A stretch of DNA of 64,000 nucleotides, taken from Escherichia phage anhysbys. The stretch lies in the sequence record NC_052656.1; one strand, given 5' to 3'. Position 1 is the stretch's first letter; each line of letters begins with the position of its first letter. Below, in pieces: positions 1 through 64,000 of the stretch. The notes under the pieces were generated by a model. That model worked only from the letters and a program-made list of their open reading frames with translations, had not been told where the DNA came from and did no database searches. A program made the translations under genes and the position numbers.

Positions 1-310
1 CACCTTTACGGAAGGGAATATAATGTCCCAATGTGAATGCCTTATTGTTCTTTAAACGTCCAGCTAAATTAAGATTAACAATAAGACTACGAAACACGTA
101 GTATTGATAAAGATTGTCAACAGTATATACAGAGTAGTATGCTCTAAGTGCATTATCTCTACTAAGATTACCAACATCCAAACTGCACCAGTTTAAATTA
201 CTTGGATCGTAGTTGTGATTATCAATCCATTCTTCTCTTTCCTCAAATTCTGCATTAACAGCAGACTGCCCTGCTGTAGATACAAAAAGAGAATTTGCAT
301 CAAAGAACAT
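1..310 (-). CDS. hypothetical protein, C-terminus beyond window edge
   Basis: ATG at 308-310 (minus) after GGGGGAG-like RBS; frame open to position 1 (MFFDANSLFVSTAGQ...). Confidence 0.5.
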   Translation of the reverse strand, partial: MFFDANSLFVSTAGQSAVNAEFEEREEWIDNHNYDPSNLNWCSLDVGNLSRDNALRAYYSVYTVDNLYQYYVFRSLIVNLNLAGRLKNNKAFTLGHYIPFRKG

Positions 311-325
311 ACTCACTCCCCCTTT

Positions 326-736
326 TTAGTTTACATCGTTTAGAGCATTACCAATCTTTAAGATAATAACATCATTAAGAGCTTCTTCTCCATTAAGACC
401 AGAGAAAGCAGGAGTAACGAAAGTTACCATATAATAATGGTCTTCTTGTAGGATTGCGATAACGCCGTCTAGTTTAACATCTCCTGTGAAACGAAAAACT
501 TTCAACTTTTGTTCTAAAGGAAGATCTCCTTCAACATTTAAAACCATATCTCCGACACCAAACTTTTCTGCCCCGATGTAGATGTAAGCTTGGTCCTCTT
601 TTTTATGATAATACAATGTTGCTTGTTTGTCTTGTAGTGTTGTGATACCAAACACATCTACATCAATAATATTTTTCAAAAATTCTCCTCCCAAATCCAA
701 TAATTGTCTACATAAGTGGGATGCCTTTTGTCCCAC
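326..736 (-). CDS. hypothetical protein
   Basis: ORF track 136 aa; start uncertain (ATG at 736 overlaps upstream gene by 61 nt; in-frame TTG near 683 follows GGAGGAG). Confidence 0.55.
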   Translation of the reverse strand: MGQKASHLCRQLLDLGGEFLKNIIDVDVFGITTLQDKQATLYYHKKEDQAYIYIGAEKFGVGDMVLNVEGDLPLEQKLKVFRFTGDVKLDGVIAILQEDHYYMVTFVTPAFSGLNGEEALNDVIILKIGNALNDVN

Positions 737-1044
737 TCTTTTCTAGCCCAAGCTACGGCTGCTACCAATACATCTCCATGACAAGGTTGAGGTGAGCAGA
801 AGCAAACTAAATCTTTCCCTTCTAACTCTAATAAATCTTCAAGAGTGATCTTACCACAACGAATTTGCTCCCACAACCACTCTTTATACCTTTGTATGGT
901 TGATCCTCGTGGTTCATCATCTTTTAACTTAAAAGGATTTGCAAACTTAGAGGCTTTTAGTCCCATATGTGGCATTGCTCTACCAATATAAACAGCACTC
1001 TCTGGGATTGTTTTGCCTAAATGGTAAAAGTTTAATACCTTCAT
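676..1044 (-). CDS. hypothetical protein with Cys/His motif (CFCSPQPCHGD)
   Basis: ORF track 122 aa; co-oriented tight packing. Confidence 0.55.
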   Translation of the reverse strand: MKVLNFYHLGKTIPESAVYIGRAMPHMGLKASKFANPFKLKDDEPRGSTIQRYKEWLWEQIRCGKITLEDLLELEGKDLVCFCSPQPCHGDVLVAAVAWARKEWDKRHPTYVDNYWIWEENF

Positions 1045-1045
1045 A

Positions 1046-1408
1046 TTAACCTAAACACATACGTGCGATCAGACCCTGGATAAGTTTATCTGCTTCTTCG
1101 CGATCATAGTCGGTATCTTCTATACCACCATCTTCGTCACGATAAACTTTACCTTCCAGGTACCCAGCATCGATCAAACCAATAATCAAATCGAACTGCC
1201 AGCAAGAGTTACCGAAAGGGCGTTTTCCACTGAAATTATCTTCTTCTTCCCAAAGCGTAGAGAGCAGTCGTCTGAAATATTCACGCACAGTAACAGTGCC
1301 AAGATCATCGTCTTCAAAAACAACATCTAAAGCATCTGGTTCAGCTTTCTCTACAACAGGCACATAACGTTGACCATTAATAACAACATCTACGATTGTT
1401 TCTCTCAT
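1046..1408 (-). CDS. hypothetical acidic protein
   Basis: ORF track 120 aa; 4-nt overlap with downstream gene. Confidence 0.55.
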   Translation of the reverse strand: MRETIVDVVINGQRYVPVVEKAEPDALDVVFEDDDLGTVTVREYFRRLLSTLWEEEDNFSGKRPFGNSCWQFDLIIGLIDAGYLEGKVYRDEDGGIEDTDYDREEADKLIQGLIARMCLG

Positions 1409-1767
1409 TTTTCCTCCTTTTTGTATTCAATGAACATATCTGCATAGTAAGCTTTACGTTCTTCAAATTTAGCAGGGTTTACCACAATGAACAAAACCTT
1501 TCTGTTGTCTTGTGGTTCTTTGACTGTAATATATAAATCTTTTGTGCAATAGAAACCTGTGGCTTTGTAAGCGTCACCCCAATTATCCACTCCACGATCT
1601 ATACGATCAAACTTGCAGTTATACTTTTTATCATCCACCTGGTAGACAGCTTCACCACCATACCAAGTGAAGAATTGGCTACCTTCCACCCCAATCTTGA
1701 AACCATCACGGGCGGCTGTAGCATTGGTGGCAATCATCAACATCAGGACACAAAGTAGCCTTTTCAT
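1405..1767 (-). CDS. putative secreted protein
   Basis: ORF track 120 aa; N-terminal signal-peptide-like MKRLLCVLMLMIATNATA. Confidence 0.6.
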   Translation of the reverse strand: MKRLLCVLMLMIATNATAARDGFKIGVEGSQFFTWYGGEAVYQVDDKKYNCKFDRIDRGVDNWGDAYKATGFYCTKDLYITVKEPQDNRKVLFIVVNPAKFEERKAYYADMFIEYKKEEK

Positions 1768-2073
1768 TTAGAATTCCTCTTCAGTCTTCTGTCGGTTTTT
1801 GAAGAATACTACGTCATACACCTCTCCGTAACCATCATTTACACAGAACATAATAAAACGATCATCTTCTGCTGTTGGTGCGCGATGTTCAAGTTCAAAA
1901 CTTTCAATAAAACCGCGTGAATTTACGTAGTAGATTTCATCCTCACCAGAGAACATCCAATCCCTGTCTATCAGATAGAAAGCTAAACTCACAGGCGACA
2001 ACTCATCCTTCACAGAATCATTGTACAGCATGTGGGCTGCAACTGCCAAACTTAAAGTCGTATTGTGCTGCAT
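1768..2073 (-). CDS. hypothetical protein (tandem paralog 1)
   Basis: ORF track 101 aa; shares LSLAV..H..Y...VKD...P and YELE(H/Y)RAP..EDD..IM(F/Y).VN.G.GE...VVF with next gene. Confidence 0.55.
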   Translation of the reverse strand: MQHNTTLSLAVAAHMLYNDSVKDELSPVSLAFYLIDRDWMFSGEDEIYYVNSRGFIESFELEHRAPTAEDDRFIMFCVNDGYGEVYDVVFFKNRQKTEEEF

Positions 2074-2384
2074 TACATCTCCTCGTCGGACTTCAAGGCT
2101 TTAGAGAATACTACATTAAACGTTTCACCGCAACCATTATTAACATAATACATGATGTGATTGTCATCTTCGTCTACAGGCGCACGATACTCCAGTTCAT
2201 AACTGTATAAATTAGAGTCACTTGTGCAACCCTGTGGATACCAAAAGTAAAGTTCACCACAAGATTCTACCCACTTAAGACCAGTTCTATCTTCAAACAC
2301 CAATGTAGAAGGATTTTCTGAATCTTTCACAGCTTCTTCATACTGTTGATGTACCATGACTGCTAATGATAATGTACTCATCAC
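2073..2384 (-). CDS. hypothetical protein (tandem paralog 2)
   Basis: ORF track 103 aa; paralog of 1768-2073. Confidence 0.55.
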   Translation of the reverse strand: MMSTLSLAVMVHQQYEEAVKDSENPSTLVFEDRTGLKWVESCGELYFWYPQGCTSDSNLYSYELEYRAPVDEDDNHIMYYVNNGCGETFNVVFSKALKSDEEM

Positions 2385-2584
2385 GCCTCCAAATAGTGTT
2401 TACAAATGACAAAACGCCATGTTTGTTTATAATAGTCTCTTTTTTCAAGAGCCTCTTTGTAAGAGGGTATACGTTGCGACAGAAGCATCCATTCACAATC
2501 TGCACCCATTCTTCCATAAAGCGCGTAACGGATGTTACTTTGTTTATCTCCCATAAATGCCTCCTTAATCTTGTTTACAAGCAT
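2381..2584 (-). CDS. hypothetical protein
   Basis: ORF track 67 aa; ATGA overlap with neighbour. Confidence 0.45.
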   Translation of the reverse strand: MLVNKIKEAFMGDKQSNIRYALYGRMGADCEWMLLSQRIPSYKEALEKRDYYKQTWRFVICKHYLEA

Positions 2585-2597
2585 ACCCTCTAATTAG

Positions 2598-2795
2598 TTA
2601 CACTTTTTCCCAAGTACCAAAAGCACAGGAAGGGTAGATTCCAACTTGAGGGTTTCCGTTATCATCTTTGAAAGTAAAACTGTTGTTGTCTTTATCAAGA
2701 ACTGTAGAATAAATCTTACCAACAGTAACGCAGTTGGAAGCTTGACCCAGTTCAGTGAGAGTAAGACATTTCATTTTCTGTTTCTTTGTAGCCAT
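2598..2795 (-). CDS. hypothetical protein
   Basis: ORF track 65 aa. Confidence 0.5.
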   Translation of the reverse strand: MATKKQKMKCLTLTELGQASNCVTVGKIYSTVLDKDNNSFTFKDDNGNPQVGIYPSCAFGTWEKV

Positions 2796-2877
2796 TTATA
2801 AAATCTCCTTAGTAAGTGAATCTTTATTCTACACAAAGAGCTTTGCACATGTCAAGTAACTCTTTGTCAGATTAGTC

Positions 2878-3147
2878 TTAATGATTAGTGATGTTGATGA
2901 CAATCTTAGTTTCAACCTTAGCCCAACAGTAATCTGCTTCATTAAAACGACTAGTCACAATGTATTCTCCTGCACGAGAACCTGTTAAGCACACTGCACC
3001 TGTATCTGTAGCTAAGTAGTAGTCCCGTTCTTGTTCACTTACTTCTGAATCGTAGTAGTAGAAAACAGACATAGGTTCAATTTCAGATAAACGGTATAAC
3101 TTTGGAACAGGGGATTTCTCGATAAACTCAACAGAAGTTTTACTCAT
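2878..3147 (-). CDS. hypothetical protein
   Basis: ORF track 89 aa. Confidence 0.5.
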   Translation of the reverse strand: MSKTSVEFIEKSPVPKLYRLSEIEPMSVFYYYDSEVSEQERDYYLATDTGAVCLTGSRAGEYIVTSRFNEADYCWAKVETKIVINITNH

Positions 3148-3380
3148 TTGTTTTCTCCTAGATCTAAACTAATTAAGAAGTCACGAAGGATGATCATTTG
3201 TTCTGTAGACAATGATAGTACACCTTCTCCATAAATATCACCAGACCATTCAGCAGTTAGATCTAGTGTACCAGTACCAGGAAACCAATCAACAGTGATC
3301 TGATTACCATTAGAGTCAGGTAATATTTCACTGACTAACATAACACACTCTCCTATTATTGTTCTTGATCTTACGATCAT
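3144..3380 (-). CDS. hypothetical protein
   Basis: ORF track 78 aa; preceded on minus strand by conserved 60-bp element. Confidence 0.5.
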   Translation of the reverse strand: MIVRSRTIIGECVMLVSEILPDSNGNQITVDWFPGTGTLDLTAEWSGDIYGEGVLSLSTEQMIILRDFLISLDLGENK

Positions 3381-3454
3381 CTACCGATAAGAACAAGTAC
3401 TTAAATCTCTGTTCTTCGAACATCTAACGATAGAGATTAATCTATTACATAATC

Positions 3455-3514
3455 TATACTCGCTATCGCTCGACCCTTCGGGGTTAGGGTAGCATATTTT
3501 TTGAAAAAAGTCAA
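3455..3514. repeat. conserved ~60-bp intergenic element, copy 1
   Basis: TACTCGCTATCGCTCG-(hairpin)-TTAGGGTAGCATATTTTTTGAAAAAAGTCAA. Confidence 0.55.
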
Positions 3515-3517
3515 CAC

Positions 3518-3835
3518 TTATTTTTTGGTAAGTAGATAAATCAATTGTTCACCTGCTTCTGGTGCATATAGTGCTTTAGTATCGAAGTCAAAGAAGTGAG
3601 TGACTCCTGTTACTTTGGATGCATGAATAGATAATCGTGCAAGCTTAAGCAGATTATCCATTTCCGCAATCTTTGCACGAAATACTGCACGTGTAGCGTC
3701 AAAAGCTGCATGTGGCATGTATTTACGATTTAGACTACTACGCTTAAATTTACGATAATCTGCAATGATCCTGTTACGTTCTTTGTTCAAATGTTTTACC
3801 AGTGCAGTATATACATGTGGTTCTTTGTTAGCCAT
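3518..3835 (-). CDS. hypothetical basic protein
   Basis: ORF track frame; start refined to MANKEPHVY (AAGAGGAG RBS), overlapping stop of upstream gene. Confidence 0.55.
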   Translation of the reverse strand: MANKEPHVYTALVKHLNKERNRIIADYRKFKRSSLNRKYMPHAAFDATRAVFRAKIAEMDNLLKLARLSIHASKVTGVTHFFDFDTKALYAPEAGEQLIYLLTKK

Positions 3836-4040
3836 TGTTAATCTCCTCTTCATATGTTGGTAGTGCATGGTATGCGATCACAGGTGCCAAGTCAAAATAA
3901 AAATGACCATTGATAACAGCTATCGTGCCATTGCGTGTTTTGTTAACTTCACAGAATCCCTTCTTGCCGTTTGCCATGATTACAAGCCACTCTCCGATAG
4001 GAACATCCTCGGTACCAGATACTTTAATCCATCCACTCAC
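3828..4040 (-). CDS. hypothetical protein
   Basis: ORF track 70 aa. Confidence 0.5.
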   Translation of the reverse strand: MSGWIKVSGTEDVPIGEWLVIMANGKKGFCEVNKTRNGTIAVINGHFYFDLAPVIAYHALPTYEEEINNG

Positions 4041-4297
4041 TTTACTTCCCCTTTGTAATCGGACACTATACCAGGTCTTACTTTTGCCTTAAGATGTTTC
4101 AACTCTGCCATAGGAGTTGCCACTTGTATAAGGTTAATAATTTCAACCTCGTAGATAGTATACTCATAACCCGCATACTTCCCGATGGAATGTAGGTATT
4201 TGATAGCATGTTCAGGCGAATCTGCTTCAACATACCCCAAATCTTTTGTAGTGCGGCCTTCACAGTCGCCTTCTGTAGTTACGTGATAAAGTGTCAT
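4037..4297 (-). CDS. hypothetical protein
   Basis: ORF track 86 aa. Confidence 0.5.
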   Translation of the reverse strand: MTLYHVTTEGDCEGRTTKDLGYVEADSPEHAIKYLHSIGKYAGYEYTIYEVEIINLIQVATPMAELKHLKAKVRPGIVSDYKGEVK

Positions 4298-4443
4298 AAA
4301 ACCTCCTCATAGTAAGGTAAAGCCTTGATCAGTTGTTCTGAAGTGCCATTTTGCACCCACGTAACACCCTTGTCAAGAGAAACATACCCTTTCTTATTGA
4401 TAAATTTACGGAGACAACCAGTGAACTTGTTTTTGTAGATCAT
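4294..4443 (-). CDS. small hypothetical protein (~49 aa)
   Basis: Own translation MIYKNKFTGCLRKFINKKGYVSLDKG...; fills gap between co-oriented genes with start/stop overlaps. Confidence 0.35.
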   Translation of the reverse strand: MIYKNKFTGCLRKFINKKGYVSLDKGVTWVQNGTSEQLIKALPYYEEVL

Positions 4444-4883
4444 TTCTTCTTTCCTTTCTTTAATTTGTTGTGACCTTTACCCTTATAAAGCTTGTGATTA
4501 CGAGTAGACGGGTTATTTTGGTTCTCCAGTCGGCTAACAGGTGTATTCCAAAGGTTTCCTGCTACAAAAGATGCTGCCACAAGTTCTTCCAGGTATACAA
4601 AATCCAAAGCAGGTATCTTTGTTTCCCTCATCTCGCGTTCTACATTAGACAACACGCCTTCTTCCTTACTGTCTTCTTTTTCAATTACAGACCAACCCTC
4701 TTCCTGCCAAGCTTCCCCTCTGAACCAAGTTTCCATGTTATAACCTTGTTCGTCGAGAATAACACCATCTCGCATCTCAAACCATTCACCACCACAAAAA
4801 TGGTGGTGCTCAACACGTCTACCTTCCTTCATTGCTTCTTTAGCTTCGGGCCAAGTCAGTTTGATGTTTTGGATGTTTTGCAT
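4440..4883 (-). CDS. hypothetical protein
   Basis: ORF track 147 aa; first gene of minus block at divergent region. Confidence 0.55.
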   Translation of the reverse strand: MQNIQNIKLTWPEAKEAMKEGRRVEHHHFCGGEWFEMRDGVILDEQGYNMETWFRGEAWQEEGWSVIEKEDSKEEGVLSNVEREMRETKIPALDFVYLEELVAASFVAGNLWNTPVSRLENQNNPSTRNHKLYKGKGHNKLKKGKKK

Positions 4884-4997
4884 TTGTTTTCTCCTTTTGT
4901 TTGGTAGGAGTTGATCTTAACAAGATTAAAAAGTATGTCAATACTTGATCTGAAATTATTTTCAGGTATCATGTATGAACATTAACAAGAGAGGTAG

Positions 4998-5291
4998 ATG
5001 ATGAACATTACTTTAGCAACTAAGAATATTTCTGAAACAATTAACGGTTTTGGTGTGATTGTAGCCTTGCACGGTAACAATGAGAAATGGTTGGCTTCTT
5101 TTGAAGAGGATCGTCAACACAACATTATTTTAGATGCCCCTATAAAAGTTATGCATATCGTTGGTGAAAGCAAAGTGCTCACTTCCTCCCGTTCAAAAGA
5201 ACAAATTACAAATGAATTAGTAAAACTGCTTGACAATGTTCTTAACATGTTTGATAATGCACCCATCGATACAAAACGTGTCTTAATGTGA
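4998..5291 (+). CDS. hypothetical protein
   Basis: ORF track 97 aa; GAGAGG RBS. Confidence 0.55.
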   Translation: MMNITLATKNISETINGFGVIVALHGNNEKWLASFEEDRQHNIILDAPIKVMHIVGESKVLTSSRSKEQITNELVKLLDNVLNMFDNAPIDTKRVLM

Positions 5292-5303
5292 GAGGAGAAC
5301 AAA

Positions 5304-5591
5304 ATGTACTATTCACAAGACGAAGTAGCAAACATTAAACTGGCAGTGGGCGATCTTATTGTGTCACCTAACTACTATTGGGATAACACAGATTTGGTTG
5401 AAGTAGTAACCTATGTTGGAGTTGAAGGTATTGTGCTCTACACATTAGGTGGAGGTGTTGTTGGGGAAATGGAACGTTATACGACAACGAAGAAACTGGT
5501 AAGCTCTTATCACATGTTTTTACACCAAGGTTCGGAAGAGTATACAGCTTTCTTGTTGAAATTAGATGCAGATCGGGAGAAGGCACGATGA
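5304..5591 (+). CDS. hypothetical protein
   Basis: ORF track 95 aa. Confidence 0.55.
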   Translation: MYYSQDEVANIKLAVGDLIVSPNYYWDNTDLVEVVTYVGVEGIVLYTLGGGVVGEMERYTTTKKLVSSYHMFLHQGSEEYTAFLLKLDADREKAR

Positions 5592-5944
5592 AAATTGTAC
5601 ACGATGAAATTCAAATAGAAGAAAGTGACCTGATGGATTTGGATGCAGCTTTGGGGAAGGTAATCTATGCAGGAATTAAAGCCTTCCGTGAGAAGGCAAA
5701 CAATAGCACGTTTGTCATGATCCCCACTAAACTGATGCGTGTTTTGTATCCAAATAGAAGTGCGCCGTATACAGATGAAGAAGAGGAGACAGGTAGAAGA
5801 GAGTGGTTAAATATTTTAGAAAAGATGGAGAATGCTTTTATTGATAGTGGTAATCCAGAAATCGTGTATGCTGAAGATCAAAGGAAGGCACGATTAGAAG
5901 GCCGTCTTTTATTCGCTAGTTATTTTGATAATCTTTGGAGCTAA
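5588..5944 (+). CDS. hypothetical protein
   Basis: ORF track 118 aa; ATGA overlap. Confidence 0.55.
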   Translation: MKIVHDEIQIEESDLMDLDAALGKVIYAGIKAFREKANNSTFVMIPTKLMRVLYPNRSAPYTDEEEETGRREWLNILEKMENAFIDSGNPEIVYAEDQRKARLEGRLLFASYFDNLWS

Positions 5945-5946
5945 AT

Positions 5947-6123
5947 ATGTCTGAATTCTTCACAATGGCTTTCTTAGGGATCTATTTGATTATTAGTGCT
6001 GTTGGCTTAATCATGTCTCTAATAGAGGAAATGGGAATTAAGTGGAATTGTGTATTCGGTATAGCTCTTATGCTCACTCCAGTTTGGATTTACATTTGCA
6101 AATCGGTTGAACTAATTGGTTAA
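5947..6123 (+). CDS. small hydrophobic (membrane) protein
   Basis: Track frame 5935-6123; start refined to MSEFFTMAFLGIYLIISAVG. Confidence 0.5.
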   Translation: MSEFFTMAFLGIYLIISAVGLIMSLIEEMGIKWNCVFGIALMLTPVWIYICKSVELIG

Positions 6124-6133
6124 TGGAGGTAAT

Positions 6134-6472
6134 ATGTTTAGTAAAGAAATGAGAGAGGTGATCGCTACTCTGGTAGTTGATCATGGTGTTGAAGTTGAGC
6201 GTCACGTTTGGAAAGATGAGCCTCCTTTCTTTGATTTGGCATCACGGGCTAAAAGTCACATGTATCTCCTTGAAGATGATAAGGATTTTATTCTGCGTAT
6301 GCGTTATGATCGAGAGTTTAGAATTCCTCTTGACACAGATCCTGATGATGTAGTATTGTGGTTGGCAGAGCATTTCGCATTTAACGCTCTACATGGAAGA
6401 AGTTTTGGTAATGAACGTTGGGATACCATTTGTCGTAAACATAATATTGAACCAGAATACGGGAGTATGTAA
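6134..6472 (+). CDS. hypothetical protein
   Basis: Track frame; start refined to MFSKEM after GGAGG RBS. Confidence 0.55.
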   Translation: MFSKEMREVIATLVVDHGVEVERHVWKDEPPFFDLASRAKSHMYLLEDDKDFILRMRYDREFRIPLDTDPDDVVLWLAEHFAFNALHGRSFGNERWDTICRKHNIEPEYGSM

Positions 6473-6723
6473 TGTTAAGCGTTAAGCCTAAGATGATCAG
6501 TGAAGACCAGAAAGATTTCATTTACAAGTGTGGACGAATCTGGAGAGAGTATACCAAGGGTAACGAGGTCGTGGTGGTTACTGAACACCAGATTGAAATC
6601 TCTGATCTTTTCGGTGATTATTTGCAAGTGATCAAATTAGGCATTGACAGAGGTTTGGTGCAGGTGTTAACATTATCCCAAGTTGAAGCAGAACACTTAG
6701 ACAAAATCATTGTCGAGTTCTAA
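6472..6723 (+). CDS. hypothetical protein
   Basis: ORF track 83 aa. Confidence 0.5.
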   Translation: MLSVKPKMISEDQKDFIYKCGRIWREYTKGNEVVVVTEHQIEISDLFGDYLQVIKLGIDRGLVQVLTLSQVEAEHLDKIIVEF

Positions 6724-6736
6724 GAGGAGAAAGAAT

Positions 6737-6901
6737 ATGATCTCTTTAGAATCAATAGCTTTTAAGAAAGGGTATACCGCAGGGTTCAAGTTTGGTATGT
6801 TTAATAAAGTAAATCCATATTGTCCAAAGACACACAAAAAGGAATTCGAAGAATGGGAAGATGGATTTTCTAAAGGCTATCAGGCAAAAGGTTGGTTGTA
6901 A
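6737..6901 (+). CDS. hypothetical protein
   Basis: Track frame; start refined to MISLESIAF after AAGAGGAG. Confidence 0.45.
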   Translation: MISLESIAFKKGYTAGFKFGMFNKVNPYCPKTHKKEFEEWEDGFSKGYQAKGWL

Positions 6902-6910
6902 GGAGAGAAT

Positions 6911-7075
6911 ATGATTTTAAACTTCATCATCAACTTGTGTTTGACATTGGGATTACTCTGTGCAATAGTATCCCCTCTGGTTGGTGAATATTGTTCTGAA
7001 CTGGCGATGTTTATAGTTCTTGGTGCGGCTATTGCTAATATGTTTGTCGCTGCGATTTGTATGTTGTGGGAATAG
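6911..7075 (+). CDS. small hydrophobic (membrane) protein (~54 aa)
   Basis: Own translation MILNFIINLCLTLGLLCAIVSPLVGEYCSELAMFIVLGAAIANMF...; AGGAGAG RBS. Confidence 0.4.
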   Translation: MILNFIINLCLTLGLLCAIVSPLVGEYCSELAMFIVLGAAIANMFVAAICMLWE

Positions 7076-7086
7076 GAGGGAAGTTT

Positions 7087-7443
7087 ATGAAAAAACTAAT
7101 CTTAGCCACATTGCTGGCTACCGTAAGCTTCACCACTTACGCTCAAAAATTTGTAGCAGTTAAAACGGATATTGGTAAAGATGTTGTGATCACAGGCAAC
7201 AAATTTTACTATACACCTGGAAATGGTGTTCTGGAAGAGTGCCAAGATGTTGAGGCATATACAGGAAAAGAAGATAACACGGAACGTCCTTTTTATTCGA
7301 TTATAGCTACTTGCAAAAATGAAATAGTAGCTATTAAACAATACAAAGATGCCCCTGGAGGAGAATACTTGTTAGTCAAGAATATTAAGAGTGAAAAAAC
7401 TGCAAAGTTTACAGTAATTATTTTAAAAGGAGAAACGTTCTAA
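7087..7443 (+). CDS. putative secreted protein
   Basis: Track frame; start refined to MKKLILATLLATVSFTTYAQ (signal peptide) after AGGAGGG. Confidence 0.6.
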   Translation: MKKLILATLLATVSFTTYAQKFVAVKTDIGKDVVITGNKFYYTPGNGVLEECQDVEAYTGKEDNTERPFYSIIATCKNEIVAIKQYKDAPGGEYLLVKNIKSEKTAKFTVIILKGETF

Positions 7444-8582
7444 TGAAATACACTATTTTTGGAGATGTAGCTGTTGTAAATAAGGAATATGGCGTTGAAG
7501 CTAATAAACTTCCTGCTGGAGTTTGGGTTGTCAACTGCGATCCGCACGGTAACTACTCTTTAGTGCGTGGCGAAAGTTTCTCTCTTCCGAACACTCTTTA
7601 TGGGGAAACTAAAGATCGCGCCGCACATGTTATTAAAACATTTGCTCGTCGTAGTAAAGAAGGTAAAAATACTGGGGTGTTACTGACAGGGACAAAGGGC
7701 AGTGGTAAGACGATGTTAGCTAAACTGATTAGCATGTCCCTAATGTCCACAGAAGGTTTAGGTATTCCAACCATTTTGGTGACACAGCCTTACACAGATG
7801 CTGGATTCTTAGAATTTATGAGTAAAATTACAGATCGTGCTGTTGTTTTATTTGACGAATTTGATAAAGTGTACGCTAAGAAAGAAGATCAGGAAGCACT
7901 GTTGACCTTGTTGGATGGAACAGGAAGTGGGAATAAACTTTACATCCTAACTAAAAATAGTGGTTATATCTCGGAATATTTTGTAAACCGTCCTAGTCGT
8001 ATCTATTATAGTTTCAATTACGATAAACTGTCTAGTGAAACTATGTTAGATTACTTGGATAAGAACTTGGTAAATAAAAAACACGTAGATAACTTCCAAC
8101 GTTTATGGGATGTTAGCACAGAGTTGTCTTTCGATGTTATTCAAGGTATTGTAGAAGAATTGAATTTCTATCCAAAAATGACTTTTAAAGAATGTCTTGA
8201 AATGATGGGTATTTCTTTAGGCAACGATGCTAAATGGAATGTGGCTTCTATCGTAGCTAATGGCAAAACCTTGAAGGTGAATTGGATCAATAACTGGCAC
8301 GACTTCACCCCTACTAAGTTTTTGTCGGGTGCTTGTTCCCTGAACATATATCTGCAAAGCTTGAAAGATGATGAAGTGGAAGCAATGGAAACCAACAGTT
8401 ATGTTATCCTGGATGAAGATGGTGATCCACATATTGATCTATGTGCAACTGCTGATGGTCTAACTTGTGATCTGATTGAAGGTGGTAAGATTCTGGTGAT
8501 GAGCACCACACCAGGAAACACTCTGCGAGTGGTACTGGAGCCTGTAACACAACGTTCCACCACACTGGGTAGCGTGTTCTAA
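7443..8582 (+). CDS. AAA+/P-loop ATPase
   Basis: Walker A GTKGSGKT, Walker B-like VVLFDEFDK; 379 aa. Confidence 0.7.
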   Translation: MKYTIFGDVAVVNKEYGVEANKLPAGVWVVNCDPHGNYSLVRGESFSLPNTLYGETKDRAAHVIKTFARRSKEGKNTGVLLTGTKGSGKTMLAKLISMSLMSTEGLGIPTILVTQPYTDAGFLEFMSKITDRAVVLFDEFDKVYAKKEDQEALLTLLDGTGSGNKLYILTKNSGYISEYFVNRPSRIYYSFNYDKLSSETMLDYLDKNLVNKKHVDNFQRLWDVSTELSFDVIQGIVEELNFYPKMTFKECLEMMGISLGNDAKWNVASIVANGKTLKVNWINNWHDFTPTKFLSGACSLNIYLQSLKDDEVEAMETNSYVILDEDGDPHIDLCATADGLTCDLIEGGKILVMSTTPGNTLRVVLEPVTQRSTTLGSVF

Positions 8583-8587
8583 TAAAG

Positions 8588-8612
8588 ATGCCCCACAAGG
8601 GGCATTTCTTAT
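8588..8612 (+). terminator. rho-independent terminator-like hairpin
   Basis: GATGCCCC-ACAA-GGGGCATT then TCTTAT, after ATPase gene. Confidence 0.5.
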
Positions 8613-8623
8613 AGGATGAAATC

Positions 8624-9832
8624 ATGAGTAAAGCTAAAAGTTGGGAAGAATATAAAGCAGAATGCGAGATCATAGCTCTCTCTAAAGGATATAAAATTTT
8701 AGGCCATAAAGAATGGAAAGGGTGTGAGACTAAACTCCTGATAGAATGTCCTGTGCACGGTGTATGGGATACTTGTAAAATAGCTAACTTTAAAAGTGGG
8801 AAGTCTTGCCCTTCTTGTGGTGAATTAACAAAAAGGGAGAAGAGAACGAAGAGCAGGGAGGACCAAGAGAAAGAGTGTGAAGAAGAAGCGTTAAAAAGAG
8901 GTTGGCGCTTCTTGGGTATCTACGGAGAATGGCTCAAAGCTAAAAAGACACGAGTAATCTTACGTTGTGACAGGGGTCACGAGTTTAACACATCTACCAT
9001 AGACAACTTTAAGAATAATAAACAAGGTTGTCCAGTTTGTCGTTTAGAGGATATAGGTAAACACCATAAGCTTTCAGACGATCAGCACATACAAGATTTC
9101 ATGCGTACGGGTGTGTTTCCCGAAGGCACTACCTTCACTAATACAGGGGAAAGAGCTGGGAGGAGCGAAATACTTTGGAGTGTATTTTGCCCTATCTGTG
9201 CTATAGATGAGTTTTCCAAAGCTGGGGTAGGAACGGGATATTTTATCGGTAGAGGTAGTTCATTAAAACAGGGTATGCGCCCTTGTCGTTGTTCTGCCAG
9301 TTACAAATATTCTGAAGAAGAGATGACATTTAGAGCAAAAAGTGACGTAGAACGTAGAGGGTACGTGTGGTTGGGGTGGATCGGGAAAGCTTCTATACTT
9401 GGGGATTTTGAATATGGTTGCAAGGATCATGGGAAACATGTGTGTAGTGCTAATAATTGGTTAAATAAGGGGTGTGGTTGCCCTGGTTGTGCAGGTATGA
9501 ATCAACAACAAGCCTACATTAATTATATTTACGATGAGCAAGATATTATCTGTGCACTGAAGTTTGGTATTGCTAATAATAGTGATCGCCGTATCAAAGA
9601 ACAAAATAGTCGTAATGTGTTTACTATGAAACAGAACCAAGTGTGGCACTTCCCTACTGTGAAGCAATGCAAAGATGCAGAGAAGCGTTGTAAACGTGTC
9701 CTTAACACGGAAGCGGTGAGCAAATATGCTATGCCAGATGGCTACACAGAAACAGTAGAGTTATCTTGCATGGCCTCAATACAAAACATTTATAAACTTT
9801 ATGGTGGAATATTACAGGAGGAAACATGTTAG
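8624..9832 (+). CDS. cysteine-rich zinc-ribbon repeat protein with C-terminal GIY-YIG-like segment
   Basis: Repeated C..HG...CP.CG / C.RGHEF...CPVCR modules; C-terminal YINYIYDEQD ... FGIANNSDRR resembles GIY / YIG+Arg motifs. Confidence 0.6.
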   Translation: MSKAKSWEEYKAECEIIALSKGYKILGHKEWKGCETKLLIECPVHGVWDTCKIANFKSGKSCPSCGELTKREKRTKSREDQEKECEEEALKRGWRFLGIYGEWLKAKKTRVILRCDRGHEFNTSTIDNFKNNKQGCPVCRLEDIGKHHKLSDDQHIQDFMRTGVFPEGTTFTNTGERAGRSEILWSVFCPICAIDEFSKAGVGTGYFIGRGSSLKQGMRPCRCSASYKYSEEEMTFRAKSDVERRGYVWLGWIGKASILGDFEYGCKDHGKHVCSANNWLNKGCGCPGCAGMNQQQAYINYIYDEQDIICALKFGIANNSDRRIKEQNSRNVFTMKQNQVWHFPTVKQCKDAEKRCKRVLNTEAVSKYAMPDGYTETVELSCMASIQNIYKLYGGILQEETC

Positions 9833-10191
9833 TTGACGTTCAAATTATGCGCAACGAAAGAATGGACTTCTTTGAAGCAGTAGAGAAACATCTGATTCGA
9901 TGGGACTATGAATTTGTTCCTGCTGGATGTGGACCAGTAGAGCATTTAGCGGAAGACGATGATGTATACATGATCATTCGTCAAGTGTACCAGACAGACC
10001 AGTGTGAAGAAACTCCTGAACTAATTTTGTTTGAGTGCAAAGATCTTGCAAAATATTTTGACTATGGCGGAAAAGAGGGTCATAATCTCTCCAGATACAA
10101 TAAACGTCTACTTATCTTAGACTACATGCGGAACAACAAACACAAACTCATCGACGCAGACGCAGTTTATGGCTACTGGTGGATGGATTAA
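9826..10191 (+). CDS. hypothetical protein
   Basis: ORF track 121 aa. Confidence 0.55.
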   Translation: MLVDVQIMRNERMDFFEAVEKHLIRWDYEFVPAGCGPVEHLAEDDDVYMIIRQVYQTDQCEETPELILFECKDLAKYFDYGGKEGHNLSRYNKRLLILDYMRNNKHKLIDADAVYGYWWMD

Positions 10192-10204
10192 CAAAGGAGA
10201 AACT

Positions 10205-10393
10205 ATGGCACGTTTAGCAGATAACCCTGTATTCTACCCCGTTCTTGATCTTTATGATGAATTGACATATGTTGTGGAGCGGTATAATTACAATGAAGAC
10301 CTCTTGGAGACAAACCTTAAAGTAGTTCTGATGAAAGCCTATCAGCAAGGGCAACGTGAAATTTTGGAGAGTATGAAAAATGCGAATAACTGA
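10205..10393 (+). CDS. hypothetical protein
   Basis: Track frame; start refined to MARLADNP after AAAGGAG. Confidence 0.5.
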   Translation: MARLADNPVFYPVLDLYDELTYVVERYNYNEDLLETNLKVVLMKAYQQGQREILESMKNANN

Positions 10394-10922
10394 TGAATAT
10401 GTATTCTTCTTTTCACATAAAGATGTGTTTAGTAATTGGTATATTGCACCCTTTACAGAAACCGAACCAGGTTACAATCAGACATTTAATTGTGTCGAAC
10501 AATACATGATGTGGCGTAAAGCTTTGCTTTTTAATGATCACAACACTGCACAGGCTATTCTGACTCATAGTTTGATACGGAAAGATGAGAAGATCCAAGC
10601 TTATTACAAACGTATGGGTAGGGCAGTGTCAGATTTTGATAACAACGTATGGGAAGAGAACCGTGAGCGTATTGTTATGCGAGGTTTATGCTTGAAATAT
10701 GTACAGAATCCAGATTTGTATGCAGACTTACACCTTTACCAATACAAAACGTTTGTTGAAGCAAGTCCTTACGATAAGGTTTACGGTATTGGAATGGGAA
10801 TGTATGAACCAGGGGTGCTAAATCCGGTCAACTGGAAAGGGCAAAATCTTTTAGGTAAATATCATAACAAACTGATCGAAATACTTTTCCCAGACAAAAT
10901 ACCGCAGAGACGATATTTGTGA
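10380..10922 (+). CDS. NADAR-domain (YbiA-like) protein
   Basis: FSN(W/F), CVEQYMMWRKA, MGR, Y(D/G)IGMG and LLGKYH.. blocks align with E. coli YbiA family from memory. Confidence 0.75.
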   Translation: MRITDEYVFFFSHKDVFSNWYIAPFTETEPGYNQTFNCVEQYMMWRKALLFNDHNTAQAILTHSLIRKDEKIQAYYKRMGRAVSDFDNNVWEENRERIVMRGLCLKYVQNPDLYADLHLYQYKTFVEASPYDKVYGIGMGMYEPGVLNPVNWKGQNLLGKYHNKLIEILFPDKIPQRRYL

Positions 10923-10976
10923 TATTTTAACTTTTTTCATTTTTAGAACAAAGGCGTCACTTTGTAGCACAGAAAT

Positions 10977-11012
10977 AAGGCTCCTACAGCACCGTAGAGA
11001 GCCTATTATTTT
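10977..11012 (+). terminator. rho-independent terminator
   Basis: AGGCTCCTAC...GTAGAGAGCCT stem then ATTATTTT, after NADAR gene. Confidence 0.55.
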
Positions 11013-11166
11013 GTCCTATACAAACCCTTGTCTTTTTCAGTTTGCATCACTAGGATTCGATCTGAGTGGGTTCCTGAAGGTCTGCCAATAAGATTAAAGG
11101 TTATCTCAAATTCCCATTACCTATTATCTCAAAAATCCCTCAAATTATTTAAACTTTTTAAGAATT

Positions 11167-11212
11167 TACAAAAGTGAAAGTTGAAAACCAAAATTTAAAG
11201 TTTAGGAAAATT
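11167..11212 (+). repeat. AT-rich ~45-bp direct repeat, copy 1
   Basis: TTACAAAAGTGAAAGTTGAAAACCAAAATTTAAAGTTTAGGAAAATT. Confidence 0.6.
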
Positions 11213-11303
11213 ATCTTAAAATGTTAGATACAAAACAAAACTCAAAAGTCAAGGAAAATTTTAAAAATTTTGCGCGCCCACAGTATTTAAAGTTTTTTTG
11301 CTT

Positions 11304-11350
11304 TTACAAAAATGAAAGTACAAAAGCAAAATTTAAAGTTTACAAAAATT
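11304..11350 (+). repeat. AT-rich ~45-bp direct repeat, copy 2
   Basis: TTACAAAAATGAAAGTACAAAAGCAAAATTTAAAGTTTACAAAAATT. Confidence 0.6.
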
Positions 11351-11389
11351 TATGCAGATGGGGATGAGAAGAGTTCTCATGTGGAAATG

Positions 11390-11470
11390 CAAATGATAAT
11401 GATTCGCATTTAGGTTTATAAATGAGAATGATTCTTATTTAATAAAGTAAATGATAATCATTCTCATTTA
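11390..11470 (+). promoter_or_regulatory. three tandem Fur-box-like 21-bp palindromic sites
   Basis: AAATGATAATGATTCGCATTT / AAATGAGAATGATTCTTATTT / AAATGATAATCATTCTCATTT, about 30 bp apart. Confidence 0.5.
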
Positions 11471-11727
11471 GAGAATGACGCGCAGGGGCGGTGTTTGTCT
11501 CGCGCTCCCGTGTCCCCTCGCCATGTAATAAGAATAACAGATCCAACCAGGAAAGCAAGCGATTATTTTATCTTTACATTTCTTTACGAATATATAGCGC
11601 CCAGCCTACCGGCGATCAACCTTCCAACCAGTGCCCCTGGTATGTTAGCCCCGCCTTTACGCCGTGGGGTGGCGCTTCCTCTTCTGTATGTAAAACAGTA
11701 TAAGCCCTATCCCTGGGCTTGTCAAGA

Positions 11728-11994
11728 TTATTTTTTGTTTTCTTGCCAGGTCAGGACACCTAGCCAAAAATGAATATCACCTTTTCCCCAATGTGGTATA
11801 TTGCTTTCTTTCCCACCTTCACGCGCCCAGGTAAAACCGCCCGTGTAACTTTGTAATTGATAACTATCCTCGACCTTATAATCTGATAGGTTGAGAACGG
11901 TTTCAACCTTTAAGCCCGTTGCGCTTGCTACCTGGTGTACCGTGCCGCCTTGCCAGCCCAATGAGTGCATAAGGTGTAATGTAGTAGTTGTCAT
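11728..11994 (-). CDS. hypothetical protein in GC-rich island (doubtful)
   Basis: ORF track 88 aa; atypical GC-rich composition; isolated on minus strand. Confidence 0.25.
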   Translation of the reverse strand: MTTTTLHLMHSLGWQGGTVHQVASATGLKVETVLNLSDYKVEDSYQLQSYTGGFTWAREGGKESNIPHWGKGDIHFWLGVLTWQENKK

Positions 11995-12104
11995 GGTATC
12001 GCCCTTTCTTTGTTGTGCGCCCTGGTTGGCGCGGTAGAAAGATGATAGCCTTTTCCTTTATATATAGCAAGCAAAAAGAAAATAAAAAAGATTGAAAAAG
12101 TGGT

Positions 12105-12132
12105 TGACGTTCCTCACCTGGTAGCGTAGTAT
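12105..12132 (+). promoter_or_regulatory. candidate promoter for first gene of plus array
   Basis: TTGACG-16-TAGTAT; ~130 nt leader to ATG 12268. Confidence 0.4.
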
Positions 12133-12267
12133 TCATCTTGTCGAGGGGGGCGCGGCACAACGACAATAAACAACAGGAGGGCGCAATGTAGGACGGGCAA
12201 AGGTGAGGATCTCCATAATCCACCGTCAACCAACAAAAAACATCATTCATCACCTGGAGTTAAAATC

Positions 12268-12465
12268 ATGGCAACATTGCACATAGTAGCGAAAGCAGGA
12301 CAAATCAGCGTCGTGGTAAACGGTTTTACTGAGTTCAGTCATCCCCAGGATGATCATGAAACGGTTTTATCTTTCATTGATTCCCTGTTAGAAATGGGAG
12401 TCATTACAGAAGACCAGCACGCTACAAAGTGCAAGCGCGTTAATCAAATTGCAGGGATAGAATAA
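12268..12465 (+). CDS. hypothetical protein
   Basis: ORF track 65 aa; GGAG RBS; first gene of plus array. Confidence 0.5.
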   Translation: MATLHIVAKAGQISVVVNGFTEFSHPQDDHETVLSFIDSLLEMGVITEDQHATKCKRVNQIAGIE

Positions 12466-12471
12466 AAAGTA

Positions 12472-12530
12472 TTGACAACAAACAACAACCTGATAAGATG
12501 TATCACATAGGGCGGGAAGTGGTTTCCCGC
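12472..12530 (+). promoter_or_regulatory. promoter + 5' stem-loop cassette (PeSL-like)
   Basis: TTGACA, -10 TAAGAT, then GCGGGAA-GTGGT-TTCCCGC hairpin before gene 12556. Confidence 0.6.
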
Positions 12531-12555
12531 TCGTAACAGAAGAGAGATTATCATC

Positions 12556-12828
12556 ATGGCATCATATAGCGCAACAATGATCGTAGCTGGCACAACTGGT
12601 AAACCTATGAGCGGTGGCGGATCTTTCGCTAATATCAACATTGACGGGCGTTTATCCCTGGACGCAGCGATCACCGTGGCGCGGGAAACATTTAAGAAAG
12701 AATGTAAATTCAATAAACAAGATTATCTCGGTTTCGCTATTGAAAAAACCGCGCGTTTTGTTGATTATAAAAGCCCAAAAATGGTTGATACTACACTAAA
12801 AGCGCAAGATGTAGCGTTTTTGCTTTAA
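12556..12828 (+). CDS. hypothetical protein
   Basis: ORF track 90 aa; preceded by promoter/stem-loop cassette. Confidence 0.6.
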   Translation: MASYSATMIVAGTTGKPMSGGGSFANINIDGRLSLDAAITVARETFKKECKFNKQDYLGFAIEKTARFVDYKSPKMVDTTLKAQDVAFLL

Positions 12829-12831
12829 GGC

Positions 12832-12886
12832 TTGACATTAACGAATAATTTGTTAATATGTTACATAAAGCGGGAATAGTTCCCGC
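12832..12886 (+). promoter_or_regulatory. promoter + 5' stem-loop cassette
   Basis: TTGACA, TTAATAT, GCGGGAA-TAG-TTCCCGC. Confidence 0.6.
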
Positions 12887-12904
12887 TATTTGTAAGGTGG
12901 TAGA

Positions 12905-13162
12905 ATGTTTTACATCAAATTAAAAGGTCACGTGATCGCGTTCAAAGATAACGCTTTTTACAGATTAGCAAAATATGCGTTAATACATCCCCACTATGTT
13001 TATATAAGGGGGCGTGATGAAATAAATATCTTTGATCAAACAACATGCGAGAACATCGAGATCCGCAAGGTTGGCGTACGTGATTATCGTACATCTTTCT
13101 ACCCTTGCAAGGATTCAGCAAGTCTTTTTAAAGTATGCCAATTGTTGAAAAAAGGTGGTTAA
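12905..13162 (+). CDS. hypothetical protein
   Basis: ORF track 85 aa; cassette upstream. Confidence 0.55.
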   Translation: MFYIKLKGHVIAFKDNAFYRLAKYALIHPHYVYIRGRDEINIFDQTTCENIEIRKVGVRDYRTSFYPCKDSASLFKVCQLLKKGG

Positions 13163-13721
13163 TATGGGCCGCGAATATGTGATCCAGTCTTGGGTAAAAC
13201 ATGAAGCAGATGATCCGCGCATCGTTCCCGATCATCTTATCGATGAATCCACGGGATATAGCGGTGAGCAAATAGGTAACAGATTAGCACGTAGTAACGG
13301 CAACGTAAAAGCGCGTTATGTGCGCCCTGGTTGGCTGGCAAATGGTAACGCTGATTTATCCAGTGCGGAAGATGCGAGCGACGGCGCGAAAGATAATCCT
13401 TTGTACAAAATTGATCCGGCTTTTCGTGTCCTGGATGAATACCCCAGCAAGATAGCGGCGCTTGATGAAGCTCTGGAAAGTAAGCGCATCACCTGGACCG
13501 CTTACAACATGGCAAAAAACGTACTTGATGGTAAATTGATTCAAGCCGAAAGAAAATTAGCCAAAATTGCAGCCATAGCCCAGGAGGAAGACGAGGAGAC
13601 AACGGAAGAGGAAGAGTACGAAGAGATCCCGCCGTTGTTGTGTGTTGATGCTTTTCCTGATTATCAGCCGACAGAGGAAGAAAAAAGGATCGCACTAGAA
13701 AACTTTGAAAATAGTCTTTGA
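13155..13721 (+). CDS. hypothetical protein with acidic C-terminus
   Basis: ORF track 188 aa. Confidence 0.6.
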   Translation: MVNMGREYVIQSWVKHEADDPRIVPDHLIDESTGYSGEQIGNRLARSNGNVKARYVRPGWLANGNADLSSAEDASDGAKDNPLYKIDPAFRVLDEYPSKIAALDEALESKRITWTAYNMAKNVLDGKLIQAERKLAKIAAIAQEEDEETTEEEEYEEIPPLLCVDAFPDYQPTEEEKRIALENFENSL

Positions 13722-13775
13722 CATATCGCCGCCACTGGCATAATATTTACCACGTAGGGCGGCAATGGTGCCGCT
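13718..13775 (+). promoter_or_regulatory. promoter + 5' stem-loop cassette
   Basis: TTGACA, CATAAT, GGCGGCA-ATGG-TGCCGC. Confidence 0.6.
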
Positions 13776-13783
13776 CATAGTGA

Positions 13784-13879
13784 AATTATGCAAGAGGTTT
13801 ACAATGATTAATAAAGAAAATAGCTTGACGGTTGGAACGATTAACGCTATCATTTTCGCCGTTCCATTTTGGGTTGTAG
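13784..13879 (+). CDS. tiny hydrophobic protein (~31 aa)
   Basis: Own translation MINKENSLTVGTINAIIFAVPFWVVVAAIIF; sits between two cassettes. Confidence 0.4.
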
Positions 13880-13887
13880 TAGCGGCT

Positions 13888-13949
13888 ATTATTTTCTAAA
13901 AAATATTCTTGACAACGTTTTTTAATCTGATAAGATGTATCACATAGGG
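13888..13949 (+). promoter_or_regulatory. promoter + 5' stem-loop cassette
   Basis: TTGACA, TAAGAT, GGCGGCGGAA-TAC-TTCCCCGCC. Confidence 0.6.
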
Positions 13950-13989
13950 CGGCGGAATACTTCCCCGCCAAAACAAAAAGGGTAACACA

Positions 13990-14352
13990 ATGAGCAAGCA
14001 AATTAATACTATCATGTTTAATCTGGTATCTTTCCGCGACGATATGAAAAATTTACCACGTGAAACGGTTGATATTCATGTTTCAGCTTATCGCGCCCTT
14101 ATTGACATGTTACCGCTAAAACGTGATCAATATGCCGCTAACACGATGCTTAATGCTATGCTTAAAAAGATGATTCAAACGGATCTCACCCTAGCGTATG
14201 AGTATCAAGGGCGCTTATATGCAACTTATAACAAGGCGGTACCTGGTCTGGGAAGTACCGAAGAGTTGCACGGCTTAAACCTGGATCAAAACACTTGGGA
14301 TAGTATGCGCCGCGTTATGGTATGGGCCGAAAGCGGTAAAATTTACGAATAA
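13990..14352 (+). CDS. hypothetical protein
   Basis: ORF track 120 aa; cassette upstream. Confidence 0.6.
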   Translation: MSKQINTIMFNLVSFRDDMKNLPRETVDIHVSAYRALIDMLPLKRDQYAANTMLNAMLKKMIQTDLTLAYEYQGRLYATYNKAVPGLGSTEELHGLNLDQNTWDSMRRVMVWAESGKIYE

Positions 14353-14358
14353 AAACGG

Positions 14359-14417
14359 TTGACACTGTTTAAACTTCTGGTATAGTTTACCACATAGGGC
14401 GGGAAGTGGTTTCCCGC
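14359..14417 (+). promoter_or_regulatory. promoter + 5' stem-loop cassette
   Basis: TTGACA, TATAGT, GCGGGAA-GTGGT-TTCCCGC. Confidence 0.6.
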
Positions 14418-14440
14418 CAACAATGAAAAAGGTTATCATC

Positions 14441-14806
14441 ATGGCTATTAATATTAATGTTTCCGCTTATGCTACCCTGGCTGCCACGGCTAAAATTGAA
14501 TTGTCCAGCATTGAGGCGGTGCACATTAGCGCCCGTCGCTGGTTTCAACAGTCTTACGGTAACACATATTTTTCTTTAATGGTTGACGTTGAGATCGGCG
14601 GTAAACTGATCGAGGTGGTTAACGTTCCGTTTCAATATGGCTATGGTGATCATTTTGATACCGTCGCCCTGGAAGAATTTAGCAAGGTTATTAATATGGA
14701 AGGTAAAGAGTTTTCACGCGGCGCGTATCTTTCCCGTTTTTGCCGTGACAATGGGATCACTGTATACAGTCATGCGAGCGATGTTAAACGTAAAAAAGAT
14801 TTATAA
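14441..14806 (+). CDS. hypothetical protein
   Basis: Track frame 14423-14806; start refined to MAININ (pattern ..ATCATCATGGC shared with other array genes). Confidence 0.6.
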   Translation: MAININVSAYATLAATAKIELSSIEAVHISARRWFQQSYGNTYFSLMVDVEIGGKLIEVVNVPFQYGYGDHFDTVALEEFSKVINMEGKEFSRGAYLSRFCRDNGITVYSHASDVKRKKDL

Positions 14807-14813
14807 AAAGCAT

Positions 14814-14872
14814 TGACAGCACGAATAAAAAGAGTAAACTGTATTACATAGAGAGCGGGAACACTTCCCGCC
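14814..14872 (+). promoter_or_regulatory. promoter + 5' stem-loop cassette
   Basis: TTGACA, TAAACT, GCGGGAA-CAC-TTCCCGC. Confidence 0.6.
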
Positions 14873-14895
14873 TCACTGAAAAAGAGAGAAAAATC

Positions 14896-15135
14896 ATGGC
14901 TAAATCTAAAATGTACAACGGTCACAAAAACAAAACTCATTGGAATGTAAACCTTTGGATTAATAACGATGAATCGTTATACCGGTTGGCCCAAGATTTT
15001 ATTAACGCTAATGCTAATCGTAATGATGCGGCGCGGGATATGATGCTTTTTCTGGAACAAACTGGACAAGATAAAACGCCAGACGGTTTCAAATATAGCA
15101 CTACTGCGATCCGTGCCGCGATGGTTGGAATGTAA
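14896..15135 (+). CDS. hypothetical protein
   Basis: ORF track 79 aa; cassette upstream. Confidence 0.6.
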   Translation: MAKSKMYNGHKNKTHWNVNLWINNDESLYRLAQDFINANANRNDAARDMMLFLEQTGQDKTPDGFKYSTTAIRAAMVGM

Positions 15136-15144
15136 TAAAAACAG

Positions 15145-15203
15145 TTGACAACGTTTAAAATTAGTGTAAGATGTATCACATAGGGCGGGAAGTGGTTTCC
15201 CGC
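15145..15203 (+). promoter_or_regulatory. promoter + 5' stem-loop cassette
   Basis: TTGACA, TAAGAT, GCGGGAA-GTGGT-TTCCCGC (same as 12472 copy). Confidence 0.6.
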
Positions 15204-15225
15204 CAAAACAGAGAGATTAAAGATT

Positions 15226-15453
15226 ATGGCTATCAATATTGTTCGCGTATCTGGCACCGTTGGCACTTCCCAGGTCATTGCCGTTGTAACAAACAAAAAG
15301 ATTAATGATGTATGTGAGATCTTGAATAAGTGGGCTGTTGCTAATTTTGGGGAATATGCAAGCGTTGAGTACATCGAATCCTACCAGGTGCCAACCATCA
15401 GCCTAACCGATCTCAACGTTGATCGCCTGTTATGCCTGGACGAATTAATCTGA
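15226..15453 (+). CDS. hypothetical protein
   Basis: ORF track 75 aa; cassette upstream. Confidence 0.6.
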   Translation: MAINIVRVSGTVGTSQVIAVVTNKKINDVCEILNKWAVANFGEYASVEYIESYQVPTISLTDLNVDRLLCLDELI

Positions 15454-15462
15454 AAAAGATTG

Positions 15463-15519
15463 TTGACACCGGAAAGAAAAAGAGTAAACTGTATTACGTA
15501 GGGCGGCAATGGTGCCGCT
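15463..15519 (+). promoter_or_regulatory. promoter + 5' stem-loop cassette
   Basis: TTGACA, TAAACT, GGCGGCA-ATGG-TGCCGC. Confidence 0.6.
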
Positions 15520-15543
15520 CACAACAGAAGAGAGATTATTACG

Positions 15544-15759
15544 ATGGCCAATATCCGCACACTGTTAAAAAATGCAAGTCAAGTTTTATTTTCAGATGAC
15601 GAGTATTTCAATAAAGACATTACAGGCGTAAAAAATCTTAAAGATGTAAAGGATGTGATAGGTATTCGCGGATCTTTACGTAAAGGTGACTACTACGGCA
15701 ATAAAGTACAATATAAATTAAATCAGTCTTATGATTTTACTTTGACAATTATTTCATAA
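15544..15759 (+). CDS. hypothetical protein
   Basis: ORF track 71 aa; cassette upstream. Confidence 0.55.
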   Translation: MANIRTLLKNASQVLFSDDEYFNKDITGVKNLKDVKDVIGIRGSLRKGDYYGNKVQYKLNQSYDFTLTIIS

Positions 15760-15764
15760 AACCG

Positions 15765-15827
15765 CTTGCAATCTTAATAAAATAAAGTAAACTGTATTAC
15801 ATCAAGGCGGCGGAATGGTCCACCGCC
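15765..15827 (+). promoter_or_regulatory. promoter + 5' stem-loop cassette
   Basis: CTTGCA, TAAACT, GGCGGCGGA-ATGG-TCCACCGCC. Confidence 0.55.
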
Positions 15828-15851
15828 TAACAAAGAGAAGAGGAAAACACC

Positions 15852-16019
15852 ATGATCACTTTCGCTACCCGTGAAGCCGCTCGCAACGTTGCCCGTAAAG
15901 TTAACGCCGCCAACCTGGGCGCTACGTTTAAAGCACCTGTAAAAGATGAATCAGGAAAATGGATCTTCCCTGGTCTGCGTCACGCTGATAAGCTAGGCAC
16001 TTTAAGCCTTAAAAAATAA
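15852..16019 (+). CDS. small hypothetical protein (~55 aa)
   Basis: Own translation MITFATREAARNVARKVNAANLG...; cassette upstream; shares 5' leader and first codons with 16094 gene. Confidence 0.45.
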   Translation: MITFATREAARNVARKVNAANLGATFKAPVKDESGKWIFPGLRHADKLGTLSLKK

Positions 16020-16022
16020 TCG

Positions 16023-16059
16023 TTGACTTTTCGTTATAGCGCCTTATAATGGGCGCTAT
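16023..16059 (+). promoter_or_regulatory. near-consensus sigma70 promoter with -10 inside a palindrome
   Basis: TTGACT-16-TATAAT; inverted repeat ATAGCGCC-TTATAATG-GGCGCTAT encloses -10. Confidence 0.6.
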
Positions 16060-16093
16060 AGAGAAGAGAAACCACTACTGACAAGGAAACACC

Positions 16094-16315
16094 ATGATCA
16101 CTTTCGCTATTGTCGCCGTTGTTGCTGGTCAAGTTTACGTAAACGATACATTCACCACAGAAGACAAGGCCGCAGGAGATATAACCGCCGTTTACAACGA
16201 GTGCAAGGCAGTAGAAAGGATGTTAGCGCCTTGTATGTTAATGAGTGAACGCCAGGACGGGATAACAGTGTTTACTAACATTGAGACAGGGTACCAAATG
16301 GTAGTAACAAAATAA
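16094..16315 (+). CDS. hypothetical protein
   Basis: ORF track 73 aa; TTGACT-16-TATAAT promoter upstream. Confidence 0.55.
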   Translation: MITFAIVAVVAGQVYVNDTFTTEDKAAGDITAVYNECKAVERMLAPCMLMSERQDGITVFTNIETGYQMVVTK

Positions 16316-16318
16316 AGC

Positions 16319-16375
16319 TTGACACGGATTTAATTTTCAGTAAACTGTTACACGTAGGGCGGGAATAGTTCCCGC
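16319..16375 (+). promoter_or_regulatory. promoter + 5' stem-loop cassette
   Basis: TTGACA, TAAACT, GCGGGAA-TAG-TTCCCGC. Confidence 0.6.
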
Positions 16376-16393
16376 TAAAAAGAGAGAAAAACC

Positions 16394-16747
16394 ATGAAAG
16401 CACAAAATGCAATTAAAGAGTACATCCTTGCCGCTATCGATTTTAATGATTACGGTATTACAACCGAAAAAGAGAAGATCGCGGAATTGATGCGCCGTTT
16501 TAATTCCGAGTACTGGTACCCTGATAACCAATCACGTTTTAATTATAGTATTGTTAAAGCACTTGCATCATGGTTACAAGGTTTGCCATCAGATATTAAT
16601 ATCGCTTTCGAATATTGGGAAATTGATCGCTTGTTAACATCCTGGGGATACATTAAAGAGAATAGCAGCGATGATAAAATCCAACGAGAAAGGGAAAATT
16701 ATTGGCTTTATATTGCAGGCGTGATCCTTGCTTGCTCTTATGAATGA
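16394..16747 (+). CDS. hypothetical protein
   Basis: ORF track 117 aa; cassette upstream. Confidence 0.6.
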   Translation: MKAQNAIKEYILAAIDFNDYGITTEKEKIAELMRRFNSEYWYPDNQSRFNYSIVKALASWLQGLPSDINIAFEYWEIDRLLTSWGYIKENSSDDKIQRERENYWLYIAGVILACSYE

Positions 16748-16753
16748 TAAACC

Positions 16754-16807
16754 TTGACAATTTTACAAAACAGTTTAAATTAATAATATAGCGGCAATGG
16801 TGCCGCT
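16754..16807 (+). promoter_or_regulatory. promoter + 5' stem-loop cassette
   Basis: TTGACA, TAATAA/AATATA, GCGGCA-ATGG-TGCCGC. Confidence 0.55.
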
Positions 16808-16826
16808 CATATAAAGAGGAAACAAA

Positions 16827-16973
16827 ATGAATACATCTAATCGCGCAGAAAAAATCCAATCTTCCAAGATCCGCAAGGCCTGGAACGAGGAAGTGATCCG
16901 CAAAGGCGACAAGCGCAATAAAACAAAGCGCGGGAAGAGTGACAAATATAATTGGATGGATTTAGAGGATTAA
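16827..16973 (+). CDS. small basic protein (~48 aa)
   Basis: Own translation MNTSNRAEKIQSSKIRKAWNEEVIRKGDKRNKTKRGK...; cassette upstream, terminator downstream. Confidence 0.45.
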   Translation: MNTSNRAEKIQSSKIRKAWNEEVIRKGDKRNKTKRGKSDKYNWMDLED

Positions 16974-16979
16974 CATAAC

Positions 16980-17007
16980 AAGGGCGCACCAAGCGCCCTT
17001 TCTTTTT
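16980..17007 (+). terminator. rho-independent terminator
   Basis: AAGGGCGC-ACCA-AGCGCCCTT + TCTTTTT. Confidence 0.7.
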
Positions 17008-17028
17008 ACATGTAGAGGATAAACAAAG

Positions 17029-17214
17029 ATGACTTTAAGCGAGCTTAAAACAGCCTACAACGCAACGTTAAAAATAGCCGTGCGTTACCGTGATGCGTAC
17101 GGTTTTATCGCGCAGGGCGTGATCCTGGGCTTTTCTGACGATGGTTTGATCTATGTTGATGCACATTATAACAAGGTAAAACCTGAAAACGTCATTAGCA
17201 TAAAATATCTTTAA
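17029..17214 (+). CDS. hypothetical protein
   Basis: ORF track 61 aa. Confidence 0.5.
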   Translation: MTLSELKTAYNATLKIAVRYRDAYGFIAQGVILGFSDDGLIYVDAHYNKVKPENVISIKYL

Positions 17215-17220
17215 AAGTGG

Positions 17221-17280
17221 TTGACACCATAACCGGACCTGTTAAACTGTATTACATCAGGCGGGGAATAGTTCCCCACC
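17221..17280 (+). promoter_or_regulatory. promoter + 5' stem-loop cassette
   Basis: TTGACA, TAAACT, GCGGGGAA-TAG-TTCCCCAC. Confidence 0.6.
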
Positions 17281-17299
17281 ATACAAAAAGGTAAATATT

Positions 17300-17506
17300 A
17301 TGATCACCGCAAAACAAGAGAAAATCATTATCGACGTTGCAGCCGTTGCCGCTATTGCTATTATTGGATCTTATTATGATACCCGTTTCCCGTCGGCTAT
17401 GCATGAGATCGCCGCCGTTGCATCAGTTGGCGTACTGTTTTACGTTGGTAAACGCTATTTATCACCAATGATTAACAAGCTGACACCGTGGAAAAATAAA
17501 GGTTGA
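17300..17506 (+). CDS. small membrane protein
   Basis: ORF track 68 aa; hydrophobic IIIDVAAVAAIAIIGSYY / AAVASVGVLFYVG. Confidence 0.55.
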   Translation: MITAKQEKIIIDVAAVAAIAIIGSYYDTRFPSAMHEIAAVASVGVLFYVGKRYLSPMINKLTPWKNKG

Positions 17507-17557
17507 TCCTGTTTTATATTGTGTTATAGTTATCGTGTAGGGCGGCAATGGTGCCGC
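17503..17557 (+). promoter_or_regulatory. promoter + 5' stem-loop cassette
   Basis: TTGATC, TATAGT, GGCGGCA-ATGG-TGCCGC. Confidence 0.55.
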
Positions 17558-17577
17558 GCCCCTTTGAGGATGCAATC

Positions 17578-17862
17578 ATGAGTAAAGCTAACACCGTGCT
17601 AATGTTTTCCCTGATTAATGATCCCGCTTACTTGTCCAACATGACGCAGGAGGGTAACACATTAACGGCAACATTCACCAATAAGCTTGACCGGGTGATC
17701 ATCATCTCACTGAAAACAGTTAGTAAAGGCTTTTACTCGTTAGCTTATCATTGGATCACCGATACCGATGAGACAAGCCAGGACTATAGCGCCCCTTTCC
17801 CTGAATCAATGGCACGGGAGATCATCGCCGCCGTTGTAAATGATGGTTTGTTTACTGCATAA
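17578..17862 (+). CDS. hypothetical protein
   Basis: Track frame; start refined to MSKANTVLMF downstream of cassette. Confidence 0.6.
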   Translation: MSKANTVLMFSLINDPAYLSNMTQEGNTLTATFTNKLDRVIIISLKTVSKGFYSLAYHWITDTDETSQDYSAPFPESMAREIIAAVVNDGLFTA

Positions 17863-17880
17863 AATAATTTAGAAAAAGGC

Positions 17881-17937
17881 TTGCAATCATTTTGAGATAG
17901 TGTATATTTAATTCATAGGGCGGCGGGAATAGTTCCC
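17881..17937 (+). promoter_or_regulatory. promoter + 5' stem-loop cassette
   Basis: TTGCAA, TATATT, GGGAA-TAG-TTCCC. Confidence 0.55.
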
Positions 17938-17960
17938 AAAGCAAACGAGAGGATTACACG

Positions 17961-18080
17961 ATGAGCAAGTACACAGTAGAATACACGGTAGAAAATCCGG
18001 CAGTATCCGAAGGTAAAAAGATGACATTTGCCATCAGTATAATCGCTTTCGTTGTCACTATCTTATCAATCATCTTATAA
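17961..18080 (+). CDS. tiny membrane protein (~39 aa)
   Basis: Own translation MSKYTVEYTVENPAVSEGKKMTFAISIIAFVVTILSIIL; cassette upstream. Confidence 0.4.
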   Translation: MSKYTVEYTVENPAVSEGKKMTFAISIIAFVVTILSIIL

Positions 18081-18090
18081 GGTGCACACC

Positions 18091-18252
18091 ATGAAAACAA
18101 CAGATATTATCAAAGAGATCGCCCATGCCGCTGGCGTTGAGATCGAGGAAGTGATCGCGCTCAATCTTACAGAAAACGATCTGCGCAACTATGAAGCGGA
18201 AAGCGTGAAAGCAAGCGGCGCGGTCCTGGTATATGATCCGGCTAACAAGTAA
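18091..18252 (+). CDS. hypothetical protein
   Basis: Track frame 18052-18252; start refined to MKTTDIIKE after AAGGTG. Confidence 0.5.
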   Translation: MKTTDIIKEIAHAAGVEIEEVIALNLTENDLRNYEAESVKASGAVLVYDPANK

Positions 18253-18261
18253 GGGGATAAC

Positions 18262-18372
18262 ATGAATCCGAAAGATATGCAAGCATGGAAAGGGTACGAC
18301 GATCTAAGCGCCTTGCGCAATAAGTCAAGCCGTAACCTTAGACGGTTGGAAGCAAAGAAAAAGAAAAAATAG
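18262..18372 (+). CDS. tiny basic protein (~36 aa)
   Basis: Own translation MNPKDMQAWKGYDDLSALRNKSSRNLRRLEAKKKKK; AAGGGGA RBS. Confidence 0.35.
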   Translation: MNPKDMQAWKGYDDLSALRNKSSRNLRRLEAKKKKK

Positions 18373-18373
18373 T

Positions 18374-18430
18374 TTGACAAGTCCGCCTAGTCTGATAATA
18401 TGTATCTTGTAGGGCGGCAATGGTGCCGCT
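18374..18430 (+). promoter_or_regulatory. promoter + 5' stem-loop cassette
   Basis: TTGACA, TAATAT, GGCGGCA-ATGG-TGCCGC. Confidence 0.6.
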
Positions 18431-18450
18431 CACAAGAAGAGAGAAAAATC

Positions 18451-18735
18451 ATGAAAATCACAAAAAGCCTAACTAATTATGCAGCACGTCGCGGATTATG
18501 TTTAACCGTTGAAAACTTAGGGAAAGAAGACTTTTTGTGTTTTTGGGAGCTTGAAAATGATTGCGAGTGGATGTTTTCTTATTCTATCTGCGAAGATCAA
18601 AACGGTTGTTTGTTAACCTGGCGCGGTAATATCTATTTACCGGAAGAAATTAAAGAAGAGTTACCAGGTACGATCATGACAGAGAGACAGCTTAAGGAAA
18701 TGATTAATTTTGTAGGGCAAAACATTAAAAAATAA
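18451..18735 (+). CDS. hypothetical protein
   Basis: Track frame; start refined to MKITKSL downstream of cassette. Confidence 0.6.
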   Translation: MKITKSLTNYAARRGLCLTVENLGKEDFLCFWELENDCEWMFSYSICEDQNGCLLTWRGNIYLPEEIKEELPGTIMTERQLKEMINFVGQNIKK

Positions 18736-18736
18736 T

Positions 18737-18797
18737 TTGACAGCACGCAAACAACGTAGTAAAGTTTACCACATAGGGCGGCGGAATGGTCCACCGC
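18737..18797 (+). promoter_or_regulatory. promoter + 5' stem-loop cassette
   Basis: TTGACA, TAAAGT, GGCGGCGGA-ATGG-TCCACCGC. Confidence 0.55.
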
Positions 18798-18820
18798 TCA
18801 CAACAGAAGAGAAACAAATC

Positions 18821-18991
18821 ATGATCCCGACTATGTTTTATGTATCGCGCAAAGGTCACAATATTTTTTGGTCTGAAGATTTAAATGAAGCTATGACGTT
18901 TGCCCGTGATCGTGTTGCTATCGGTGGCGTTAACATCACCGTAACCGATGAAAATGGCATTGAATACTATAACGGCGACGATGAAGAATAA
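18821..18991 (+). CDS. hypothetical protein
   Basis: Track frame; start refined to MIPTMFYVSRKG downstream of cassette. Confidence 0.5.
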   Translation: MIPTMFYVSRKGHNIFWSEDLNEAMTFARDRVAIGGVNITVTDENGIEYYNGDDEE

Positions 18992-19038
18992 TTAATGAGG
19001 CGGGGGAGTATTCCCCGCCGTCAATAAAGAGGTAAATC

Positions 19039-19308
19039 ATGAAAATATCATTGGACGTTGCAATCAAGGCCATCGAATCCGGTTACATCCTGGTAAAAGA
19101 TGATAAGGCTAAAATAGTGCATCATGTTAACAAGGAAACAGGCGAAAGCATGATCACATATAAAGCCGCCTACTTTCTCCAATCAGTAGCAGATCCGCGC
19201 GTACAACGCCAGGTTATGGCGGCTATTGCTAAAAAATTATGTGCTTTACAGGGTACAAGTTTTAACGAGATCGCCCCGTGTTTTGAGTGGTCAAGCTTGA
19301 AAAAATAA
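19039..19308 (+). CDS. hypothetical protein
   Basis: ORF track 89 aa; GC hairpin upstream. Confidence 0.55.
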   Translation: MKISLDVAIKAIESGYILVKDDKAKIVHHVNKETGESMITYKAAYFLQSVADPRVQRQVMAAIAKKLCALQGTSFNEIAPCFEWSSLKK

Positions 19309-19309
19309 T

Positions 19310-19370
19310 TTGACAACAATTATAAATCGGGTAGAATGTATTTCGTAGGGCGGGGCAATAAAGCAACGCC
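19310..19370 (+). promoter_or_regulatory. promoter + degenerate 5' stem-loop cassette
   Basis: TTGACA-16-TAGAAT; GGGCG...CGCCC weaker stem. Confidence 0.5.
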
Positions 19371-19389
19371 CATTAATGAGGGTAGAATC

Positions 19390-19494
19390 ATGTTAGAGAA
19401 AATTTTCACGGTTGTAATAGTGGGCCTGGCGTTATCGGTTGGAGTGGTTGCAACTATGGCTAACATGATCCTATCTTCCCACGGTATCGGTTAA
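19390..19494 (+). CDS. tiny membrane protein (~34 aa)
   Basis: Own translation MLEKIFTVVIVGLALSVGVVATMANMILSSHGIG; cassette upstream. Confidence 0.35.
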   Translation: MLEKIFTVVIVGLALSVGVVATMANMILSSHGIG

Positions 19495-19504
19495 GGTGAA
19501 ACAA

Positions 19505-19720
19505 ATGATCACGAACAAAACAGGCAAAACGGAATTTTTACGCGGCTTACAAGTTGGTAAGCCTGAGATCTGGCATTGCACGAAGTCCGCGCATAATGAA
19601 ATGAAAGATTTTACCGCTACTTTACAACGTGTTAAAATATCTATCACACAGAAAAAAGCCTTGTTAGTAGTAGAAAACGAGATCCCGCAAACTATTATTA
19701 TTGTCGAGCGTACAGCATGA
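19505..19720 (+). CDS. hypothetical protein
   Basis: Track frame 19496-19720 (GTG) ; ATG at 19505 preferred. Confidence 0.5.
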   Translation: MITNKTGKTEFLRGLQVGKPEIWHCTKSAHNEMKDFTATLQRVKISITQKKALLVVENEIPQTIIIVERTA

Positions 19721-20103
19721 AAACAGAAATCATTATTGAAATCATCAACGGCTATAAAGAAGCCTTTATTTTTGCTGAATCAGCAAGGGATCATGAAGGT
19801 AATTTTATTGATAACTTAGACGATTATGATTTTTCTCCTAGCGCGGATCAACGGATCGCACAGGATGTAACAGCCTTTATTAATGCTAATCTTGCCGCTA
19901 TCTCTGAGGCAATGAGCGACGGCGCAACAGCCAACCAGATCGGGAATGATTTACATTTTACCCGTAACGGTCACGGCGTAGGCTTTTGGGATCGCCCTGA
20001 AATATACACCACTAACACGGCGAACCGCCTAACCAATGCAGCTAAGTTTATGCCGAACGTGTCGGCTTACGTTGGTGAAGATAATTTTATTTATATTGAA
20101 TAA
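19717..20103 (+). CDS. hypothetical protein
   Basis: ORF track 128 aa; ATGA overlap. Confidence 0.6.
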   Translation: MKTEIIIEIINGYKEAFIFAESARDHEGNFIDNLDDYDFSPSADQRIAQDVTAFINANLAAISEAMSDGATANQIGNDLHFTRNGHGVGFWDRPEIYTTNTANRLTNAAKFMPNVSAYVGEDNFIYIE

Positions 20104-20109
20104 AAAGTA

Positions 20110-20166
20110 TTGACACAGATCGCCAGTGTGCTAATATTTACCACGTAGGGCGGCAATGGTGCCGCT
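20110..20166 (+). promoter_or_regulatory. promoter + 5' stem-loop cassette
   Basis: TTGACA-16-TAATAT, GGCGGCA-ATGG-TGCCGC. Confidence 0.6.
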
Positions 20167-20187
20167 CCCCGAAAAAGGTAAAACATT

Positions 20188-20379
20188 ATGAAAACTATCA
20201 GCTACCTGGAATCGAATAACATGTTTTTTGCGCCCGTTGATGAAATCATCGAAGCATTAAACAACGAGGAAGGGATCAATGGTTTATCTTATAGCCAGCT
20301 TTTAGGAATGGTTGCAGCAAATGAGGAGCTTGCTTACTATGTTGAAAATTTTGATGAAGCTGTAATCTTTACAAAATAA
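20188..20379 (+). CDS. hypothetical acidic protein
   Basis: ORF track 63 aa; cassette upstream. Confidence 0.55.
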   Translation: MKTISYLESNNMFFAPVDEIIEALNNEEGINGLSYSQLLGMVAANEELAYYVENFDEAVIFTK

Positions 20380-20382
20380 TCC

Positions 20383-20439
20383 TTGATCTAATCTCTCAGA
20401 TAACTTATATTTAATGCGTAGGGCGGCAATGGTGCCGCC
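20383..20439 (+). promoter_or_regulatory. promoter + 5' stem-loop cassette
   Basis: TTGATC, TATATT, GGCGGCA-ATGG-TGCCGCC. Confidence 0.55.
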
Positions 20440-20457
20440 GATAATGAGGAAAACAAA

Positions 20458-20757
20458 ATGGAAACTATCGCTATTGTTACCGTAGAAAAACTGGTTGTTG
20501 GTGATGTATTCGCGTTAATGGTGCCTAACAGCAGCAAGCTGGGCGCTTATGAAGTAATGGATCATAAAAATGAATCATTTGGCGACGGTTGCACAATGGC
20601 GGTAAAATCTTTAAAGGATGGAATCATCCGCCAGGCTAACTGGCACAAAGGGAATCAAGTCGGTTTAATATCAGCTAATTTCTTGCCAGAAGAGCAAACA
20701 TTAGATCAACTATCAGGCGGTAAGACGTTAGCCGAACTACTGGAAACAGCGATCTAA
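20458..20757 (+). CDS. hypothetical protein
   Basis: ORF track 99 aa; cassette upstream. Confidence 0.6.
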   Translation: METIAIVTVEKLVVGDVFALMVPNSSKLGAYEVMDHKNESFGDGCTMAVKSLKDGIIRQANWHKGNQVGLISANFLPEEQTLDQLSGGKTLAELLETAI

Positions 20758-20810
20758 TCGACAAGGGGCGGCAACGCCCCCATTAAACGCAATAGGAAGA
20801 GGATAGACAC

Positions 20811-21095
20811 ATGAAAAAGATGATCGCAGTAGTTGCCCTGGTTGTTGGTATTAACGCGCCTGTAATGGCGAAAGAGTTGCCAGAATCCATCACGTTAACC
20901 GATATTAACGCAGTGAATCGGATCGGTGTTAATTATCGCCTATGCCTTGCCGCTAAAACTTTCCAGGACGGCACAACAGAGTACTACGGATTCGAGGGTA
21001 TCCGCTGCGGTGAGCTTTCACGCGACCTTAAGGAAGATCCAGACCTTGAGGCCATACCGATGACCGTAAACGGTAAAGCCCACGTAAACCGCTAA
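20811..21095 (+). CDS. putative secreted protein
   Basis: ORF track 94 aa; signal-peptide-like MKKMIAVVALVVGINAPVMA. Confidence 0.6.
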   Translation: MKKMIAVVALVVGINAPVMAKELPESITLTDINAVNRIGVNYRLCLAAKTFQDGTTEYYGFEGIRCGELSRDLKEDPDLEAIPMTVNGKAHVNR

Positions 21096-21097
21096 CC

Positions 21098-21232
21098 ATG
21101 AGAAAGGTAATCATCACAATGGGGATCGTAGTAGCAACGCTGGCGCTTATCCCTTTCATGGTTGAATATGTGCTGATTAATGTTGTCCTGGTAGTCAGTG
21201 ACCTATTGGAAACGGTTGGCACCTGGTTTTAA
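21098..21232 (+). CDS. tiny membrane protein (~44 aa)
   Basis: Own translation MRKVIITMGIVVATLALIPFMVEYVLINVVLVVSDLLETVGTWF. Confidence 0.4.
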   Translation: MRKVIITMGIVVATLALIPFMVEYVLINVVLVVSDLLETVGTWF

Positions 21233-21405
21233 GATAATAAATAGGGCTTGCAATAGTCCTATTTTTTGTTATACTTATTGAACGGGCGGCACCTGGGAGC
21301 AGGGGAAGATAATCACCGGAAGACCCCGCTATATATTGATAACTAACGCCTATCAAACAACAAAACATCAAAGGAACAAACTATCAAATCTTTACAATTC
21401 TACCT

Positions 21406-21467
21406 ATTGACACCGGATCACGCTTACATTATTATTTATCACGTAGGGCGAGCAATACAGCAAGCCC
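21406..21467 (+). promoter_or_regulatory. promoter + degenerate 5' stem-loop cassette
   Basis: TTGACA, ATTATT, GGGCGAGCAA...GCAAGCCC imperfect stem. Confidence 0.45.
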
Positions 21468-21484
21468 ACAAAGAGGAAAAGAAG

Positions 21485-21853
21485 ATGAGCAAATCAGCAA
21501 TTAAAGCAGTTGAAAAAGCGCAAGAAGTGATCGCAACGTCTACCACTGGCGCAAAGGTTAATCTGATCGGTTATCTGACAGATGAAACTATCCGTAAAAA
21601 TTGGCGTAATGCTGATTTACTGGCTTGCTTATTGATTAATAGTGTCGCTAATGCTTTCCAGTGTGAAACAGCCGAGAGCCTGGAGGAAAACTTGTTTGAT
21701 AATATGGATCAAGCCATTGAAACCTATATACAATCAAACCTGGATAGCTGGAACAGTAAAACATGGCCAGACAGTTTACGCGATACAACTGATCAACTGA
21801 TCCGCCTTGCCGTGATGGTTGAACGCGATAACGTTTACAACAGCACAAAGTAA
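21485..21853 (+). CDS. hypothetical protein
   Basis: Track frame; start refined to MSKSAIKAVEKAQ after AAGAGGAAAAG; terminator downstream. Confidence 0.6.
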   Translation: MSKSAIKAVEKAQEVIATSTTGAKVNLIGYLTDETIRKNWRNADLLACLLINSVANAFQCETAESLEENLFDNMDQAIETYIQSNLDSWNSKTWPDSLRDTTDQLIRLAVMVERDNVYNSTK

Positions 21854-21861
21854 GATTATAC

Positions 21862-21890
21862 AAGGGGCGCACCAAGCGCCCTTTCTTTTT
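21862..21890 (+). terminator. rho-independent terminator (same sequence as 16980 copy)
   Basis: AAGGGGCGC-ACCA-AGCGCCCTT + TCTTTTT at end of plus array. Confidence 0.7.
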
Positions 21891-22097
21891 GCCCGAACAA
21901 TGTTGATAGCTTTCGCCTATGAAAAACCGACACAGAACAAAATTGAATAAATCGCGGTATCGAGCTAATCAACCATTAAACGAATAACCATACCTCCCAG
22001 GGTAACAGGCTGTTAGAGAGCCATTTATAGCGGTTAAAATCGATCAACAACCAACAACAAACCATCAAAAACACCCTTTTACCTCCTTTCTAGTGCA

Positions 22098-22539
22098 ATG
22101 ATAACCATTATCATCTACCCATGATTATCTATGCAATATAAGCGCATAATTATAATGTTGATAATAGTTCGCAACAACTAACCAACAAACAACATAAAAC
22201 AAGAAGCAAACTAATCATAATCAAAGGAATAATAGCAAGATGATTGATAACGACAAACAATCAAACCATGATGAATACTAAGCAAGATAACGATAACACG
22301 ACAAAACAACCAACTAACGAACAATAACAAACGAAACCATTAAAATAATAACTATTGCCATAATAGTGACTGAATGAAATCATTACAAAACGAATCATTC
22401 CCAGGATCATCATTAGCACGCTATGCCGGACACATAGCGAGCTAATAATAAGCCAACTACACCCCAACAATCATAACCATCGGTGATGGTTATTTCTTGT
22501 TACTGCGTAGCTTGCAATAATTGCAAGCGTAATTACGCT
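22098..22539. repeat. cluster of perfect palindromes in ORF-free region
   Basis: ATGATAACCATTATCAT (22098), ATAACCATCGGTGATGGTTAT (22474), GCTTGCAATAATTGCAAGC (22510), AGCGTAATTACGCT (22526). Confidence 0.5.
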
Positions 22540-22732
22540 TACACTTATTGCGCTGGCTTATTATTAGCATTATATGTAATTACCAAGATCATAACATTAA
22601 CGCAATAACAATAATCATTGTAATGGTTACAATATGAAATCATTGGCAAGATGAATAATTGCACGTAGCAACATGAGCGAATAGCGACAGGTTGCATAGT
22701 GTGCACATAATAGAATAAAAGTCAATAATTTT

Positions 22733-22855
22733 GGGGGCGAAATGTTACCGCCACAGGCGGGAATGTTGAGCACTAAGAAAAGAGATAAACCTTAATCATG
22801 GGGGCGTAAATATCCGCAGGATTGCCAACGGCGATCCGGTAGGATGTTGAGCATC
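22733..22855 (+). repeat. two tandem related units beginning TGGGGGCG and ending GATGTTGAGCA
   Basis: Unit 1 ~22733-22775, unit 2 ~22799-22855; internal GC stems. Confidence 0.4.
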
Positions 22856-22923
22856 TTCTCTTAAACGTAAATAAAATCAGAAAATTCTTGATTTATTTTA
22901 GTTTTTATGTTAATAAACGTTTA

Positions 22924-22950
22924 AATAATAATCATTCTCATATGAATAAT
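22924..22950 (+). promoter_or_regulatory. Fur-box-like site
   Basis: AATAATAATCATTCTCATATGAATAAT. Confidence 0.4.
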
Positions 22951-23101
22951 AGTCTGCTTGTCATGAGCGGGATTAGTTGACATTGTTCCGTCATATGATG
23001 AGGTTGCCAACCTATTGATAAATAAGTGTTTGTGTGATTTATAATCAAGTGGCCCACCTTGTCGCTATGTTGGCATGAGCCTTGCATAAGTCATTGAATA
23101 C

Positions 23102-23130
23102 GAATGATAATTATTCTCATTCGCATGATA
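23102..23130 (+). promoter_or_regulatory. Fur-box-like site
   Basis: GAATGATAATTATTCTCATTCGCATGATA. Confidence 0.4.
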
Positions 23131-23462
23131 TTTGGGAATTGTCGCTGCGTGGACCTGACGGCCCGAAAATTCGCGTTAAGCACTTCTTACGTATGCGCCA
23201 TGATTTTTGCCATATGATATTGATTCTATTAGATATTCTTGCCATGATTGCCATGAAACAGGGTGTCCCGAAATAATCTCTCCCCGTAGATATTTTGGGT
23301 TACTTTTTATACAAGAGTGGGGTGTCAAAAATAATCGATATATATGGGATAATTGATAGGAATCCCCTATGGTAATTCGATTGTAATTGCCGAAGATTGA
23401 TCGTATGATGTTGGTGATTGATGATTGCCATGAAAGATGGCTAACGATGAGAGGAGATTGTC

Positions 23463-23807
23463 ATGCAAGAGAGTAAAAATGTTCCGTTAAGTAGTTTACG
23501 TCTAATGAAGTTTTACAAAGCTTGGCTTGCTGGTGAGGTAGAAGGTCACACAACGAGTGGTTTGTGCATATGTTTGATTAAGTATGTGGAGGGAACATAT
23601 CCTGATGAACTGTTACCTCGTCTACAACAAGAGATGAAATCCCAGTTTATTGGTGCAGGACTAGATTACAATTTTCCGTTTAATGAAGGTGGTTATGAGG
23701 AATACACCTTCGAACATAAAAAACATATTTGCCATAAAAACAAACATCGTATACAATGGGTGTTAGATAGAATTCAGGATTATGAAGGAGAGAAAAATGA
23801 CAAATAA
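23463..23807 (+). CDS. FY-WL/GLC/WVKDR family protein, paralog 1
   Basis: ORF track 114 aa; family motifs FYKAWL, SGLCICL, QFIGAGLDYNFPFN, RIQWVLDRI. Confidence 0.65.
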   Translation: MQESKNVPLSSLRLMKFYKAWLAGEVEGHTTSGLCICLIKYVEGTYPDELLPRLQQEMKSQFIGAGLDYNFPFNEGGYEEYTFEHKKHICHKNKHRIQWVLDRIQDYEGEKNDK

Positions 23808-24165
23808 TATTCCGTTGAGCAGTGCAGCATTGCTTCGCTTCTACAAAGCATGGATTGCCAACTATCCTGCAATGAATCGCACAACGAGTGGCTTATGTGG
23901 TTGTCTGGTAGATTATGTAGATGATTTTGTTGGTGAGACAACTAGAGAAGAAGATAGAAGATGGCGGGATAGTTTGTTAGACCGTTTGAAATATGAAATG
24001 AGGAAACAATTTACATGTGCAGGGCTGGACTACAATCTTCCGTTCAATGCAGATTGCATGGATTACCTTTCAGAGTGTATAAACTTGGCGTGTCATACCA
24101 ACACGTTACGTCTTCAATGGGTGAAAGATCGCATTGAAGATGCAAATAATGCTTGCATTGAATAA
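23797..24165 (+). CDS. FY-WL/GLC/WVKDR family protein, paralog 2
   Basis: Track frame; start refined to MTNNIPLSS; FYKAWI, SGLCGCL, LDYNLPFN, RLQWVKDRI. Confidence 0.65.
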   Translation: MTNNIPLSSAALLRFYKAWIANYPAMNRTTSGLCGCLVDYVDDFVGETTREEDRRWRDSLLDRLKYEMRKQFTCAGLDYNLPFNADCMDYLSECINLACHTNTLRLQWVKDRIEDANNACIE

Positions 24166-24223
24166 AAATGTCTGTATAGTGGTTTGCATACCGCGCATAA
24201 CAAATAGCCAATGAGGAGATGAA

Positions 24224-24445
24224 ATGAAGAATTTGAAAACTGTCACAATGTTCTTGACTGATCCTACACGTGTGCAAGCACTGGCTAAAGCCAGCCGTGT
24301 AGCTGTAGAATTCCAAAACTTTAAGCCGTCCGTTGTGACAGGCAGTGAAACGTGTGTTATCGATTTCATTAACGAATACTTCCGAGGGAATCCGGTTAGT
24401 CGTTACTTCATTAAAAACTTGAAGGATGTGGAGCAGGTACAATGA
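24224..24445 (+). CDS. hypothetical protein
   Basis: ORF track 73 aa. Confidence 0.5.
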   Translation: MKNLKTVTMFLTDPTRVQALAKASRVAVEFQNFKPSVVTGSETCVIDFINEYFRGNPVSRYFIKNLKDVEQVQ

Positions 24446-24681
24446 TCCTTCCAGTAGATAATGAGATAGCTATGAATGTTCTGGATACAGAATACTTCTA
24501 CAATCACTACTCTGAGACAGAGTGGATGAACACGCAAACTCTAAAAGAGAAGACGCAAGCTTTGATTAAGTGTGATCGCTACTTGCAACGTGCCGAGGAA
24601 GATAATATAACATTAGCATCTCGCGCACGACGCGTTTCCATTTTCAATAAAATGTTAGCATTATGGGGAGGTAGAAAATGA
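24442..24681 (+). CDS. hypothetical protein
   Basis: ORF track 79 aa. Confidence 0.5.
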   Translation: MILPVDNEIAMNVLDTEYFYNHYSETEWMNTQTLKEKTQALIKCDRYLQRAEEDNITLASRARRVSIFNKMLALWGGRK

Positions 24682-25139
24682 GACAATTCACTATACTGGC
24701 AGCTTATGTGCAATGTGTTCACGATTATGTTAGTGCTCATACAGGTGTGCTGGAAGTTACCAGTAAAATTGAAGGTAATATGGGTACTGTCTGTGTGCAA
24801 CATACTTTATCCAATGTGCCGTTTAAAGTGTTCACTGTTGTAGCTGCCGATTACAATCGCGTAGATGTGCGTTTCTTGGATCGTAATTTTCGTAACGCAC
24901 TAGATAATATCGAAGATTATCTTCCCGTGAAACCTTTGTCATTTCCACCGAGTCGTGCAAATAATGTAGTGACAAATCTTAATGAAAGAAATGTGGCTAT
25001 GCACAAAAAAGTCCGTCAATTGAAAATGCTGATGGAAATGCAAGAAGAGATTGAAAAAGAACTAAAAGAAGATTTTGGTATGCTTCCAAAAGACGCTTTG
25101 AAATGGTATGATGAACTAGGAGGAGAAAGCTATGAATAA
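24678..25139 (+). CDS. hypothetical protein
   Basis: ORF track 153 aa. Confidence 0.55.
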   Translation: MRQFTILAAYVQCVHDYVSAHTGVLEVTSKIEGNMGTVCVQHTLSNVPFKVFTVVAADYNRVDVRFLDRNFRNALDNIEDYLPVKPLSFPPSRANNVVTNLNERNVAMHKKVRQLKMLMEMQEEIEKELKEDFGMLPKDALKWYDELGGESYE

Positions 25140-25326
25140 AGGAACTACTGTATATTTAGTGACTAAGAATACCCCAGGTTGGAGCCAATGCAGCACTGTT
25201 CCTTACAAGATCTGTGCAACATTAGAACTAGCACAACGTGCAGAAGCAGAAGTTGATGCTATGCGATACAGCTACGGTGAAATCATTCCTTTTACTCTTG
25301 AACAAGAAGGAGCACATCATGTTTAA
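25132..25326 (+). CDS. hypothetical protein
   Basis: ORF track 64 aa. Confidence 0.5.
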   Translation: MNKGTTVYLVTKNTPGWSQCSTVPYKICATLELAQRAEAEVDAMRYSYGEIIPFTLEQEGAHHV

Positions 25327-25774
25327 AGTAGGGTTTACTTATAAATTCAAAAGTGTTGTTGACCAAGGAGCTATGGCAACACAGGACAAAGCAAATATTG
25401 CTGTTTGCCAAGCAATTGGAAACGAAGTTTTCAAAGTTATGAATACAGATGATAAGTATGGTCATGTTCTTGAGTTTTATATCAATGGTACCCTCTATAC
25501 AGCAGGTGTTACCCCAGGGTTTAATTCGTATACTTATTTGATTGATAACGAAGAATTTAAATATTTTGAAGAAGTAAAGGAGGAAACAATGGGTAAAGCA
25601 GAACCACAATGGCATGTTGTGATCGTAGGATCAGAGTGTGTAGATGTTTGTTCTAGTTTTGAAAAAGCTTCTGAAGTCGCTACAAAAGCTAAGAAGGATT
25701 ATCCGTCGAAGACGGTTGAGATTTACGCTCGTGTTGCAGTAGCAAACGCCACAATCACTATTGATAAGGAGTAA
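25319..25774 (+). CDS. hypothetical protein (MFK-family tandem paralog 1)
   Basis: Track frame; start refined to MFKVGFTYKFKS; C-terminal region similar to next gene. Confidence 0.55.
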   Translation: MFKVGFTYKFKSVVDQGAMATQDKANIAVCQAIGNEVFKVMNTDDKYGHVLEFYINGTLYTAGVTPGFNSYTYLIDNEEFKYFEEVKEETMGKAEPQWHVVIVGSECVDVCSSFEKASEVATKAKKDYPSKTVEIYARVAVANATITIDKE

Positions 25775-25779
25775 AGCCA

Positions 25780-26235
25780 ATGTTCAAAGAAGGTCATGTC
25801 TACCGTTTCCAGGATGAAGATTATATGCGATTATATTCTACCTTTGATAACAGTATGGCTGCTATCATTGGAGAGAATTTTTTCGAGGTGTTGAGCACTG
25901 ATGCAAATGGTAATATCTTGTCAATTGTTGTGATAGGGAGAGACGGTATTATCACTGCTAGTGATGGGGATCGTTACATAATCAATTCTGCTCATATAGA
26001 TTATTTTGTTGACGGTGGTATTCGTGGTAGTCGTGGAAAACCCCAAGAAGAACCTGTTGATACAACAAAAGAAGAGTGGTATGTTGTAATGACTGATGAC
26101 ACCTGTATTTCTGGATTTGAAAGTTATGAAGAAGCTTTGAAAGAAGCAGCAGAGCATAAAATGGCTAATCCTACAGAAGAGGTTGAAGTTTATAAACGTT
26201 TGGTTGTTGCTACCATCGGCGTATCTTTTGTTTAA
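25780..26235 (+). CDS. hypothetical protein (MFK-family tandem paralog 2)
   Basis: ORF track 151 aa; MFKEGHVYRFQD; C-terminal ..W(H/Y)VV..(S/D)...(F/S)..(A/E)...A....(D/N)P...VE(I/V)Y.R. Confidence 0.55.
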   Translation: MFKEGHVYRFQDEDYMRLYSTFDNSMAAIIGENFFEVLSTDANGNILSIVVIGRDGIITASDGDRYIINSAHIDYFVDGGIRGSRGKPQEEPVDTTKEEWYVVMTDDTCISGFESYEEALKEAAEHKMANPTEEVEVYKRLVVATIGVSFV

Positions 26236-26247
26236 AAGGGGAATGTT

Positions 26248-26685
26248 ATGTTTAAAGTTAATGCTGTTTACTGTTTCAAAAGTAAAGCTGCCTGTGAAGC
26301 TTTCTCTATGATCTCTGATGAAAATTTCAAAATGGCAGCTTTGATTGAAGGGTCTTGTTTCCGCGTCGAAGATGTTAGTGAATCAGGTTCTGTTTGCTCA
26401 TTGACTTTATTGGACAGCGGGGATATTATTGAAGCTGGACAGTATCCGTTCAGAAGTTGGGAGATATTGTTAGCTCGCGGAGAGCGTAACTTTTTTATGT
26501 GCGTGTCTGCGGGGGAAGTTGTGAAAGAAACTAAGGATGTTTCTGTTTACAATTCTGAATTTATAAGTTATAGTGAGTATCAACATCTGGAAGGCATTGT
26601 TGGTCACTTGTTATCTCTGATTGACATTGAATGTGACTTGCCTGAATCATTGAAAGAAGAGTTGAAAGCATTAGATCTGCTGTAA
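26248..26685 (+). CDS. hypothetical protein (MFK-family tandem paralog 3)
   Basis: ORF track 145 aa; MFKVNAVYCFKS. Confidence 0.55.
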   Translation: MFKVNAVYCFKSKAACEAFSMISDENFKMAALIEGSCFRVEDVSESGSVCSLTLLDSGDIIEAGQYPFRSWEILLARGERNFFMCVSAGEVVKETKDVSVYNSEFISYSEYQHLEGIVGHLLSLIDIECDLPESLKEELKALDLL

Positions 26686-26712
26686 TGTTTGACACAACGA
26701 AAGGAGAATAAG

Positions 26713-27012
26713 ATGAATCTGACTGAACAGTTACGCCGTATTGCAAAAGAAGCTTCCTTCAACTTCCCTGTTGAAGAAGTGATCGAGACATGTTTTGCTG
26801 AAGCACGAGCGGGAAACTCTTCAAGAAATTTCACACCATCTGATTTTGGTTTGGATAATTCTCCTACTCATCCAGGGGAAATCTACAATCAGGTGAAGTG
26901 GATGGATGAAGCAGTAGCAATTCTTCGTGAGCGTGGGCTTATTGTTTATAAAGAAATGGATCTGAACGGGGCATACGAGTGGATCACTATTGATTGGTCC
27001 GAGGTGAAATGA
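26713..27012 (+). CDS. hypothetical protein
   Basis: Track frame; start refined to MNLTEQLRR after AAAGGAG. Confidence 0.55.
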   Translation: MNLTEQLRRIAKEASFNFPVEEVIETCFAEARAGNSSRNFTPSDFGLDNSPTHPGEIYNQVKWMDEAVAILRERGLIVYKEMDLNGAYEWITIDWSEVK

Positions 27013-27245
27013 TGAAAGGTAACAAGATGAAAGTTAATCAAGTGCCGAGCGCATACACTTTGTGGCTTGCGCGAGCGTTACACCAGACGATCAAAAACCC
27101 TAAGAAGCCAATGAAGAGCGGGAAGAAGTTTATGTCTAAGGGCAAAACAACCTTTGGCTTCACTCGTATGTCTGTTAAGATGAAAAGACTGGGGTACAAG
27201 CCAAACTACGCTCGTTACCCTTCTGAATACAACTGGTTTGACTAA
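27009..27245 (+). CDS. hypothetical basic protein
   Basis: Track frame; Lys/Arg-rich. Confidence 0.5.
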   Translation: MMKGNKMKVNQVPSAYTLWLARALHQTIKNPKKPMKSGKKFMSKGKTTFGFTRMSVKMKRLGYKPNYARYPSEYNWFD

Positions 27246-27257
27246 AAGGAGAAAGCA

Positions 27258-27731
27258 ATGGCAGGTTTGAAACTGGAGATGTTGACAAAGCAAGAATTTG
27301 TTCCCGAACACGGTGAAACTTACATTGCTTTCTTGATTAGTGATTTTTATGGGGATTTAGAGTATGTTGAACTGGAATGTGAGTTTCACTACCAAATGAT
27401 TGACGCAGAAACTGGTCATTGTCTGGGTACGTCTGCGGTGTATAATGGTGATAATGGCATTCCTTTTCATACCCCAATGAGGTACGAAGCGAAAAACCGA
27501 TTCAAACTTCTCACAGAAGAAGAAAAAGAGACATATAAATATCACGAAGAGGAGGATCAACGCTTCTGGTGGGAGAAAACTTGGTTCCTGTCTGATCGCC
27601 GTAATCTTCAGATTCACCCAGAAGAACTGGATGAAATGTCTATTGGCATTATGAAGAAGAAAGACTTCATGTTCCAGGTGAGAGAAGCTAATAAGCTCCG
27701 TATTGCAATTAAAGAGGAGAACAAAACATGA
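27258..27731 (+). CDS. hypothetical protein
   Basis: ORF track 157 aa; AAGGAG RBS. Confidence 0.55.
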   Translation: MAGLKLEMLTKQEFVPEHGETYIAFLISDFYGDLEYVELECEFHYQMIDAETGHCLGTSAVYNGDNGIPFHTPMRYEAKNRFKLLTEEEKETYKYHEEEDQRFWWEKTWFLSDRRNLQIHPEELDEMSIGIMKKKDFMFQVREANKLRIAIKEENKT

Positions 27732-28012
27732 AAACATCTATTCGCGTAAAACATGATCCAAACAGCAGTTACCCATACGCGGATGTTGAACGTCATGAAG
27801 GAGACTATTACACCATAAAACGTAAAGTCCCAACTGATACAGGGTTTAACTTTGATGTTATTGCGCTGGATGATCAAGGTGTTGATAATCTGGTGAACGC
27901 ATTACTCGCATTGAAGGAAGTACGACATGAAAATCAGACTAAAGGTAAAGTGGCTTTCGATTCTTGTGATCGTTTAGCCGAAGAGATTGCCGAATGGCGT
28001 GACACTAACTAA
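27728..28012 (+). CDS. hypothetical protein
   Basis: ORF track 94 aa. Confidence 0.55.
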   Translation: MKTSIRVKHDPNSSYPYADVERHEGDYYTIKRKVPTDTGFNFDVIALDDQGVDNLVNALLALKEVRHENQTKGKVAFDSCDRLAEEIAEWRDTN

Positions 28013-28027
28013 AACAGGAGAAAGATT

Positions 28028-28204
28028 ATGGCTACTTTTCAACAACTGAAAGATGTTTCACGTTTAGTAAGAAAAATCCGAGAAGCAGACGCTGCTGTGC
28101 GGAATGCACTAACGCCAGCAGAGCGTGAAGATCTTGAAGAGGAGGTGAAAACAGCCGAGAATGCTTTTGCTGTGTATCTTGCAACACTGCATACAGGAGG
28201 TTAA
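28028..28204 (+). CDS. small hypothetical protein (~58 aa)
   Basis: Own translation MATFQQLKDVSRLVRKIREADAAVRNALTPAERED...; AGGAGAAAG RBS; fills gap. Confidence 0.4.
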   Translation: MATFQQLKDVSRLVRKIREADAAVRNALTPAEREDLEEEVKTAENAFAVYLATLHTGG

Positions 28205-28519
28205 ATGTCAGAGGAACTTAAAGAATTTTATCAGGCATATCATAACTGGCTATTAGCTGGTGCTCCAGATAATAATCCTTTCTGGCATGATAAAGGATTA
28301 TGTAGTTGTCTCTACCTTTGGACTGGTGGTTACGATGATCTAAATTATGAAATGCAAATGCAATTTCGAGAAGCAGGGTTGTCTGAAGAATACCCGTTTG
28401 ATGACGGAGACTGGTTTAAATATGATTTTGCACAAAGAAACGGGCTATTGCATTTGAATGCTGCCCGTATAAAATGGGTAAAAGATCATGCTACACAGGA
28501 GGATGTGCAATGCCAATAG
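28205..28519 (+). CDS. FY-WL/GLC/WVKDR family protein, paralog 3
   Basis: ORF track 104 aa; FYQAYHNWLLAGAP, KGLCSCL, RIKWVKDH. Confidence 0.65.
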   Translation: MSEELKEFYQAYHNWLLAGAPDNNPFWHDKGLCSCLYLWTGGYDDLNYEMQMQFREAGLSEEYPFDDGDWFKYDFAQRNGLLHLNAARIKWVKDHATQEDVQCQ

Positions 28520-28710
28520 TGTTTAGTTTCTTGGTAATTGTTATGGTTGTTCTTTTCGCAGCATGGCTTTGGGATTTTGACCCAGGAGCAGCGCAGCAAA
28601 GAGCTACAGACTGGAAAGAACAATGTATTGTGCTCAAACATGAACGAAATGCGGAGAAATTTCTTGACCTGGAGTGTGATCGCCTTGTAAGATACAAGCA
28701 AGATAAATAA
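28510..28710 (+). CDS. small membrane protein
   Basis: Track frame; start refined to MPIVFSFLVIVMVVLFAAWLW. Confidence 0.45.
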   Translation: MPIVFSFLVIVMVVLFAAWLWDFDPGAAQQRATDWKEQCIVLKHERNAEKFLDLECDRLVRYKQDK

Positions 28711-28724
28711 CTTTGAGGTGCAAA

Positions 28725-28913
28725 ATGGTAATTGAGATTAAACTTGAATATGCTGGCGCTGTTGCTCTGATCGCACAAATGCTTGGAGCAAAGATTGAAG
28801 AAGTGTATATCAATGCCTGGAGCGTAGAGATTGATGTTCCTATGGACAACATTGCTAATCGCTTGCTGGTGGCAGAGTGTGAACGCACCAACATAATCTA
28901 CAAAGGAGCATAA
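28725..28913 (+). CDS. hypothetical protein
   Basis: Track frame; start refined to MVIEIKLEY. Confidence 0.45.
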   Translation: MVIEIKLEYAGAVALIAQMLGAKIEEVYINAWSVEIDVPMDNIANRLLVAECERTNIIYKGA

Positions 28914-28914
28914 T

Positions 28915-29136
28915 ATGAAAATTAGAGTTTGTGATGTATTGGGTTATGTTGGTTTTGAGAATGTTCAGATTCCTTTTGTTGTTGAAGCACATCTTGTTAG
29001 CGATGACATGACAACATTCTTTGTTACGATAGAAGAAATGTCCAAAGTTGAGGGATGGGAGTGGTTTGAAGAAGATGTTTGGGAAGGTTGTGATTACGTA
29101 TTTTTCTCTGATGAAGTGAATGTTCTTTCGGAGTAG
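28915..29136 (+). CDS. hypothetical acidic protein
   Basis: ORF track 73 aa. Confidence 0.5.
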   Translation: MKIRVCDVLGYVGFENVQIPFVVEAHLVSDDMTTFFVTIEEMSKVEGWEWFEEDVWEGCDYVFFSDEVNVLSE

Positions 29137-29138
29137 GT

Positions 29139-29345
29139 ATGTCTTGTTTTACAAAAGCAGTATCCATATGTAAGAAACAGTATGAAAGTGACTACGGAAT
29201 ATTTAATATTCCAGTGGATCATACGGAGTATTGTTCATGTGGTGGCAGAATGAAGAAAACAGTGATTTATGCGGATAATGGAGATGAACTTGTTCCGGTT
29301 ATGGTTTGCAAAGCTTGTCATTCTGTTAAAACATTAAAAGCGTAA
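29139..29345 (+). CDS. small zinc-ribbon protein
   Basis: ORF track 68 aa; C..C ... CSCGG ... CKAC. Confidence 0.5.
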   Translation: MSCFTKAVSICKKQYESDYGIFNIPVDHTEYCSCGGRMKKTVIYADNGDELVPVMVCKACHSVKTLKA

Positions 29346-29440
29346 GGAGTCGGGACACCCGACGATTGGAGCTAAAAATTTTGCGTACAACCCTTTCCGC
29401 CCAACAGGGGCGCGTCGGGTAAATAAAGAGGAGAGTTTAT

Positions 29441-29839
29441 ATGAAAAAGATCATCGTAGGTTTATTGTTACTCATTGCGTCACTTGGAACAGCAAATGCG
29501 TCTCAAGTTTATGAGTGTGTGTCAGATGTGGTTGTTAAAAATCTGAAAGGTGAAGTGATTTCTGGTCCTAAGAAAATGGCTTCTGTTGTCATTAATAAAG
29601 ATAACTCCTTTATCCTTAAAAATTCAGGTGGTGCTTTGATGAGTGGCATTCTGCAATACACAGGAGAAAAAAGTAAAGATGGTAGTGCTATGTACGGTTC
29701 GCAACAGTTTATTGGCACTACTGAAGTTGTGATGATGCGCACAGAGTATCGAGACACTTTAGCTTGGTTTGCATTTCTAAAAAATGATAAAACAATAACG
29801 AATGTTCTTACTCTAGAAGCTGATTGTACGCAACGATAA
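29441..29839 (+). CDS. putative secreted protein
   Basis: ORF track 132 aa; signal peptide MKKIIVGLLLLIASLGTANA; AGGAGAG RBS. Confidence 0.6.
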   Translation: MKKIIVGLLLLIASLGTANASQVYECVSDVVVKNLKGEVISGPKKMASVVINKDNSFILKNSGGALMSGILQYTGEKSKDGSAMYGSQQFIGTTEVVMMRTEYRDTLAWFAFLKNDKTITNVLTLEADCTQR

Positions 29840-29849
29840 GGGGGTATTT

Positions 29850-30296
29850 ATGACTAAAGTGCGACATTATGCTGTAAACTGCAATGATGTTTGGCGTTTG
29901 TGTCCTGATGATCCGACAGAAGGCACATTTGTAAAATATGAGGATTATAAAGAGTTATCGGATGCTGTGATCGCATTGTTAACTGATATCCGTTCACGTT
30001 ATCCAGGACAAGATTTCACTTGCCCTCACATCAAACTTCTTGCTTGTCTGGTAGAAGATGAGAAAGAAGTGGAAGATGGCTTCAAGCGTGTAGAGTATCA
30101 AGGTGAAACTTTAGATGTTCCTGAATTTGTTAATTATATTGCAACAGACTCGGATGGTGATCGTTATGGTTACAGCCATAAGCCAGAGATTCCTGATTGG
30201 ATTCCCGCTTGGCGTATTTCCGTTAGTACCGGAGACTATATCTTCCTTGGCGTAGGTAGTAGTAAGGATTGGCGTTTCTCTTTGACAGAGGTTTAA
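29850..30296 (+). CDS. hypothetical protein
   Basis: ORF track 148 aa. Confidence 0.55.
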   Translation: MTKVRHYAVNCNDVWRLCPDDPTEGTFVKYEDYKELSDAVIALLTDIRSRYPGQDFTCPHIKLLACLVEDEKEVEDGFKRVEYQGETLDVPEFVNYIATDSDGDRYGYSHKPEIPDWIPAWRISVSTGDYIFLGVGSSKDWRFSLTEV

Positions 30297-30300
30297 TAAT

Positions 30301-30564
30301 ATGAAAGAGACATTGCCAGCAGCATACCGTTTGAATGATGAGCGTATTTGGGAGTGGACCGACGTTTCTTGTTTTTACCCTGAGATAGTTCAATATTGGC
30401 GAGCGAAAGGGTGTGTTGTAGTTATCAACCCTTGTGGACCAGTAGATGAAGATTGCTTGTATCTCGATGGAAAGTGGCACAGTTATTGTCGCTGGCCTTT
30501 TGAGTGGATGTGTAAAGAAGATCTCCCAGAGGGTTGGGAGTATCCAAAAGCAAATAGGAGATAA
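30301..30564 (+). CDS. hypothetical protein
   Basis: ORF track 87 aa. Confidence 0.5.
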   Translation: MKETLPAAYRLNDERIWEWTDVSCFYPEIVQYWRAKGCVVVINPCGPVDEDCLYLDGKWHSYCRWPFEWMCKEDLPEGWEYPKANRR

Positions 30565-30565
30565 T

Positions 30566-30928
30566 ATGTCTAAAGATTTTGTTGAAGTATTTGTCAAAGA
30601 TGAAGAAACTGGTTTAGGCACGGGTTTCATTTGTGAAGAAACTTTTAAGCGTGAACAAGAAAAAGCCATTCTTATGCACCGCTATGATCATGCATTAGAA
30701 CAATGGAAAAATGCAGAACAAAAATGCAAAAACCTTTACGCAGAAAATAGAAAACTACAAGATCAAATGGAGTTGTTAGCTATCAGTTTACGATCTCTCA
30801 TTTTGGCTGTAGAAGATGGTTTTAAAAATCCAGATGGTTTTCCTGTGAGCGATATTGAACATGATTTGTATCTTGCTCGTGGTGCTTACTTTTATGTTAA
30901 ACAGAAGCCTGTAGAAGGAGAGAAATGA
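30566..30928 (+). CDS. hypothetical protein
   Basis: Track frame 30446-30928; start refined to MSKDFVEVF after AGGAGA. Confidence 0.55.
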   Translation: MSKDFVEVFVKDEETGLGTGFICEETFKREQEKAILMHRYDHALEQWKNAEQKCKNLYAENRKLQDQMELLAISLRSLILAVEDGFKNPDGFPVSDIEHDLYLARGAYFYVKQKPVEGEK

Positions 30929-31125
30929 TGGAAGAAAAACTGGAACGTATTATCGAGTTAGCCATGTCTATTGGCTACGACGATTGTTTTCTCCAAACTA
31001 TTGGAGAAACACAGAACGATTACGACTCTTGGGTGAAAGAGTTGGAAGAACTCAAAACTTCCTTGATTGCTGACTTTGCTTACGCAGAGAATAAAGCAGA
31101 TCGTTACAACTATCTGTGTCGATAA
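30925..31125 (+). CDS. hypothetical protein
   Basis: ORF track 66 aa. Confidence 0.5.
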   Translation: MMEEKLERIIELAMSIGYDDCFLQTIGETQNDYDSWVKELEELKTSLIADFAYAENKADRYNYLCR

Positions 31126-31187
31126 GCCTTGACATTTATTTTATGTATGGTATACATACATTATCAACGTGAGAAAGGTGGTGTAAT

Positions 31188-31460
31188 ATGAATAAAGATC
31201 GGTTTCTTTCTTTAGTCGCGGAAGCGCCTTTTGATGTTCTTGGGGTGAGATTATGGAAAGACAGAAACTATGGGTTAGATGTTCAAACATATTCTCTTTG
31301 GTTGGTTGGGGAGCACAGCTTAGATGAAAGCTTGTGCATGGGTAGGGATTCTCGTTCCCTTTGTTTAAAGTTTAGAAGCTTAGAACGCGCAAACAAAGAG
31401 CAAGAAAAACTAACGAGGTGGCTAAATGAAAACAAGCGCAGGGTTGATGGAGTTTTATAA
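31188..31460 (+). CDS. hypothetical protein
   Basis: ORF track 90 aa; TTGACA promoter-like upstream. Confidence 0.5.
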   Translation: MNKDRFLSLVAEAPFDVLGVRLWKDRNYGLDVQTYSLWLVGEHSLDESLCMGRDSRSLCLKFRSLERANKEQEKLTRWLNENKRRVDGVL

Positions 31461-31752
31461 AATTTATCTAGCATGGATTGATGTTGGTGCTCCTGATGGT
31501 AAACCTTTTCGGCGAGATTGCGGTTTGTGTGCCAACTTGTTCGATTATGTGCACGCAGATGGCTACAATCTCCTTATAACAACCTTGTCAGACGAAATGC
31601 ACTCACAGTTCTACTACAAAGGGTTGAGTCAACAACTCCCTTTCAATGAGAACTACGATGCATATGTCTTAGAATCAGATGCAGAGGTATGTCACCTGAA
31701 CGTGGACAGGATTAATTGGGTAAGAGATCGTATTGCAGAGGAGGATGAATAA
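31426..31752 (+). CDS. FY-WL/GLC/WVKDR family protein, paralog 4
   Basis: ORF track 108 aa; FYKIYLAWIDVGAPDGKPF, CGLCANL, RINWVRDRI. Confidence 0.65.
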   Translation: MKTSAGLMEFYKIYLAWIDVGAPDGKPFRRDCGLCANLFDYVHADGYNLLITTLSDEMHSQFYYKGLSQQLPFNENYDAYVLESDAEVCHLNVDRINWVRDRIAEEDE

Positions 31753-31979
31753 TGTCGGATTATAACTGGTATGAACTTGAGGCTGTTTGTCAGTTTTATG
31801 ACTCAATAGTTCTGCGTGATCCAATCTGTCAAGAATTGAGTCGCCGTGCAAGTGCATTGGCAATCAATGTTAAAGTGCACGATTGGAACGCAGATCTGGA
31901 AAAAGAATTGGAATTCCTTTTGGAAACAACCTGTGTCTTCCATAAAGTGTTCCCTGAATGGTTTGAGATGGAGGAATAA
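31752..31979 (+). CDS. hypothetical protein
   Basis: ORF track 75 aa. Confidence 0.5.
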   Translation: MSDYNWYELEAVCQFYDSIVLRDPICQELSRRASALAINVKVHDWNADLEKELEFLLETTCVFHKVFPEWFEMEE

Positions 31980-31981
31980 GC

Positions 31982-32194
31982 ATGTGGATTGTCCGTCTTA
32001 AGTATGATGGCAAGTTTCCGTGGGAGAAAGATGTTTGTGCCTGTGATTCAGCAGCACATGCCAAAGCAGCGGGTCAGGCAGTAGTTGACATGTATAACAA
32101 CACCCCCTTTGATCCAGAAATGGCAGGTGTTACAATGAGCATGTTCACTTACTATTCTTTTGAGGTTTACTATCACGAAGGAGAGTGGAAATGA
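31982..32194 (+). CDS. hypothetical protein
   Basis: ORF track 70 aa. Confidence 0.5.
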   Translation: MWIVRLKYDGKFPWEKDVCACDSAAHAKAAGQAVVDMYNNTPFDPEMAGVTMSMFTYYSFEVYYHEGEWK

Positions 32195-32511
32195 GCGAAG
32201 AGCTATTAACATTTTACCGCACGTATTTGGCATGGTTGGAAGCTGGTGCTCCTGAAGGTGAACCGTTCACCCGTTGCACAGGTTTGTGCACGAACCTCTA
32301 TGATTTTTACGACATAGGAGAAAGCGAACGATACGAACCTGTACTGGATGAAATGCATGAGCAGTTCTACCTCAAAGGTTTGGTTATGGTGTTGCCTTTC
32401 AACAGTAATTTTGGAAAGTACACCTTAGAAGCGGAAAAAGGCCGTTGTCATTTGAATGTGGATCGTGTGAACTGGGTAAAAGAACGTGTAGCAGAAGAAA
32501 TAATTGGTTGA
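32191..32511 (+). CDS. FY-WL/GLC/WVKDR family protein, paralog 5
   Basis: Track frame; FYRTYLAWLEAGAPEGEPF, TGLCTNL, RVNWVKERV; closest to paralog 4. Confidence 0.65.
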   Translation: MSEELLTFYRTYLAWLEAGAPEGEPFTRCTGLCTNLYDFYDIGESERYEPVLDEMHEQFYLKGLVMVLPFNSNFGKYTLEAEKGRCHLNVDRVNWVKERVAEEIIG

Positions 32512-32565
32512 CAGAAGGATCTGTCTTTGTCATAATCGTCTCATCGAAACAGAGAGGAGAAAATC

Positions 32566-32979
32566 ATGAAAAAGTTTATTTGCACCCGTTCCACTAACAG
32601 TGATATCCTTGTAGGTAAAGTTATCAAAGGAGAACTCTTCCATGCAAACGGTAAGAAATATATTCTGCTGAAAGATTCTTTCAACGGGGAATATCCGCGC
32701 TGCACTTTCTTCAATTACAATACTCCATTTGCTTTAGAAGGAGATGCTTGGGACTGGGCTGAACTTCATCCTTGTTGTGAGGAAGAAGAATCTATGTTCT
32801 TAGGTTTAAACGTTTACCGTGTAGATTACACCATGTGCGGAGCGGAATATTCTGTTCGCGTAGAAGCCGAATCCAAACTACAAGCACCTTTCAAGGCGGG
32901 ATTGACTTTGGGTCATTGTTTGGCAAACATTGAAGATGTTGTGATCCAAAGAGTTGTTTTAGAGAAAGAGGCTATTTGA
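32566..32979 (+). CDS. hypothetical protein
   Basis: ORF track 137 aa; GAGAGGAG RBS. Confidence 0.55.
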   Translation: MKKFICTRSTNSDILVGKVIKGELFHANGKKYILLKDSFNGEYPRCTFFNYNTPFALEGDAWDWAELHPCCEEEESMFLGLNVYRVDYTMCGAEYSVRVEAESKLQAPFKAGLTLGHCLANIEDVVIQRVVLEKEAI

Positions 32980-33031
32980 CAGAAGACGGTACAATATTTA
33001 AAATATAAAGATTAACCACAAAGGAGAGAAT

Positions 33032-33331
33032 ATGCAAGTTGAAGACCTGATCCACATTCTGAATAAAGCTAAAGAGAAGGGTGCTATCAAAGACTGGAAA
33101 CGTGAAACAAGTGAAGATTTATCTCATTGTTGCCGAGAATTTTACATCGAAGGTATTGCTGACGATCATTATACTATTGAATGGTATATCAACTTAATGA
33201 CTCTTAAGCACGGTTCATTTGAGGTTTGGTTTGATGATATTGATGTAAATGGTTTCCATCCTGGCTATAAAATCGCTATGCAGTTATCTTATCGTAGAGA
33301 AGTTGTAGCACATTTGGGTTTACATAACTAA
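33032..33331 (+). CDS. hypothetical protein
   Basis: ORF track 99 aa. Confidence 0.55.
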   Translation: MQVEDLIHILNKAKEKGAIKDWKRETSEDLSHCCREFYIEGIADDHYTIEWYINLMTLKHGSFEVWFDDIDVNGFHPGYKIAMQLSYRREVVAHLGLHN

Positions 33332-33341
33332 GGAGAAAAGA

Positions 33342-33665
33342 ATGCAAGCAGTTGTTAACGAAGCTATTATGAACTTATCCTTCTTGTTAGCTGGTTTAGG
33401 AGGTGTTCTCATAGGTTTGGCTCTTATCTGGTGTATTCGTCGATTAATCGGGTACCGACAAAAAGGTGTTTCATGTTTTGTATCTTACAATTTTACAACT
33501 GCTTACAGCAATGAGGTTGGATCTGGCAATGCTCAAGCATTTTTACCAACATATCCTCCTACGGTGGAAGATATTCGAAACTTGGAAGTAGAACTTATGG
33601 GACTAGGTGATAACTATACATCTCTAGTTATTCAAAATATTTTTCGACTAAAACAGGGGGCGTGA
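33342..33665 (+). CDS. membrane protein
   Basis: ORF track 107 aa; hydrophobic LSFLLAGLGGVLIGLALIWCI. Confidence 0.5.
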   Translation: MQAVVNEAIMNLSFLLAGLGGVLIGLALIWCIRRLIGYRQKGVSCFVSYNFTTAYSNEVGSGNAQAFLPTYPPTVEDIRNLEVELMGLGDNYTSLVIQNIFRLKQGA

Positions 33666-33878
33666 ATGAAGGTATATTACCCTCATCCGTTTGATCCTAA
33701 AAACAAAGCCGTAATTCTTCGTCAGTGGCAACGGGTTTGTCGTACTAAATGTCCAATCAATAGCCCACACAATGTAGACAAGGACTATCTTGGGACATTT
33801 GTTGAATACACTTACATAGACAAAAACAAGCGTAAACAACATGTCGAGGAATACTGCTTAAGAGTAGAATGGCTGTAA
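33666..33878 (+). CDS. hypothetical protein
   Basis: ORF track 70 aa. Confidence 0.5.
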   Translation: MKVYYPHPFDPKNKAVILRQWQRVCRTKCPINSPHNVDKDYLGTFVEYTYIDKNKRKQHVEEYCLRVEWL

Positions 33879-33948
33879 ATAATAAATACCTTGACAAGTG
33901 TTTATTCATTTTGTAAAGTGAGAATACAGCAATGGTTTAGGAGTGGTT

Positions 33949-34620
33949 ATGAAAAAGTTTGTTGTTTACAGTCGTCTTTCTAAACAGAAAAAAGGCGAGG
34001 CACAATATGGTATGGAGAGCCAAGAGAACGATATCCGTTACTTCTTAGACTCTGTGCCTGATGCGGAAGTTATTGGTCAATTTTCTGAATACTATTCGGG
34101 TAAGGGCGATTGGAAGCAACGTAAGGAACTGGTTAAAGCGGTTGAAATGTGTAAAGCTACCGGAGCAACTTTATTGGTAGCTAAAGTTGACCGCTTGGGT
34201 CGTAACAACGCCTCCGTAGCAACTCTTCTAGAAATGATTGATGTTAAGATAGCCATTATGCCAGATGCAGATAAAATGGTTATACAGCTTCTGTCTGTTC
34301 TGGCTGAACAAGAGGTTAGAGGTATTGCTGATCGTATTAAAAAGGGTCTTGCTGTAGCAAAAAGCAAAGGTGTTTTATTAGGCAGTGCTAATCCTAAAAC
34401 TGCCGCTGCACGTAGAAAAGGAAAAATGGAATACAACTCTGTTAAAGCAGACGCTTTTGCAGAGACATTTCGTGAACGTTTGGAGATCCTGAGAGATTTA
34501 AATACACCTTACAAAACTATTGCTGAAAAATTCAATAGTAAGAAAATAGCAACAGCACGTGGTGGTAAATGGGATGCTAAGACTGTTTCTCGTTTGTGTG
34601 CCAGACTGAACATTAAATAG
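33949..34620 (+). CDS. serine recombinase (resolvase/invertase family)
   Basis: N-terminal VYSRLS (catalytic Ser context), LLVAKVDRLGRN, E.R.I..RIKKGL..AK; C-terminal ARGGKWDAKTVSRL; own TTGACA promoter upstream. Confidence 0.7.
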   Translation: MKKFVVYSRLSKQKKGEAQYGMESQENDIRYFLDSVPDAEVIGQFSEYYSGKGDWKQRKELVKAVEMCKATGATLLVAKVDRLGRNNASVATLLEMIDVKIAIMPDADKMVIQLLSVLAEQEVRGIADRIKKGLAVAKSKGVLLGSANPKTAAARRKGKMEYNSVKADAFAETFRERLEILRDLNTPYKTIAEKFNSKKIATARGGKWDAKTVSRLCARLNIK

Positions 34621-34628
34621 GAGAGGAT

Positions 34629-35051
34629 ATGAAACAAGAAAATGAATCTGTAGATCACTTAATCATGCTGTCAGCCCTTTTTGCAGGATGGGACGTATTT
34701 TTTGAAAATTTGTTCAATTCTGCTACAGATGGTTCCGATTTTATGCGCCAATTTAAACGACGAACTGTTGAGGACTATACCTTCTATTCAGGTCTGATTG
34801 AAAAAGGTTACGAAGATACAAATACAACACTCACCATTAAAGTTTTAGATGTGATGTTTAGTGTTATAGATGCTATCGACGAAAGTCTTCCGATCCTAGA
34901 CAATTGTAATACGAAAGCCTATGTTTACAAAATAGCTCGTGCTTATGTGTCTGCAAACAGTTGTCTTCTTTCCACCCAGATTGCCGTGAACAATCTTGCC
35001 AACTTGTTTGATGAAGGAGAAACTTTTTATGACAATCGATTTGAAGTGTAA
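34629..35051 (+). CDS. hypothetical protein
   Basis: ORF track 140 aa. Confidence 0.55.
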   Translation: MKQENESVDHLIMLSALFAGWDVFFENLFNSATDGSDFMRQFKRRTVEDYTFYSGLIEKGYEDTNTTLTIKVLDVMFSVIDAIDESLPILDNCNTKAYVYKIARAYVSANSCLLSTQIAVNNLANLFDEGETFYDNRFEV

Positions 35052-35394
35052 GAGGATTCTTTTAGATTTCTATAATAATTGGTTAGAACACCTCCGTCTC
35101 TTTCCAAGAGAAAGTGGTTACGCTGATGTTGGCTTATGCCGAGGTCTGCGTATGTATATAAGCGATGAATTTCGGGCAGAGCATTCTTTAGCATATTCTG
35201 TTTATGGTATGCAATTAGCCAGTTTTGAAAACGCTGGCTTAGATACAACTTTCCCATTTAACACAGCAAAATCTTTTGAGCAAGAGTGTAAGGAAAAACG
35301 TTGTATGTTTAATGAAAAACGTGTACAGTGGGTTAAGGATCGAGTTAAACAACTGGAACAAGAGTTGGATTTCTTTTATGACGAGGCAGAATAA
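35029..35394 (+). CDS. FY-WL/GLC/WVKDR family protein, paralog 6
   Basis: Track frame; LLDFYNNWL, VGLCRGL, FENAGLDTTFPFN, RVQWVKDRV. Confidence 0.6.
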   Translation: MTIDLKCKRILLDFYNNWLEHLRLFPRESGYADVGLCRGLRMYISDEFRAEHSLAYSVYGMQLASFENAGLDTTFPFNTAKSFEQECKEKRCMFNEKRVQWVKDRVKQLEQELDFFYDEAE

Positions 35395-35666
35395 TGGATA
35401 GACAAACCTTAAAAACAATGGCAGATGCTACTAATTCTCCGTACTTTGAAAAAGTAAGTAAATTGGTAGCTCAAGCCGCAGAGGAAGGATATTATAACAT
35501 AAACATCCACAACCCAAGTCTTATACTAGAAATGCCAAGTGATAAAAAGATACAAGAGAGTATCTGTGAAGGTATTGTTAGTTACTGGCGCGAGCGTGGG
35601 TGTGGTGCAAACATGGCTTTAGACAGTGCAAACATTGTAAGATATATAAATATTTCTTGGGGGTGA
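35394..35666 (+). CDS. hypothetical protein
   Basis: ORF track 90 aa. Confidence 0.5.
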   Translation: MDRQTLKTMADATNSPYFEKVSKLVAQAAEEGYYNINIHNPSLILEMPSDKKIQESICEGIVSYWRERGCGANMALDSANIVRYINISWG

Positions 35667-35670
35667 TTTT

Positions 35671-36282
35671 ATGATTCAATGCACTCATATCCAAATTACT
35701 TGGAGAGATGAACTTTACCATTTGGGACAATTTACTGTAGGGGAAACATACCCTATCATTAAACATAATCCTAACATCGCAAACTTTGACAGGATGGTTC
35801 TTGTTGAGGACGATCTAGGTCAAACTTATTCTTTAGATCTAAAATATCCGTTTTCTTACGGCTACGATTGGATCGTTACTTTTGAAGACGCGGAGGAAAA
35901 TAAAACAATGAACGAAAAAAATTCTTGGTATTATCGTTGCGAACTGCCGCCAGTAGGTGAAAAGGTTATCTTTGTTCCCGATTTGGAAAGATATTCTTGG
36001 GATAGTTCTTATTCTGTTCCTAAAGAAGGCACCGAAGTTGAAGTTATTGCACATCGCACAACTTCGCATGGTAACGACGTAGCAGTTGTTTTCTGGGATG
36101 ATGAAGGTGCTGCTTGTGCAGGTGGCTTTGTTGCAGGTAATTTTGAACCCCTGCCAGATCCTCTGAAGGAGGCAATTTTAGGCGTAGCTTCTTTTGGACT
36201 CTCTTACACGTCTGCACAAGAGATTGTAGAAGGTATTTTAAACGGTACCGTTCCAAACGAAATTTTCAAACAGATTAAATAA
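35671..36282 (+). CDS. hypothetical protein
   Basis: ORF track 203 aa; hairpin/terminator downstream. Confidence 0.6.
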   Translation: MIQCTHIQITWRDELYHLGQFTVGETYPIIKHNPNIANFDRMVLVEDDLGQTYSLDLKYPFSYGYDWIVTFEDAEENKTMNEKNSWYYRCELPPVGEKVIFVPDLERYSWDSSYSVPKEGTEVEVIAHRTTSHGNDVAVVFWDDEGAACAGGFVAGNFEPLPDPLKEAILGVASFGLSYTSAQEIVEGILNGTVPNEIFKQIK

Positions 36283-36287
36283 CAGTT

Positions 36288-36312
36288 GCACCCCGTTCTT
36301 CGGGGTGTTATT
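36288..36312 (+). terminator. terminator-like hairpin
   Basis: CACCCCG-TTCTT-CGGGGTG + TTATTGTAT. Confidence 0.45.
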
Positions 36313-36333
36313 GTATACGTAAAGGAGGAGATA

Positions 36334-36672
36334 ATGTATTACACTGAAGACTACATACTGTATAACTTTTTTAAAGGCTGGTTGGAATGGGCGGAAAAAG
36401 CTCCTGTTGGAGATTGTGTTTTTCCTTGGGACTCTCGTCAAGGTTTGTGTCGTTGTTTGGAAGACTGGCTTATAACCACAAGCTACAACTCAGAAACTAA
36501 GAAATCTACATCACAAAGGTTAAAAATTTTATTTGAAGAAGATGGTTTAGATCCAATTTATCCTTTCGGTGAGGAAAGTTTCCACAATGGTCTTTTCCTT
36601 GGCACTCAACATTATGATAAAGATCGTGTAGATTGGGTAAAAGAAAAGGTAGCACAGTATGAATGGGGTTAA
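36334..36672 (+). CDS. FY-WL/GLC/WVKDR family protein, paralog 7
   Basis: Track frame; start refined after AAAGGAGGAG; FFKGWLEWAEKAP, QGLCRCL, RVDWVKEKV. Confidence 0.6.
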   Translation: MYYTEDYILYNFFKGWLEWAEKAPVGDCVFPWDSRQGLCRCLEDWLITTSYNSETKKSTSQRLKILFEEDGLDPIYPFGEESFHNGLFLGTQHYDKDRVDWVKEKVAQYEWG

Positions 36673-36862
36673 GAATTATCACCGCTGGTTACAAAGCTAT
36701 CTTAAGAAATGTGAACTTGGTGTTCCAGGTTATACTTACGACACAGACGAGATCCTTGATGAAATGGAAGTTTGGTTTAAAGAACCTCGTGAGCTATTGG
36801 CAAATATTCTAATGGCTTGGGATGGTACGGCACAAAGCATCGAAGGGGGTAGAAATGAGTAA
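36659..36862 (+). CDS. hypothetical protein
   Basis: ORF track 67 aa. Confidence 0.45.
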   Translation: MNGVKNYHRWLQSYLKKCELGVPGYTYDTDEILDEMEVWFKEPRELLANILMAWDGTAQSIEGGRNE

Positions 36863-36989
36863 GAAATTGTTTAATATTCGTGAGAATCGTGATGGATCGT
36901 TCTCTGTAGTCAATGAATTTAACGTTTCGGTTGGGACTTTTATTACTAAACGTCAAGCAGAACAAGTAAGAGATACTTTAAACAAGTAA
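36855..36989 (+). CDS. small hypothetical protein (~44 aa)
   Basis: Own translation MSKKLFNIRENRDGSFSVVNEFNVSVGTFITKRQAEQVRDTLNK. Confidence 0.35.
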   Translation: MSKKLFNIRENRDGSFSVVNEFNVSVGTFITKRQAEQVRDTLNK

Positions 36990-37006
36990 ATTTTTAAGGG
37001 GGACTT

Positions 37007-37426
37007 ATGTTAGGTAAGATCAAAGCTTTTTTCAAACGTATTGTTGAAGGAAGTCCAACAGAAGGTGCATTAGGAAGATCTCTAACAGGAGAACCACTTG
37101 CCATAATTTCTATCAGTCGGCATGGCGGATATTCCATTCGACAAACACCTTTAGGTATAAAAGGTAGTATGCTTTCTTGGACAATATCTCAAGTTGGTGA
37201 TAACAGACTTGCAGCTATAGCATTGCTTCGTGGGGAGTATGACTATTGTTTATCAGCATCTTGTAAAAAGCACCTCATAGAGCACATTAGAGACAGAGTA
37301 GAAAGAGAAGGCGGATACTTCTTCGAAACTAAGAGAAACGAACAAGGAACTCTTGACTTCACTAAGGTTTACTGGGACAATCATACTCGTCAAACTGTTG
37401 AACAACTTCTGGAGGAAAGATGTTAA
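37007..37426 (+). CDS. hypothetical protein
   Basis: ORF track 139 aa; AAGGGGGA RBS. Confidence 0.55.
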   Translation: MLGKIKAFFKRIVEGSPTEGALGRSLTGEPLAIISISRHGGYSIRQTPLGIKGSMLSWTISQVGDNRLAAIALLRGEYDYCLSASCKKHLIEHIRDRVEREGGYFFETKRNEQGTLDFTKVYWDNHTRQTVEQLLEERC

Positions 37427-37629
37427 AAGCTTTTGCTGTATACTCTACTGTAGGATTCTTTTATTGGATTATAGTTATTGTCGGATGTTGGTTAGGTTCT
37501 TGTGTTGTGATGGGAGAATGGTTAACATACAACGTATTTGAATGGGATGTAGTTTGTAGATCATTACTTGTTATATGGACTGCTATTGTTTGTTGGACAA
37601 CTGTTAGTCTAACATTGGATCTATACTGA
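37420..37629 (+). CDS. small membrane protein
   Basis: ORF track 69 aa; hydrophobic, Trp/Cys-rich. Confidence 0.5.
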   Translation: MLKAFAVYSTVGFFYWIIVIVGCWLGSCVVMGEWLTYNVFEWDVVCRSLLVIWTAIVCWTTVSLTLDLY

Positions 37630-37730
37630 TTAATAGATGGTAGATAGATGATCATAGTTTATCTACCTTCACTTACGTTTCATACCTCACTATCGTGAGT
37701 AACATGAAACATTATTATATAGAAATCTAC

Positions 37731-37788
37731 TACTCGCTATCGCTCGTAAACATATGTTTAGGGTACCATATTTTTTTGAAAAAGTCAA
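37731..37788. repeat. conserved ~60-bp intergenic element, copy 2
   Basis: TACTCGCTATCGCTCG-(AAACATATGTTT palindrome)-TTAGGGTACCATATTTTTTTGAAAAAGTCAA. Confidence 0.55.
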
Positions 37789-37797
37789 TGCTGATTC

Positions 37798-37889
37798 ACC
37801 TATCAATTATCTGTTTAAGATAAGTCTTACCTATCAATCTAACTCTTAACTAGTATTGCACCTATAGTAAGATTATTCCTATGGTTATT
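37798..37889 (+). repeat. iteron-like ACCTAT(C/A) repeats (4 copies)
   Basis: CACCTATCAATTA, TACCTATCAATCTA, CACCTATAGTAAG, TCCTATGGTTATT. Confidence 0.45.
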
Positions 37890-37989
37890 AACCCTCTTCT
37901 TCTATAGAATGTAATTAGATCCTTGACAAACTCACAAAACTTGTGTTACATTGTGTCTCACAGGTGAATAATACCGAACAGGAGGAAGA

Positions 37990-38205
37990 ATGAGTTCCAA
38001 TTTTCTATACAAAGCAAAAGATTCACGAGATGGAGAGAAACATTGGTGGTTGATCACAGGAGATGGTGTTATCATCCTACCGTGGGACGGAGAGACAAAA
38101 GTTCAAATACTGGAGAAAGTAAAAGGTGTTAGTTTTAATGTTAGTCATGACATAACAACTTTCAAAGCTTTTGCAATGAATCCCAGTCTTGTTGCTGAAT
38201 GGTAA
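37990..38205 (+). CDS. hypothetical protein
   Basis: ORF track 71 aa; TTGACA promoter and AGGAGGAAG RBS upstream. Confidence 0.5.
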   Translation: MSSNFLYKAKDSRDGEKHWWLITGDGVIILPWDGETKVQILEKVKGVSFNVSHDITTFKAFAMNPSLVAEW

Positions 38206-38218
38206 TCCAGGAGAAAAT

Positions 38219-38437
38219 ATGACTAAAATGTATGCAGCCGTTGATAAGCTGGATGGGTCTGATTCTGTTTTTATTTTGAATAAAATGGGTGTCTTAGTTT
38301 ATGCCCGAACTTCTCAAAACATAGAGCACCAAGTGGAAGCAGCACAAATTTTAGAGCAAATAACCCCTCCATACCTATACTCAAATGTTGAGCGTTTTAA
38401 CGATGCACTTGGTTTGACGTTAATAGCGGAATGGTAA
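38219..38437 (+). CDS. hypothetical protein
   Basis: Track frame 38189-38437; start refined to MTKMYAAV after CAGGAGAAAA. Confidence 0.5.
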   Translation: MTKMYAAVDKLDGSDSVFILNKMGVLVYARTSQNIEHQVEAAQILEQITPPYLYSNVERFNDALGLTLIAEW

Positions 38438-38439
38438 TA

Positions 38440-38637
38440 ATGGCGAAAATGTTGAAAATTGATAATGTCGTAACAATCACTACGTCTATACCTTGTCCTC
38501 CTATGCCTTGCCCCTATTGTGGTGGTGCAGGATATGTTATGGCGGATGTAGGTCAAATTTACGAGTGTAACCCGTGCAAAACCACAGGTTATATCCAAAT
38601 AGAATCAGAGGAGAAACACTATGAGCCAAAACGCTAA
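38440..38637 (+). CDS. small zinc-ribbon protein
   Basis: Track frame; CPPMPCPYCGG ... CNPCKTTG. Confidence 0.45.
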   Translation: MAKMLKIDNVVTITTSIPCPPMPCPYCGGAGYVMADVGQIYECNPCKTTGYIQIESEEKHYEPKR

Positions 38638-39070
38638 AGAAAAAGAAGTAATCACGGTAATCCGTCAGATGGAAGGTGCCGAAAACAATGCTTTTGTTAC
38701 TAAGATTCTTCTTAATATCTTTGAAGATGTTATTTTAAACAACCCTGGTCATAAAGATTATCAGTATGATGTTATGATGGGTGCTTTACTTGAGATTAAC
38801 AAAAACACTTTTGCTGAATATGAGCAACACATGCTTTTACCAGAGGAAGATCAGGATTATTTGTTATCTGGTGCTTTAAGTGCACAAGAAAATTTCTACC
38901 ACGTTCTTAATATGGCTTATGCAGATGAACTTGCTGTTTCCCTTGAAGAGCGGATTCAAATGGTTCGTGACGTAATGAATGAACAAATCCAAGAAGTTGA
39001 AGACTTGGTAGCAGAACCTTTAGCAGAAATTCGTGCAGCTATTGAAAAACAAAAAGGAACTCAATCATGA
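38621..39070 (+). CDS. hypothetical protein
   Basis: ORF track 149 aa. Confidence 0.55.
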   Translation: MSQNAKEKEVITVIRQMEGAENNAFVTKILLNIFEDVILNNPGHKDYQYDVMMGALLEINKNTFAEYEQHMLLPEEDQDYLLSGALSAQENFYHVLNMAYADELAVSLEERIQMVRDVMNEQIQEVEDLVAEPLAEIRAAIEKQKGTQS

Positions 39071-39234
39071 TGCAAGTAGGTGATGTGGTTTGTCTTAAAG
39101 GTGCAAACAAACAAATGACAGTAATAGAAAGTTATGGTGAATCTTGTAAAGTAACTTGGTTCGATGAAAACGGGGAATTGCAACACGCCATATTCGATCA
39201 AAAAGCTTTGAGGAAGGTTGAAGAAAAAGAATGA
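39067..39234 (+). CDS. small hypothetical protein (~55 aa)
   Basis: Own translation MMQVGDVVCLKGANKQMTVIESYGESCKVTWFDENGELQHAIF... Confidence 0.4.
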   Translation: MMQVGDVVCLKGANKQMTVIESYGESCKVTWFDENGELQHAIFDQKALRKVEEKE

Positions 39235-39494
39235 GCCATCCGTCAATATTTTTCTGTTTTGTAGATCTTGAAAACGAGTCTTTAATCGTTGATAGTGAGG
39301 GTTACTTCACTTATTGGGAATCCGAGCACGAAACTATAAGTGTAGTGAAAGAAATTATGCAAACCAATCCAAGCCTACCAGCGCATAAGTACGGTATTGC
39401 AAAAGTGTTTGTTACTAAAACAGAGTACACAAAAGAGCGAAGCACTTTGTACCATAATATTGAAGTGATTCACTATTTCAAAGATGTTATTTAG
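39231..39494 (+). CDS. hypothetical protein
   Basis: ORF track 87 aa. Confidence 0.5.
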   Translation: MSHPSIFFCFVDLENESLIVDSEGYFTYWESEHETISVVKEIMQTNPSLPAHKYGIAKVFVTKTEYTKERSTLYHNIEVIHYFKDVI

Positions 39495-39502
39495 GAGGTT
39501 AT

Positions 39503-40111
39503 ATGGAAGAGAAGATTTGGGATGGTAAAGATCCTTTAGAAGTTGGACACGTAGCGCGTGTCAAAAAATCTACTACAGGTCCTGGTTTTTCTGGTTTGTA
39601 TCATATACCAGAAGAAGGTCAGCACGTTACAATTTTGGCTCGTGACAAACAAAACGGAGCAACGCCTGTGTGGATTGTTCGTTGGTATGACAAAGATCTT
39701 AACATTTGCTTGTCACCTATTATGGCTCATTTGCTGGAAGCCCCTTGCTCTGAAGAAGCTCTAATTTTTGTTTCGGCTTTTCAGAAAGCCACAGGTTTAA
39801 CATTAGATGCAAAAGATGTGCAAAAAGCATTTGACATTATTCAGGAAGACAACGATACTACATCTAACGACGAACTGGTTGAAGTTACAATCTTATCTTC
39901 AGCAGATATCCGAGAGATTGATAATTGTGATTTTCCAATCACATTTAAAATGTCGCAGAAAGACATGCAGTCATCTGGAAGTTGTTTTGGTATACCTCGT
40001 TGGTTTTTTGATTCTATCAAAAATTCTACTACAGAGGGATCAGACTATGATCAAGATGACGTGCTTTGGTTCTTAAAAAACCGAGAGATTGTTCTCTCAC
40101 CACTTAAATAA
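39503..40111 (+). CDS. hypothetical protein
   Basis: ORF track 202 aa; AGGAGG RBS. Confidence 0.6.
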   Translation: MEEKIWDGKDPLEVGHVARVKKSTTGPGFSGLYHIPEEGQHVTILARDKQNGATPVWIVRWYDKDLNICLSPIMAHLLEAPCSEEALIFVSAFQKATGLTLDAKDVQKAFDIIQEDNDTTSNDELVEVTILSSADIREIDNCDFPITFKMSQKDMQSSGSCFGIPRWFFDSIKNSTTEGSDYDQDDVLWFLKNREIVLSPLK

Positions 40112-40121
40112 GGAGAAATAA

Positions 40122-40223
40122 TGGTTTCATTTATCGTAGGTGTAGTTGTAGGCTATCTTATTAACAAATATCAAGACGTTATCACGGCAAAAGTAAAAGA
40201 CATTTTAGACTCATCTAAATAAT
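40122..40223 (+). CDS. tiny membrane protein (~33 aa)
   Basis: Own translation MVSFIVGVVVGYLINKYQDVITAKVKDILDSSK; AAGGAGA RBS. Confidence 0.3.
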
Positions 40224-40274
40224 CTATCAAAGCTGCATCTTCAATAGGTGCAGCCTTTTAAAAGGAGATATGGC

Positions 40275-40448
40275 ATGACTAAACGCACTGATTTTAAATG
40301 TATGCATTGTGGGAAATCTTTTGGGGATCATCAAGCTCGCACATTCAACTGTCCACGTAAAGGTCGCGGAAATTTTAAAGGTTTTAATCCCGCACATGTT
40401 TATTCTCCAGATTACGATAAGCCAGAAGAAGAAAAATTTGTTATTTAA
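40275..40448 (+). CDS. small zinc-ribbon protein
   Basis: Track frame 40248-40448; start refined to MTKRTDFKCMHCGKSFGDHQARTFNCPRKG. Confidence 0.5.
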   Translation: MTKRTDFKCMHCGKSFGDHQARTFNCPRKGRGNFKGFNPAHVYSPDYDKPEEEKFVI

Positions 40449-40460
40449 TAAGGAGGTCAT

Positions 40461-40742
40461 ATGGAACTCGTTCAAGAATTGTATAATGCTTTAGGAGCAA
40501 AAGGAAAAGATTGGCCCGAACATGCGCTTATTGCTATAAGAGACTCCGATGGTGAGATTAAGTTTTCAAGCGTAAGTAAAGAGCACATCGTAGAAACAAA
40601 ACTGGGTATTTACATGCGTGGAACTTATTGCTTATTCAACACCAGAATGGTAGAAGCCCCTGTTATCGAGGATGGAACAAAAGATTGCCCCACAATCGTA
40701 ACAAAATCTGAATATGAGAAGTTTTTCTACGCTAAGGCTTGA
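40461..40742 (+). CDS. hypothetical protein
   Basis: ORF track 93 aa; AAGGAGG RBS. Confidence 0.55.
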   Translation: MELVQELYNALGAKGKDWPEHALIAIRDSDGEIKFSSVSKEHIVETKLGIYMRGTYCLFNTRMVEAPVIEDGTKDCPTIVTKSEYEKFFYAKA

Positions 40743-40782
40743 CACAGAAACAATACTATAGGATAGTGATCCTATCGTAGCA

Positions 40783-40806
40783 ATAGAACCCGCTTCGGCG
40801 GGTTTT
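40783..40806 (+). terminator. rho-independent terminator
   Basis: AACCCGC-TTCG-GCGGGTT + TTTTCAT. Confidence 0.65.
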
Positions 40807-40833
40807 TTCATATCTGTAGCAATAGGAGGTCGT

Positions 40834-41064
40834 GTGTTAAATAAAATCGAAGAAGGTTGTATGGCATTTTTGGTAGATAACCCGTTTCCCTTTATGGTTA
40901 AGGTCCATGTAGGAGAGTATTTAGGTTATGACGAATGGGATTGTAGTATCAATAGTGAAATGCACCACTACCAACCAACAATACTTAAGACGGATCAAAT
41001 GGCGCGTATTACAGTAGAGGATGAATTGATCATTGAGTTATACGAGAGAGCACTACACAAGTAA
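40834..41064 (+). CDS. hypothetical protein
   Basis: ORF track 76 aa (GTG start after AGGAGG; alternative ATG ~40861). Confidence 0.45.
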   Translation: MLNKIEEGCMAFLVDNPFPFMVKVHVGEYLGYDEWDCSINSEMHHYQPTILKTDQMARITVEDELIIELYERALHK

Positions 41065-41107
41065 GCTAGAACCCACCTAAATCGAACAGAGACGCTCTAA
41101 AATAGAA

Positions 41108-41139
41108 AAGGCACCCACTTGGGTGCCTTTGTTTTATTC
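41108..41139. terminator. bidirectional terminator between convergent blocks
   Basis: AAAGGCACCCA-CTT-GGGTGCCTTT flanked by T-runs on both strands. Confidence 0.65.
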
Positions 41140-41406
41140 TTCGTTAGATTGCGTCTCAGACGCGTTAAATTCGGTTTCAGTACAACTTGCTAAGTAACTT
41201 ATATTTTGCATCACTACAACTACAGGTGTTTGAAGTTTATCTTCTAGCCCCGCAGCCACTTGAGCCAAGGCATTATCAATATTTGATTTCCTAACGCCTG
41301 TTCCATGTCCTGTTGCCAAGTAAAGATTACCTTCCCCTTTTTGTGTAGCATTGGCAAAGTAGTAAACGTAATGTGCAAGGTAGTAATCACGGATTTCTTC
41401 AGTCAT
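41134..41406 (-). CDS. hypothetical protein
   Basis: ORF track 90 aa; AGGAGAA RBS; last gene before bidirectional terminator. Confidence 0.55.
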   Translation of the reverse strand: MTEEIRDYYLAHYVYYFANATQKGEGNLYLATGHGTGVRKSNIDNALAQVAAGLEDKLQTPVVVVMQNISYLASCTETEFNASETQSNEE

Positions 41407-41424
41407 TTTATTCTCCTAATAAGA

Positions 41425-41442
41425 AAGGGGCCGAAGCCCCTT
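41425..41442 (-). other. intercistronic CUUCGG-type hairpin
   Basis: Minus-strand AAGGGGC-UUCG-GCCCCUU between Sir2 gene and 41134 gene. Confidence 0.55.
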
Positions 41443-41449
41443 GAGTGGT

Positions 41450-42265
41450 TTATTTGTTTAAGTGGTCTTCGACCATTTTAATGAAACCTTCATTGCTGAA
41501 GGCTGTTGCAGCTTTTTCTCGGTAAACAAAAACTCCACGATCTTCATAGAGAAGTGTTTCTTCGTAATTAACTCCAGGGTTAACTACAACCATTTTTGTA
41601 CCCATACTAAGTGCAGGAAATAATTCCCAATTAAAATTGATAATTTGGTTTGAACATCCTACTACTACAACCAAATCTTGCATGGTCAAAGTATCGAACA
41701 AGTGAGCCATATCTGCATACAAAGGTGCAGCCTCACCAAAAAATACAACATTAGGCTTCACCCAGTTATAATCATCTATGTTTATACTATTGTAACCAAT
41801 ATCTACCAGTGTTTTGTAATCTCCAGGATGCATACGGTAAACTACTTCAGGAAGATAGCCGTGTACGTGAATAACAGAATCTCTGTCTACACCTGCTCGC
41901 TCTAGTAGATCATCAACGTTTGTTGTCAAGTTTACTATTTGGTTAGGATATTCCTTAAACCACTTTGCTATTTGAATATGTGCAGCATTAGGTTGTACAT
42001 CTTTAAGCTCAACACGTCTTTTGTTATAAAATTCGTGTGTTTTGGCATACAAATCCATACCGTTCTCGTCTACACCACCGACCACTGGAAGATCTGGAGA
42101 TGTTCTAACACGATAACCTGCTTGGAAAGCTCCAATATCGCAGACCTCTTCTAAATCATATTCTTCCCATAAAGCACGACCACTATCTGTGTCTGTTCTA
42201 AATGTTCGAATCCCACTGTCTGCACTTAAACCTGCACCGCTTACAAAAATCACTCGTCTTGGCAT
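41450..42265 (-). CDS. SIR2-family NAD-dependent protein
   Basis: N-terminal VIFVSGAGLSADSGIRTFR resembles sirtuin GAG(I/L)S..GIP.FR NAD-binding motif; 271 aa. Confidence 0.7.
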   Translation of the reverse strand: MPRRVIFVSGAGLSADSGIRTFRTDTDSGRALWEEYDLEEVCDIGAFQAGYRVRTSPDLPVVGGVDENGMDLYAKTHEFYNKRRVELKDVQPNAAHIQIAKWFKEYPNQIVNLTTNVDDLLERAGVDRDSVIHVHGYLPEVVYRMHPGDYKTLVDIGYNSINIDDYNWVKPNVVFFGEAAPLYADMAHLFDTLTMQDLVVVVGCSNQIINFNWELFPALSMGTKMVVVNPGVNYEETLLYEDRGVFVYREKAATAFSNEGFIKMVEDHLNK

Positions 42266-42735
42266 TCTTCCTCCTCAAATGGATCATAAGAATTGTACTC
42301 GTAAGTATCATCTTCTGAAAATTCTACTTCGAAATAAATATCAAACTCTGCAAACAGACGTAGGATGTTAGACATGCTGTAATAATTATCGTAGGCAGAT
42401 TCAGCTTCATAGTAAACATAAAGCAAATGGTTAGCCTTATCATCTTCCAAATATTTCCCGTCTGCATACGCATAGTCTGCATATGCTTTACCTGCATCTT
42501 CCACAAGAGAACGATCAAGCAGAGTAGGAAATGGTTTCTCTTTTTCTTTTAGTTTGCTCACTAACCAATGTGCAATATCATTCCATTCTGCATCCATACC
42601 ACTAAAGCAACTTGCTTCTTCTCCAAAAGAAGCTTCTCCTAAATCGCCACTAATACGAATAACATTAGATGAATTATAGCCACACGTTTCACAATCAGAG
42701 TAACTATTATGCACATTGACATTTACTTGAAACAT
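42250..42735 (-). CDS. hypothetical acidic protein
   Basis: ORF track 161 aa; overlaps Sir2 start by 16 nt. Confidence 0.55.
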   Translation of the reverse strand: MFQVNVNVHNSYSDCETCGYNSSNVIRISGDLGEASFGEEASCFSGMDAEWNDIAHWLVSKLKEKEKPFPTLLDRSLVEDAGKAYADYAYADGKYLEDDKANHLLYVYYEAESAYDNYYSMSNILRLFAEFDIYFEVEFSEDDTYEYNSYDPFEEEECQDE

Positions 42736-42793
42736 ATTCCCTCCTATAAAAGAAAAGCCCCCTGAAACAGGAGGCTTTGTTCAGATGCTGGCA

Positions 42794-43447
42794 CTATACC
42801 AGACTTTGTAGGTATTTGTCAAGGGCTTCTTGATCGCCTTGACAAACATAGCAACGGAAGTCTTGAGCCGAAGGTTGTTTATTTTCATCCCAGTCCCAAT
42901 AAACATTACCCTTATAACGTGAACCAGGAAACTCAAAAGAGGCTGTATGTGTAATGTATCCTGGGCCACCAGTGAAATCACAGAATGAGAATTGGGGGTA
43001 TGCCGCCTTTACTGCCTCAATAAACCAAGCTTTACGATCTAAAGCTTCATTGATGCTATACGCATGTCTCTCCATTTCTTCCCACGTTTTCCAGACACTT
43101 CTCTCATCAGGAGAAAAGACAAGCCATTCTGGAAGGTATAGAGTGTCATAGTAATCATCATATTCGATCTCGGAGGCGCACGAAGCTGACTCCTCCAGTT
43201 TTGAGTAATCAAAAGCAGAATATACCCACCAACCATCTTCCAGTAACGCTTTGATAGGGACGAAGCCTTTATCAGCATATTGATCGAATTGTTTGACACG
43301 GTGGCTTGTGCAGTCTTCAAACTCACATTCTAAACGATATGCACCTTTTCGACGAGCCTCAAGACCGTGTGTACTGAAAATAACAACACTTCCTTCACCA
43401 TCATTACGATCTACTTGATAAGCAACCACTGGTTTTGAATTTGACAT
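42794..43447 (-). CDS. hypothetical protein
   Basis: ORF track 217 aa. Confidence 0.6.
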   Translation of the reverse strand: MSNSKPVVAYQVDRNDGEGSVVIFSTHGLEARRKGAYRLECEFEDCTSHRVKQFDQYADKGFVPIKALLEDGWWVYSAFDYSKLEESASCASEIEYDDYYDTLYLPEWLVFSPDERSVWKTWEEMERHAYSINEALDRKAWFIEAVKAAYPQFSFCDFTGGPGYITHTASFEFPGSRYKGNVYWDWDENKQPSAQDFRCYVCQGDQEALDKYLQSLV

Positions 43448-44130
43448 TATTTCTCCTTATCTAGAAGATTGTTAGACAAAAACACTGCACGAGCAAAACC
43501 ACGTGCGGTTAGTGATCTAAGTTGTTTTGTTTTTGCACTAGCTCCACCTAAGCTTTTCCAACCCCAGAAGCAGCCTATATGATCTACTGGTTTCTTAACT
43601 GGTTGAACAAAACCATTGCCGTGCCAAATACAAGTTTTCTTTGTATACCCATCACGGGTAGGCATTTTAGGATGAAAGCTTCCTTCCTCTTCAAACAAAT
43701 ACCCACCATACTCATAAGGATCAAAGTAAAAATCGGGTTTACGCCATAAGGTTGAAAGTTTACCTACTGGGTTCTCAATCATCCAAGGAACATTATATTT
43801 GTTACCCAAAGCTTCCACTACACGAATATTAGCTAAAGCTTCATCCAATTCCTCTGTGCTGCGTTCGTGTTTGCTACCACTACCTGCTAACATAGTGCAA
43901 GGTGGAAATCCAAAAATAATATCGGGTTTAGGTATCCCATGATCTTCAGGGTTGAATGTAGAATCTATCCAGGCATTCACATAGGTTATGTTTGGGTGCT
44001 CCATCCTAACCTCGTATTTACCGTGATCCCCTTCATCAGCGTTTACACAAAAACACTTGTGACCTGCTTCGGCATAACGTAACACCATGATCCCAGATCC
44101 GTCAAACATAGACAAAACTGTTTTACTCAT
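43447..44130 (-). CDS. C5-cytosine methyltransferase-like protein
   Basis: Start refined to MSKTVLSMFDGSG (motif I-like F.G.G), FGFPPCT (PC motif IV-like), IENPVG (ENV motif VI-like); short for a complete MTase. Confidence 0.5.
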   Translation of the reverse strand: MSKTVLSMFDGSGIMVLRYAEAGHKCFCVNADEGDHGKYEVRMEHPNITYVNAWIDSTFNPEDHGIPKPDIIFGFPPCTMLAGSGSKHERSTEELDEALANIRVVEALGNKYNVPWMIENPVGKLSTLWRKPDFYFDPYEYGGYLFEEEGSFHPKMPTRDGYTKKTCIWHGNGFVQPVKKPVDHIGCFWGWKSLGGASAKTKQLRSLTARGFARAVFLSNNLLDKEK

Positions 44131-44536
44131 TACCCCTCCATTCAAGACAAGCCATAACTTTACGCCAATCACTTTCTGTAAGAAAAATCTCGTTTGCTTT
44201 CTTCCACAAATCTAAATCGTGAAGGGTTGGAATACGATATGTTAGTTCACAGAATCTATGCTCTTCTTCTGTAATATAACCAAAATGCAGAGCCACATCG
44301 TGAAACCAACACCAACCATGCATCTCTCGAACAACATGGTCATGTTGAGACATTATTTTATGCCGTAAACCTAACCAACAAGGAACAGATACTTTAGTAG
44401 TCTTTAATCTGTGATCAACAGTATTAGAGTATTCAATAATAGCTGTCAGTTTCAATCGTGCTTTTTCTAAATCCTCATGCGTCACTTTGAAATAACTTTC
44501 TGAAAGATATCCACACATATTAATAACCTCCTTCAA
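44123..44536 (-). CDS. hypothetical protein
   Basis: ORF track 137 aa. Confidence 0.55.
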   Translation of the reverse strand: MKEVINMCGYLSESYFKVTHEDLEKARLKLTAIIEYSNTVDHRLKTTKVSVPCWLGLRHKIMSQHDHVVREMHGWCWFHDVALHFGYITEEEHRFCELTYRIPTLHDLDLWKKANEIFLTESDWRKVMACLEWRGNE

Positions 44537-45461
44537 AAGGCTTTACTACATGTTGATTAGCTTTAAAACGTTCAACATAGTCGTTTTCGCCCATGTTTTC
44601 ATATAGCTTAATAACAACATAAAAGTTTTCCCAAGCATATTCCCTAAACCAACCACTAGTGATGGATGTGCAGACTTTAGATAAAGCCATTATAAAACTT
44701 TGCTTAGGGGTTGGACCTCCGATCTCTCCACCGAAAGGAATTTGTGAACGTTCCAAAGCCAAAACACACGCTTCTTCATAAACACCTAACAGGCGCACAT
44801 GTTTTGGTTGAGCAAAAAACTTTTCTTTGCTGGTCATAACTTCACTTCCATCTTTCATATAAGATTTATATGCTGGGGCATCCATTACCGCGATTGCTTC
44901 ATGGATAGAATCATGATCATAAACATACGGAACCTCATCACCTTTAAAAAAGTCTTTACTTTTTACGTTTAAGTTCGGATGAGAGTAAGTGTATGTTTCT
45001 TTCTCACGCAACTCATAAATACTCTTAAGATTTTCTGGGATCTTTGCGCCAAGTGACCGCATGAAATGAATATCTTTCATAGTTTTAAAGAAGTGAGGAC
45101 TATCCTTTTTAAAACGATGACTCATTTTAAGAAGGTAGAGCACATCTAAAGGAGCAACAACATGTCCAGCATAAGTTCGACGAACATCATCAGAATCTTC
45201 ACAATAACTAATCAAAGCTTCTGTGCTATCTCCTTGAGAAGCAATATCGTATTCCAAATGTGCACCAGCTATCATTTTGACATGGCCTTTGTTCCCTTTA
45301 CGTTCTACAAGTTCAACAAACTCATCTTGAGAGAACATTTTTGATAATTCTTCCCACTCTTGTTCTGTACACAGGTAATCTAAATCTACACAAGGGCGAT
45401 ACAAGTCTTTTCCCATGTCCATAGCATGAATTTGTAATGCACGGCTACCAATTAACACCAT
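44520..45461 (-). CDS. hypothetical protein (possible nucleotidyltransferase-like N-terminus)
   Basis: ORF track 313 aa; N-terminal LIGSRAL...DMGKD...DLDYL loosely resembles GS..D.D motif; TTGACA-17-TAAACT promoter upstream. Confidence 0.55.
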   Translation of the reverse strand: MVLIGSRALQIHAMDMGKDLYRPCVDLDYLCTEQEWEELSKMFSQDEFVELVERKGNKGHVKMIAGAHLEYDIASQGDSTEALISYCEDSDDVRRTYAGHVVAPLDVLYLLKMSHRFKKDSPHFFKTMKDIHFMRSLGAKIPENLKSIYELREKETYTYSHPNLNVKSKDFFKGDEVPYVYDHDSIHEAIAVMDAPAYKSYMKDGSEVMTSKEKFFAQPKHVRLLGVYEEACVLALERSQIPFGGEIGGPTPKQSFIMALSKVCTSITSGWFREYAWENFYVVIKLYENMGENDYVERFKANQHVVKPFEGGY

Positions 45462-45474
45462 AATATTTCTCCTC

Positions 45475-45520
45475 TATTGGTTGATAGGTTAAGTTTATCA
45501 AGCTTCCAGATTCCTGTCAA
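45475..45520 (-). promoter_or_regulatory. candidate promoter (minus strand)
   Basis: Reverse complement TTGACA-17-TAAACT upstream of gene 44520-45461. Confidence 0.45.
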
Positions 45521-45524
45521 TAAA

Positions 45525-45544
45525 AAACCCGCCGAAGCGGGTTA
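45525..45544 (-). terminator. rho-independent terminator (minus strand)
   Basis: Minus-strand AACCCGC-TTCG-GCGGGTT + TTTTTATT. Confidence 0.6.
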
Positions 45545-45551
45545 TTATTTA

Positions 45552-45824
45552 CTAACACATTGAGGAAGAAGAGATCCAAACACCTCTTGTGGTTAAACCA
45601 TTTTCATCCAACTCTACACCATAATCTTCACAAATGAAATCAATATAGTGATCTGCGGCTGGCGTTCCTGTAGGGTAATAAGTTTCTCCGTTACCGTAGT
45701 CACCTATCCAAGCTTGTTCCTGAAACTGTTCACAAAGTTCTTCAATTTCCTTACGAAACTTTCTTTGTGCTTGTTCCATCTCTTTAACTTTCTTTTTTAT
45801 CAGCAGTTCGCCTTCAGACTCCAC
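45552..45824 (-). CDS. small acidic protein with C-terminal GVWISSSSMC
   Basis: ORF track 90 aa; terminator hairpin downstream. Confidence 0.55.
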   Translation of the reverse strand: MESEGELLIKKKVKEMEQAQRKFRKEIEELCEQFQEQAWIGDYGNGETYYPTGTPAADHYIDFICEDYGVELDENGLTTRGVWISSSSMC

Positions 45825-45833
45825 AATCTCTCC

Positions 45834-46052
45834 TTAACAGCTACTACTGTGCCAAACGCCTTGAGAATTAACGACGAAACCATCATCACCTTCACCATAA
45901 CAAGAAGAGGATTGCCAATCTTCAAAACAGATTGCGTCATTTTCTAAACTAAGACCAAAACCAGCATCTTCAGCTTCTTTTGTAAGTTCGTCCACTAAAG
46001 CCATAATAGCTTGGGCTTTTTCAGTTAATTCTTCAACATTACGATCACTCAT
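45834..46052 (-). CDS. small acidic protein with C-terminal GVWHSSSC
   Basis: Track frame 45834-46094; start refined to MSDRNVEEL after AGAGGAGAAA. Confidence 0.5.
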   Translation of the reverse strand: MSDRNVEELTEKAQAIMALVDELTKEAEDAGFGLSLENDAICFEDWQSSSCYGEGDDGFVVNSQGVWHSSSC

Positions 46053-46360
46053 TAGTATTTCTCCTCTGGTTGGAAAACTGAACGACAGGCCCACATAGAA
46101 GCTTCTTTCAACTTAGTCTTTGCTATTGAAATTTGGTCAAGGCGGGTGGATATATTGGTAGACTCTTCCAAATCTTCACAATCATCCAGTTCAGCCCACA
46201 ATTCAGACATTAGAGCATCAAAGATTAATCCTAATCGAACTTCAGCATCTTTAATAGCATTCACTTTACCAATTTTGTCATCGGTATGCGGTTTATAACC
46301 TTTGATATCTTCGATTCCCACTTTACCTCCTATTAACAACTTAAAGAAGATGGATGCCAA
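46052..46360 (-). CDS. hypothetical protein
   Basis: ORF track 102 aa. Confidence 0.5.
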   Translation of the reverse strand: MASIFFKLLIGGKVGIEDIKGYKPHTDDKIGKVNAIKDAEVRLGLIFDALMSELWAELDDCEDLEESTNISTRLDQISIAKTKLKEASMWACRSVFQPEEKY

Positions 46361-46530
46361 TTTGTTCCAGTATTCTCATTTTCATCTTCTGGATCATAAT
46401 AACCTCCCATCCCATATTCAGGGGAGAAACTGAAACCTTCACCAGTCTCGTCTGCTAACTGTTCTGCTTCCGCTAAAGCCTCATAAGCTGCTTTTACGGC
46501 TTCTTCTACTGTTTTAAACTTGGTCGTCAT
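46333..46530 (-). CDS. small acidic protein with C-terminal NWHPSSLSC
   Basis: ORF track 65 aa. Confidence 0.5.
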   Translation of the reverse strand: MTTKFKTVEEAVKAAYEALAEAEQLADETGEGFSFSPEYGMGGYYDPEDENENTGTNWHPSSLSC

Positions 46531-46804
46531 AAAATTTCTCCTCTCCTAAAGACATGTTGACATGAAATGCACGATATGTAAATTCGTTGTCCGTTGTGTT
46601 TGAATAAAACTCAAATTGAACAACACCGTCTTGAGAAGACAGATACATGCCAATTTGAACTGTTCCTTCTGGTACCAGGTAAGCATACTCTGGACGTAGT
46701 GTTACATTGTAAAAATAAAGTTCCCCAACACCCATTTCATCCCAAGCTTCCCAAGCGGTAACGAAGTTACTTTCAAAACTTGTTACTGATCCGAACTCTG
46801 CCAT
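46514..46804 (-). CDS. hypothetical protein
   Basis: ORF track 96 aa. Confidence 0.55.
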   Translation of the reverse strand: MAEFGSVTSFESNFVTAWEAWDEMGVGELYFYNVTLRPEYAYLVPEGTVQIGMYLSSQDGVVQFEFYSNTTDNEFTYRAFHVNMSLGEEKFYDDQV

Positions 46805-47295
46805 AAAACCTCCTCAATCTTGTAGTTTGACTCCATCTCCAACACATTTCCACGAACGTCTCTCCGAAGAAAGGCATAAGCTTTATTAGGTATTGTAGAC
46901 TCATATTTAACCATATCTGGCACAGCAAAAGATACTACTACTCCTGCTGGGCTTCTGTCAAGAGCCTTATTAATATTTCTAAGGATATCGTTAGCCAAAA
47001 TTTCTGCCAATTCTCCAAGAACGGTTTCGGTTATATCTTTATATCCCATTAAGTATTTGTTGATATCTTTCATCTCTGTATTGTTCAGAGTATAATCCAA
47101 AGGATAGAAATTCAAAGCGGAGTCACTTTTATGTGTCCACATGAAATGCACCCGATCCGAGCAGAATCGTAACCCTCTTTGAAGAATATCTTCTACAACA
47201 GGCAGAATTTCTTTTGTCACATCATTAACCATGTTGTAATCTAAGATTTCTGCCAAGTTTGTTCTTTGTTCACCACGTTTACGTTTAGGAATCAC
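46783..47295 (-). CDS. hypothetical protein
   Basis: ORF track 170 aa. Confidence 0.55.
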   Translation of the reverse strand: MIPKRKRGEQRTNLAEILDYNMVNDVTKEILPVVEDILQRGLRFCSDRVHFMWTHKSDSALNFYPLDYTLNNTEMKDINKYLMGYKDITETVLGELAEILANDILRNINKALDRSPAGVVVSFAVPDMVKYESTIPNKAYAFLRRDVRGNVLEMESNYKIEEVLWQSSDQ

Positions 47296-47890
47296 TTGTT
47301 ATTGCCCTCATTACCAAAGGTCGTAGAAAATCGTAAATCTCTTGTTTTGTTTTCCCACGAATGTTTAAACAAGGAACATTATTGGCTTTAGCTATCTTCC
47401 AAGCCGTAGCTGTTCCACCTTTTGCATCTCCATGTTTATCAGTATTAGCACAAGCCAACAAGAAACATGATGGAGCAGGATTCTCCAAATCTCTACCTAA
47501 CACTTGATGCACATTACGTTGGTGCAATTTTCTAGCACCCTGCTTAAGCTTTTCATAGGCTGGGTGAACATCTTTGATCCATTGCACAGAGATAGCATAG
47601 TTCATTGTATCTGGTTTTGCAAGAACAATAACATCCCCTGGAATCTGATTACCTTTGAAATTTTCCCAAGGAACATAAATCTCCTTGTTAGTAGGATTTT
47701 CAGACTCTTGGACACCTGTTTCAAAAGCAGAATCACTACCCTCTGCCTTCCCAGACCTTAATTTAAACCCAAGGTTTGAAAGCCATTTCCCTATGCCTAC
47801 CATCAAAGCCCACTCTTCTTCGGATATGTCTCTACTTCCAACTCCCGTATAGAACAGTTCTGCCATAATCACCTCAACAAGTAATTTCAA
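47285..47890 (-). CDS. DprA/Smf-like Rossmann-fold protein
   Basis: TGVGSRDIS..., RSGKAEGSDSAFETG, GGTATAWKIAKANNVPCLNI resemble DprA/SLOG-type nucleotide-binding fold (by eye). Confidence 0.5.
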   Translation of the reverse strand: MKLLVEVIMAELFYTGVGSRDISEEEWALMVGIGKWLSNLGFKLRSGKAEGSDSAFETGVQESENPTNKEIYVPWENFKGNQIPGDVIVLAKPDTMNYAISVQWIKDVHPAYEKLKQGARKLHQRNVHQVLGRDLENPAPSCFLLACANTDKHGDAKGGTATAWKIAKANNVPCLNIRGKTKQEIYDFLRPLVMRAITSDS

Positions 47891-48182
47891 AAGGTGTATA
47901 GGGTTCCGTATTTCTCATGATCCAAGGACTGCTAGGATTGCTCGGATCATAAGGGCCAAAAGGTTTTATGGTAGGTTGTGTTTCTTTCTTCTGAATCTCT
48001 TCAAAAATACGACGAAGTTCAGAATATTCTTGATCCACCATAAGATTCGGTGCATCTGATTCTACAGCTTGCAGGTTATCTTCCTTAAGAACAATCTCAC
48101 GAACAAGATTAACATCTTCTGTTTCTAAGATAACTTCTTTACGGATATTACCTACACTTTGAATAATTGTAATCTTATACAT
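47874..48182 (-). CDS. hypothetical protein
   Basis: ORF track 102 aa. Confidence 0.5.
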   Translation of the reverse strand: MYKITIIQSVGNIRKEVILETEDVNLVREIVLKEDNLQAVESDAPNLMVDQEYSELRRIFEEIQKKETQPTIKPFGPYDPSNPSSPWIMRNTEPYTPFEITC

Positions 48183-48925
48183 TAATCCTCCTCAAGAGTT
48201 GAATAAAATTGAAGACCACCGTCCATATCGAAATAAGCAAATGTTAAGTTATTATTGAACACAGATCCAGTATCCATATAAACACGATTCGCATTGATAA
48301 TAGGTGTTTTTACATAAGAGTGTCCATGAAACACATAATCCACACCCATCACAACAGGAAGTTTCATTCCCTCTTTAGCACAATCCACCATATCTCTGTC
48401 CCACATAAGTGCTTCAGCAAAACGGTTTTCCTGTGTTTTTGTCATCTTCGAAGTGTATTCTGGAATATCTGTTACAGGGAGATATTCCAAAGAAGACGGA
48501 TACCCACCATGAATAAACGCAAGTTTCATGCCTCTGTAGTTAACAATGAGAACAACAGGTAAATCTTCTGTCATCATTGCTAAGGCTGTAGCTCCTTCTT
48601 CACCACATTCTTCAAAGACCGTATATCCTCCATTTTGATACCAACACTCGTAGTAGCTACGATCTCCTTCCAGCATACCTTTAATCATCATGTCTTCATG
48701 ATTGCCACGAATAGCGTAGCGATTGTGTTTACGAGTAAATTCTAAAACACAACGAAAATTTTGCTTTCCACGGTCAGTAAGATCTCCTAGAGATACAACC
48801 ACATCTGTATCTCGGATACCTAACTTTGCCTTTCCTTTTTCATACAAATTATAACAACCGTGTAGATCTCCAATTATAAAAAGATCTTGATCGCTTTTAA
48901 CAGTAATTTCTCTGTGTATGATCAC
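48182..48925 (-). CDS. Ser/Thr protein phosphatase (calcineurin-like metallophosphoesterase)
   Basis: GDLHGC, GDLTDRG, GNHE signature motifs in order. Confidence 0.8.
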   Translation of the reverse strand: MIIHREITVKSDQDLFIIGDLHGCYNLYEKGKAKLGIRDTDVVVSLGDLTDRGKQNFRCVLEFTRKHNRYAIRGNHEDMMIKGMLEGDRSYYECWYQNGGYTVFEECGEEGATALAMMTEDLPVVLIVNYRGMKLAFIHGGYPSSLEYLPVTDIPEYTSKMTKTQENRFAEALMWDRDMVDCAKEGMKLPVVMGVDYVFHGHSYVKTPIINANRVYMDTGSVFNNNLTFAYFDMDGGLQFYSTLEED

Positions 48926-49251
48926 TTATCCTCCTCAAAATCTAAGAAAATAAAAATATTCACCTTTCCTTCAATCTCTTGTTCTAAAACAAGATCGGCA
49001 AATTCTGCATAAGCTTTCTCTTCAACTTTTTCAATATGTTCTGCGGCATCTTTAAAAGGCGTATCCCCATCCACCTTTACTAATAAGAAAAGAGATCGCA
49101 TTTCGACGTTTTTACTGTTACGAGGAAGGAAATCTACAGCTTCAACAATTCTCCAACCCAAATAGCCAGGGGTTTTATGAATCTCCCCTAAATACTTTTC
49201 TAAGATTTTACGACCCTCGTCGATAAGGGCTTGTTCTGTAGTAATTTCCAT
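48922..49251 (-). CDS. hypothetical protein
   Basis: ORF track 109 aa. Confidence 0.55.
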   Translation of the reverse strand: MEITTEQALIDEGRKILEKYLGEIHKTPGYLGWRIVEAVDFLPRNSKNVEMRSLFLLVKVDGDTPFKDAAEHIEKVEEKAYAEFADLVLEQEIEGKVNIFIFLDFEEDK

Positions 49252-49261
49252 TCCTTCCTCC

Positions 49262-49852
49262 TCAAATTATTAACGAAACCGCATGACTAAATCTTGGTTC
49301 AGATATAACCTCTGCTACAGTCACATATGTATCGTGCAGCCAAAAAGATTCTACTCTACAAACACAAATACCGTTGATAATGAAATCTACACAGGCTTTA
49401 TTATTTTCGCACACTTGTTGACTATAAACAACCCCTAAAGAGTCATAAAGTGATCTCACTGTTGCTACCATTTCATCTGTTTCGTCTTCCTGTGAAACAA
49501 AGAAAACGAATACAGACAAGTTATTAGCGAAAGTATTGCTATTCTCTACTTCAACCGACTTACAAGGTAAAAAGGAGTAATATTTACCGTTAGGTATCAA
49601 TTTCGCCTCAACCTGGTTAAGTATGCTTTGAGATGGTTTTGTTACATAAAAAAGATTTTCTGTTGGGTTTTCAACATTGCTCCTTACTATGCAACGAGTG
49701 GGGTTCGAAGGATCAAAAACATGATCGAAATCGACACACACAGGTAAGTTAACAACTTTAAACTTTTTGCTAAGAATGCTTACTGCTGTAAAAATCAAAC
49801 CAGCATTTATTTTGCCAGTGAAAGTTGAACGCATAACTACTCCTCGGATCAT
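49262..49852 (-). CDS. hypothetical protein
   Basis: ORF track 196 aa. Confidence 0.55.
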   Translation of the reverse strand: MIRGVVMRSTFTGKINAGLIFTAVSILSKKFKVVNLPVCVDFDHVFDPSNPTRCIVRSNVENPTENLFYVTKPSQSILNQVEAKLIPNGKYYSFLPCKSVEVENSNTFANNLSVFVFFVSQEDETDEMVATVRSLYDSLGVVYSQQVCENNKACVDFIINGICVCRVESFWLHDTYVTVAEVISEPRFSHAVSLII

Positions 49853-50043
49853 TCTACCAAAGAGAATTCCGCCTCTTCTAGGTAGATTACAGACCTTGTT
49901 GCATGATATTTAACGCTCCAGAAATTACCTTCGCGCCGTAAAAGTATCTCATTCACATCAAGATTGCTTAGAAAAACCATATAACTTAAAGCTTGTTGAC
50001 GCGTTGAGAATTGTTTCTCTAAAAGTTCTTCTCCGCTCTGCAT
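49849..50043 (-). CDS. hypothetical protein
   Basis: ORF track 64 aa. Confidence 0.5.
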   Translation of the reverse strand: MQSGEELLEKQFSTRQQALSYMVFLSNLDVNEILLRREGNFWSVKYHATRSVIYLEEAEFSLVE

Positions 50044-50089
50044 AATCCCTCCTTAAAAATACTCCCTCCGAAAAGGGAGTATAAGTATA

Positions 50090-50293
50090 TCACGTAGTTG
50101 TTATGTTGTCTTCTTGGATACTAGAATCCACTTCTGCAAACATATCTTCTGCACTGTAATTATTTCCAGTCCAGCGTGATAAAAGGATAGCACCAATCTC
50201 TTTTGCATGAGATTCGGACTCCGCATAAACGTTAGTCCCAGTGTCACCTTTTTTCTTTTCATGTGCATAAATGCAGTAATAATTGTAAGCCAT
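50090..50293 (-). CDS. hypothetical protein
   Basis: ORF track 67 aa. Confidence 0.5.
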   Translation of the reverse strand: MAYNYYCIYAHEKKKGDTGTNVYAESESHAKEIGAILLSRWTGNNYSAEDMFAEVDSSIQEDNITTT

Positions 50294-50529
50294 TAATCTT
50301 CCCAGTCATTGCCCTCGGTAGAGTGAACTAAAGCTCGCACGATACCACCGTAATCTACTGCCTGATTTGCAGCATGTTCGGCATAAACTTCAATGGCTTT
50401 TTTGAAGAAAAGAGCAGTAGCTGCTTCAATATTATCCATTTCGCCATCTACGTCAGTAGAAAGTGAAAGGTTGAGGCTTTCATCTACTTCATCAAAATCA
50501 ATAGCCACTGTCATAATTAGTTTACCCAT
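50293..50529 (-). CDS. hypothetical acidic protein
   Basis: ORF track 78 aa. Confidence 0.5.
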   Translation of the reverse strand: MGKLIMTVAIDFDEVDESLNLSLSTDVDGEMDNIEAATALFFKKAIEVYAEHAANQAVDYGGIVRALVHSTEGNDWED

Positions 50530-50541
50530 AGTTCACACTCC

Positions 50542-51051
50542 TTAAACAAAATAAAATGGTTGAGAGAGGCCCAAACGATTCTTTGGGTCGTATACATACC
50601 AAGCGTATGCTGTTTTATCTGTTCCACCTGCAACAAACGAAGGCCGTTCTGAAAGGACTATAAGGTTTGTTGGTGGATTCTTTTGATGGAACTCTCGTCG
50701 TTTCTTTGACTCCAAGAAGCCCAACCGAAGAAGATAAATACAAACATCCGCCTCTTTTAAGCTCTTTTCCAAGAACTCCATTGCTAACTTAAATGGAGGA
50801 TTTGTGATTATAATGTCGGGACGATTTTCCCATTCATGACTAAAATAATCTTTACCTTCTTCAAGTTCGCAATATTCTGAACCTTCAGGAAAATGGCGAT
50901 AAATCGCTTCAGCTTCACCTCTGCAAGGTTCTGCAAAAACCCAACCTTCTTCCTTTAGATTTTTGAAATCTATAACACTAAACAAACTATTGATTGCTTT
51001 TTGCGGTGTCGGATAATAATCGCTCGTTGGGCGATCATAATCTAATGCCAT
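50542..51051 (-). CDS. putative DNA N6-adenine/N4-cytosine methyltransferase (small, NPPF motif)
   Basis: IIITNPPF catalytic tetrapeptide; YYPTP near N-terminus; 169 aa. Confidence 0.55.
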   Translation of the reverse strand: MALDYDRPTSDYYPTPQKAINSLFSVIDFKNLKEEGWVFAEPCRGEAEAIYRHFPEGSEYCELEEGKDYFSHEWENRPDIIITNPPFKLAMEFLEKSLKEADVCIYLLRLGFLESKKRREFHQKNPPTNLIVLSERPSFVAGGTDKTAYAWYVYDPKNRLGLSQPFYFV

Positions 51052-51469
51052 CTAAAATCTCCTCTTTTGTAATATTATCCAACTCTTTAAAGGATGAAAT
51101 CTCGTTTAATAATCCTATTTGATCAGCTTCTAGAGGATAAGTGTTTTTATCTGTTTTTCTAGACAGAATATCTTCAACAAACTTATCAATAGCCAAAGAA
51201 GAATCATAAAATTTTAAAAGTTGGTAATCCATAGGAGATATTTTGTCATCTCTTAGAAATATTTCTAACATGTTTTCAGGAGTATCATGGTTTAGTTTAT
51301 GTTCACCAAAAATATTAACTTCGTAAACATCTTTGCCAAACCAACGTTTCTTCTTTTCAACAGTATAGGTTTTTTCCACCAGACCATCTAAACAGTTTCT
51401 TGCCCTCTTACATGTTTGACGGTAAGAGTGGATAGCGCCTTCAACAAACTTAGCAGGAACTTGTAACAT
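51035..51469 (-). CDS. hypothetical protein
   Basis: ORF track 144 aa. Confidence 0.55.
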   Translation of the reverse strand: MLQVPAKFVEGAIHSYRQTCKRARNCLDGLVEKTYTVEKKKRWFGKDVYEVNIFGEHKLNHDTPENMLEIFLRDDKISPMDYQLLKFYDSSLAIDKFVEDILSRKTDKNTYPLEADQIGLLNEISSFKELDNITKEEILDGIRL

Positions 51470-51493
51470 TATTAATCTCCTATGTTTAAGAAA

Positions 51494-51509
51494 TGCCCCC
51501 GAAGGGGCA
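51494..51509 (-). other. intercistronic CUUCGG-type hairpin
   Basis: Minus-strand UGCCCC-UUCG-GGGGCA after HslV-like gene. Confidence 0.5.
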
Positions 51510-51514
51510 GTTTG

Positions 51515-52207
51515 TTAAATAGCGGTTCCTTCGAAATCCGCCACATTTACGAGATTAATATTTTCAGATTTAGAAGTCAAGTTGTTTTCTGCAACAGATT
51601 TTTCTTCAGTATCCGCCTCGTTACCTGCCACGTTACGAGGTTCTTCTTCACCGTAGGGATTACCGAATTTCAAAAGATTGATCAATTCTTCTTTGGAGAA
51701 GTTTTCTAAATCATCATCTGTTAATTCAATAATCTCGTCTTGTTCTTCAATAAATGTTTCACCACCAGAAAAAGCATCTCGCTTTTTAGCTACTTCCATA
51801 GCCTGTTCTGGTGTTGCTCCTGCATCAAGAGCAGCTAAAGCAAAGTCTGACCCGCTTCCTACCGCATAATATTCTTCATCAATCGGATATGCACGTGTTG
51901 GGTTGTTACCTTCGTGCAGGAAAATACGTCCGTCTGGATGAACAACAAGTGCAATAAACTCTTCATCTTCTTTATCTGGATCAGAGTGAATCATCAAACC
52001 AGGGACAGCATCACGTGCTGCTTCGCACTGTAGATTTTGTTCAAACCATTGAAAGAAAGAAAGCACGGAGGTCAGACGACCAGCACCACCTACAAGGTAA
52101 TCTCCAATTTTTCGGACCTTTTTGAAATTAATAGAATCTACACGTCCACCAAAAGTTACCTTACCGTCACTCAAAATCTTATTTTTGGTCGCAATAATTG
52201 TCGTCAC
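51515..52207 (-). CDS. HslV-like N-terminal-threonine peptidase with acidic C-terminal extension
   Basis: MTTIIATKNK (Thr after Met), KKVRKIGDYLVGGAG, YAVGSGSDFALAALDAG match HslV/ClpQ blocks from memory. Confidence 0.65.
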   Translation of the reverse strand: MTTIIATKNKILSDGKVTFGGRVDSINFKKVRKIGDYLVGGAGRLTSVLSFFQWFEQNLQCEAARDAVPGLMIHSDPDKEDEEFIALVVHPDGRIFLHEGNNPTRAYPIDEEYYAVGSGSDFALAALDAGATPEQAMEVAKKRDAFSGGETFIEEQDEIIELTDDDLENFSKEELINLLKFGNPYGEEEPRNVAGNEADTEEKSVAENNLTSKSENINLVNVADFEGTAI

Positions 52208-52710
52208 TATTCTTCCTCCTCTGTTAATGTTTTAAGAACCGCTTTCCCGCCATTCACATATTTGCAGATGTATTCTATCGCACGTAGTGTCTCTTTGTCA
52301 ACAAAAATTTGATCAGACGTTGCGAGCGGGTTATTAAGAAGATCACTGCAATCACGAACAAGCAGTGCTTTCTTATTAAACAAATTACTTAAGAACAGTA
52401 ACTTCGCCTCTTCTTCTGTTATGTGCAGAAGGCTAGGATCGGAGCCAGCTATTCCTATTATACAATCAAACAAGCTTTCTTTACTATCAGAAAGTTCTTG
52501 AAAATGGTTTAAAAGCCAATCTTCTCCTAGACACCAACATTTAAACATTTCCAGTTTATCTCGGAGGGTCATATTCTCTAAAGTAAGAGCAATCTCTTTT
52601 TCAATATGGTTTACACAAATTTGACGAAATTCGTTAGGTTTTACGAGTCCCGTTTGATAGCACTCATCTATACCGCTTCTTCCGATAGCTATTGTTGCTA
52701 CACCCATCAA
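52207..52710 (-). CDS. hypothetical protein
   Basis: ORF track 167 aa; ATGA-coupled upstream of HslV-like gene. Confidence 0.55.
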   Translation of the reverse strand: MMGVATIAIGRSGIDECYQTGLVKPNEFRQICVNHIEKEIALTLENMTLRDKLEMFKCWCLGEDWLLNHFQELSDSKESLFDCIIGIAGSDPSLLHITEEEAKLLFLSNLFNKKALLVRDCSDLLNNPLATSDQIFVDKETLRAIEYICKYVNGGKAVLKTLTEEEE

Positions 52711-52742
52711 TCCTCCTTATAAATGGCTTCCCTGCCACATTA

Positions 52743-53501
52743 TTAAATAAACACTTCAGTAATCAGTTTAGACAAACGTCCACGTTTATTATCGTCCGTT
52801 GTCAGTTCAACATATCCAATAAAATCTACAATTGGCTCACGAACACCTTCTTCATTCTCTGGATATAAAAGTTCCAAAATTTGATGCAGACCATTGCTAC
52901 GTTTTTTAATTGCATATGTCTGGCGAACATCGCCTAATACAATAACATGCGTATTAATACCTGCACGTTCAATAAGAAGTTTAAGTGTTTCTGTTGACAT
53001 AAGTTGTGCTTCGTCAATAATGACGATTGTATTATCCAGGGTAGCCCCCAACAAATAGTTAGGAATATTCAATTCGATCTTACCTGATCCAATATCGTTT
53101 TCCAATTTGTTGGCTGTCATGAATTGCTGGAAAATACGTTTTGTAGATTCATAGTGTGCTGCTAGTTTATCTGTTTTATCCCCAGACAAGAAACCAATCT
53201 GGTCATCTCCGACTTCAGTAGGGTTCTTGATAAAAAGTAGTTTACGGAAGTCTCCTGAACGAAGCATCTGCAAAGCTTTCCATAAAGCAACAGAGGTTTT
53301 ACCAGTCCCTGCCGGAGCATTTACAACAGTCAGATCATTCCAAATCATGCTTTGAACAATCTTATTTTGGTCCCCTTCAGGCATAAATTCATCTAAACGG
53401 TAATCGTCATTACCTACCGCTTTTGCTGCATAACGGCTTTCAATCTTTGCTGAATTAGCCAGTTTCTGCCGTTGTGTTTTAGCTGCGGTTTTATTTCCCA
53501 T
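52743..53501 (-). CDS. phoH: PhoH-like ATPase
   Basis: Walker A NAPAGTGKTS; Walker B VIIDEAQ; start refined to MGNKTAAKT (AAAGGAG RBS) to clear hairpin and lysozyme. Confidence 0.8.
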   Translation of the reverse strand: MGNKTAAKTQRQKLANSAKIESRYAAKAVGNDDYRLDEFMPEGDQNKIVQSMIWNDLTVVNAPAGTGKTSVALWKALQMLRSGDFRKLLFIKNPTEVGDDQIGFLSGDKTDKLAAHYESTKRIFQQFMTANKLENDIGSGKIELNIPNYLLGATLDNTIVIIDEAQLMSTETLKLLIERAGINTHVIVLGDVRQTYAIKKRSNGLHQILELLYPENEEGVREPIVDFIGYVELTTDDNKRGRLSKLITEVFI

Positions 53502-53518
53502 AGTAGCACTCCTTTTAG

Positions 53519-53536
53519 AAGGGGCCGAAGCCCCTT
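53519..53536 (-). other. intercistronic CUUCGG-type hairpin
   Basis: Minus-strand AAGGGGC-UUCG-GCCCCUU between lysozyme and phoH. Confidence 0.55.
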
Positions 53537-53538
53537 TA

Positions 53539-54039
53539 TTAGTTGTAAGCATCTAAAGTTCCAGAAGTCAGAACTTTAATTACTCGTTCAGCACGGTTTG
53601 GCGTCTGGCTATACCATCGGCTTTTACGCATGTTTTTACCTGCTTGAGTATAATATGCATTGCTGATTAAAGTCAAGCTATTTTGAAACCCTTCAGCACC
53701 TTTTAACCCCAACTGGAAAACCATGTTGATTATTCCCAATTTACGAGTATCACTAACCTTATCATAGATTGGTGATAAGATAGTACTGTTTTTTATGTCT
53801 CTCTTCACTTTTGCAACATCGTCAGCAAAGATTTGACGGGCTTCTTTTTCTGTGATAACTCCATTAGTCTTACGACCAAGAAGATTATCTAAGATTTGAA
53901 TAGCCTTTGCTTTATCTTTTATTTTAGTCAGAAGGTGTCCTATGCCGACTGTCCAATAACCAAGATGGTCTTGATAAACAGTAAGCTTCAGTCCTTCATC
54001 GACTCGTAGCATATCAAACTCATCTACTACTTTAGCCAT
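53539..54039 (-). CDS. T4-type lysozyme (endolysin)
   Basis: MLRVDEGLKLTVYQDHLGYWTVGIGHLLTK ... INMVFQLG ... KSRWYSQTPNRAERVI closely parallels T4 gene e. Confidence 0.9.
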   Translation of the reverse strand: MAKVVDEFDMLRVDEGLKLTVYQDHLGYWTVGIGHLLTKIKDKAKAIQILDNLLGRKTNGVITEKEARQIFADDVAKVKRDIKNSTILSPIYDKVSDTRKLGIINMVFQLGLKGAEGFQNSLTLISNAYYTQAGKNMRKSRWYSQTPNRAERVIKVLTSGTLDAYN

Positions 54040-54046
54040 TTACTTC

Positions 54047-54196
54047 CTACTCGTCGTCTCCTACTCCGTGATCCAACTCGTTAAACAACAGATGTTCTGG
54101 AGAAGTTTCACGTTTTGGTTTCGTTTTCTTTATGTTGGACTTCAGCTCATTTGCCAAAGCACGAGAAAAGATCTTACGTTTCTGTTTACTTTTCAT
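54047..54196 (-). CDS. small basic protein (~49 aa)
   Basis: Own translation MKSKQKRKIFSRALANELKSNIKKTKPKRETSPEHLLFNELDH... Confidence 0.35.
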   Translation of the reverse strand: MKSKQKRKIFSRALANELKSNIKKTKPKRETSPEHLLFNELDHGVGDDE

Positions 54197-54201
54197 AATT
54201 G

Positions 54202-54462
54202 TTACTCCGCAATTTGAGCCATGAGATCACGCAGTTCGGTAAAACCGCCTACGTATGTTACCTCCCCGTTCACTTCAGACAGAATTTGTGGAAATGTGCG
54301 TGGAGGAACTCCGGTAAGATCAACAACTGTTTTAGTCATTGATTCTAAATCATAGTCTTGATCAAGACTTAAATATTCAAACTGTTTATTGCGCATGGTT
54401 AATAGTTGTTTTGACATTTCGCAAAATTGACAGTTAGGTTTACCAAAAATTACAAATTCCAT
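54202..54462 (-). CDS. glutaredoxin/NrdH-like redoxin
   Basis: CQFC active site near N-terminus (FGKPNCQFCEMSK); 86 aa; adjacent to nrdAB. Confidence 0.75.
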   Translation of the reverse strand: MEFVIFGKPNCQFCEMSKQLLTMRNKQFEYLSLDQDYDLESMTKTVVDLTGVPPRTFPQILSEVNGEVTYVGGFTELRDLMAQIAE

Positions 54463-55304
54463 TACCTCTCCTTATTAAGTAATACTGCTAAAGACTGTTC
54501 AATACCTTTATTTAAATCTGATTTTGTAAGATAGTGACTGGTTACTAATTGTGACTTCACCGGACGTGCTGCTGGAGCATTATAGGTTGAAGCTGATACC
54601 GCCGATATCTTAACAGGTTCTGGCATCTGTGTCAAGATCTTTTCCGCAAACTCCGCCCAAGAAATAAAATGGCTTCCTGCAAAATGGTAAGTCTTAACAG
54701 ACCTTGACCAACCTGTTTTTAATACTTCAAAAATAGCTTCTGCTAAATCTGGAGCATATGTTGGACAAGAGAACTGATCAGCAACAACAATAAAATCACG
54801 TTGTCCATCATTATAGCGAGACAACATGGTTTTTAGAAAGTTATTTCCAAATTCGCTATATACCGAGGCTGTTCGAATAATATATGCATTTGGGTTAACT
54901 CCTCGCACCATTTTTTCACCGAGTTCTTTCGTATACCCATAATTGTTTATTGGGTTAGGTGTAGTATCTTCAAAAATAGGATGAGAATAATTAAAAATAT
55001 AATCTGTAGAAATATGCACAAAATCAATTTTAAGTTTGCTGCACACTGCCGCAATATTTGCAGGTCCATACGCATTAACAGCCAAAGCAGTAGCAAAATC
55101 ATGTTCTGCTTTATCTACAGCCGTATAAGCAGCGCAGTTAATAACACCGTCTACATAATCTTCAACAATAGCGTTTCGCACAGCTTCAAAATTTGTAATA
55201 TCTACACGTTCTTTAGGATAAATTAAAGATACATTCGAAGGAACCACTTTACGTAAAGCTTGTCCCAGTTGTCCATTACCACCTAATACCAGATATGTTA
55301 GCAT
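54462..55304 (-). CDS. rmlD: dTDP-4-dehydrorhamnose reductase-like (RmlD family)
   Basis: N-terminal Rossmann LVLGGNGQLGQAL; 280 aa; overlaps rmlC by 7 nt. Confidence 0.75.
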   Translation of the reverse strand: MLTYLVLGGNGQLGQALRKVVPSNVSLIYPKERVDITNFEAVRNAIVEDYVDGVINCAAYTAVDKAEHDFATALAVNAYGPANIAAVCSKLKIDFVHISTDYIFNYSHPIFEDTTPNPINNYGYTKELGEKMVRGVNPNAYIIRTASVYSEFGNNFLKTMLSRYNDGQRDFIVVADQFSCPTYAPDLAEAIFEVLKTGWSRSVKTYHFAGSHFISWAEFAEKILTQMPEPVKISAVSASTYNAPAARPVKSQLVTSHYLTKSDLNKGIEQSLAVLLNKER

Positions 55305-55864
55305 ACACCCTCACTACGTAGCTGTTGAAAAGATTTAGCCATTGCATCTTTTGTTGATAAAATAGGTTTAAAATCTTCATCAAAAATCATATCAAAGCCC
55401 CAATCGATCCCTATATCAGGATCATCCCAACGTAAACTTTGTTCACTAGAAGGGTCGTATGGAGTTGTGCATTTGTATTCAAAGATAGCATCCATACTCA
55501 AAACTATAAAACCGTGTGCCAAACCAGGTGGAAGCCAAAACTGCGTATGGTGTCGTGCACGAAGAACAACACCGTCCCAAGCACCGTAAGTTGGACTATC
55601 TTTACGTAAATCTACAGCGAAATCCAATACTTCTCCACTTACACAACGAACAAGCTTACCTTGCGGGTTGTTTGTTTGGAAGTGCATTCCTCGCAAAACA
55701 CCGAAGTTTGATTTAGACATGTTATCTTGAACGAAAGTTTGTCTACCAATAATATCTTCGTATTTTTGTTCATTGTATGTTTCTAAAAAGAAACCACGAT
55801 CATCTTTATAAACGTCTGGTTTGATAATTACCGCACCTTCAATTTTTGTTTTTTCTACTTTCAT
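55298..55864 (-). CDS. rmlC: dTDP-4-dehydrorhamnose 3,5-epimerase (RmlC cupin)
   Basis: DDRGFFLETY, LRGMHFQ, KLVRCVSGEVLDFAVDLRKDSPTYG, PPGLAHGF match RmlC. Confidence 0.85.
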   Translation of the reverse strand: MKVEKTKIEGAVIIKPDVYKDDRGFFLETYNEQKYEDIIGRQTFVQDNMSKSNFGVLRGMHFQTNNPQGKLVRCVSGEVLDFAVDLRKDSPTYGAWDGVVLRARHHTQFWLPPGLAHGFIVLSMDAIFEYKCTTPYDPSSEQSLRWDDPDIGIDWGFDMIFDEDFKPILSTKDAMAKSFQQLRSEGVC

Positions 55865-55873
55865 TTTCTCTCC

Positions 55874-56200
55874 TTACCAGACATGTTGAGAAATAATAGT
55901 TTCCGTTTTAATGTTATATTTTTCAAGTAGCTCTGCATAGGCTTCTTTTGCATTCTCATTTAATTGCTCAAGATCTACAGCTACGCTTCCTTCTCCGCCT
56001 TCTAAATAAATACCATATATGCAATAAGACTCATCAGCATCGTAGAAAGGAGAGATGCGACTTAAGTCCAGACCTTCTTGTAAGAACCAGTTAAAATCTC
56101 CGTCAAATTCTTCTTCAATTCTAGGATCTTCTCCTACAGCCTCTTCCCACTTATTAAAAGGTGCACCCTGTAACATACGCCATTCGATATCAATACCCAT
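55874..56200 (-). CDS. hypothetical acidic protein
   Basis: ORF track 108 aa. Confidence 0.55.
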   Translation of the reverse strand: MGIDIEWRMLQGAPFNKWEEAVGEDPRIEEEFDGDFNWFLQEGLDLSRISPFYDADESYCIYGIYLEGGEGSVAVDLEQLNENAKEAYAELLEKYNIKTETIISQHVW

Positions 56201-56354
56201 TTTTCATCTCCTCCTCTTCTTGAGCAGCTTTAATAATTGCTTCATAAATATCGTAAGCAATGCCTCCACAACATCTAGCTTCGAAAGCTATTGCTTCTGC
56301 AATGTGGTCTGTTAATTCTCGTGGAATTCGGACATACTCTTTTTCACTCTCCAT
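56190..56354 (-). CDS. small hypothetical protein (~54 aa)
   Basis: Own translation MESEKEYVRIPRELTDHIAEAIAFEARCCGG...; GGAGG RBS. Confidence 0.35.
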   Translation of the reverse strand: MESEKEYVRIPRELTDHIAEAIAFEARCCGGIAYDIYEAIIKAAQEEEEMKNGY

Positions 56355-56496
56355 CTTCTACCTCCGACCCTGCTTTTTCAAATACTACTACTCGTCCTTC
56401 ACCATGACAATTCAGGCAAGGAAATGTTACCATAATTTCCACTTCCATCTGTCCAGTCCCACCACACACAGGACAAAAAATAAGTTTTTCAGCCAT
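56344..56496 (-). CDS. small zinc-ribbon protein (~50 aa)
   Basis: Own translation MAEKLIFCPVCGGTGQMEVEIMVTFPCLNCHGEGRVVVFEKAG...; AGGAGGAA RBS. Confidence 0.4.
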   Translation of the reverse strand: MAEKLIFCPVCGGTGQMEVEIMVTFPCLNCHGEGRVVVFEKAGSEVEDGE

Positions 56497-56705
56497 TATT
56501 CCTCCTTAATTATTTCAAACTTGGCAACACCATTTACAATAATATGACCACAAGACATAACTCCTAGCCAAGGATCGCCGTTTTTCTTCAGGCGTTTACC
56601 GAATACATCACAAAAACCATTCTTCATTTCGGAGGCTTCATAAGAAGCCCCTTTGTCAAAAACGTCTTTGAATGTGTCGATTATACCAACACATCTCAAA
56701 ATCAT
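56496..56705 (-). CDS. hypothetical protein
   Basis: ORF track 69 aa; immediately downstream of nrdB. Confidence 0.5.
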   Translation of the reverse strand: MILRCVGIIDTFKDVFDKGASYEASEMKNGFCDVFGKRLKKNGDPWLGVMSCGHIIVNGVAKFEIIKEE

Positions 56706-57790
56706 TAGAAGTCAAGCTCCTCATCATCAGAGAGATCTTTGTTAGCTGAATTCAATTTGTAATTAGTTAACTGAATCTCTTGGGCTGCTGACTGAATCAA
56801 ATCAGGATTCAACCATTTTTCCATCCAAGCTAAAGGACTATGTTTAGGTGCTTTAAACTTGGCTTTCATTTTCAATCGACGATAAATAGGAGCAGCATTG
56901 AAATAAACCCACTGTTTAGACAATTCGGCGTTAAGACCTACAATAAAACGACCTTCACTAAACAGGTAGTCACACCACTGTTCCTCTTGTTCAACAACAG
57001 TGTCGAGGATCAAAGTCAACTCTTCAATATTGTCTTCGTAAATTTTACGCCAAATTGGGTCATGCATCAATGCATCAATTACAGCATAATCCATCTTAAC
57101 ATGCAAGATTTCATCTAGCATAATTTTCTGGATCAGCTTACAAGCCCCAACAAACAATTGTTGTTCTGCCATAGCAAAAGTAGCAGAGAAGGAAGATATA
57201 AACTGAATACCTTCTAATCCAATCAGGGCTACCATCCCTTTAAGAATCAGCAATCGAAGTTCATCGTTAGCTTCAATCAATCCTAGAGCATACTTATGAC
57301 CAGCTTCTTCCAACTGACCCATGATATCAGCAATGATACCCATACGATTGAAAATTTTATCATTAATCATAATCTGATTGATGACTTCAATTGGATCTGG
57401 AGTACATTGACGGATTATTTCAGAATACGTTAACGCATGGAGAACTTCCATTTCACTCTGCTTCATCATCATAGCACAGGCTTCATTGTTACTCAAGAAT
57501 GGAGAGAACAAAGTGATGATTGATTTTGCAAGAGAATCATTTTCCCATTGGAACGATAAGTTTTTAATCATAACATCATAGTTGTTTTTAGAACAAGCTA
57601 CGAAATCTTTACGTGTCTGATCCAAGTTAACTTCGTTTTCATCCCAATCTTGTGCTTTTTGAAGTTTGTAGAGTTTGTGCATTTCTGGATAAGTTACGTT
57701 AACAGAATCAAAGATCCCTAATTGCTCCCCCAAAAATACTGGATATTTTCCTGTTTTGTAAACTTCGTTGTGTAAATTAATTGCTGCCAT
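56705..57790 (-). CDS. nrdB: ribonucleotide reductase class Ia beta subunit
   Basis: Di-iron/tyrosyl radical blocks EMEVLHALTYSE and DEILHVKMDY; 361 aa. Confidence 0.9.
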   Translation of the reverse strand: MAAINLHNEVYKTGKYPVFLGEQLGIFDSVNVTYPEMHKLYKLQKAQDWDENEVNLDQTRKDFVACSKNNYDVMIKNLSFQWENDSLAKSIITLFSPFLSNNEACAMMMKQSEMEVLHALTYSEIIRQCTPDPIEVINQIMINDKIFNRMGIIADIMGQLEEAGHKYALGLIEANDELRLLILKGMVALIGLEGIQFISSFSATFAMAEQQLFVGACKLIQKIMLDEILHVKMDYAVIDALMHDPIWRKIYEDNIEELTLILDTVVEQEEQWCDYLFSEGRFIVGLNAELSKQWVYFNAAPIYRRLKMKAKFKAPKHSPLAWMEKWLNPDLIQSAAQEIQLTNYKLNSANKDLSDDEELDF

Positions 57791-57810
57791 TTAAAATTCT
57801 CCTCAATAAA

Positions 57811-57827
57811 AAGGGGCCGAAGCCCCT
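57811..57827 (-). other. intercistronic CUUCGG-type hairpin
   Basis: Minus-strand AGGGGC-UUCG-GCCCCU + UUUUUAUU between nrdA and nrdB. Confidence 0.6.
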
Positions 57828-57834
57828 AGTTTCA

Positions 57835-60075
57835 TCACATCTTGCAAGCTTCACAACCACCATCAGAATCTTCTTGTGCTAAAGAGTCTGCTGATTTTGT
57901 TCTACTATTAAGGTAATACAACGACTTACCACCCAGTCTAGCAAAATTCAGAATAAACTGCATCTCAGCTTTCACTGATAAACGTCCACCTACCAATTTA
58001 GAATAATCTAGCCAAGAATCACAAGAAATTCCTTGGTCCGTAAACTTGGTAAAGATACCATACATTTCTGCAAGGTCTTTAGCAGGAGTGTCCCAGGCGG
58101 ACTGGTAGAACATTTTCAGTTTTTCGTAGTCTGGAACAATAAATAATACACTACCTTTCTGACTTTGTTTATACATAATAGTATCACGAACAGGATACAG
58201 AGAGTTAGTAGTATTGCTTACCAAACTGCTGGACTCATTAGGTGCGATAGCAGCCAAGACACTGTTACGGATACCACCTTGTTCAATGATTTCAGCACGT
58301 AAGCCTTCCCAATCCATTTTAAGATCAAAATTACCGATACTATCTACTGTTTTAGCATAAGTGTCAATTGGTAGCCAACCTTGAGGCCATTTGGTCTTAT
58401 CGATCCATTCCGCATTACCTTTTTCCTTAGCCAGACGCAGAGAGGCTTTTGCCAACCAAAAGTAATGACGTTCTGCAAGTTCATGCATTAATTTTTTAGC
58501 ATAAGCATCTGAATAATTTACAAAATTACTTGCCAAGTAATGTGCTAAGTTTGTAATACCTACACCAATAGATCTACGTGCTTTAGCAGTTATTTCGTTA
58601 TGTTTAAATGGATAATCCATTGTTTCAATAACGTTGTCAATTGTCAATACAGTGTAGTATGCAACATCCTCATATTCTTCAGGTAAGACACGACCAGCAA
58701 CAATAGAAGATAAGAAGCATAAAGCCAATTCTTGATCTTCTGTATTCTCACCAGTAAAGAGATCCGGCATACTGTGGAAAGCTTTAGTTGGTAAGAAGAT
58801 CTCTTGACACAGGTTTGATTGATACACCGTATCCAGGAAAGGTGTATGGTTGTTAACGTTGTCCGCAAAGAACATGTAAATACGTCCTGTTTCTGCACGT
58901 TGAACAATAATCTCTGTCAGAAGATCACGAGCCTTAACAAATTTTTTCTTAATGCGACGACGGCTTACTTTGTCATAAACTGCATCAAACTCTTCTTCAC
59001 TTTTATACAAAGCTTCATAAAGTTCAGGAGCATCATCACAACTAACTAACATCCAATCTTCGTTTTTTGCTGCTCGACGCAAGAACGAACGGTTAACAAC
59101 AATAGAATAATCCAGTTTGTCTACTCGTTTATCTATAGGTGTTGTTGGATTCTTCAGTCGAATCAGATCGTCGAAGTCTGGTTCAAGTATGGTAAAGGTA
59201 ACTGTAGCACTACCTCCACGGCTTGCTTGCTTCGAAGCTCCAACACTATCTTCCATCCATTTCAGATACGGAAGAAGACCACCATGAATAATACGATTAT
59301 TCTTAACACCTTGACCTGTGGCACGAGTTTGAAGATTAACACCAATACCTGCGTTATTCAACGTATACTCATGAGCTAAGTAATTAGCAATGGCTAAAGA
59401 CTCTGCTGTGTCATCTGCACGGAATAAACAACAAGACGCACTTCCTTTGATTGGAGTTCGTAGAGTTGTCAGATATGGTGATGGCAGATTAATCTTAAGA
59501 TCGCTAACATAAGTATACAGTTTTTTAATATCTTCTATACGGCGTTCTTTTGGTTGGATCTCCATAACCTTCATTGCGATACCAATGAAAAGAAACTGTG
59601 GAGACTCATGCACCACATCGTTTACTGCATCTCGGATAAGATATTTATCCACCATCTGACGTAAAACAGAATAGCCATAAGTTAGATTTTTATTATGCTT
59701 TACAATCTTACCAATTTCTTTGATCTCTTCATCAGTATAATCCATTTTAGCCCAATGTCCACGTTCTACCATATCATGATAAAAGGTATTCAGTGAAGGG
59801 ATACTGTGGTATCCCCCATGAGCCTGTTTGTAAATCATACCCAGAAGAAGTCTTCCTGCCATATCACTGTAAGCTTGTGTTTTCTTGTCAATACACGCTG
59901 CAATCATTGCTTTATGCAGATCACGTGTAGACACACCGTCATAACACCGCTTCACAGCTTCTAATTCAATTTCAGACCAGTTTAGTTTACCTGCTGCAAA
60001 TTCAGACCACTTGCGAAGTTTTTCTGGATTAAACTCCTCTATCTTACCGTTAGATTTAGTTACAAAACGAATCAA
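57835..60075 (-). CDS. nrdA: ribonucleotide reductase class Ia alpha subunit
   Basis: 746 aa; N-terminal ATP-cone-like region, C-terminal Cys pair; paired with nrdB. Confidence 0.9.
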   Translation of the reverse strand: MIRFVTKSNGKIEEFNPEKLRKWSEFAAGKLNWSEIELEAVKRCYDGVSTRDLHKAMIAACIDKKTQAYSDMAGRLLLGMIYKQAHGGYHSIPSLNTFYHDMVERGHWAKMDYTDEEIKEIGKIVKHNKNLTYGYSVLRQMVDKYLIRDAVNDVVHESPQFLFIGIAMKVMEIQPKERRIEDIKKLYTYVSDLKINLPSPYLTTLRTPIKGSASCCLFRADDTAESLAIANYLAHEYTLNNAGIGVNLQTRATGQGVKNNRIIHGGLLPYLKWMEDSVGASKQASRGGSATVTFTILEPDFDDLIRLKNPTTPIDKRVDKLDYSIVVNRSFLRRAAKNEDWMLVSCDDAPELYEALYKSEEEFDAVYDKVSRRRIKKKFVKARDLLTEIIVQRAETGRIYMFFADNVNNHTPFLDTVYQSNLCQEIFLPTKAFHSMPDLFTGENTEDQELALCFLSSIVAGRVLPEEYEDVAYYTVLTIDNVIETMDYPFKHNEITAKARRSIGVGITNLAHYLASNFVNYSDAYAKKLMHELAERHYFWLAKASLRLAKEKGNAEWIDKTKWPQGWLPIDTYAKTVDSIGNFDLKMDWEGLRAEIIEQGGIRNSVLAAIAPNESSSLVSNTTNSLYPVRDTIMYKQSQKGSVLFIVPDYEKLKMFYQSAWDTPAKDLAEMYGIFTKFTDQGISCDSWLDYSKLVGGRLSVKAEMQFILNFARLGGKSLYYLNSRTKSADSLAQEDSDGGCEACKM

Positions 60076-60091
60076 CTTCTCCTCCCTATTA

Positions 60092-60346
60092 TTAATGCAT
60101 ATTCAAAACATCTACATCATAACCGAACTTCATTTCATTAAAAAGTCCATTAGCATATAGAAAACCTTCAAAATGAGTTATGTCATCAAACCCTTTTGCT
60201 TTTGCTCGACGGTCTGCTTCTTGTCTTTTAGGAGATAAACGTTTTGAAGTGTCTAGAATTACAGTTACATTACAACCAACAGTTTCATCAAAATAGACTT
60301 CGATTTCACAGCCTTCATATTTATTATCAGTCATTGTCCCTCTCAT
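60092..60346 (-). CDS. hypothetical protein
   Basis: ORF track 84 aa. Confidence 0.55.
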   Translation of the reverse strand: MRGTMTDNKYEGCEIEVYFDETVGCNVTVILDTSKRLSPKRQEADRRAKAKGFDDITHFEGFLYANGLFNEMKFGYDVDVLNMH

Positions 60347-60753
60347 TGATTAGTATCATCTGCTTTCGCAGGATCATAAGAGTTACCGAAATCATCCATC
60401 TTAATATGTGACGCACCCCAACCTGTAAATTCTTCATCACCAAAATGAAAAATATCGTTTTCTTGATAGATTCGTTTAAAACCACAATTAGGTGAAACAG
60501 GGAAAGTGAAAAGCGTTGTATTTGCAAACACTACTCGCTTATCGTTATTGCTTCGGATATTCACATTACGCTCAACAGAATAGTGTGAATCTTCAGCCAT
60601 ACCCAGCATTACAAGCGACGCTCTAATAACAGCATTTTGTTTCTCGTGTGGGATATTGCCATTGTGTTTATTTGATTCTAGTTTCCAGATAGGGGTAGAC
60701 ATTACAGTAGACATGCTTACGGTAGCCCAAGTTGTAGTATTTACTAATGACAT
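60343..60753 (-). CDS. hypothetical protein
   Basis: Track frame 60343-60786; start refined to MSLVNTTTWA after GAAGGAGAAAA. Confidence 0.55.
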   Translation of the reverse strand: MSLVNTTTWATVSMSTVMSTPIWKLESNKHNGNIPHEKQNAVIRASLVMLGMAEDSHYSVERNVNIRSNNDKRVVFANTTLFTFPVSPNCGFKRIYQENDIFHFGDEEFTGWGASHIKMDDFGNSYDPAKADDTNQ

Positions 60754-60851
60754 ATTTTCTCCTTCATTTTGAATGGGAGGACTCACCTCCTCCCAGTATT
60801 GTGCTATATTATACTAAAACTAATACTAAAGTCAATAATTATTTAAACAGA

Positions 60852-61850
60852 TCACCATTTAGTATGATTTGTTAAAAGTTGACGATGTTGAATCCAGCCT
60901 TTGAAATTGCCAGACCAAAACTTACCATTACGATCTACATGGGTAATACCTGGTTCCCAAGAGTTAAAATCCCAAGGAGCATTGATAAACAAATCTTCAA
61001 AACAGTTCTCCCCATATTGTTCGCATGTTTCTTGCATTGGGGTGGCTTGATGTTCAAACGGAGAAGCATGAACCTTGCGCCCAGTCAGCAAACGACCATA
61101 GATATCTAAAGCTTTATCTTTAGTTGCATTCAAACGACGATAGCTAACCTGTGCACAACACGAAGCTGAAATAGCTTTGGCTTCTTCCAAAGTAAGCACA
61201 ACAACTTCTCCAGATTCATCTTGAACATAGTATCCACCAAAAACAAAATGATCGTCACCTTCTGTGCCAATATTATCATAGAAATGGTCTACATAAGGTG
61301 TGTGCCATTGCCCTGGTTTCAGCACTTCTGGTGTAGATTCTTCATACTCTTTGTGCATCTCTTTAGCCAAAGCTTCGATAGTAGGATCGGCTTCTTTGTC
61401 ATCACGTAGCCACCAGAAATTTTCATATTCTGTTGCTGTCAGAACTGTTTTAATTCGTTGGAAAGGTTCCAGAAGACGGTTTGCAACTTGTTTGTGGTAC
61501 CCTGCCAAAGAGAATTCTTCTGCAAAACGTGCTGCACTAAGCGCGGCAAGATCCCACCACTCTTGAGCAGTATAACCTGCATCAATAAGAGCATCATGGT
61601 CAACACCTTTGTCCTGCATACCAGGTTGGTTAGCCCCAAAACGATAAGGACGAGCAGGCTGATTTCGAACCATTTCGATCAGTGTTTTAACAGGTATAGC
61701 ACGGCTAGAAGCAGCATTACGACTGAACAGGCGGTGAGTCATCAGTTCTGAATGAATAATACGTGGATATTCAAGTTCGAAAGTTACAATCTCTTTTCCG
61801 TCTTCAGTGATGGAATGCGCAATAATACTAGCCGAAATCTGTTTTGTCAT
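60852..61850 (-). CDS. thyX: flavin-dependent thymidylate synthase-like (ThyX family)
   Basis: HRLFSRNAASSRA fits ThyX HR.FS....S.R signature; 332 aa, longer than typical. Confidence 0.7.
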   Translation of the reverse strand: MTKQISASIIAHSITEDGKEIVTFELEYPRIIHSELMTHRLFSRNAASSRAIPVKTLIEMVRNQPARPYRFGANQPGMQDKGVDHDALIDAGYTAQEWWDLAALSAARFAEEFSLAGYHKQVANRLLEPFQRIKTVLTATEYENFWWLRDDKEADPTIEALAKEMHKEYEESTPEVLKPGQWHTPYVDHFYDNIGTEGDDHFVFGGYYVQDESGEVVVLTLEEAKAISASCCAQVSYRRLNATKDKALDIYGRLLTGRKVHASPFEHQATPMQETCEQYGENCFEDLFINAPWDFNSWEPGITHVDRNGKFWSGNFKGWIQHRQLLTNHTKW

Positions 61851-61859
61851 TTTTTCTCC

Positions 61860-62468
61860 TTAGTTTTTAAAATTGTTCAAAGTGTTAAAAACATCCAAAC
61901 ATGTTAGCCACTGATCTTCTAAACCTGTGATCACAACATTTGGTTTTTTCTTTAGTTCTTCTAGATGGTTATCTTTATAAGGCGTATTAAAATATATTTT
62001 AACCACTTCATCTGGAAAATATAGTAGGTTATCAGCCCTGTCATCTATTGCTATATCACAAGGCAATAAGTATTTTTCTTTCGTAGCAAAAAAGCCGTTG
62101 CCAGATCCTTTGCTAAAATCAATCGTATCTAATGTTCTTAAAACATGCTTATGTTTAGAACTTAAGTGACCACCTTTTGTCACACTTGCGATCAAAAGAT
62201 TGCTACCTTTCCTTGAAACATACTTTAAGAAATCTGGCATACCTGGAACAAAACCCATTGTATCATAGAGATGAGGATTATCCAGAAATCCGTAAGGATC
62301 TATATTGAACTCCTCCCTGAAACCAGGAAAGTAGTTGGTAAGATCATAGTCTGCATTTTTTGTGAATGTGTCTATCTTAACACCAAGTCCACTAATCTTA
62401 TTCAACCATTCTAACCAAGCAACATCTAATGGAGCCACAACTAAATCCCAATCACATACTATCTGCAT
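61860..62468 (-). CDS. HAD-superfamily hydrolase (possible 5'-nucleotidase)
   Basis: N-terminal DWDLV fits HAD motif I D.D.(T/V); later IASVTKGG and IAIDDRADN. Confidence 0.55.
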   Translation of the reverse strand: MQIVCDWDLVVAPLDVAWLEWLNKISGLGVKIDTFTKNADYDLTNYFPGFREEFNIDPYGFLDNPHLYDTMGFVPGMPDFLKYVSRKGSNLLIASVTKGGHLSSKHKHVLRTLDTIDFSKGSGNGFFATKEKYLLPCDIAIDDRADNLLYFPDEVVKIYFNTPYKDNHLEELKKKPNVVITGLEDQWLTCLDVFNTLNNFKN

Positions 62469-62504
62469 AAAACCTCCTCTCTCTTTTAGTATAGTTATCT
62501 TATA

Positions 62505-63080
62505 CTAACTTTCAATTTCCTGCAATAGGATTTTGACTATTTGTTTACGGCGTTTTGCTACTGTGCTTTCAGGTTCTATTTTACGCTTCTTCAGCCATGC
62601 TTTATCTTTCTTAGCTCTGCACAAAGCTATCGCTTCTTTTTCAGCTTTCGCTTCTTCAAAAGATATACCTTGTTTATCTGCATAAGCAAGAATAGAGTTG
62701 CACAATTTACAAACCATTCGCAAATCTTCTTCTTTCACATAGATTAAACGGAAAACAAAAAGAGGAATATCATCAAAACATTGAAGTTGTTTTGCTGCGT
62801 GAATATGATCCACTTGGAAGTCTTTCATTCCTCCTCTATGTCCACATATTTCGCACTCACAATTCCAAACTTGTTTTGGTTTTCCAGTTTTCTTGTCTAT
62901 CATCACATTGCCGTCTTTATCTACTCGATCAACTTTAAAACGCCTTGCATTGATAACCTTAATTTTATTAGGGTGTCTCATCCATGCTTTTCTAAAACAT
63001 CCCCTAAGATAAGTATAAAATTCAGCTTGTGTTTTCCAGGGTGTTCCTTCACCCCACATTATTTTTGGTTCACCTGCCAA
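62505..63080 (-). CDS. HNH endonuclease (likely free-standing homing endonuclease)
   Basis: CECEICGH ... QVDHIHA ... CKLCNSILA; flanked by terminator and own promoter region. Confidence 0.75.
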   Translation of the reverse strand: MAGEPKIMWGEGTPWKTQAEFYTYLRGCFRKAWMRHPNKIKVINARRFKVDRVDKDGNVMIDKKTGKPKQVWNCECEICGHRGGMKDFQVDHIHAAKQLQCFDDIPLFVFRLIYVKEEDLRMVCKLCNSILAYADKQGISFEEAKAEKEAIALCRAKKDKAWLKKRKIEPESTVAKRRKQIVKILLQEIES

Positions 63081-63138
63081 TATTGCTCACCTTTTTAGCT
63101 GTATATTCCCCTGGTGGGATATTGTGTTTAAAAAACAA

Positions 63139-63175
63139 AAGGCGGTCTAACCCCGCCTTGCACATTGTTTCTGGA
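63139..63175 (-). terminator. rho-independent terminator (minus strand)
   Basis: Minus-strand AAGGCGGGG-TTAGA-CCGCCTT + TTGTTTTTT between 63248 gene and HNH gene. Confidence 0.55.
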
Positions 63176-63247
63176 ATAGTCAAAGTTAGTAAAAGTTTAT
63201 CACCTTTTCGGTTGAATATTTTATAAACTTCTCCTGCTCCATATTGT

Positions 63248-63649
63248 TTAGTATTGCTCGCCACTAATACGTTCCTTAAGTTGTTTAATAGCTTCGATTG
63301 CATCTACATAAGAAGAGTTATACATGTGTTTCAGTGCTACTCGTACTAAAGGATCTTTTGTGAAGAAATCAATAAGAAGCATAGCTTGATCATGTTTAGC
63401 TGCATTTGTCATAGATGGATAATTTTCACGAACCATATACGTGTTATTTTGCATAAGGGTTCTTTCTAGTTCAATACAATGAATAGCTTTATCTAGGTTA
63501 ATCTGACGTTCACCTTTAATACGTGTTGCGTATTTTGCCAATTTGCAAAAACAAGGTGTGCCACCAACCAAATAAGCTAGTTCAATAGGTTGCATTGCCA
63601 TTTTTGTGTAGTGATCACCGTCAACCTGATTATCAAAAGCATTAGACAT
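63248..63649 (-). CDS. hypothetical protein
   Basis: ORF track 133 aa; terminator hairpin downstream. Confidence 0.55.
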   Translation of the reverse strand: MSNAFDNQVDGDHYTKMAMQPIELAYLVGGTPCFCKLAKYATRIKGERQINLDKAIHCIELERTLMQNNTYMVRENYPSMTNAAKHDQAMLLIDFFTKDPLVRVALKHMYNSSYVDAIEAIKQLKERISGEQY

Positions 63650-63869
63650 AATTTTCCTCCTGAATTCCTACTGCGCCTTCTTCTGGGTAATCTGTATAAT
63701 AAGCTACCCTACCTTGATAGATAACATCACCATCATCATTGTAGATTGCTGTATCTTCTTGAATTGTTATTTCAACGTCAAGTAAATCTGGGTCTTTCTC
63801 GATGGTATAGTTTAAACCTAACATTTCAAACAGTTCGAAAATTTCGTTACCTGTTAATGTAATGCTCAT
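63642..63869 (-). CDS. hypothetical protein
   Basis: Track frame 63642-63914; start refined to MSITLTGNEIF after AAAGGAGGAAA. Confidence 0.5.
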   Translation of the reverse strand: MSITLTGNEIFELFEMLGLNYTIEKDPDLLDVEITIQEDTAIYNDDGDVIYQGRVAYYTDYPEEGAVGIQEENYV

Positions 63870-63896
63870 ATTTCCTCCTTTTATTGTGGTTAGCAG

Positions 63897-63925
63897 AGTA
63901 TACACTAATATCAAATTTTTGTCAA
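63897..63925 (-). promoter_or_regulatory. near-consensus sigma70 promoter (minus strand)
   Basis: Reverse complement reads TTGACA-17-TATACT; drives gene starting ~63869. Confidence 0.6.
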
Positions 63926-63938
63926 TAAAAAAGGGAGC

Positions 63939-63957
63939 AATAAGCTCCCTGATTATT
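63939..63957 (-). terminator. rho-independent terminator (minus strand)
   Basis: Minus-strand GGGAGC-TTATT-GCTCCC + TTTTTTATT upstream of promoter 63897-63925. Confidence 0.55.
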
Positions 63958-64000
63958 AGATTCCAATAATAGTTGCTGCTCGTTTATCTTTGGATCTGGT

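Follow-up and report, generated by a model that had tools for sequence, protein, structure and literature searches.

An array of small genes in promoter-hairpin cassettes of a Phapecoctavirus, with candidate 5' RNA barriers and crossover points between phages

The closest described counterparts of the locus analysed here are the PeSL (promoter-early stem-loop) elements of T4-like phages (Arbiol et al. 2010, PMC2839356; Comeau et al. 2014, PMC4122927). As in the present case, they occupy hyperplastic regions composed of small-ORFan arrays. Each gene combines an AT-rich tract and sigma-70-like promoter with a G/C stem-loop and an SD, and the indels, replacements and displacements seen between close relatives are bounded by these elements, with crossovers in or beside the stem-loop. 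The PeSL stem-loops vary in position among five sites, each of which precedes the transcription start, and they terminate upstream transcription (PMC2839356, PMC4122927). A second precedent is provided by the 5'-terminal stem-loops that stabilise E. coli mRNAs such as ompA and papA (Emory 1992; Bouvet and Belasco 1992; as cited in PMC3997798).

The window, that is the whole 64-kb stretch of DNA analysed, originates from a Phapecoctavirus (phAPEC8 group; Stephanstirmvirinae, rV5-like supergroup) and not from a T4-like phage, contrary to the likeness drawn in the original prediction. It contains an array of about 9.7 kb which is 78% coding and comprises 31 small ORFs (31-185 aa), 20 of them with a promoter-plus-GC-hairpin module directly 5'. 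This array is about 95% collinear with those of Mt1B1_P17, tuntematon and ESCO13. PHROG families were matched by 27 of the 30 ORFs tested, and the gene content is almost wholly uncharacterised. The expectation of some 30 small, largely undescribed genes in recurrent modules was borne out; the suggested enrichment in host-takeover or anti-defence functions finds no backing other than one PHROG 'membrane protein' label.

12104..21884, + strand: whole array, with 31 small genes, 22 promoters, 22 GC hairpins and 3 terminators

The module extends over about 90 nt and is made of an A-rich tract, TTGACA, 16-17 nt, TAnnnT, 8-12 nt, a GC hairpin, an A-rich linker containing the RBS (median about 19 nt) and the ATG. 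Twenty copies are present, all on the + strand:

12472..12532, +: Module 1, gene 12556-12828; TTGACA-16-TAAGAT; hairpin 12510-12532, dG -15.5
12832..12887, +: Module 2, gene 12905-13162; hairpin 12869-12887
13718..13776, +: Module 3, 31-aa membrane peptide 13804-13899; hairpin 13757-13776
13909..13969, +: Module 4, gene 13990-14352; hairpin 13948-13969
14359..14418, +: Module 5, gene 14441-14806; hairpin 14398-14418; hybrid junction (event a)
14813..14874, +: Module 6, gene 14896-15135 (DUF7249); hairpin 14853-14874
15145..15204, +: Module 7, gene 15226-15453; hairpin 15184-15204
15463..15520, +: Module 8, gene 15544-15759; hairpin 15501-15520; used as a blastn query
15766..15828, +: Module 9, gene 15852-16019; weaker -35 TTGCAA; hairpin 15805-15828 with internal C.A mismatch
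16319..16376, +: Module 10, gene 16394-16747; hairpin 16358-16376; top covariance-model hit (40.2 bits)
16754..16807, +: Module 11, gene 16827-16973; hairpin 16790-16807
17221..17280, +: Module 12, gene 17300-17506; hairpin 17260-17280
17503..17560, +: Module 13, gene 17578-17862; -35 TTGATC; hairpin 17540-17560
17881..17942, +: Module 14, 39-aa membrane peptide 17961-18080; hairpin from 17920, decayed, 3' arm lost, dG -7.8
18374..18431, +: Module 15, gene 18451-18735; hairpin 18412-18431
18737..18799, +: Module 16, gene 18821-18991; hairpin 18776-18799
19310..19371, +: Module 17, genes 19390-19494, 19505-19720 and 19717-20103; hairpin 19348-19371
20110..20167, +: Module 18, gene 20188-20379 (extra cassette in the window, event b); hairpin 20148-20167
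20383..20439, +: Module 19, gene 20458-20757; hairpin 20422-20439; right-hand repeat of event b
21407..21467, +: Module 20, gene 21485-21853; hairpin 21446-21467; hybrid junction (event c)

Of the 20 copies, 16 have TTGACA as their -35. The spacer measures 16 nt in 16 copies and 17 nt in four, and TAAGAT, TAAACT, TAATAT or a variant serves as the -10. The first paired base of the hairpin lies 8-12 nt past the -10, most commonly 10-11 in the window copies, and the hairpin is predicted to sit at a fixed offset of about +2 to +5 of the transcript. Stems of 5-10 bp, some with internal loops, carry loops of 3-7 nt that vary in sequence (UAG, AUGG, GUGGU, CAC, AAUAAA); an AAU recurs atop the stem, and the single-stranded flank UAGGG is conserved. 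Folding of each element, the check suggested along with the original prediction, gives -10.8 to -15.8 kcal/mol, compared with -4 to -10 for shuffles, the decayed copy of Module 14 excepted. The predicted units of sigma-70-type promoter, hairpin and RBS are thus real, although they number 20 instead of about 21 and the distance to the -10 is 8-12 nt and not 8-9. The 8 nt after the hairpin average 4.9 A and 1.05 T, while the three real terminators have 5-6 T; by this count no U-tract was seen in the array copies, and a terminator scan of the + strand flagged no module hairpin.

Besides the modules, the array possesses two promoters lacking a canonical hairpin, two promoter-less hairpins and three true terminators:

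12104..12132, +: gene 1 promoter, TTGACG-17-TAGTAT, followed by a non-canonical 5' structure TTGTCG...CGACAA
16023..16050, +: plain promoter TTGACT-16-TATAAT of gene 16094-16315, no hairpin downstream (dG -1.0)
16980..17007, +: intrinsic terminator, AAGGGCGCACCAAGCGCCCTT then T-run
18999..19019, +: promoter-less intercistronic hairpin GGCGGGGGAGTATTCCCCGCC, 5' of the variable gene 19039-19308
20766..20781, +: promoter-less hairpin GGGGCGGCAACGCCCC, 5' of genes 20811-21095 and 21098-21232; crossover point (event d)
21239..21272, +: terminator-like hairpin with T-run; junction with an insertion in tuntematon and SKA64
21862..21890, +: intrinsic terminator closing the array; crossover point (event e)

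The site of the gene 1 promoter has a canonical hairpin in phAPEC8, and the variant of the window is shared with PaulScherrer.

The recurrence of promoter and hairpin is real and far beyond chance, as confirmed by several counts. The + strand of the region contains TAGGGCG 15 times, and the motif is found nowhere else in the 64-kb window on either strand. The pattern TTGACA-N16-17-TAnnnT-N9-12-GGCGG is matched 12 times, for 0.00 expected. A hairpin of -10 kcal/mol or lower follows 16 of the 18 strong promoter-like sites in the array and 3 of the 55 outside it (Fisher p = 2.5e-11). The significant copies found with a profile HMM, and with an unfiltered covariance-model search, are confined to the array; no module copy was found outside it in the 64 kb.

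Comparison of 68 orthologous module pairs shows 100% identity for the -35 and 99.0% for the -10, but 94.6% for the spacer, which indicates that the module promoters are under selection. The hairpin (95.8%) is not more identical than the spacer, and what is kept here is structure rather than sequence. Indeed, in 60 distinct hairpin copies from 9 phages, 98.5% of the cells are paired, and two-sided changes in five of the eight stem pairs amount to 82 cells, where shuffles give 28.8 and none out of 500 reaches 82, while controls with slid pairing partners give near-zero two-sided changes. Chimeric arms pair less strongly than native ones, by 3.8 kcal/mol, and substitutions in ortholog hairpins cost +0.86 kcal/mol, compared with +4.96 for an equal number of random ones. 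Whole hairpin types can even be swapped at one orthologous site, the dG staying at about -13; the position of Module 1 carries different types in P17, SKA64 and nepoznato. Over 120 instances, the offset from the -10 is 8-12 nt (mode 10), and it is equally fixed in FV3 (Vequintavirinae) and PaulScherrer (Justusliebigvirus), with different stems.

Among the relatives compared (ESCO13, Mt1B1_P17, tuntematon, SKA64, PaulScherrer and FV3), cassettes are gained, lost, replaced and reordered, and their presence or absence forms a mosaic with divergent alleles. At the hybrid junction of Module 5 (event a), relatives possess one additional gene. The crossover of event b, which also left a hybrid module, lies within a shared 22-nt GTAGGGCGGCAATGGTGCCGC; that of event c, in the hybrid Module 20, in CGTAGGGCG; that of event d in the promoter-less hairpin 20766-20781; and that of event e in the terminator hairpin at 21862, where relatives have one more gene between two terminator copies. 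Another gene replaces 19039-19308 in ESCO13, P17 and tuntematon, and the gene order of PaulScherrer is permuted relative to the window. Homology blocks common to different subfamilies can be seen to begin at hairpins: the two blocks of FV3 (88% and 83% nucleotide identity) start at 19346 and 20761, precisely where hairpin motifs start. Intergenic junctions are partly expected because indels are viable only between genes, and the argument made from these junctions rests on their hybrid-repeat structure. The gain and loss of cassettes with junctions at hairpins, as originally predicted, is therefore observed. The match to PeSL elements holds for this evolutionary role, shuffling at hairpins, and fails for anatomy, because a PeSL stem-loop precedes, overlaps or lies inside the promoter and ends transcription, whereas the window hairpin is fixed 3' of the -10, presumably transcribed from its own promoter, and shows neither U-tract nor sign of terminator function.

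On balance, we lean towards a hyperplastic early-gene region of self-contained cassettes, in which the transcribed 5' hairpin would be a barrier at the RNA level and the module repeats serve as crossover points. Each cassette would offer a strong promoter to the unmodified host sigma-70 RNA polymerase. The start is predicted 7-8 nt past the -10, and the GC hairpin would therefore be transcribed and would form some 2-5 nt into a short leader of about 50 nt, the remainder of which would be the A-rich RBS region under the ribosome. The hairpin would not be a terminator. It would act as a 5' barrier, and as an intercistronic one in read-through transcripts, keeping RppH and RNase E from the 5'-end-dependent decay of these short mRNAs and insulating each RBS against upstream sequence; with 3-4 unpaired 5' nucleotides, the shielding against these two enzymes would be borderline. 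The early timing, the position of the start and the role in RNA stability are inferred from the sequence; no transcriptome paper on these phages was found in the literature. In the DNA, crossovers take place in the module repeats, chiefly in the hairpin, the longest stretch that modules share without a difference. Short-homology recombination there adds, deletes, replaces or reorders whole cassettes, leaving the expression of neighbours undisturbed, and such exchange extends across phage genera and subfamilies.

Other explanations can be weighed against the same observations. The crossovers at hairpins of three unrelated sequences, one of them a terminator, the swapping of hairpin types at orthologous sites and a hairpin identity not above that of the spacer would suit a recombination signal devoid of any RNA role, either a cruciform or hairpin at which replication stalls and template switching is provoked or the target of a phage nuclease, under concerted evolution; Arbiol et al. 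raised the same idea for GGGG...CCCC in PeSLs (PMC2839356). We regard it as unlikely: plain short-homology recombination in the longest tract of identity accounts for the junctions with no need of a dedicated signal, and such a signal leaves unexplained the distance to the -10, which stays fixed in three subfamily-level groups whose stems differ, the constant 19 nt or so to the ATG and the identical layout in mycobacteriophages (see below). A true PeSL-type element, attenuating or terminating upstream transcription and thereby isolating each gene, shares the composite layout (AT-rich tract, sigma-70 promoter, stem-loop, SD) and the cassette shuffling, and might account for the presence of just three canonical terminators for 31 genes. 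It is improbable in view of the T-poor tails, the negative terminator scan and an offset which is fixed instead of taking the five PeSL positions; moreover, a terminator at the hairpin would kill its own gene, because the hairpin is presumably also transcribed from that gene's promoter.

The 5' flank TAGGGCGG of the hairpin is conserved beyond the needs of a pure stability element, which may reflect common descent with gene conversion, or a binding site. A DNA operator could make use of it, a dimeric phage or host repressor on the palindrome at about +3 to +25 ensuring a joint early-to-middle shut-off. A site just 3' of the start is the classic roadblock position, the element is limited to one promoter class, and the mean folds of sense and antisense strands (-14.5 and -13.7 kcal/mol; sense more stable in 38 cases, less stable in 20) did not separate RNA from DNA; G.U is found at the outermost sense pair in 15 of 60 copies, and C.A mismatches, equivalent to U.G on the other strand, are also present. 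The probability of an operator is nevertheless low, since arms, stem and loop vary with complementarity kept and with no fixed half-site or centre-to-centre spacing, promoter-less intercistronic copies exist at 18999 and 20766, and FV3 and the mycobacteriophages have other stems at the same offset. The flank UAGGG and the recurrent AAU, which exceed the demands of stability, and the presence of a single element in each transcript could alternatively point to a protein-binding RNA element for joint early control, such as boxB/nut-like antitermination or a tag for a phage translational repressor or endoribonuclease. This seems quite improbable given the diversity of the loops, the absence of any matching Rfam family for the hairpin even at E = 1, the lack of an identified candidate partner and the mere three terminators to read through. 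Finally, record JX561091.1 of phAPEC8 labels (G/A)TAGGGCGGCAATGGTGCCG a 'putative promoter determined with PHIRE'. That this 20-mer is a phage-specific promoter is very improbable: PHIRE detects repeated 20-mers and nothing more, the annotation of the complete genome of the relative Mt1B1_P17 lists no phage RNA polymerase, the sequence varies while pairing is kept, a consensus sigma-70 promoter under strong purifying selection lies directly 5', and only about 19 nt are left before the ATG.

With the RNA barrier as the preferred reading, the ompA and papA leaders offer a functional parallel: a stable hairpin a few nucleotides from the 5' end (here predicted), then the RBS, with RppH and RNase E expected to be hindered in 5'-end-dependent decay. 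They differ in that the window element is repeated 20 times in a mobile module and would leave about 3-4 unpaired 5' nucleotides. The integron attC cassettes also form one-directional arrays of small, mostly uncharacterised genes, each bounded by an imperfect inverted repeat that is the site of exchange; the window array, however, has no integrase or attI, carries a promoter in every cassette, and its exchange resembles short-homology rather than site-specific recombination. The repeat itself was already seen in 2012, because the phAPEC8 record annotates the same two elements at orthologous sites, the PHIRE 'putative promoter' beside a 'host dependent promoter determined with MEME'; it reads the repeat as a second, phage-specific promoter and not as a hairpin, a part of the 5' UTR or a recombination junction. 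Lastly, small-gene arrays with the same order and offset occur in Cluster B mycobacteriophages (Phaedrus, Hosp, KayaCho), a layout for which no description was found in the literature searched. A brief look shows TTGACA-N16/17-TATTGT or TAACTT, 10-12 nt, GGCGGGAC-GGA-CCCGCC, a GGAG RBS and ATG, at least 12 times in Phaedrus. These phages are high-GC siphoviruses of Actinobacteria unrelated to the phage of the window, and the likeness is therefore presumably convergent.

The array on the + strand at 12104-21884 is built from a recurring module. The original prediction of about 21 cassettes, each combining a promoter, a hairpin and an RBS, was confirmed by reading of the sequence and anchoring on the hairpins, with a count of 20 copies, all on the + strand. 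Their elements follow one another in a constant order: an A-rich tract, the -35 hexamer, a spacer, the -10 hexamer, a stretch of 8-12 nt commonly ending in CAC(A/G)TAG, a GC hairpin, an A-rich linker carrying the RBS, and the ATG. The -35 hexamer is TTGACA in 16 of the 20 copies, the spacer measures 16 nt in 16 copies and 17 nt in 4, and the -10 hexamer is of the TAAGAT, TAAACT, TAATAT or TATAGT type, with an extended -10 TG in 8 copies. The hairpins fold at -10.8 to -15.8 kcal/mol, with the exception of a decayed copy at 17920 (-7.8 kcal/mol), and the linker from hairpin to ATG, with its purine-rich RBS, has a median length of 19 nt. The intergenic gaps that bear modules span 71-98 nt, in an array whose 31 ORFs measure 31-185 aa, have plausible RBSs and give a coding fraction of 78%. 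A -10-like GATTAT located just 5' of some ATGs was considered as a downstream promoter and rejected, since it is absent from most modules. The following features were also located in the array.

Features of the array (12104-21884, + strand) other than the 20 modules
12104, + strand: promoter without canonical hairpin
16023, + strand: promoter without canonical hairpin
18999-19019, + strand: hairpin without promoter
20766-20781, + strand: hairpin without promoter
16980, + strand: genuine terminator
21239, + strand: genuine terminator
21862, + strand: genuine terminator

The word TAGGGCG occurs 15 times on the + strand within this region and nowhere else in the 64 kb on either strand, and the composite pattern TTGACA-N16-17-TAnnnT-N9-12-GGCGG gives 12 matches versus 0.00 in 100 shuffles. 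When the count was limited to promoter-like sites with a score of 10 or more out of 12, a hairpin of -10 kcal/mol or stronger was present within 40 nt of 16 of the 18 sites of the array and of 3 of the 55 sites elsewhere in the window (Fisher p = 2.5e-11), all three of the latter being terminator-like. A profile HMM of the module retrieved 20 copies in the window, none of them outside the array, and the significant matches of a covariance model run with its filters off were likewise confined to the array. Applied to the whole Mt1B1_P17 genome, the same HMM detected 21 array copies and 1 outside. This sole non-array module of the complete genome lies directly 5' of a TerC-like membrane protein gene (21331-21414 of the Mt1B1_P17 record L006, at about 35.8 kb), in a part of the genome that the window does not cover. 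Elsewhere in the window, strong promoter-like sites followed within ~20-45 nt by a terminator-like GC hairpin and a T-run were observed at 40739 (+), 42822 (-) and 60835 (-). They gave no Rfam match and could correspond to tiny RNAs, attenuators or bidirectional terminator arrangements.

The conservation of the modules was analyzed in 68 collinear pairs of orthologs from five Phapecoctavirus genomes. Identity in these pairs reaches 100% at the -35 hexamer and 99.0% at the -10 hexamer, and is 94.6% in the spacer between the hexamers and 96.3% in the initial 60 nt of coding sequence. The module promoters look functional. The hairpin is a conserved structure rather than a conserved word: its stems vary (GGGCGGCA/UGCCGCUC, GGCGGGAA/UUCCCGCC, GGGGCG/CGCCCC, GGGGAGAA/UUCUCCCC, GGGGCAA/UUGCCCC), its loops range from 3 to 7 nt, and internal loops are present in some copies. 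A MAFFT alignment of the hairpins, inconsistent with the structure, was discarded and replaced by a covariance model built on 14 copies of equal geometry. The model-guided alignment covers 107 copies, 60 of them distinct, taken from nine phages; 98.5% of its cells are paired. Double-sided changes affect 5 of the 8 pairs, with 82 such cells versus 28.8 in shuffles (0 of 500 shuffles reach 82), in an alignment that is fitted to the model and in which the GC/CG flips may partly be register shifts. Controls in which the pairing partner was slid gave values near zero. Compensatory change across homologs keeps the base pairing, as expected of a conserved structured RNA element. This conclusion, drawn from covariation, is independently backed by folding energies, since chimeric hairpins, in which the two arms come from different copies, lose 3.8 kcal/mol on average and the differences between orthologous hairpins cost +0.86 kcal/mol versus +4.96 for equally many random changes. 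Three relatives have wholly different hairpin types in the position of module 1, and the energy is nearly constant, at about -13 kcal/mol, in the two relatives from which the complete hairpin was recovered. Sense and antisense folding differ by 0.8 kcal/mol only, the sense strand being the more stable in 38 cases versus 20, which is too little to tell an RNA hairpin from a DNA palindrome, and the purine-rich 5' arms are uninformative as to RNA or DNA because a perfect inverted repeat is identical on both strands. Rfam gave no match at E <= 1 in 11000-23000 and none at the gathering score in the whole window; none of its covariance models for known RNA families (boxB/nut, put, leaders and others) was matched, and a tRNA scan returned no match.

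The distance between promoter and hairpin is constrained as well. Over 120 instances, 8-12 unpaired nt (mode 10) separate the -10 hexamer from the first paired base, and the same offset is found in FV3 (Vequintavirinae) and PaulScherrer (Justusliebigvirus) despite different stems and preceding sequences. E. coli RNA polymerase initiates 7-8 nt past the -10 hexamer. Given such a start, the predicted position of the first hairpin base is about +2 to +5. A 5'-terminal stem-loop acting as a stabilizer must lie ~0-4 nt from the actual 5' end, whereas the +2 to +5 obtained here is counted from a predicted start. Two other functions can be weighed for this hairpin. The original prediction had also envisaged an operator; a palindromic repressor operator calls for a fixed half-site and a fixed spacing, and a hairpin with stems of differing sequence and length and with loops of differing length does not appear to be one. 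Termination is the other candidate function. The 8 nt 3' of the stem contain on average 1.05 T and 4.9 A, compared with 5-6 T at the three real terminators of the same array used as positive controls, and the module hairpins were not flagged by a terminator scan. By their sequence, such A-rich, T-poor tails argue against intrinsic terminators on the + strand.

A megablast search with 12268-21853 returned 17 phage records with at least 80% coverage, including Mt1B1_P17, tuntematon, vB_EcoM-P3322 and ESCO13. All are E. coli myoviruses of 150 kb belonging to the genus Phapecoctavirus, subfamily Stephanstirmvirinae, and this genus is the phAPEC8 group within the rV5-like supergroup (PMC3606486). 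With its 94-97% identity to these genomes, the phage is not of the T4 type, though the region is hyperplastic. The complete Mt1B1_P17 genome has no annotated phage RNA polymerase, so that transcription should rely on the host enzyme. In the GenBank record of phAPEC8, the sigma-70 part of the module is marked "host dependent promoter (MEME)" and the 20-mer (G/A)TAGGGCGGCAATGGTGCCG is marked "putative promoter determined with PHIRE". The repeat had thus been noticed earlier, but was taken for a promoter. This phage-promoter reading was checked against the polymerase annotation of Mt1B1_P17, which is empty, and against the sequence itself, which covaries as a hairpin; the PHIRE label probably marks a hairpin, and factor-dependent initiation there is conceivable. 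Two Phapecoctavirus papers merely count predicted promoters. Within the literature searched, the coverage of which is incomplete, no paper was found that identifies the motif as a hairpin in the transcript or as a site of recombination, nor any transcriptome for Phapecoctavirus, Vequintavirinae or phi92.

Comparison with related phages was expected to reveal the gain and loss of cassettes with junctions at the hairpins, and it did so through blastn blocks and three-way hybrid junctions. With 11500-22500 as query against five relatives, the ends of the blastn blocks coincide with the repeated elements, and three-way alignments reveal hybrid junctions at the cassette indels between the window and its relatives (events a to e). 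In event b, modules 18 and 19 of the window flank an additional gene, 20188-20379. Only one module is present at this place in ESCO13 and Mt1B1_P17; its left side is identical to module 18 and its right side to module 19, the switch falling within a common 22-nt GTAGGGCGGCAATGGTGCCGC. In event c, module 20 associates the promoter of one ESCO13 module with the hairpin of the next, the switch is located in CGTAGGGCG, and the intervening gene is absent from the window. The junction is the promoter-less hairpin GGGGCGGCAACGCCCC in event d and a terminator hairpin in event e, and it lies at the RBS/ATG of module 5 in event a. Gene 19039-19308 has an unrelated gene in its place in three relatives and is 97-99% identical in SKA64 and in PaulScherrer, a phage of a different genus; several array genes exist as divergent alleles with 65-80% identity. 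The cassette order is permuted in PaulScherrer, and FV3, from a different subfamily, aligns in two long blocks only, 19346-19718 (88%) and 20761-21335 (83%), both of which start where the hairpin motif starts. The evidence for recombination is clear, and these junctions reveal at the nucleotide level the points at which cassettes break and rejoin. Short-homology recombination at the longest identical tracts is the simplest reading; crossovers occur at hairpins of three unrelated sequences, and an active part of the DNA hairpin in the process is conceivable. At gene 1 (12268-12465), about 130 nt of leader lie downstream of the promoter and contain another stem, TTGTCG...CGACAA (12104-12267, aligned with 3455-3541 of the comparison record L002). 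At this position phAPEC8 has a canonical hairpin and a short leader, and PaulScherrer has the variant of the window; this difference is a further module-level replacement.

A composite explanation is somewhat favored, in which the array consists of autonomous early-gene cassettes whose 5' hairpin stabilizes the RNA and whose recombination takes place at the hairpins. Within it, the anatomy of promoter and transcribed hairpin and the role in recombination are much more secure than the role in stability, which we infer. Host RNA polymerase would fire at every cassette promoter with no need of a phage factor, as suggested by near-consensus hexamers under selection and by the A-rich upstream tracts. 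A stable stem-loop would lie a few nt from the 5' end of the transcript, and the remaining ~20 nt of leader would be covered by the initiating ribosome, leaving little naked RNA. Stem-loops at the 5' terminus are known to protect mRNAs of E. coli from 5'-end-dependent decay; the ompA and papA leaders and the work of Emory, Bouvet and Belasco, as cited in PMC3997798, show this. Where transcripts read through, and likewise at the two copies that lack a promoter, the hairpin would be intercistronic and might serve as a 3' or processing barrier and as an RBS insulator. The array provides about 20 natural, compact promoter/leader parts, and their influence on mRNA stability lends itself to direct testing.

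The products of the array were compared with protein family databases. PHROG matches were obtained for 27 of the 30 proteins tested, 26 of them in families of unknown function and 1 labeled "membrane protein", with 3 proteins unmatched; no PHROG match was obtained for 19039-19308 and 20188-20379, the two cassettes that vary most. The 20 proteins run against Pfam gave a single match, DUF7249, for gene 14896-15135. Four or five hydrophobic peptides of 31-68 aa are encoded in the array, and one protein has a signal peptide. These results neither support nor refute the anti-defense functions initially suggested. The array marks 31 conserved, presumably early genes without assigned function as a variable accessory set. 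In the tuntematon, ukendt and SKA64 records, the orthologs of 15544-15759 (71 aa) are labeled 'phosphoribosylpyrophosphate synthetase' and those of 16827-16973 (48 aa) 'TDP-4-keto-6-deoxy-D-glucose transaminase'. Both products fall in PHROGs of unknown function, the 71-aa one has no Pfam match, and their lengths are far too small for those enzymes; the labels look like propagated annotation errors. A Srd-like RNase E activator, an idea from the rV5 paper, was dropped, as none appeared in PHROG scans of ten neighboring genes.

The regions flanking the array present features of their own. On its left, the non-coding DNA at 11391-11472 contains three tandem 29-bp units, each with a Fur-box-like core (AAATGATAATGATTCGCATTT, AAATGAGAATGATTCTTATTT, AAATGATAATCATTCTCATTT), and 11447-11465 has 3 mismatches to the E. 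coli Fur consensus. Similar GATAATCATTCTC cores are found at the equivalent place in PaulScherrer and FV3. These units may represent iron/Fur control of a phage promoter region, or iterons. Directly 3' of the array, about 1.6 kb (21885-23460) are ORF-poor and AT-rich (GC 0.35 at 22001-23000). Mt1B1_P17, nepoznato and FV3 share this gap, which the rV5 paper (PMC3606486) terms 'non-coding' and in which many GenBank records for the phage group begin or finish; it could serve as origin, terminus or packaging region.

A comparable layout was encountered in a distant group. A scan of IMG/VR with a degenerate pattern gave mainly chance single matches, and three contigs of ~70 kb with many, which are the Cluster B mycobacteriophages Phaedrus, Hosp and KayaCho (comparison records L019-L024 and L032). 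On brief inspection, their small-gene arrays display TTGACA-N16/17-TATTGT/TAACTT, 10-12 nt, a GGCGGGAC-GGA-CCCGCC hairpin, a GGAG RBS and the ATG. The order and the offset of the elements are like those of the window, whereas the lineage and the host phylum are unrelated, and this recurrence argues that the layout is functional and linked to the 5' end of the transcript. No description of the Cluster B layout was found in the literature searched. The likeness suggests that early phage genes follow a general design rule. Going further, promoter, 5' hairpin and RBS might form a general, convergently evolved cassette platform in which one GC hairpin does two jobs, a proposal that is rather improbable as it stands. 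If it were true, the RNA hairpin would shield the 5' ends of short early mRNAs, possibly against a phage-accelerated decay of host mRNA, and the DNA hairpin would be a favored crossover site, by which ready-to-express cassettes would move between genomes with no integrase. Its scope would cover the rV5-like subfamilies (Vequintavirinae, Phapecoctavirus, Justusliebigvirus) and, independently, the Cluster B mycobacteriophages.

The known system closest to these modules in the original prediction is the promoter-early stem-loop (PeSL) of T4-like phages, whose description includes the formation of excised cassette mini-circles during infection. As described by Arbiol et al., a PeSL combines a sigma-70-like early promoter and a stem-loop with an AT-rich tract and an SD; five positions are open to the stem-loop (upstream of the -35, over it, between the hexamers, over the -10, or just before the start), and it acts as a terminator or attenuator of transcription from upstream (PMC2839356). 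Comeau et al. place it immediately 5' of the promoter (PMC4122927). The PeSL interpretation holds for the composite layout, since AT-rich tract, sigma-70-like promoter, stem-loop and SD/ATG are all found in the window modules, and for the evolutionary behavior, with indels and replacements among close relatives bounded by the elements and crossovers within them. It fails for the position of the hairpin, always 8-12 nt downstream of the -10 whereas PeSL stem-loops are variable and before the start; for termination, as the absence of a U-tract leaves no terminator signature in the sequence; and for the lineage, Phapecoctavirus instead of T4-like myoviruses, even if a hyperplastic region is common to both. 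The underlying concept goes back 15 years, and a database record had flagged the motif before. The idea of regulatory cassettes driving modular shuffling is no longer confined to T4-like phages and extends to the rV5/phAPEC8 supergroup, a large group much used in phage therapy, where the anatomy is distinct, with a 5' hairpin at a fixed position and predicted to be transcribed. The window element is PeSL-like in genome evolution and lies outside the PeSL family as defined; it is best described as a PeSL-like regulatory cassette of the rV5/phAPEC8 supergroup.

Follow-up and report, generated by a model that had tools for sequence, protein, structure and literature searches.

Very small genes and hydrophobic micro-ORFs in the window

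The window, a 64,000-nucleotide stretch of Escherichia phage anhysbys (NC_052656.1), comes from a Phapecoctavirus of E. coli that, by genome comparison and taxonomy, is approximately 96 to 97% identical to phages P3322 and Mt1B1_P17. A sequence-only reading had flagged six micro-ORFs (here p1 to p6), and ORFs of 31 to 54 amino acids (aa) were present at or near every position given. Four of them, p1 to p4, lie inside a cluster of approximately 9 kb containing 30 very small genes, all on the plus strand (positions 12472 to 21487, within a region of approximately 12.4 to 21.9 kb). The products of the cluster range from 31 to 185 aa, with 9 of the 30 shorter than 60 aa; 21 of the genes are preceded by gaps of a uniform 71 to 98 nt, and the cluster holds 18 copies of the promoter cassette described below. 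Hydrophobicity was scored as the best 19-residue Kyte-Doolittle window (KD19; transmembrane threshold, approximately 1.6), and p1 to p5 scored 2.45 to 2.69.

The gene p1 (13804 to 13899, plus strand) encodes 31 aa (MINKENSLTVGTINAIIFAVPFWVVVAAIIF), with a polar N-terminal stub followed by one transmembrane segment (KD19, 2.57). The ORF had been placed at about 13784; its real start is 13804, as indicated by the arrangement AAGAGG-N6-ATG and by homologues that have unrelated upstream DNA. The gene is monocistronic, and the following cassette starts at 13909. It was found in 112 phage records by tblastn, and the homologues of phi92 and Klebsiella phage KP13-26 are a few residues longer. A PHROG profile search with p1 returned no family; the exact peptide is present in NCBI, and the gene is left out of many GenBank records, including those of phi92 and phAPEC8.

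The gene p2 (17961 to 18080, plus strand; 39 aa, MSKYTVEYTVENPAVSEGKKMTFAISIIAFVVTILSIIL) is the first cistron of a three-gene unit, of which the other two cistrons (18091 to 18372, plus strand) encode hydrophilic products of 53 and 36 aa, each with an AAGG-type ribosome binding site (RBS), and match phrog_35944 and phrog_31652, families without an assigned function. The p2 product has a tail-anchored layout, in which a conserved polar N terminus of 20 aa (YxVxYxxxNPAxxxG+; 13 of 20 residues identical) precedes a sequence-variable C-terminal transmembrane segment (7 of 19 identical; KD19, 2.69). It matches phrog_10979, annotated “membrane protein” (E = 6e-23), and was found by tblastn in 164 phage records, including Salmonella phage PMBT28 (51% identity; E = 1e-5).

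The gene p3 (19390 to 19494, plus strand; 34 aa, MLEKIFTVVIVGLALSVGVVATMANMILSSHGIG) likewise opens a three-gene unit and encodes one transmembrane segment (KD19, 2.48). Its C-terminal half, ATM(A/S)N(M/V)ILSS(H/N)GIG, is conserved, with 13 of 17 residues identical versus 4 to 6 of 17 in the N-terminal half. The gene matches phrog_14631 and occurs in 227 phage records (tblastn), Vequintavirus included at 50 to 56% identity. Because it falls between annotated coding sequences of Mt1B1_P17 and P3322, it is unannotated there, and the RefSeq record of Mt1B1_P17 skips it. The downstream cistrons (19505 to 20103, plus strand) encode 71 and 128 aa and belong to phrog_5988 and phrog_1915, neither of which has a known function; the pair formed by p3 and the 71-aa gene is also found in rV5-type phages.

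The gene p4 (21098 to 21232, plus strand; 44 aa, MRKVIITMGIVVATLALIPFMVEYVLINVVLVVSDLLETVGTWF) encodes a single hydrophobic stretch of 40 residues (KD19, 2.59) and a conserved acidic C terminus, SDLLETVGT. It starts 2 nt past the stop codon of a 94-aa ORF (20811 to 21095, plus strand), at the junction TAAccATG, and no RBS or promoter of its own was found at its start; translation of p4 is therefore probably coupled to that of its partner. The TAAnnATG junction recurs in FV3 and rV5_ev156. The 94-aa partner, which is conserved upstream of p4, has an N-terminal signal-peptide-like segment (MKKMIAVVALVVGINAPVMA, then KE) and two conserved Cys residues and matches phrog_9845, of unknown function; an AlphaFold model of it (pLDDT, 78) gave no significant match in a PDB fold search. 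A hairpin followed by a T-run, resembling an intrinsic terminator (21239 to 21264, plus strand) and conserved in FV3, closes the transcription unit. The gene matches phrog_16005 and was found in 157 phage records by tblastn, Vequintavirus included at 70 to 80% identity.

The two remaining ORFs lie outside the cluster, have no cassette, and are ordinary operon genes. The gene p5 (6911 to 7075, plus strand; 54 aa), in an operon with a strong RBS (AAGGAG), encodes hydrophobic segments at residues approximately 1 to 23 and 31 to 53; it matches phrog_27459, and an identical peptide is encoded on 394 contigs. The gene p6 (40121 to 40222, plus strand; 33 aa), the last gene of its operon before a hairpin, has a strong RBS and encodes a 14-residue hydrophobic N terminus and a charged amphipathic tail. 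Its best KD19 is only 1.19, without a full transmembrane segment, and it matches phrog_11666. The proposal that each ORF encodes a single transmembrane helix thus held for p1 to p4, p4 being one 40-residue stretch, and failed for p5 and p6. The ORFs had also been called unannotated, which is true only of the supplied track of ORFs of at least 60 aa: five of the six belong to PHROG families, with full-length profile matches (E = 1e-12 to 1e-38), and five of the six are found verbatim in NCBI/UniRef. Public databases already contain the genes p1 to p6; a literature search for expression, translation, or localisation data on them found none.

Promoter and stem-loop cassettes

Alignment of the 18 copies defined a cassette of approximately 80 bp, in which a consensus sigma-70 promoter is followed by a GC-rich hairpin (transcript positions approximately +4 to +28), a leader rich in purines with an RBS, and the ATG. 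In 17 of the 18 copies, the leader hairpin had a folding energy of -11 to -16 kcal/mol, and the stem sequences differ between copies. A promoter consensus scan gave approximately 19 plus-strand matches scoring at least 10/12; on both strands, 47 promoter-like sites were observed versus 25 ± 5 in shuffled sequences.

The cassette of p1 (13718 to 13803, plus strand) serves that gene alone and comprises a -35 box, TTGACA, at 13718, a -10 box, TAATAT, ending at 13746, a hairpin at approximately 13757 to 13776 (-15.1 kcal/mol), and the RBS AAGAGG at 13792 to 13797, with 10/12 consensus matches in the promoter. That of p3 (19310 to 19389, plus strand) consists of TTGACA-16-TAGAAT (11/12), a hairpin of -15.0 kcal/mol, and the RBS GAGGG. 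The p2 cassette (17881 to 17960, plus strand) is degenerate, with TTGCAA-16-TATATT (9/12), the RBS GAGAGGA, and a weak hairpin (-7.8 kcal/mol; z = -0.3) that does not stand out from shuffled sequence. The claim that the micro-ORFs sit behind their own promoter cassettes was accordingly borne out for p1, p2, and p3, whereas p4 begins just past an upstream stop codon and p5 and p6 are inside operons. These features support predicted strong sigma-70-type promoters for p1, p2, and p3. Host RNA polymerase would transcribe the cassette genes at once after infection, and the 5' hairpin may stabilise the mRNA or attenuate read-through.

T4-type phages carry promoter-early stem-loop (PeSL) elements in their hyperplastic regions, where these elements precede ORFans (Arbiol et al. 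2010, PMC2839356; Comeau et al. 2014, PMC4122927). The cassettes resemble PeSLs in the order of elements (an AT-rich stretch containing a stop codon, then a consensus sigma-70 promoter, a GC-rich stem-loop, an RBS, and a small gene of unknown function), in the crowding of numerous copies into a single plastic region, and in their relation to mosaicism, since breakpoints of gene gain, loss, or replacement relative to the close relative Mt1B1_P17 fall in or beside cassettes. They differ in lineage, which here is Stephanstirmvirinae and not T4-like, and in the hairpin, which is uniformly 3' of the -10 box, within the transcript, and without a U-tract. Given this position and the missing U-tract, the hairpin is no less likely to stabilise the mRNA from its 5' end than to act as a terminator, the role shown for PeSLs. 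The best reading is that the cassettes are PeSL-like and can be shuffled, behaving like the T4 elements.

Coding status and alternative explanations

Because U-rich codons encode hydrophobic residues, open frames arising by chance in AT-rich intergenic DNA could look like membrane peptides and need not be translated. Within the window, 54 of 281 ATG-initiated ORFs of 25 to 59 aa in six frames had a KD19 of at least 1.6, among them “shadow” ORFs antisense to p1 and p4, and the minus-strand ORFs of the region were mostly reverse complements of the cassette, with recurring PPYV and GTIAAL motifs. Against such an origin, second-order Markov simulations of the region predicted 0.01 plus-strand ORFs of 25 to 59 aa with a KD of at least 2.5, whereas three were observed and a fourth scored 2.48; the full-length PHROG matches argue in the same direction. 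The genes p1 to p4 are spread over approximately 60 to 230 phage genomes across Stephanstirmvirinae, p3 and p4 also in Vequintavirinae, and their tblastn matches are confined to rV5/phi92/phAPEC8-type phages and one Salmonella phage. Most homologues keep ORF length and stop codon, frames are kept down to 53 to 65% nucleotide identity, the start codon keeps its position even in homologues with unrelated upstream DNA, and an RBS is present (p4 has its coupled start instead). The pN/pS ratio of p1 to p4 was 0.26 to 0.61, below 1 in every comparison, and the synonymous excess was significant in 9 of 11; NG86 dN/dS was 0.08 to 0.58, with the least change at the second codon position. Values were pS 0.77 and pN 0.33 for p1 versus KP13-26 (P = 6e-4; two of the three p1 comparisons were individually nonsignificant), pS 0.83 and pN 0.37 for p2 (P = 1e-5), pS 0.62 and pN 0.26 for p3 versus rV5_ev156 (P = 0.0015), and pN/pS 0.26 to 0.41 for p4. 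These comparative data refute chance ORFs for p1 to p5, and such an origin is extremely improbable; the flagged ORFs are supported as real coding genes for predicted small membrane peptides by their conservation, a pN lower than pS, retained length, and RBSs.

Translation of a leader or “spacer” ORF might itself open or couple a downstream cistron, with a functionless peptide, and further cistrons do follow 10 nt past p2 and p3, while p4 is coupled to the gene upstream. This explanation is highly unlikely, as the next promoter follows p1 with no cistron in between, the downstream genes carry their own AAGGTG RBS, phi92 retains p3 without its usual downstream partner, and purifying selection acts on the amino acids, with position-specific motifs in the p2 N terminus and the p3 and p4 C termini. 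Membrane-damaging peptides for host shut-off or lysis timing, lacking a specific target, are somewhat less improbable and nonetheless doubtful. Hok, TisB, Ibs, and Ldr-type toxins and pinholins are small and hydrophobic, as are the peptides studied here, and p6 weakly matches a PHROG holin family (E = 0.09). Against type I toxin-like or holin/antiholin-like activity, toxin and holin families were unmatched in PHROG and Pfam, no Rfam antisense or antitoxin RNA was found between 11 and 24 kb, the setting is a cluster of sigma-70 promoters in which the scanned neighbours are of unknown function and not lysis genes, and the conserved polar motifs favour specific contacts over generic membrane disruption.

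Relatives and possible function

Table S3 of Kropinski et al. 2013 gives the rV5 proteins gp170 (44 aa) and gp173 (46 aa) as “membrane protein, 1 TMD”. These two proteins and PHROGs 16005, 14631, 10979, 27459, and 11666 appear to be direct homologues of the flagged ORFs, the rV5 mapping having been made through rV5_ev156 and gene sizes and not by direct alignment to the rV5 record. The profile matches are full length, Vequintavirus copies are 50 to 80% identical, and the neighbours agree in size and order, gp171 (94 aa) with gp170, 2 nt apart, and gp172 (71 aa) with gp173; p1 differs in having no PHROG counterpart. A Pfam search of the ORFs gave no match, none of the matching PHROG families has an assigned function, exhaustive HMMER and large-database searches returned close phage relatives only and no characterised homologue, and the operon partners could be assigned neither a function nor a known fold by profile and fold searches. 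These searches yielded no lead to the suggested targeting of host membrane machinery (division, transport, or superinfection exclusion). As neither the ORFs nor their partners have homology to characterised proteins, the functional step is a guess by analogy.

Among known systems, T4 Imm (83 aa), Sp (97 aa), and Ac (51 aa) and gp56 of the SPO1 host-takeover module are early small membrane proteins, encoded in clusters of tiny accessory genes with host-type promoters, that act on the envelope in superinfection exclusion, efflux, and cell division. The resemblance, judged here from sequence alone, lies in small membrane proteins, tiny-gene clusters, and host-type promoters, whereas Pfam and tblastn found no sequence similarity. 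By this analogy and the promoter consensus, the 12.4- to 21.9-kb cluster is probably an early-gene (host-takeover) region. Bacterial single-pass inner-membrane regulators of 30 to 50 aa, such as AcrZ, MgtS, and KdpF, bind larger membrane proteins; they have no homology to the phage peptides, and the p2 layout, with its conserved and predicted cytoplasmic peptide, resembles that of tail-anchored proteins.

Hydrophobicity profiles and charge positions indicate that the peptides would insert into the inner membrane, and two modes of action are suggested by where the conservation falls. Since the conserved part of p2 is its predicted cytoplasmic N terminus, p2 probably displays a tethered peptide to a partner that is either cytoplasmic or peripherally membrane bound. 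In p1 and p3, polar or helix-breaking residues in or ending the transmembrane helix are conserved (Asn, Pro-x-Trp, and ATMANxILSS), which would fit specific binding between helices in the membrane; p4 probably acts together with its 94-aa partner, predicted to be exported. The flagged ORFs are very probably bona fide Phapecoctavirus small genes with inner-membrane micro-proteins as products. As the likeliest role we tentatively propose accessory manipulation of the host envelope, in which the peptides may mediate superinfection exclusion or inhibit a membrane protein or a membrane-bound defence of the host.

Small-gene cluster and its hydrophobic ORFs

A nucleotide search with window bases 13000 to 22000 matched 280 phage records, and the best matches (94 to 97% identity over ~94% of the query) were E. 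coli phages such as vB_EcoM-P3322 and Mt1B1_P17; by taxonomy, the nearest relatives belong to the genus Phapecoctavirus, subfamily Stephanstirmvirinae. The same region of the P3322 and Mt1B1_P17 records contains ~30 small "hypothetical protein" genes on a single strand, and the cluster in the window, at 12.4 to 21.9 kb, comprises 30 plus-strand genes encoding 31 to 185 aa. About 19 GenBank records titled "Campylobacter phage" (host C. jejuni; e.g., MG065650.1) were also matched, one of them at 96% identity, as were "Acinetobacter" and "Pseudomonas" phage records; such records probably carry a wrong host label or come from contaminated samples.

All six small hydrophobic ORFs named in the sequence-only reading were present in the ORF scan, each on the plus strand: p1 (31 aa, 13804-13899), p2 (39 aa, 17961-18080), p3 (34 aa, 19390-19494), and p4 (44 aa, 21098-21232) inside the cluster and p5 (54 aa, 6911-7075) and p6 (33 aa, 40121-40222) elsewhere in the window. 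The start proposed for p1, at 13784, needed correction to 13804, because AAGAGG-N6-ATG occurs there; the p1 homologues of phi92 and a Serratia phage start at the same codon with unrelated DNA upstream, which confirms 13804. The best 19-residue Kyte-Doolittle (KD) window scored 2.45 to 2.69 in p1 to p5, well over the usual transmembrane (TM) threshold of 1.6, and just 1.19 in p6. The predicted single TM helix held for p1 to p3 and failed for p6 and for p5, which has two hydrophobic segments; p4 is a single 40-residue hydrophobic stretch. As a chance background, 54 of 281 short ORFs in the six frames reached a KD score of ≥1.6. Second-order Markov simulations of the coding strand of the region gave 0.01 expected ORFs at ≥2.5, versus three observed, plus a fourth scoring 2.48.

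Nine of the 30 cluster genes encode fewer than 60 aa, and only four of these nine are hydrophobic. The impression of many tiny hydrophobic ORFs was thus right about these four and overlooked five hydrophilic plus-strand micro-ORFs of 36 to 56 aa in the cluster gene list (15852-16019, 16827-16973, 18091-18252, 18262-18372, and 18821-18991), some of them very basic (e.g., ...RRLEAKKKKK) and all likewise too short for the 60-aa ORF track. Their equivalents are annotated in Mt1B1_P17, and both of the two that were scanned matched PHROG families. Minus-strand ORFs in the region were rejected as genes, being reverse complements of cassettes or of TM-coding segments.

Ribosome-binding sites were found 6 to 8 nt from the starts of p1, p2, p3, p5, and p6. 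Since p4 has no such site and starts 2 nt past the stop codon of the gene before it (TAAccATG), a junction that FV3 and rV5_ev156 share, its sequence points to translational coupling with that gene. A split-gene or frameshift origin was considered for the pairs p2/18091, p3/19505, and 20811/p4 and rejected; the frames differ within the pairs, and the stops are the same in distant relatives.

Promoter cassettes and comparison with PeSLs

Gaps of 71 to 98 nt lie ahead of 21 cluster genes, and 18 of these gaps (12472-21487) carry the same cassette. Its promoter consists of TTGACA (exact in 16 of the 18), a 16- to 17-nt spacer, and a -10 element of TAAGAT, TAATAT, or TAAACT; these are followed by a C(A/G)TAGGGCGG... 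hairpin, a purine-rich leader with a ribosome-binding site, and ATG. About 19 plus-strand promoter sites matched at least 10 of 12 positions, and promoter-like sites on both strands numbered 47, versus 25 ± 5 in shuffles. The hairpins were folded copy by copy, since their 3' arms fall out of register when the copies are aligned; in 17 of the 18 cassettes the folding energy of the leader hairpin lay between -11 and -16 kcal/mol (z of roughly -2 to -4), and the stem sequences differ.

The statement that the hydrophobic ORFs lie behind their own promoter cassettes applied to p1, to p3, and, with a degenerate cassette whose hairpin is weak, to p2, and not to p4, p5, or p6, which have no cassette. 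p1 is the sole gene of its cassette, p2 and p3 each head a three-cistron unit, and a terminator-like hairpin (21239-21264) comes after p4. Two further GC-rich hairpins were noted outside the promoter cassettes, one at 20765-20780, lacking a T-run, ahead of the signal-peptide gene that precedes p4, and one at 16980-17000, terminator-like, after the 48-aa basic ORF.

Homology to Mt1B1_P17 breaks at sites of gene insertion, deletion, or replacement. The breaks at 14411-14448, 16074-16089, 19302, 20165/20404, 20765-20780, and 21433-21450 fall in or beside cassettes or hairpins, and one, at 18251-18253, lies away from any cassette. Breakpoints at cassettes are the behavior described for the promoter-early stem-loop (PeSL) elements of T4-type phages (PMC2839356). 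As in PeSLs, a near-consensus sigma-70 promoter of the early type is repeated before small ORFan genes, a stable stem-loop is integral to the cassette (17 of 18 here), and where close relatives differ by gained, lost, or replaced genes, the breakpoints lie, with the one exception, at cassettes. PeSL stem-loops serve to terminate or attenuate transcription, and recombination between PeSLs gives rise to mini-circles. Unlike the PeSL phages, however, this phage is not a T4-type myovirus, its relatives being Stephanstirmvirinae of the genus Phapecoctavirus, and unlike in PeSLs, the hairpin lies inside the transcript and has no U-tract. Because of these two differences, the cassettes are described as probably functioning like PeSLs and are not classed as PeSLs. 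An Rfam search of 11000-24000 on both strands returned no family. Shuffling of tiny genes in a PeSL-like manner outside the T4-like phages would be a small evolutionary point.

Six Fur-box-like 19-bp palindromes (AATGATAATcATTCTCATT) were also observed, at 11392-11468, 22097-22115, 22924-22942, and 23103-23121, versus 0.31 expected by chance. The E. coli Fur consensus is GATAATGATAATCATTATC. Three of the palindromes are in tandem with 29-bp spacing, and all six lie within two ORF-poor stretches on either side of the small-gene cluster; such sites might exert control in response to iron or serve as a sponge for host Fur.

Conservation and selection

The distribution of p1 to p4 was determined by tblastn against 50,697 phage records. 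p1 was found in 112 records, from Phapecoctavirus, Justusliebigvirus, a Serratia phage, and, weakly, Klebsiella phages; p2 in 164, ~60 of them convincing; p3 in 227, including Vequintavirus at 50 to 56% identity; and p4 in 157, including Vequintavirus at 70 to 80% identity. The p2 matches also include the 48-kb Salmonella phage PMBT28, which is of a different type (51% identity, E = 1e-5).

Selection was measured by pairwise comparisons in eleven loci. Across these loci the frames and starts were preserved, as were the stops in most homologues (those of p1 in phi92 and KP13-26 run on for a few more residues), and the second codon position had the fewest changes. Nei-Gojobori dN/dS values were 0.08 to 0.58, and the excess of synonymous changes was significant in 9 of the 11 comparisons, including p2 versus PMBT28 (synonymous changes per site [pS] 0.83, nonsynonymous changes per site [pN] 0.37, p = 1e-5), p3 versus rV5_ev156 (pS 0.62, pN 0.26, p = 0.0015), and p1 versus Klebsiella phage KP13-26 (pS 0.77, pN 0.33, p = 6e-4). 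By the evidence of sequence comparison, the small ORFs are real genes.

Gene order is also shared: p4 comes right after the 94-aa signal-peptide gene (20811-21095 in the window) in FV3, rV5_ev156, and phiWec186, and p3 is ahead of a 71-aa gene in FV3, rV5_ev156, and isim. In Justusliebigvirus (phi92, 9900-10093; L008, 9001-9093), p1 directly follows a leader matching window positions 12143-12230, which in the window lies ahead of the first gene of the cluster (12268-12465); given this shared leader, p1 is probably the first cluster gene in Justusliebigvirus. p1 has no annotation in the phi92 RefSeq record.

Annotation status

The ORFs had been described as unannotated, which proved incorrect. 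Profile searches matched p2 to p6, in each case over the full length of the profile, to PHROG families 10979 (E = 5.9e-23), 14631 (1.7e-22), 16005 (8.6e-30), 27459 (1.4e-38), and 11666 (1.4e-12), respectively, which are "membrane protein" ORFs of rV5/phAPEC8-type phages, and p1 matched no PHROG family in the profile search. Five of the six peptides are present verbatim in NCBI or UniRef, and equivalents of p1, p2, and p4 are annotated in relatives, the RefSeq name for p2 being "membrane protein." In the rV5 gene table of 2013, gp170 (44 aa, 1 TM domain [TMD]) appears beside gp171 (94 aa) and gp173 (46 aa, 1 TMD) beside gp172 (71 aa); through rV5_ev156, and from size, order, and spacing, we infer that gp170 is p4 and gp173 is p3, each with its partner. 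In about half of the tblastn-matched records sampled, no feature covers p1, p3, or p4, and p3 falls between annotated coding sequences in Mt1B1_P17 and P3322.

The finding is an ordinary one; the databases already contain these genes, and the present result is a rediscovery of annotated hypothetical genes. A modest practical gain is the corrected p1 start, together with the observation that many GenBank and RefSeq entries for these phages, which are phage therapy candidates, pass over p1 and p3.

Functional searches and possible roles

Searches for function gave no lead. With the six peptides, Pfam returned nothing but noise at E ≤ 10, and each matching PHROG family was of unknown function. 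A search with p2 (one Met added for the 40-aa minimum) of 5.8 billion proteins found just four near-identical clusters with no functional lead, and an exhaustive HMMER search with p3 of 1.84 billion cluster representatives found two hits, both phage copies. The operon partners had no known function in PHROGs or Pfam. Homologues of the 94-aa partner of p4 were all ≥81% identical, save one truncated hit, and its AlphaFold model (pLDDT 78), a small fold of three strands, a helix, and a strand, had no PDB fold match at E ≤ 0.001. Literature searches on these genes in phages of the rV5, phi92, and phAPEC8 types turned up neither transcriptomic or Ribo-seq data nor functional studies.

T4 Imm and Sp are superinfection exclusion proteins that block DNA entry by a superinfecting phage; homology to them was not found, as there was no Pfam match and no T4-type phage among the tblastn matches listed. 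Nor did the peptides fall into a Pfam family of type I toxins (such as Hok, Ldr, Ibs, and TisB), which are paired with an antisense RNA encoded in cis or in trans, and no Rfam family was found at 11000-24000 on either strand. A holin or antiholin reading had as its sole hit p6 against phrog_24402, at a nonsignificant E of 0.091, and the neighboring genes scanned, which are of unknown function and are not lysis genes, bear against it.

The conservation pattern is the only functional clue for the peptides. In p2, the polar N-terminal 20 residues (13 of 20 identical to PMBT28 and 10 of 20 to muut) are better conserved than the TM segment (7 of 19 and 5 of 19, respectively), which fits a tail-anchored peptide with its working part towards the cytoplasm. 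A 12-nt tandem duplication at 17970-17993 gives YTVE-YTVE in this N terminus. p3 is conserved at 13 of 17 positions in its C-terminal half, ATM(A/S)N(M/V)ILSS(H/N)GIG, and at 4 to 6 of 17 in its N-terminal half; p1 retains K-E-N...G-x-I-N-A...V-P-x-W even in the Klebsiella copy; and p4 keeps the acidic tail SDLLETVGT, always with the exported 94-aa protein alongside. Conservation of polar residues within or close to the membrane suggests that the peptides make specific contacts and do not cause generic membrane damage. The hypotheses are thereby narrowed: p2 would be a membrane-tethered cytoplasmic peptide, and p1 and p3 would make helix-helix contacts within the membrane.

T4 Imm, Sp, and Ac and SPO1 gp56 served as the analogy for possible roles. 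From this analogy we tentatively favor a role in which the peptides act early, as accessory factors, to manipulate the host envelope. The sequence-only observation was partly confirmed, and its interpretation, peptides aimed at host membrane machinery, is plausible. It is rather unlikely that at least one of the peptides specifically inhibits an inner-membrane machine of the host or a membrane-bound antiphage system. The best candidates for such an inhibitor are p1, for which a whole consensus promoter serves 31 aa, which has a conserved intramembrane Asn and Pro-x-Trp, and which in phi92-type phages follows the leader found at the head of the cluster in the window, and p2, which is predicted to be tail anchored and to have a conserved cytoplasmic NPA-containing motif in common with a 48-kb Salmonella phage that is otherwise unrelated. 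A specific inhibitor, if confirmed, would be a ready-made 30- to 40-aa probe for its target, and a peptide proven to hit a defined target in the host membrane would be added to the short list of phage microprotein inhibitors.
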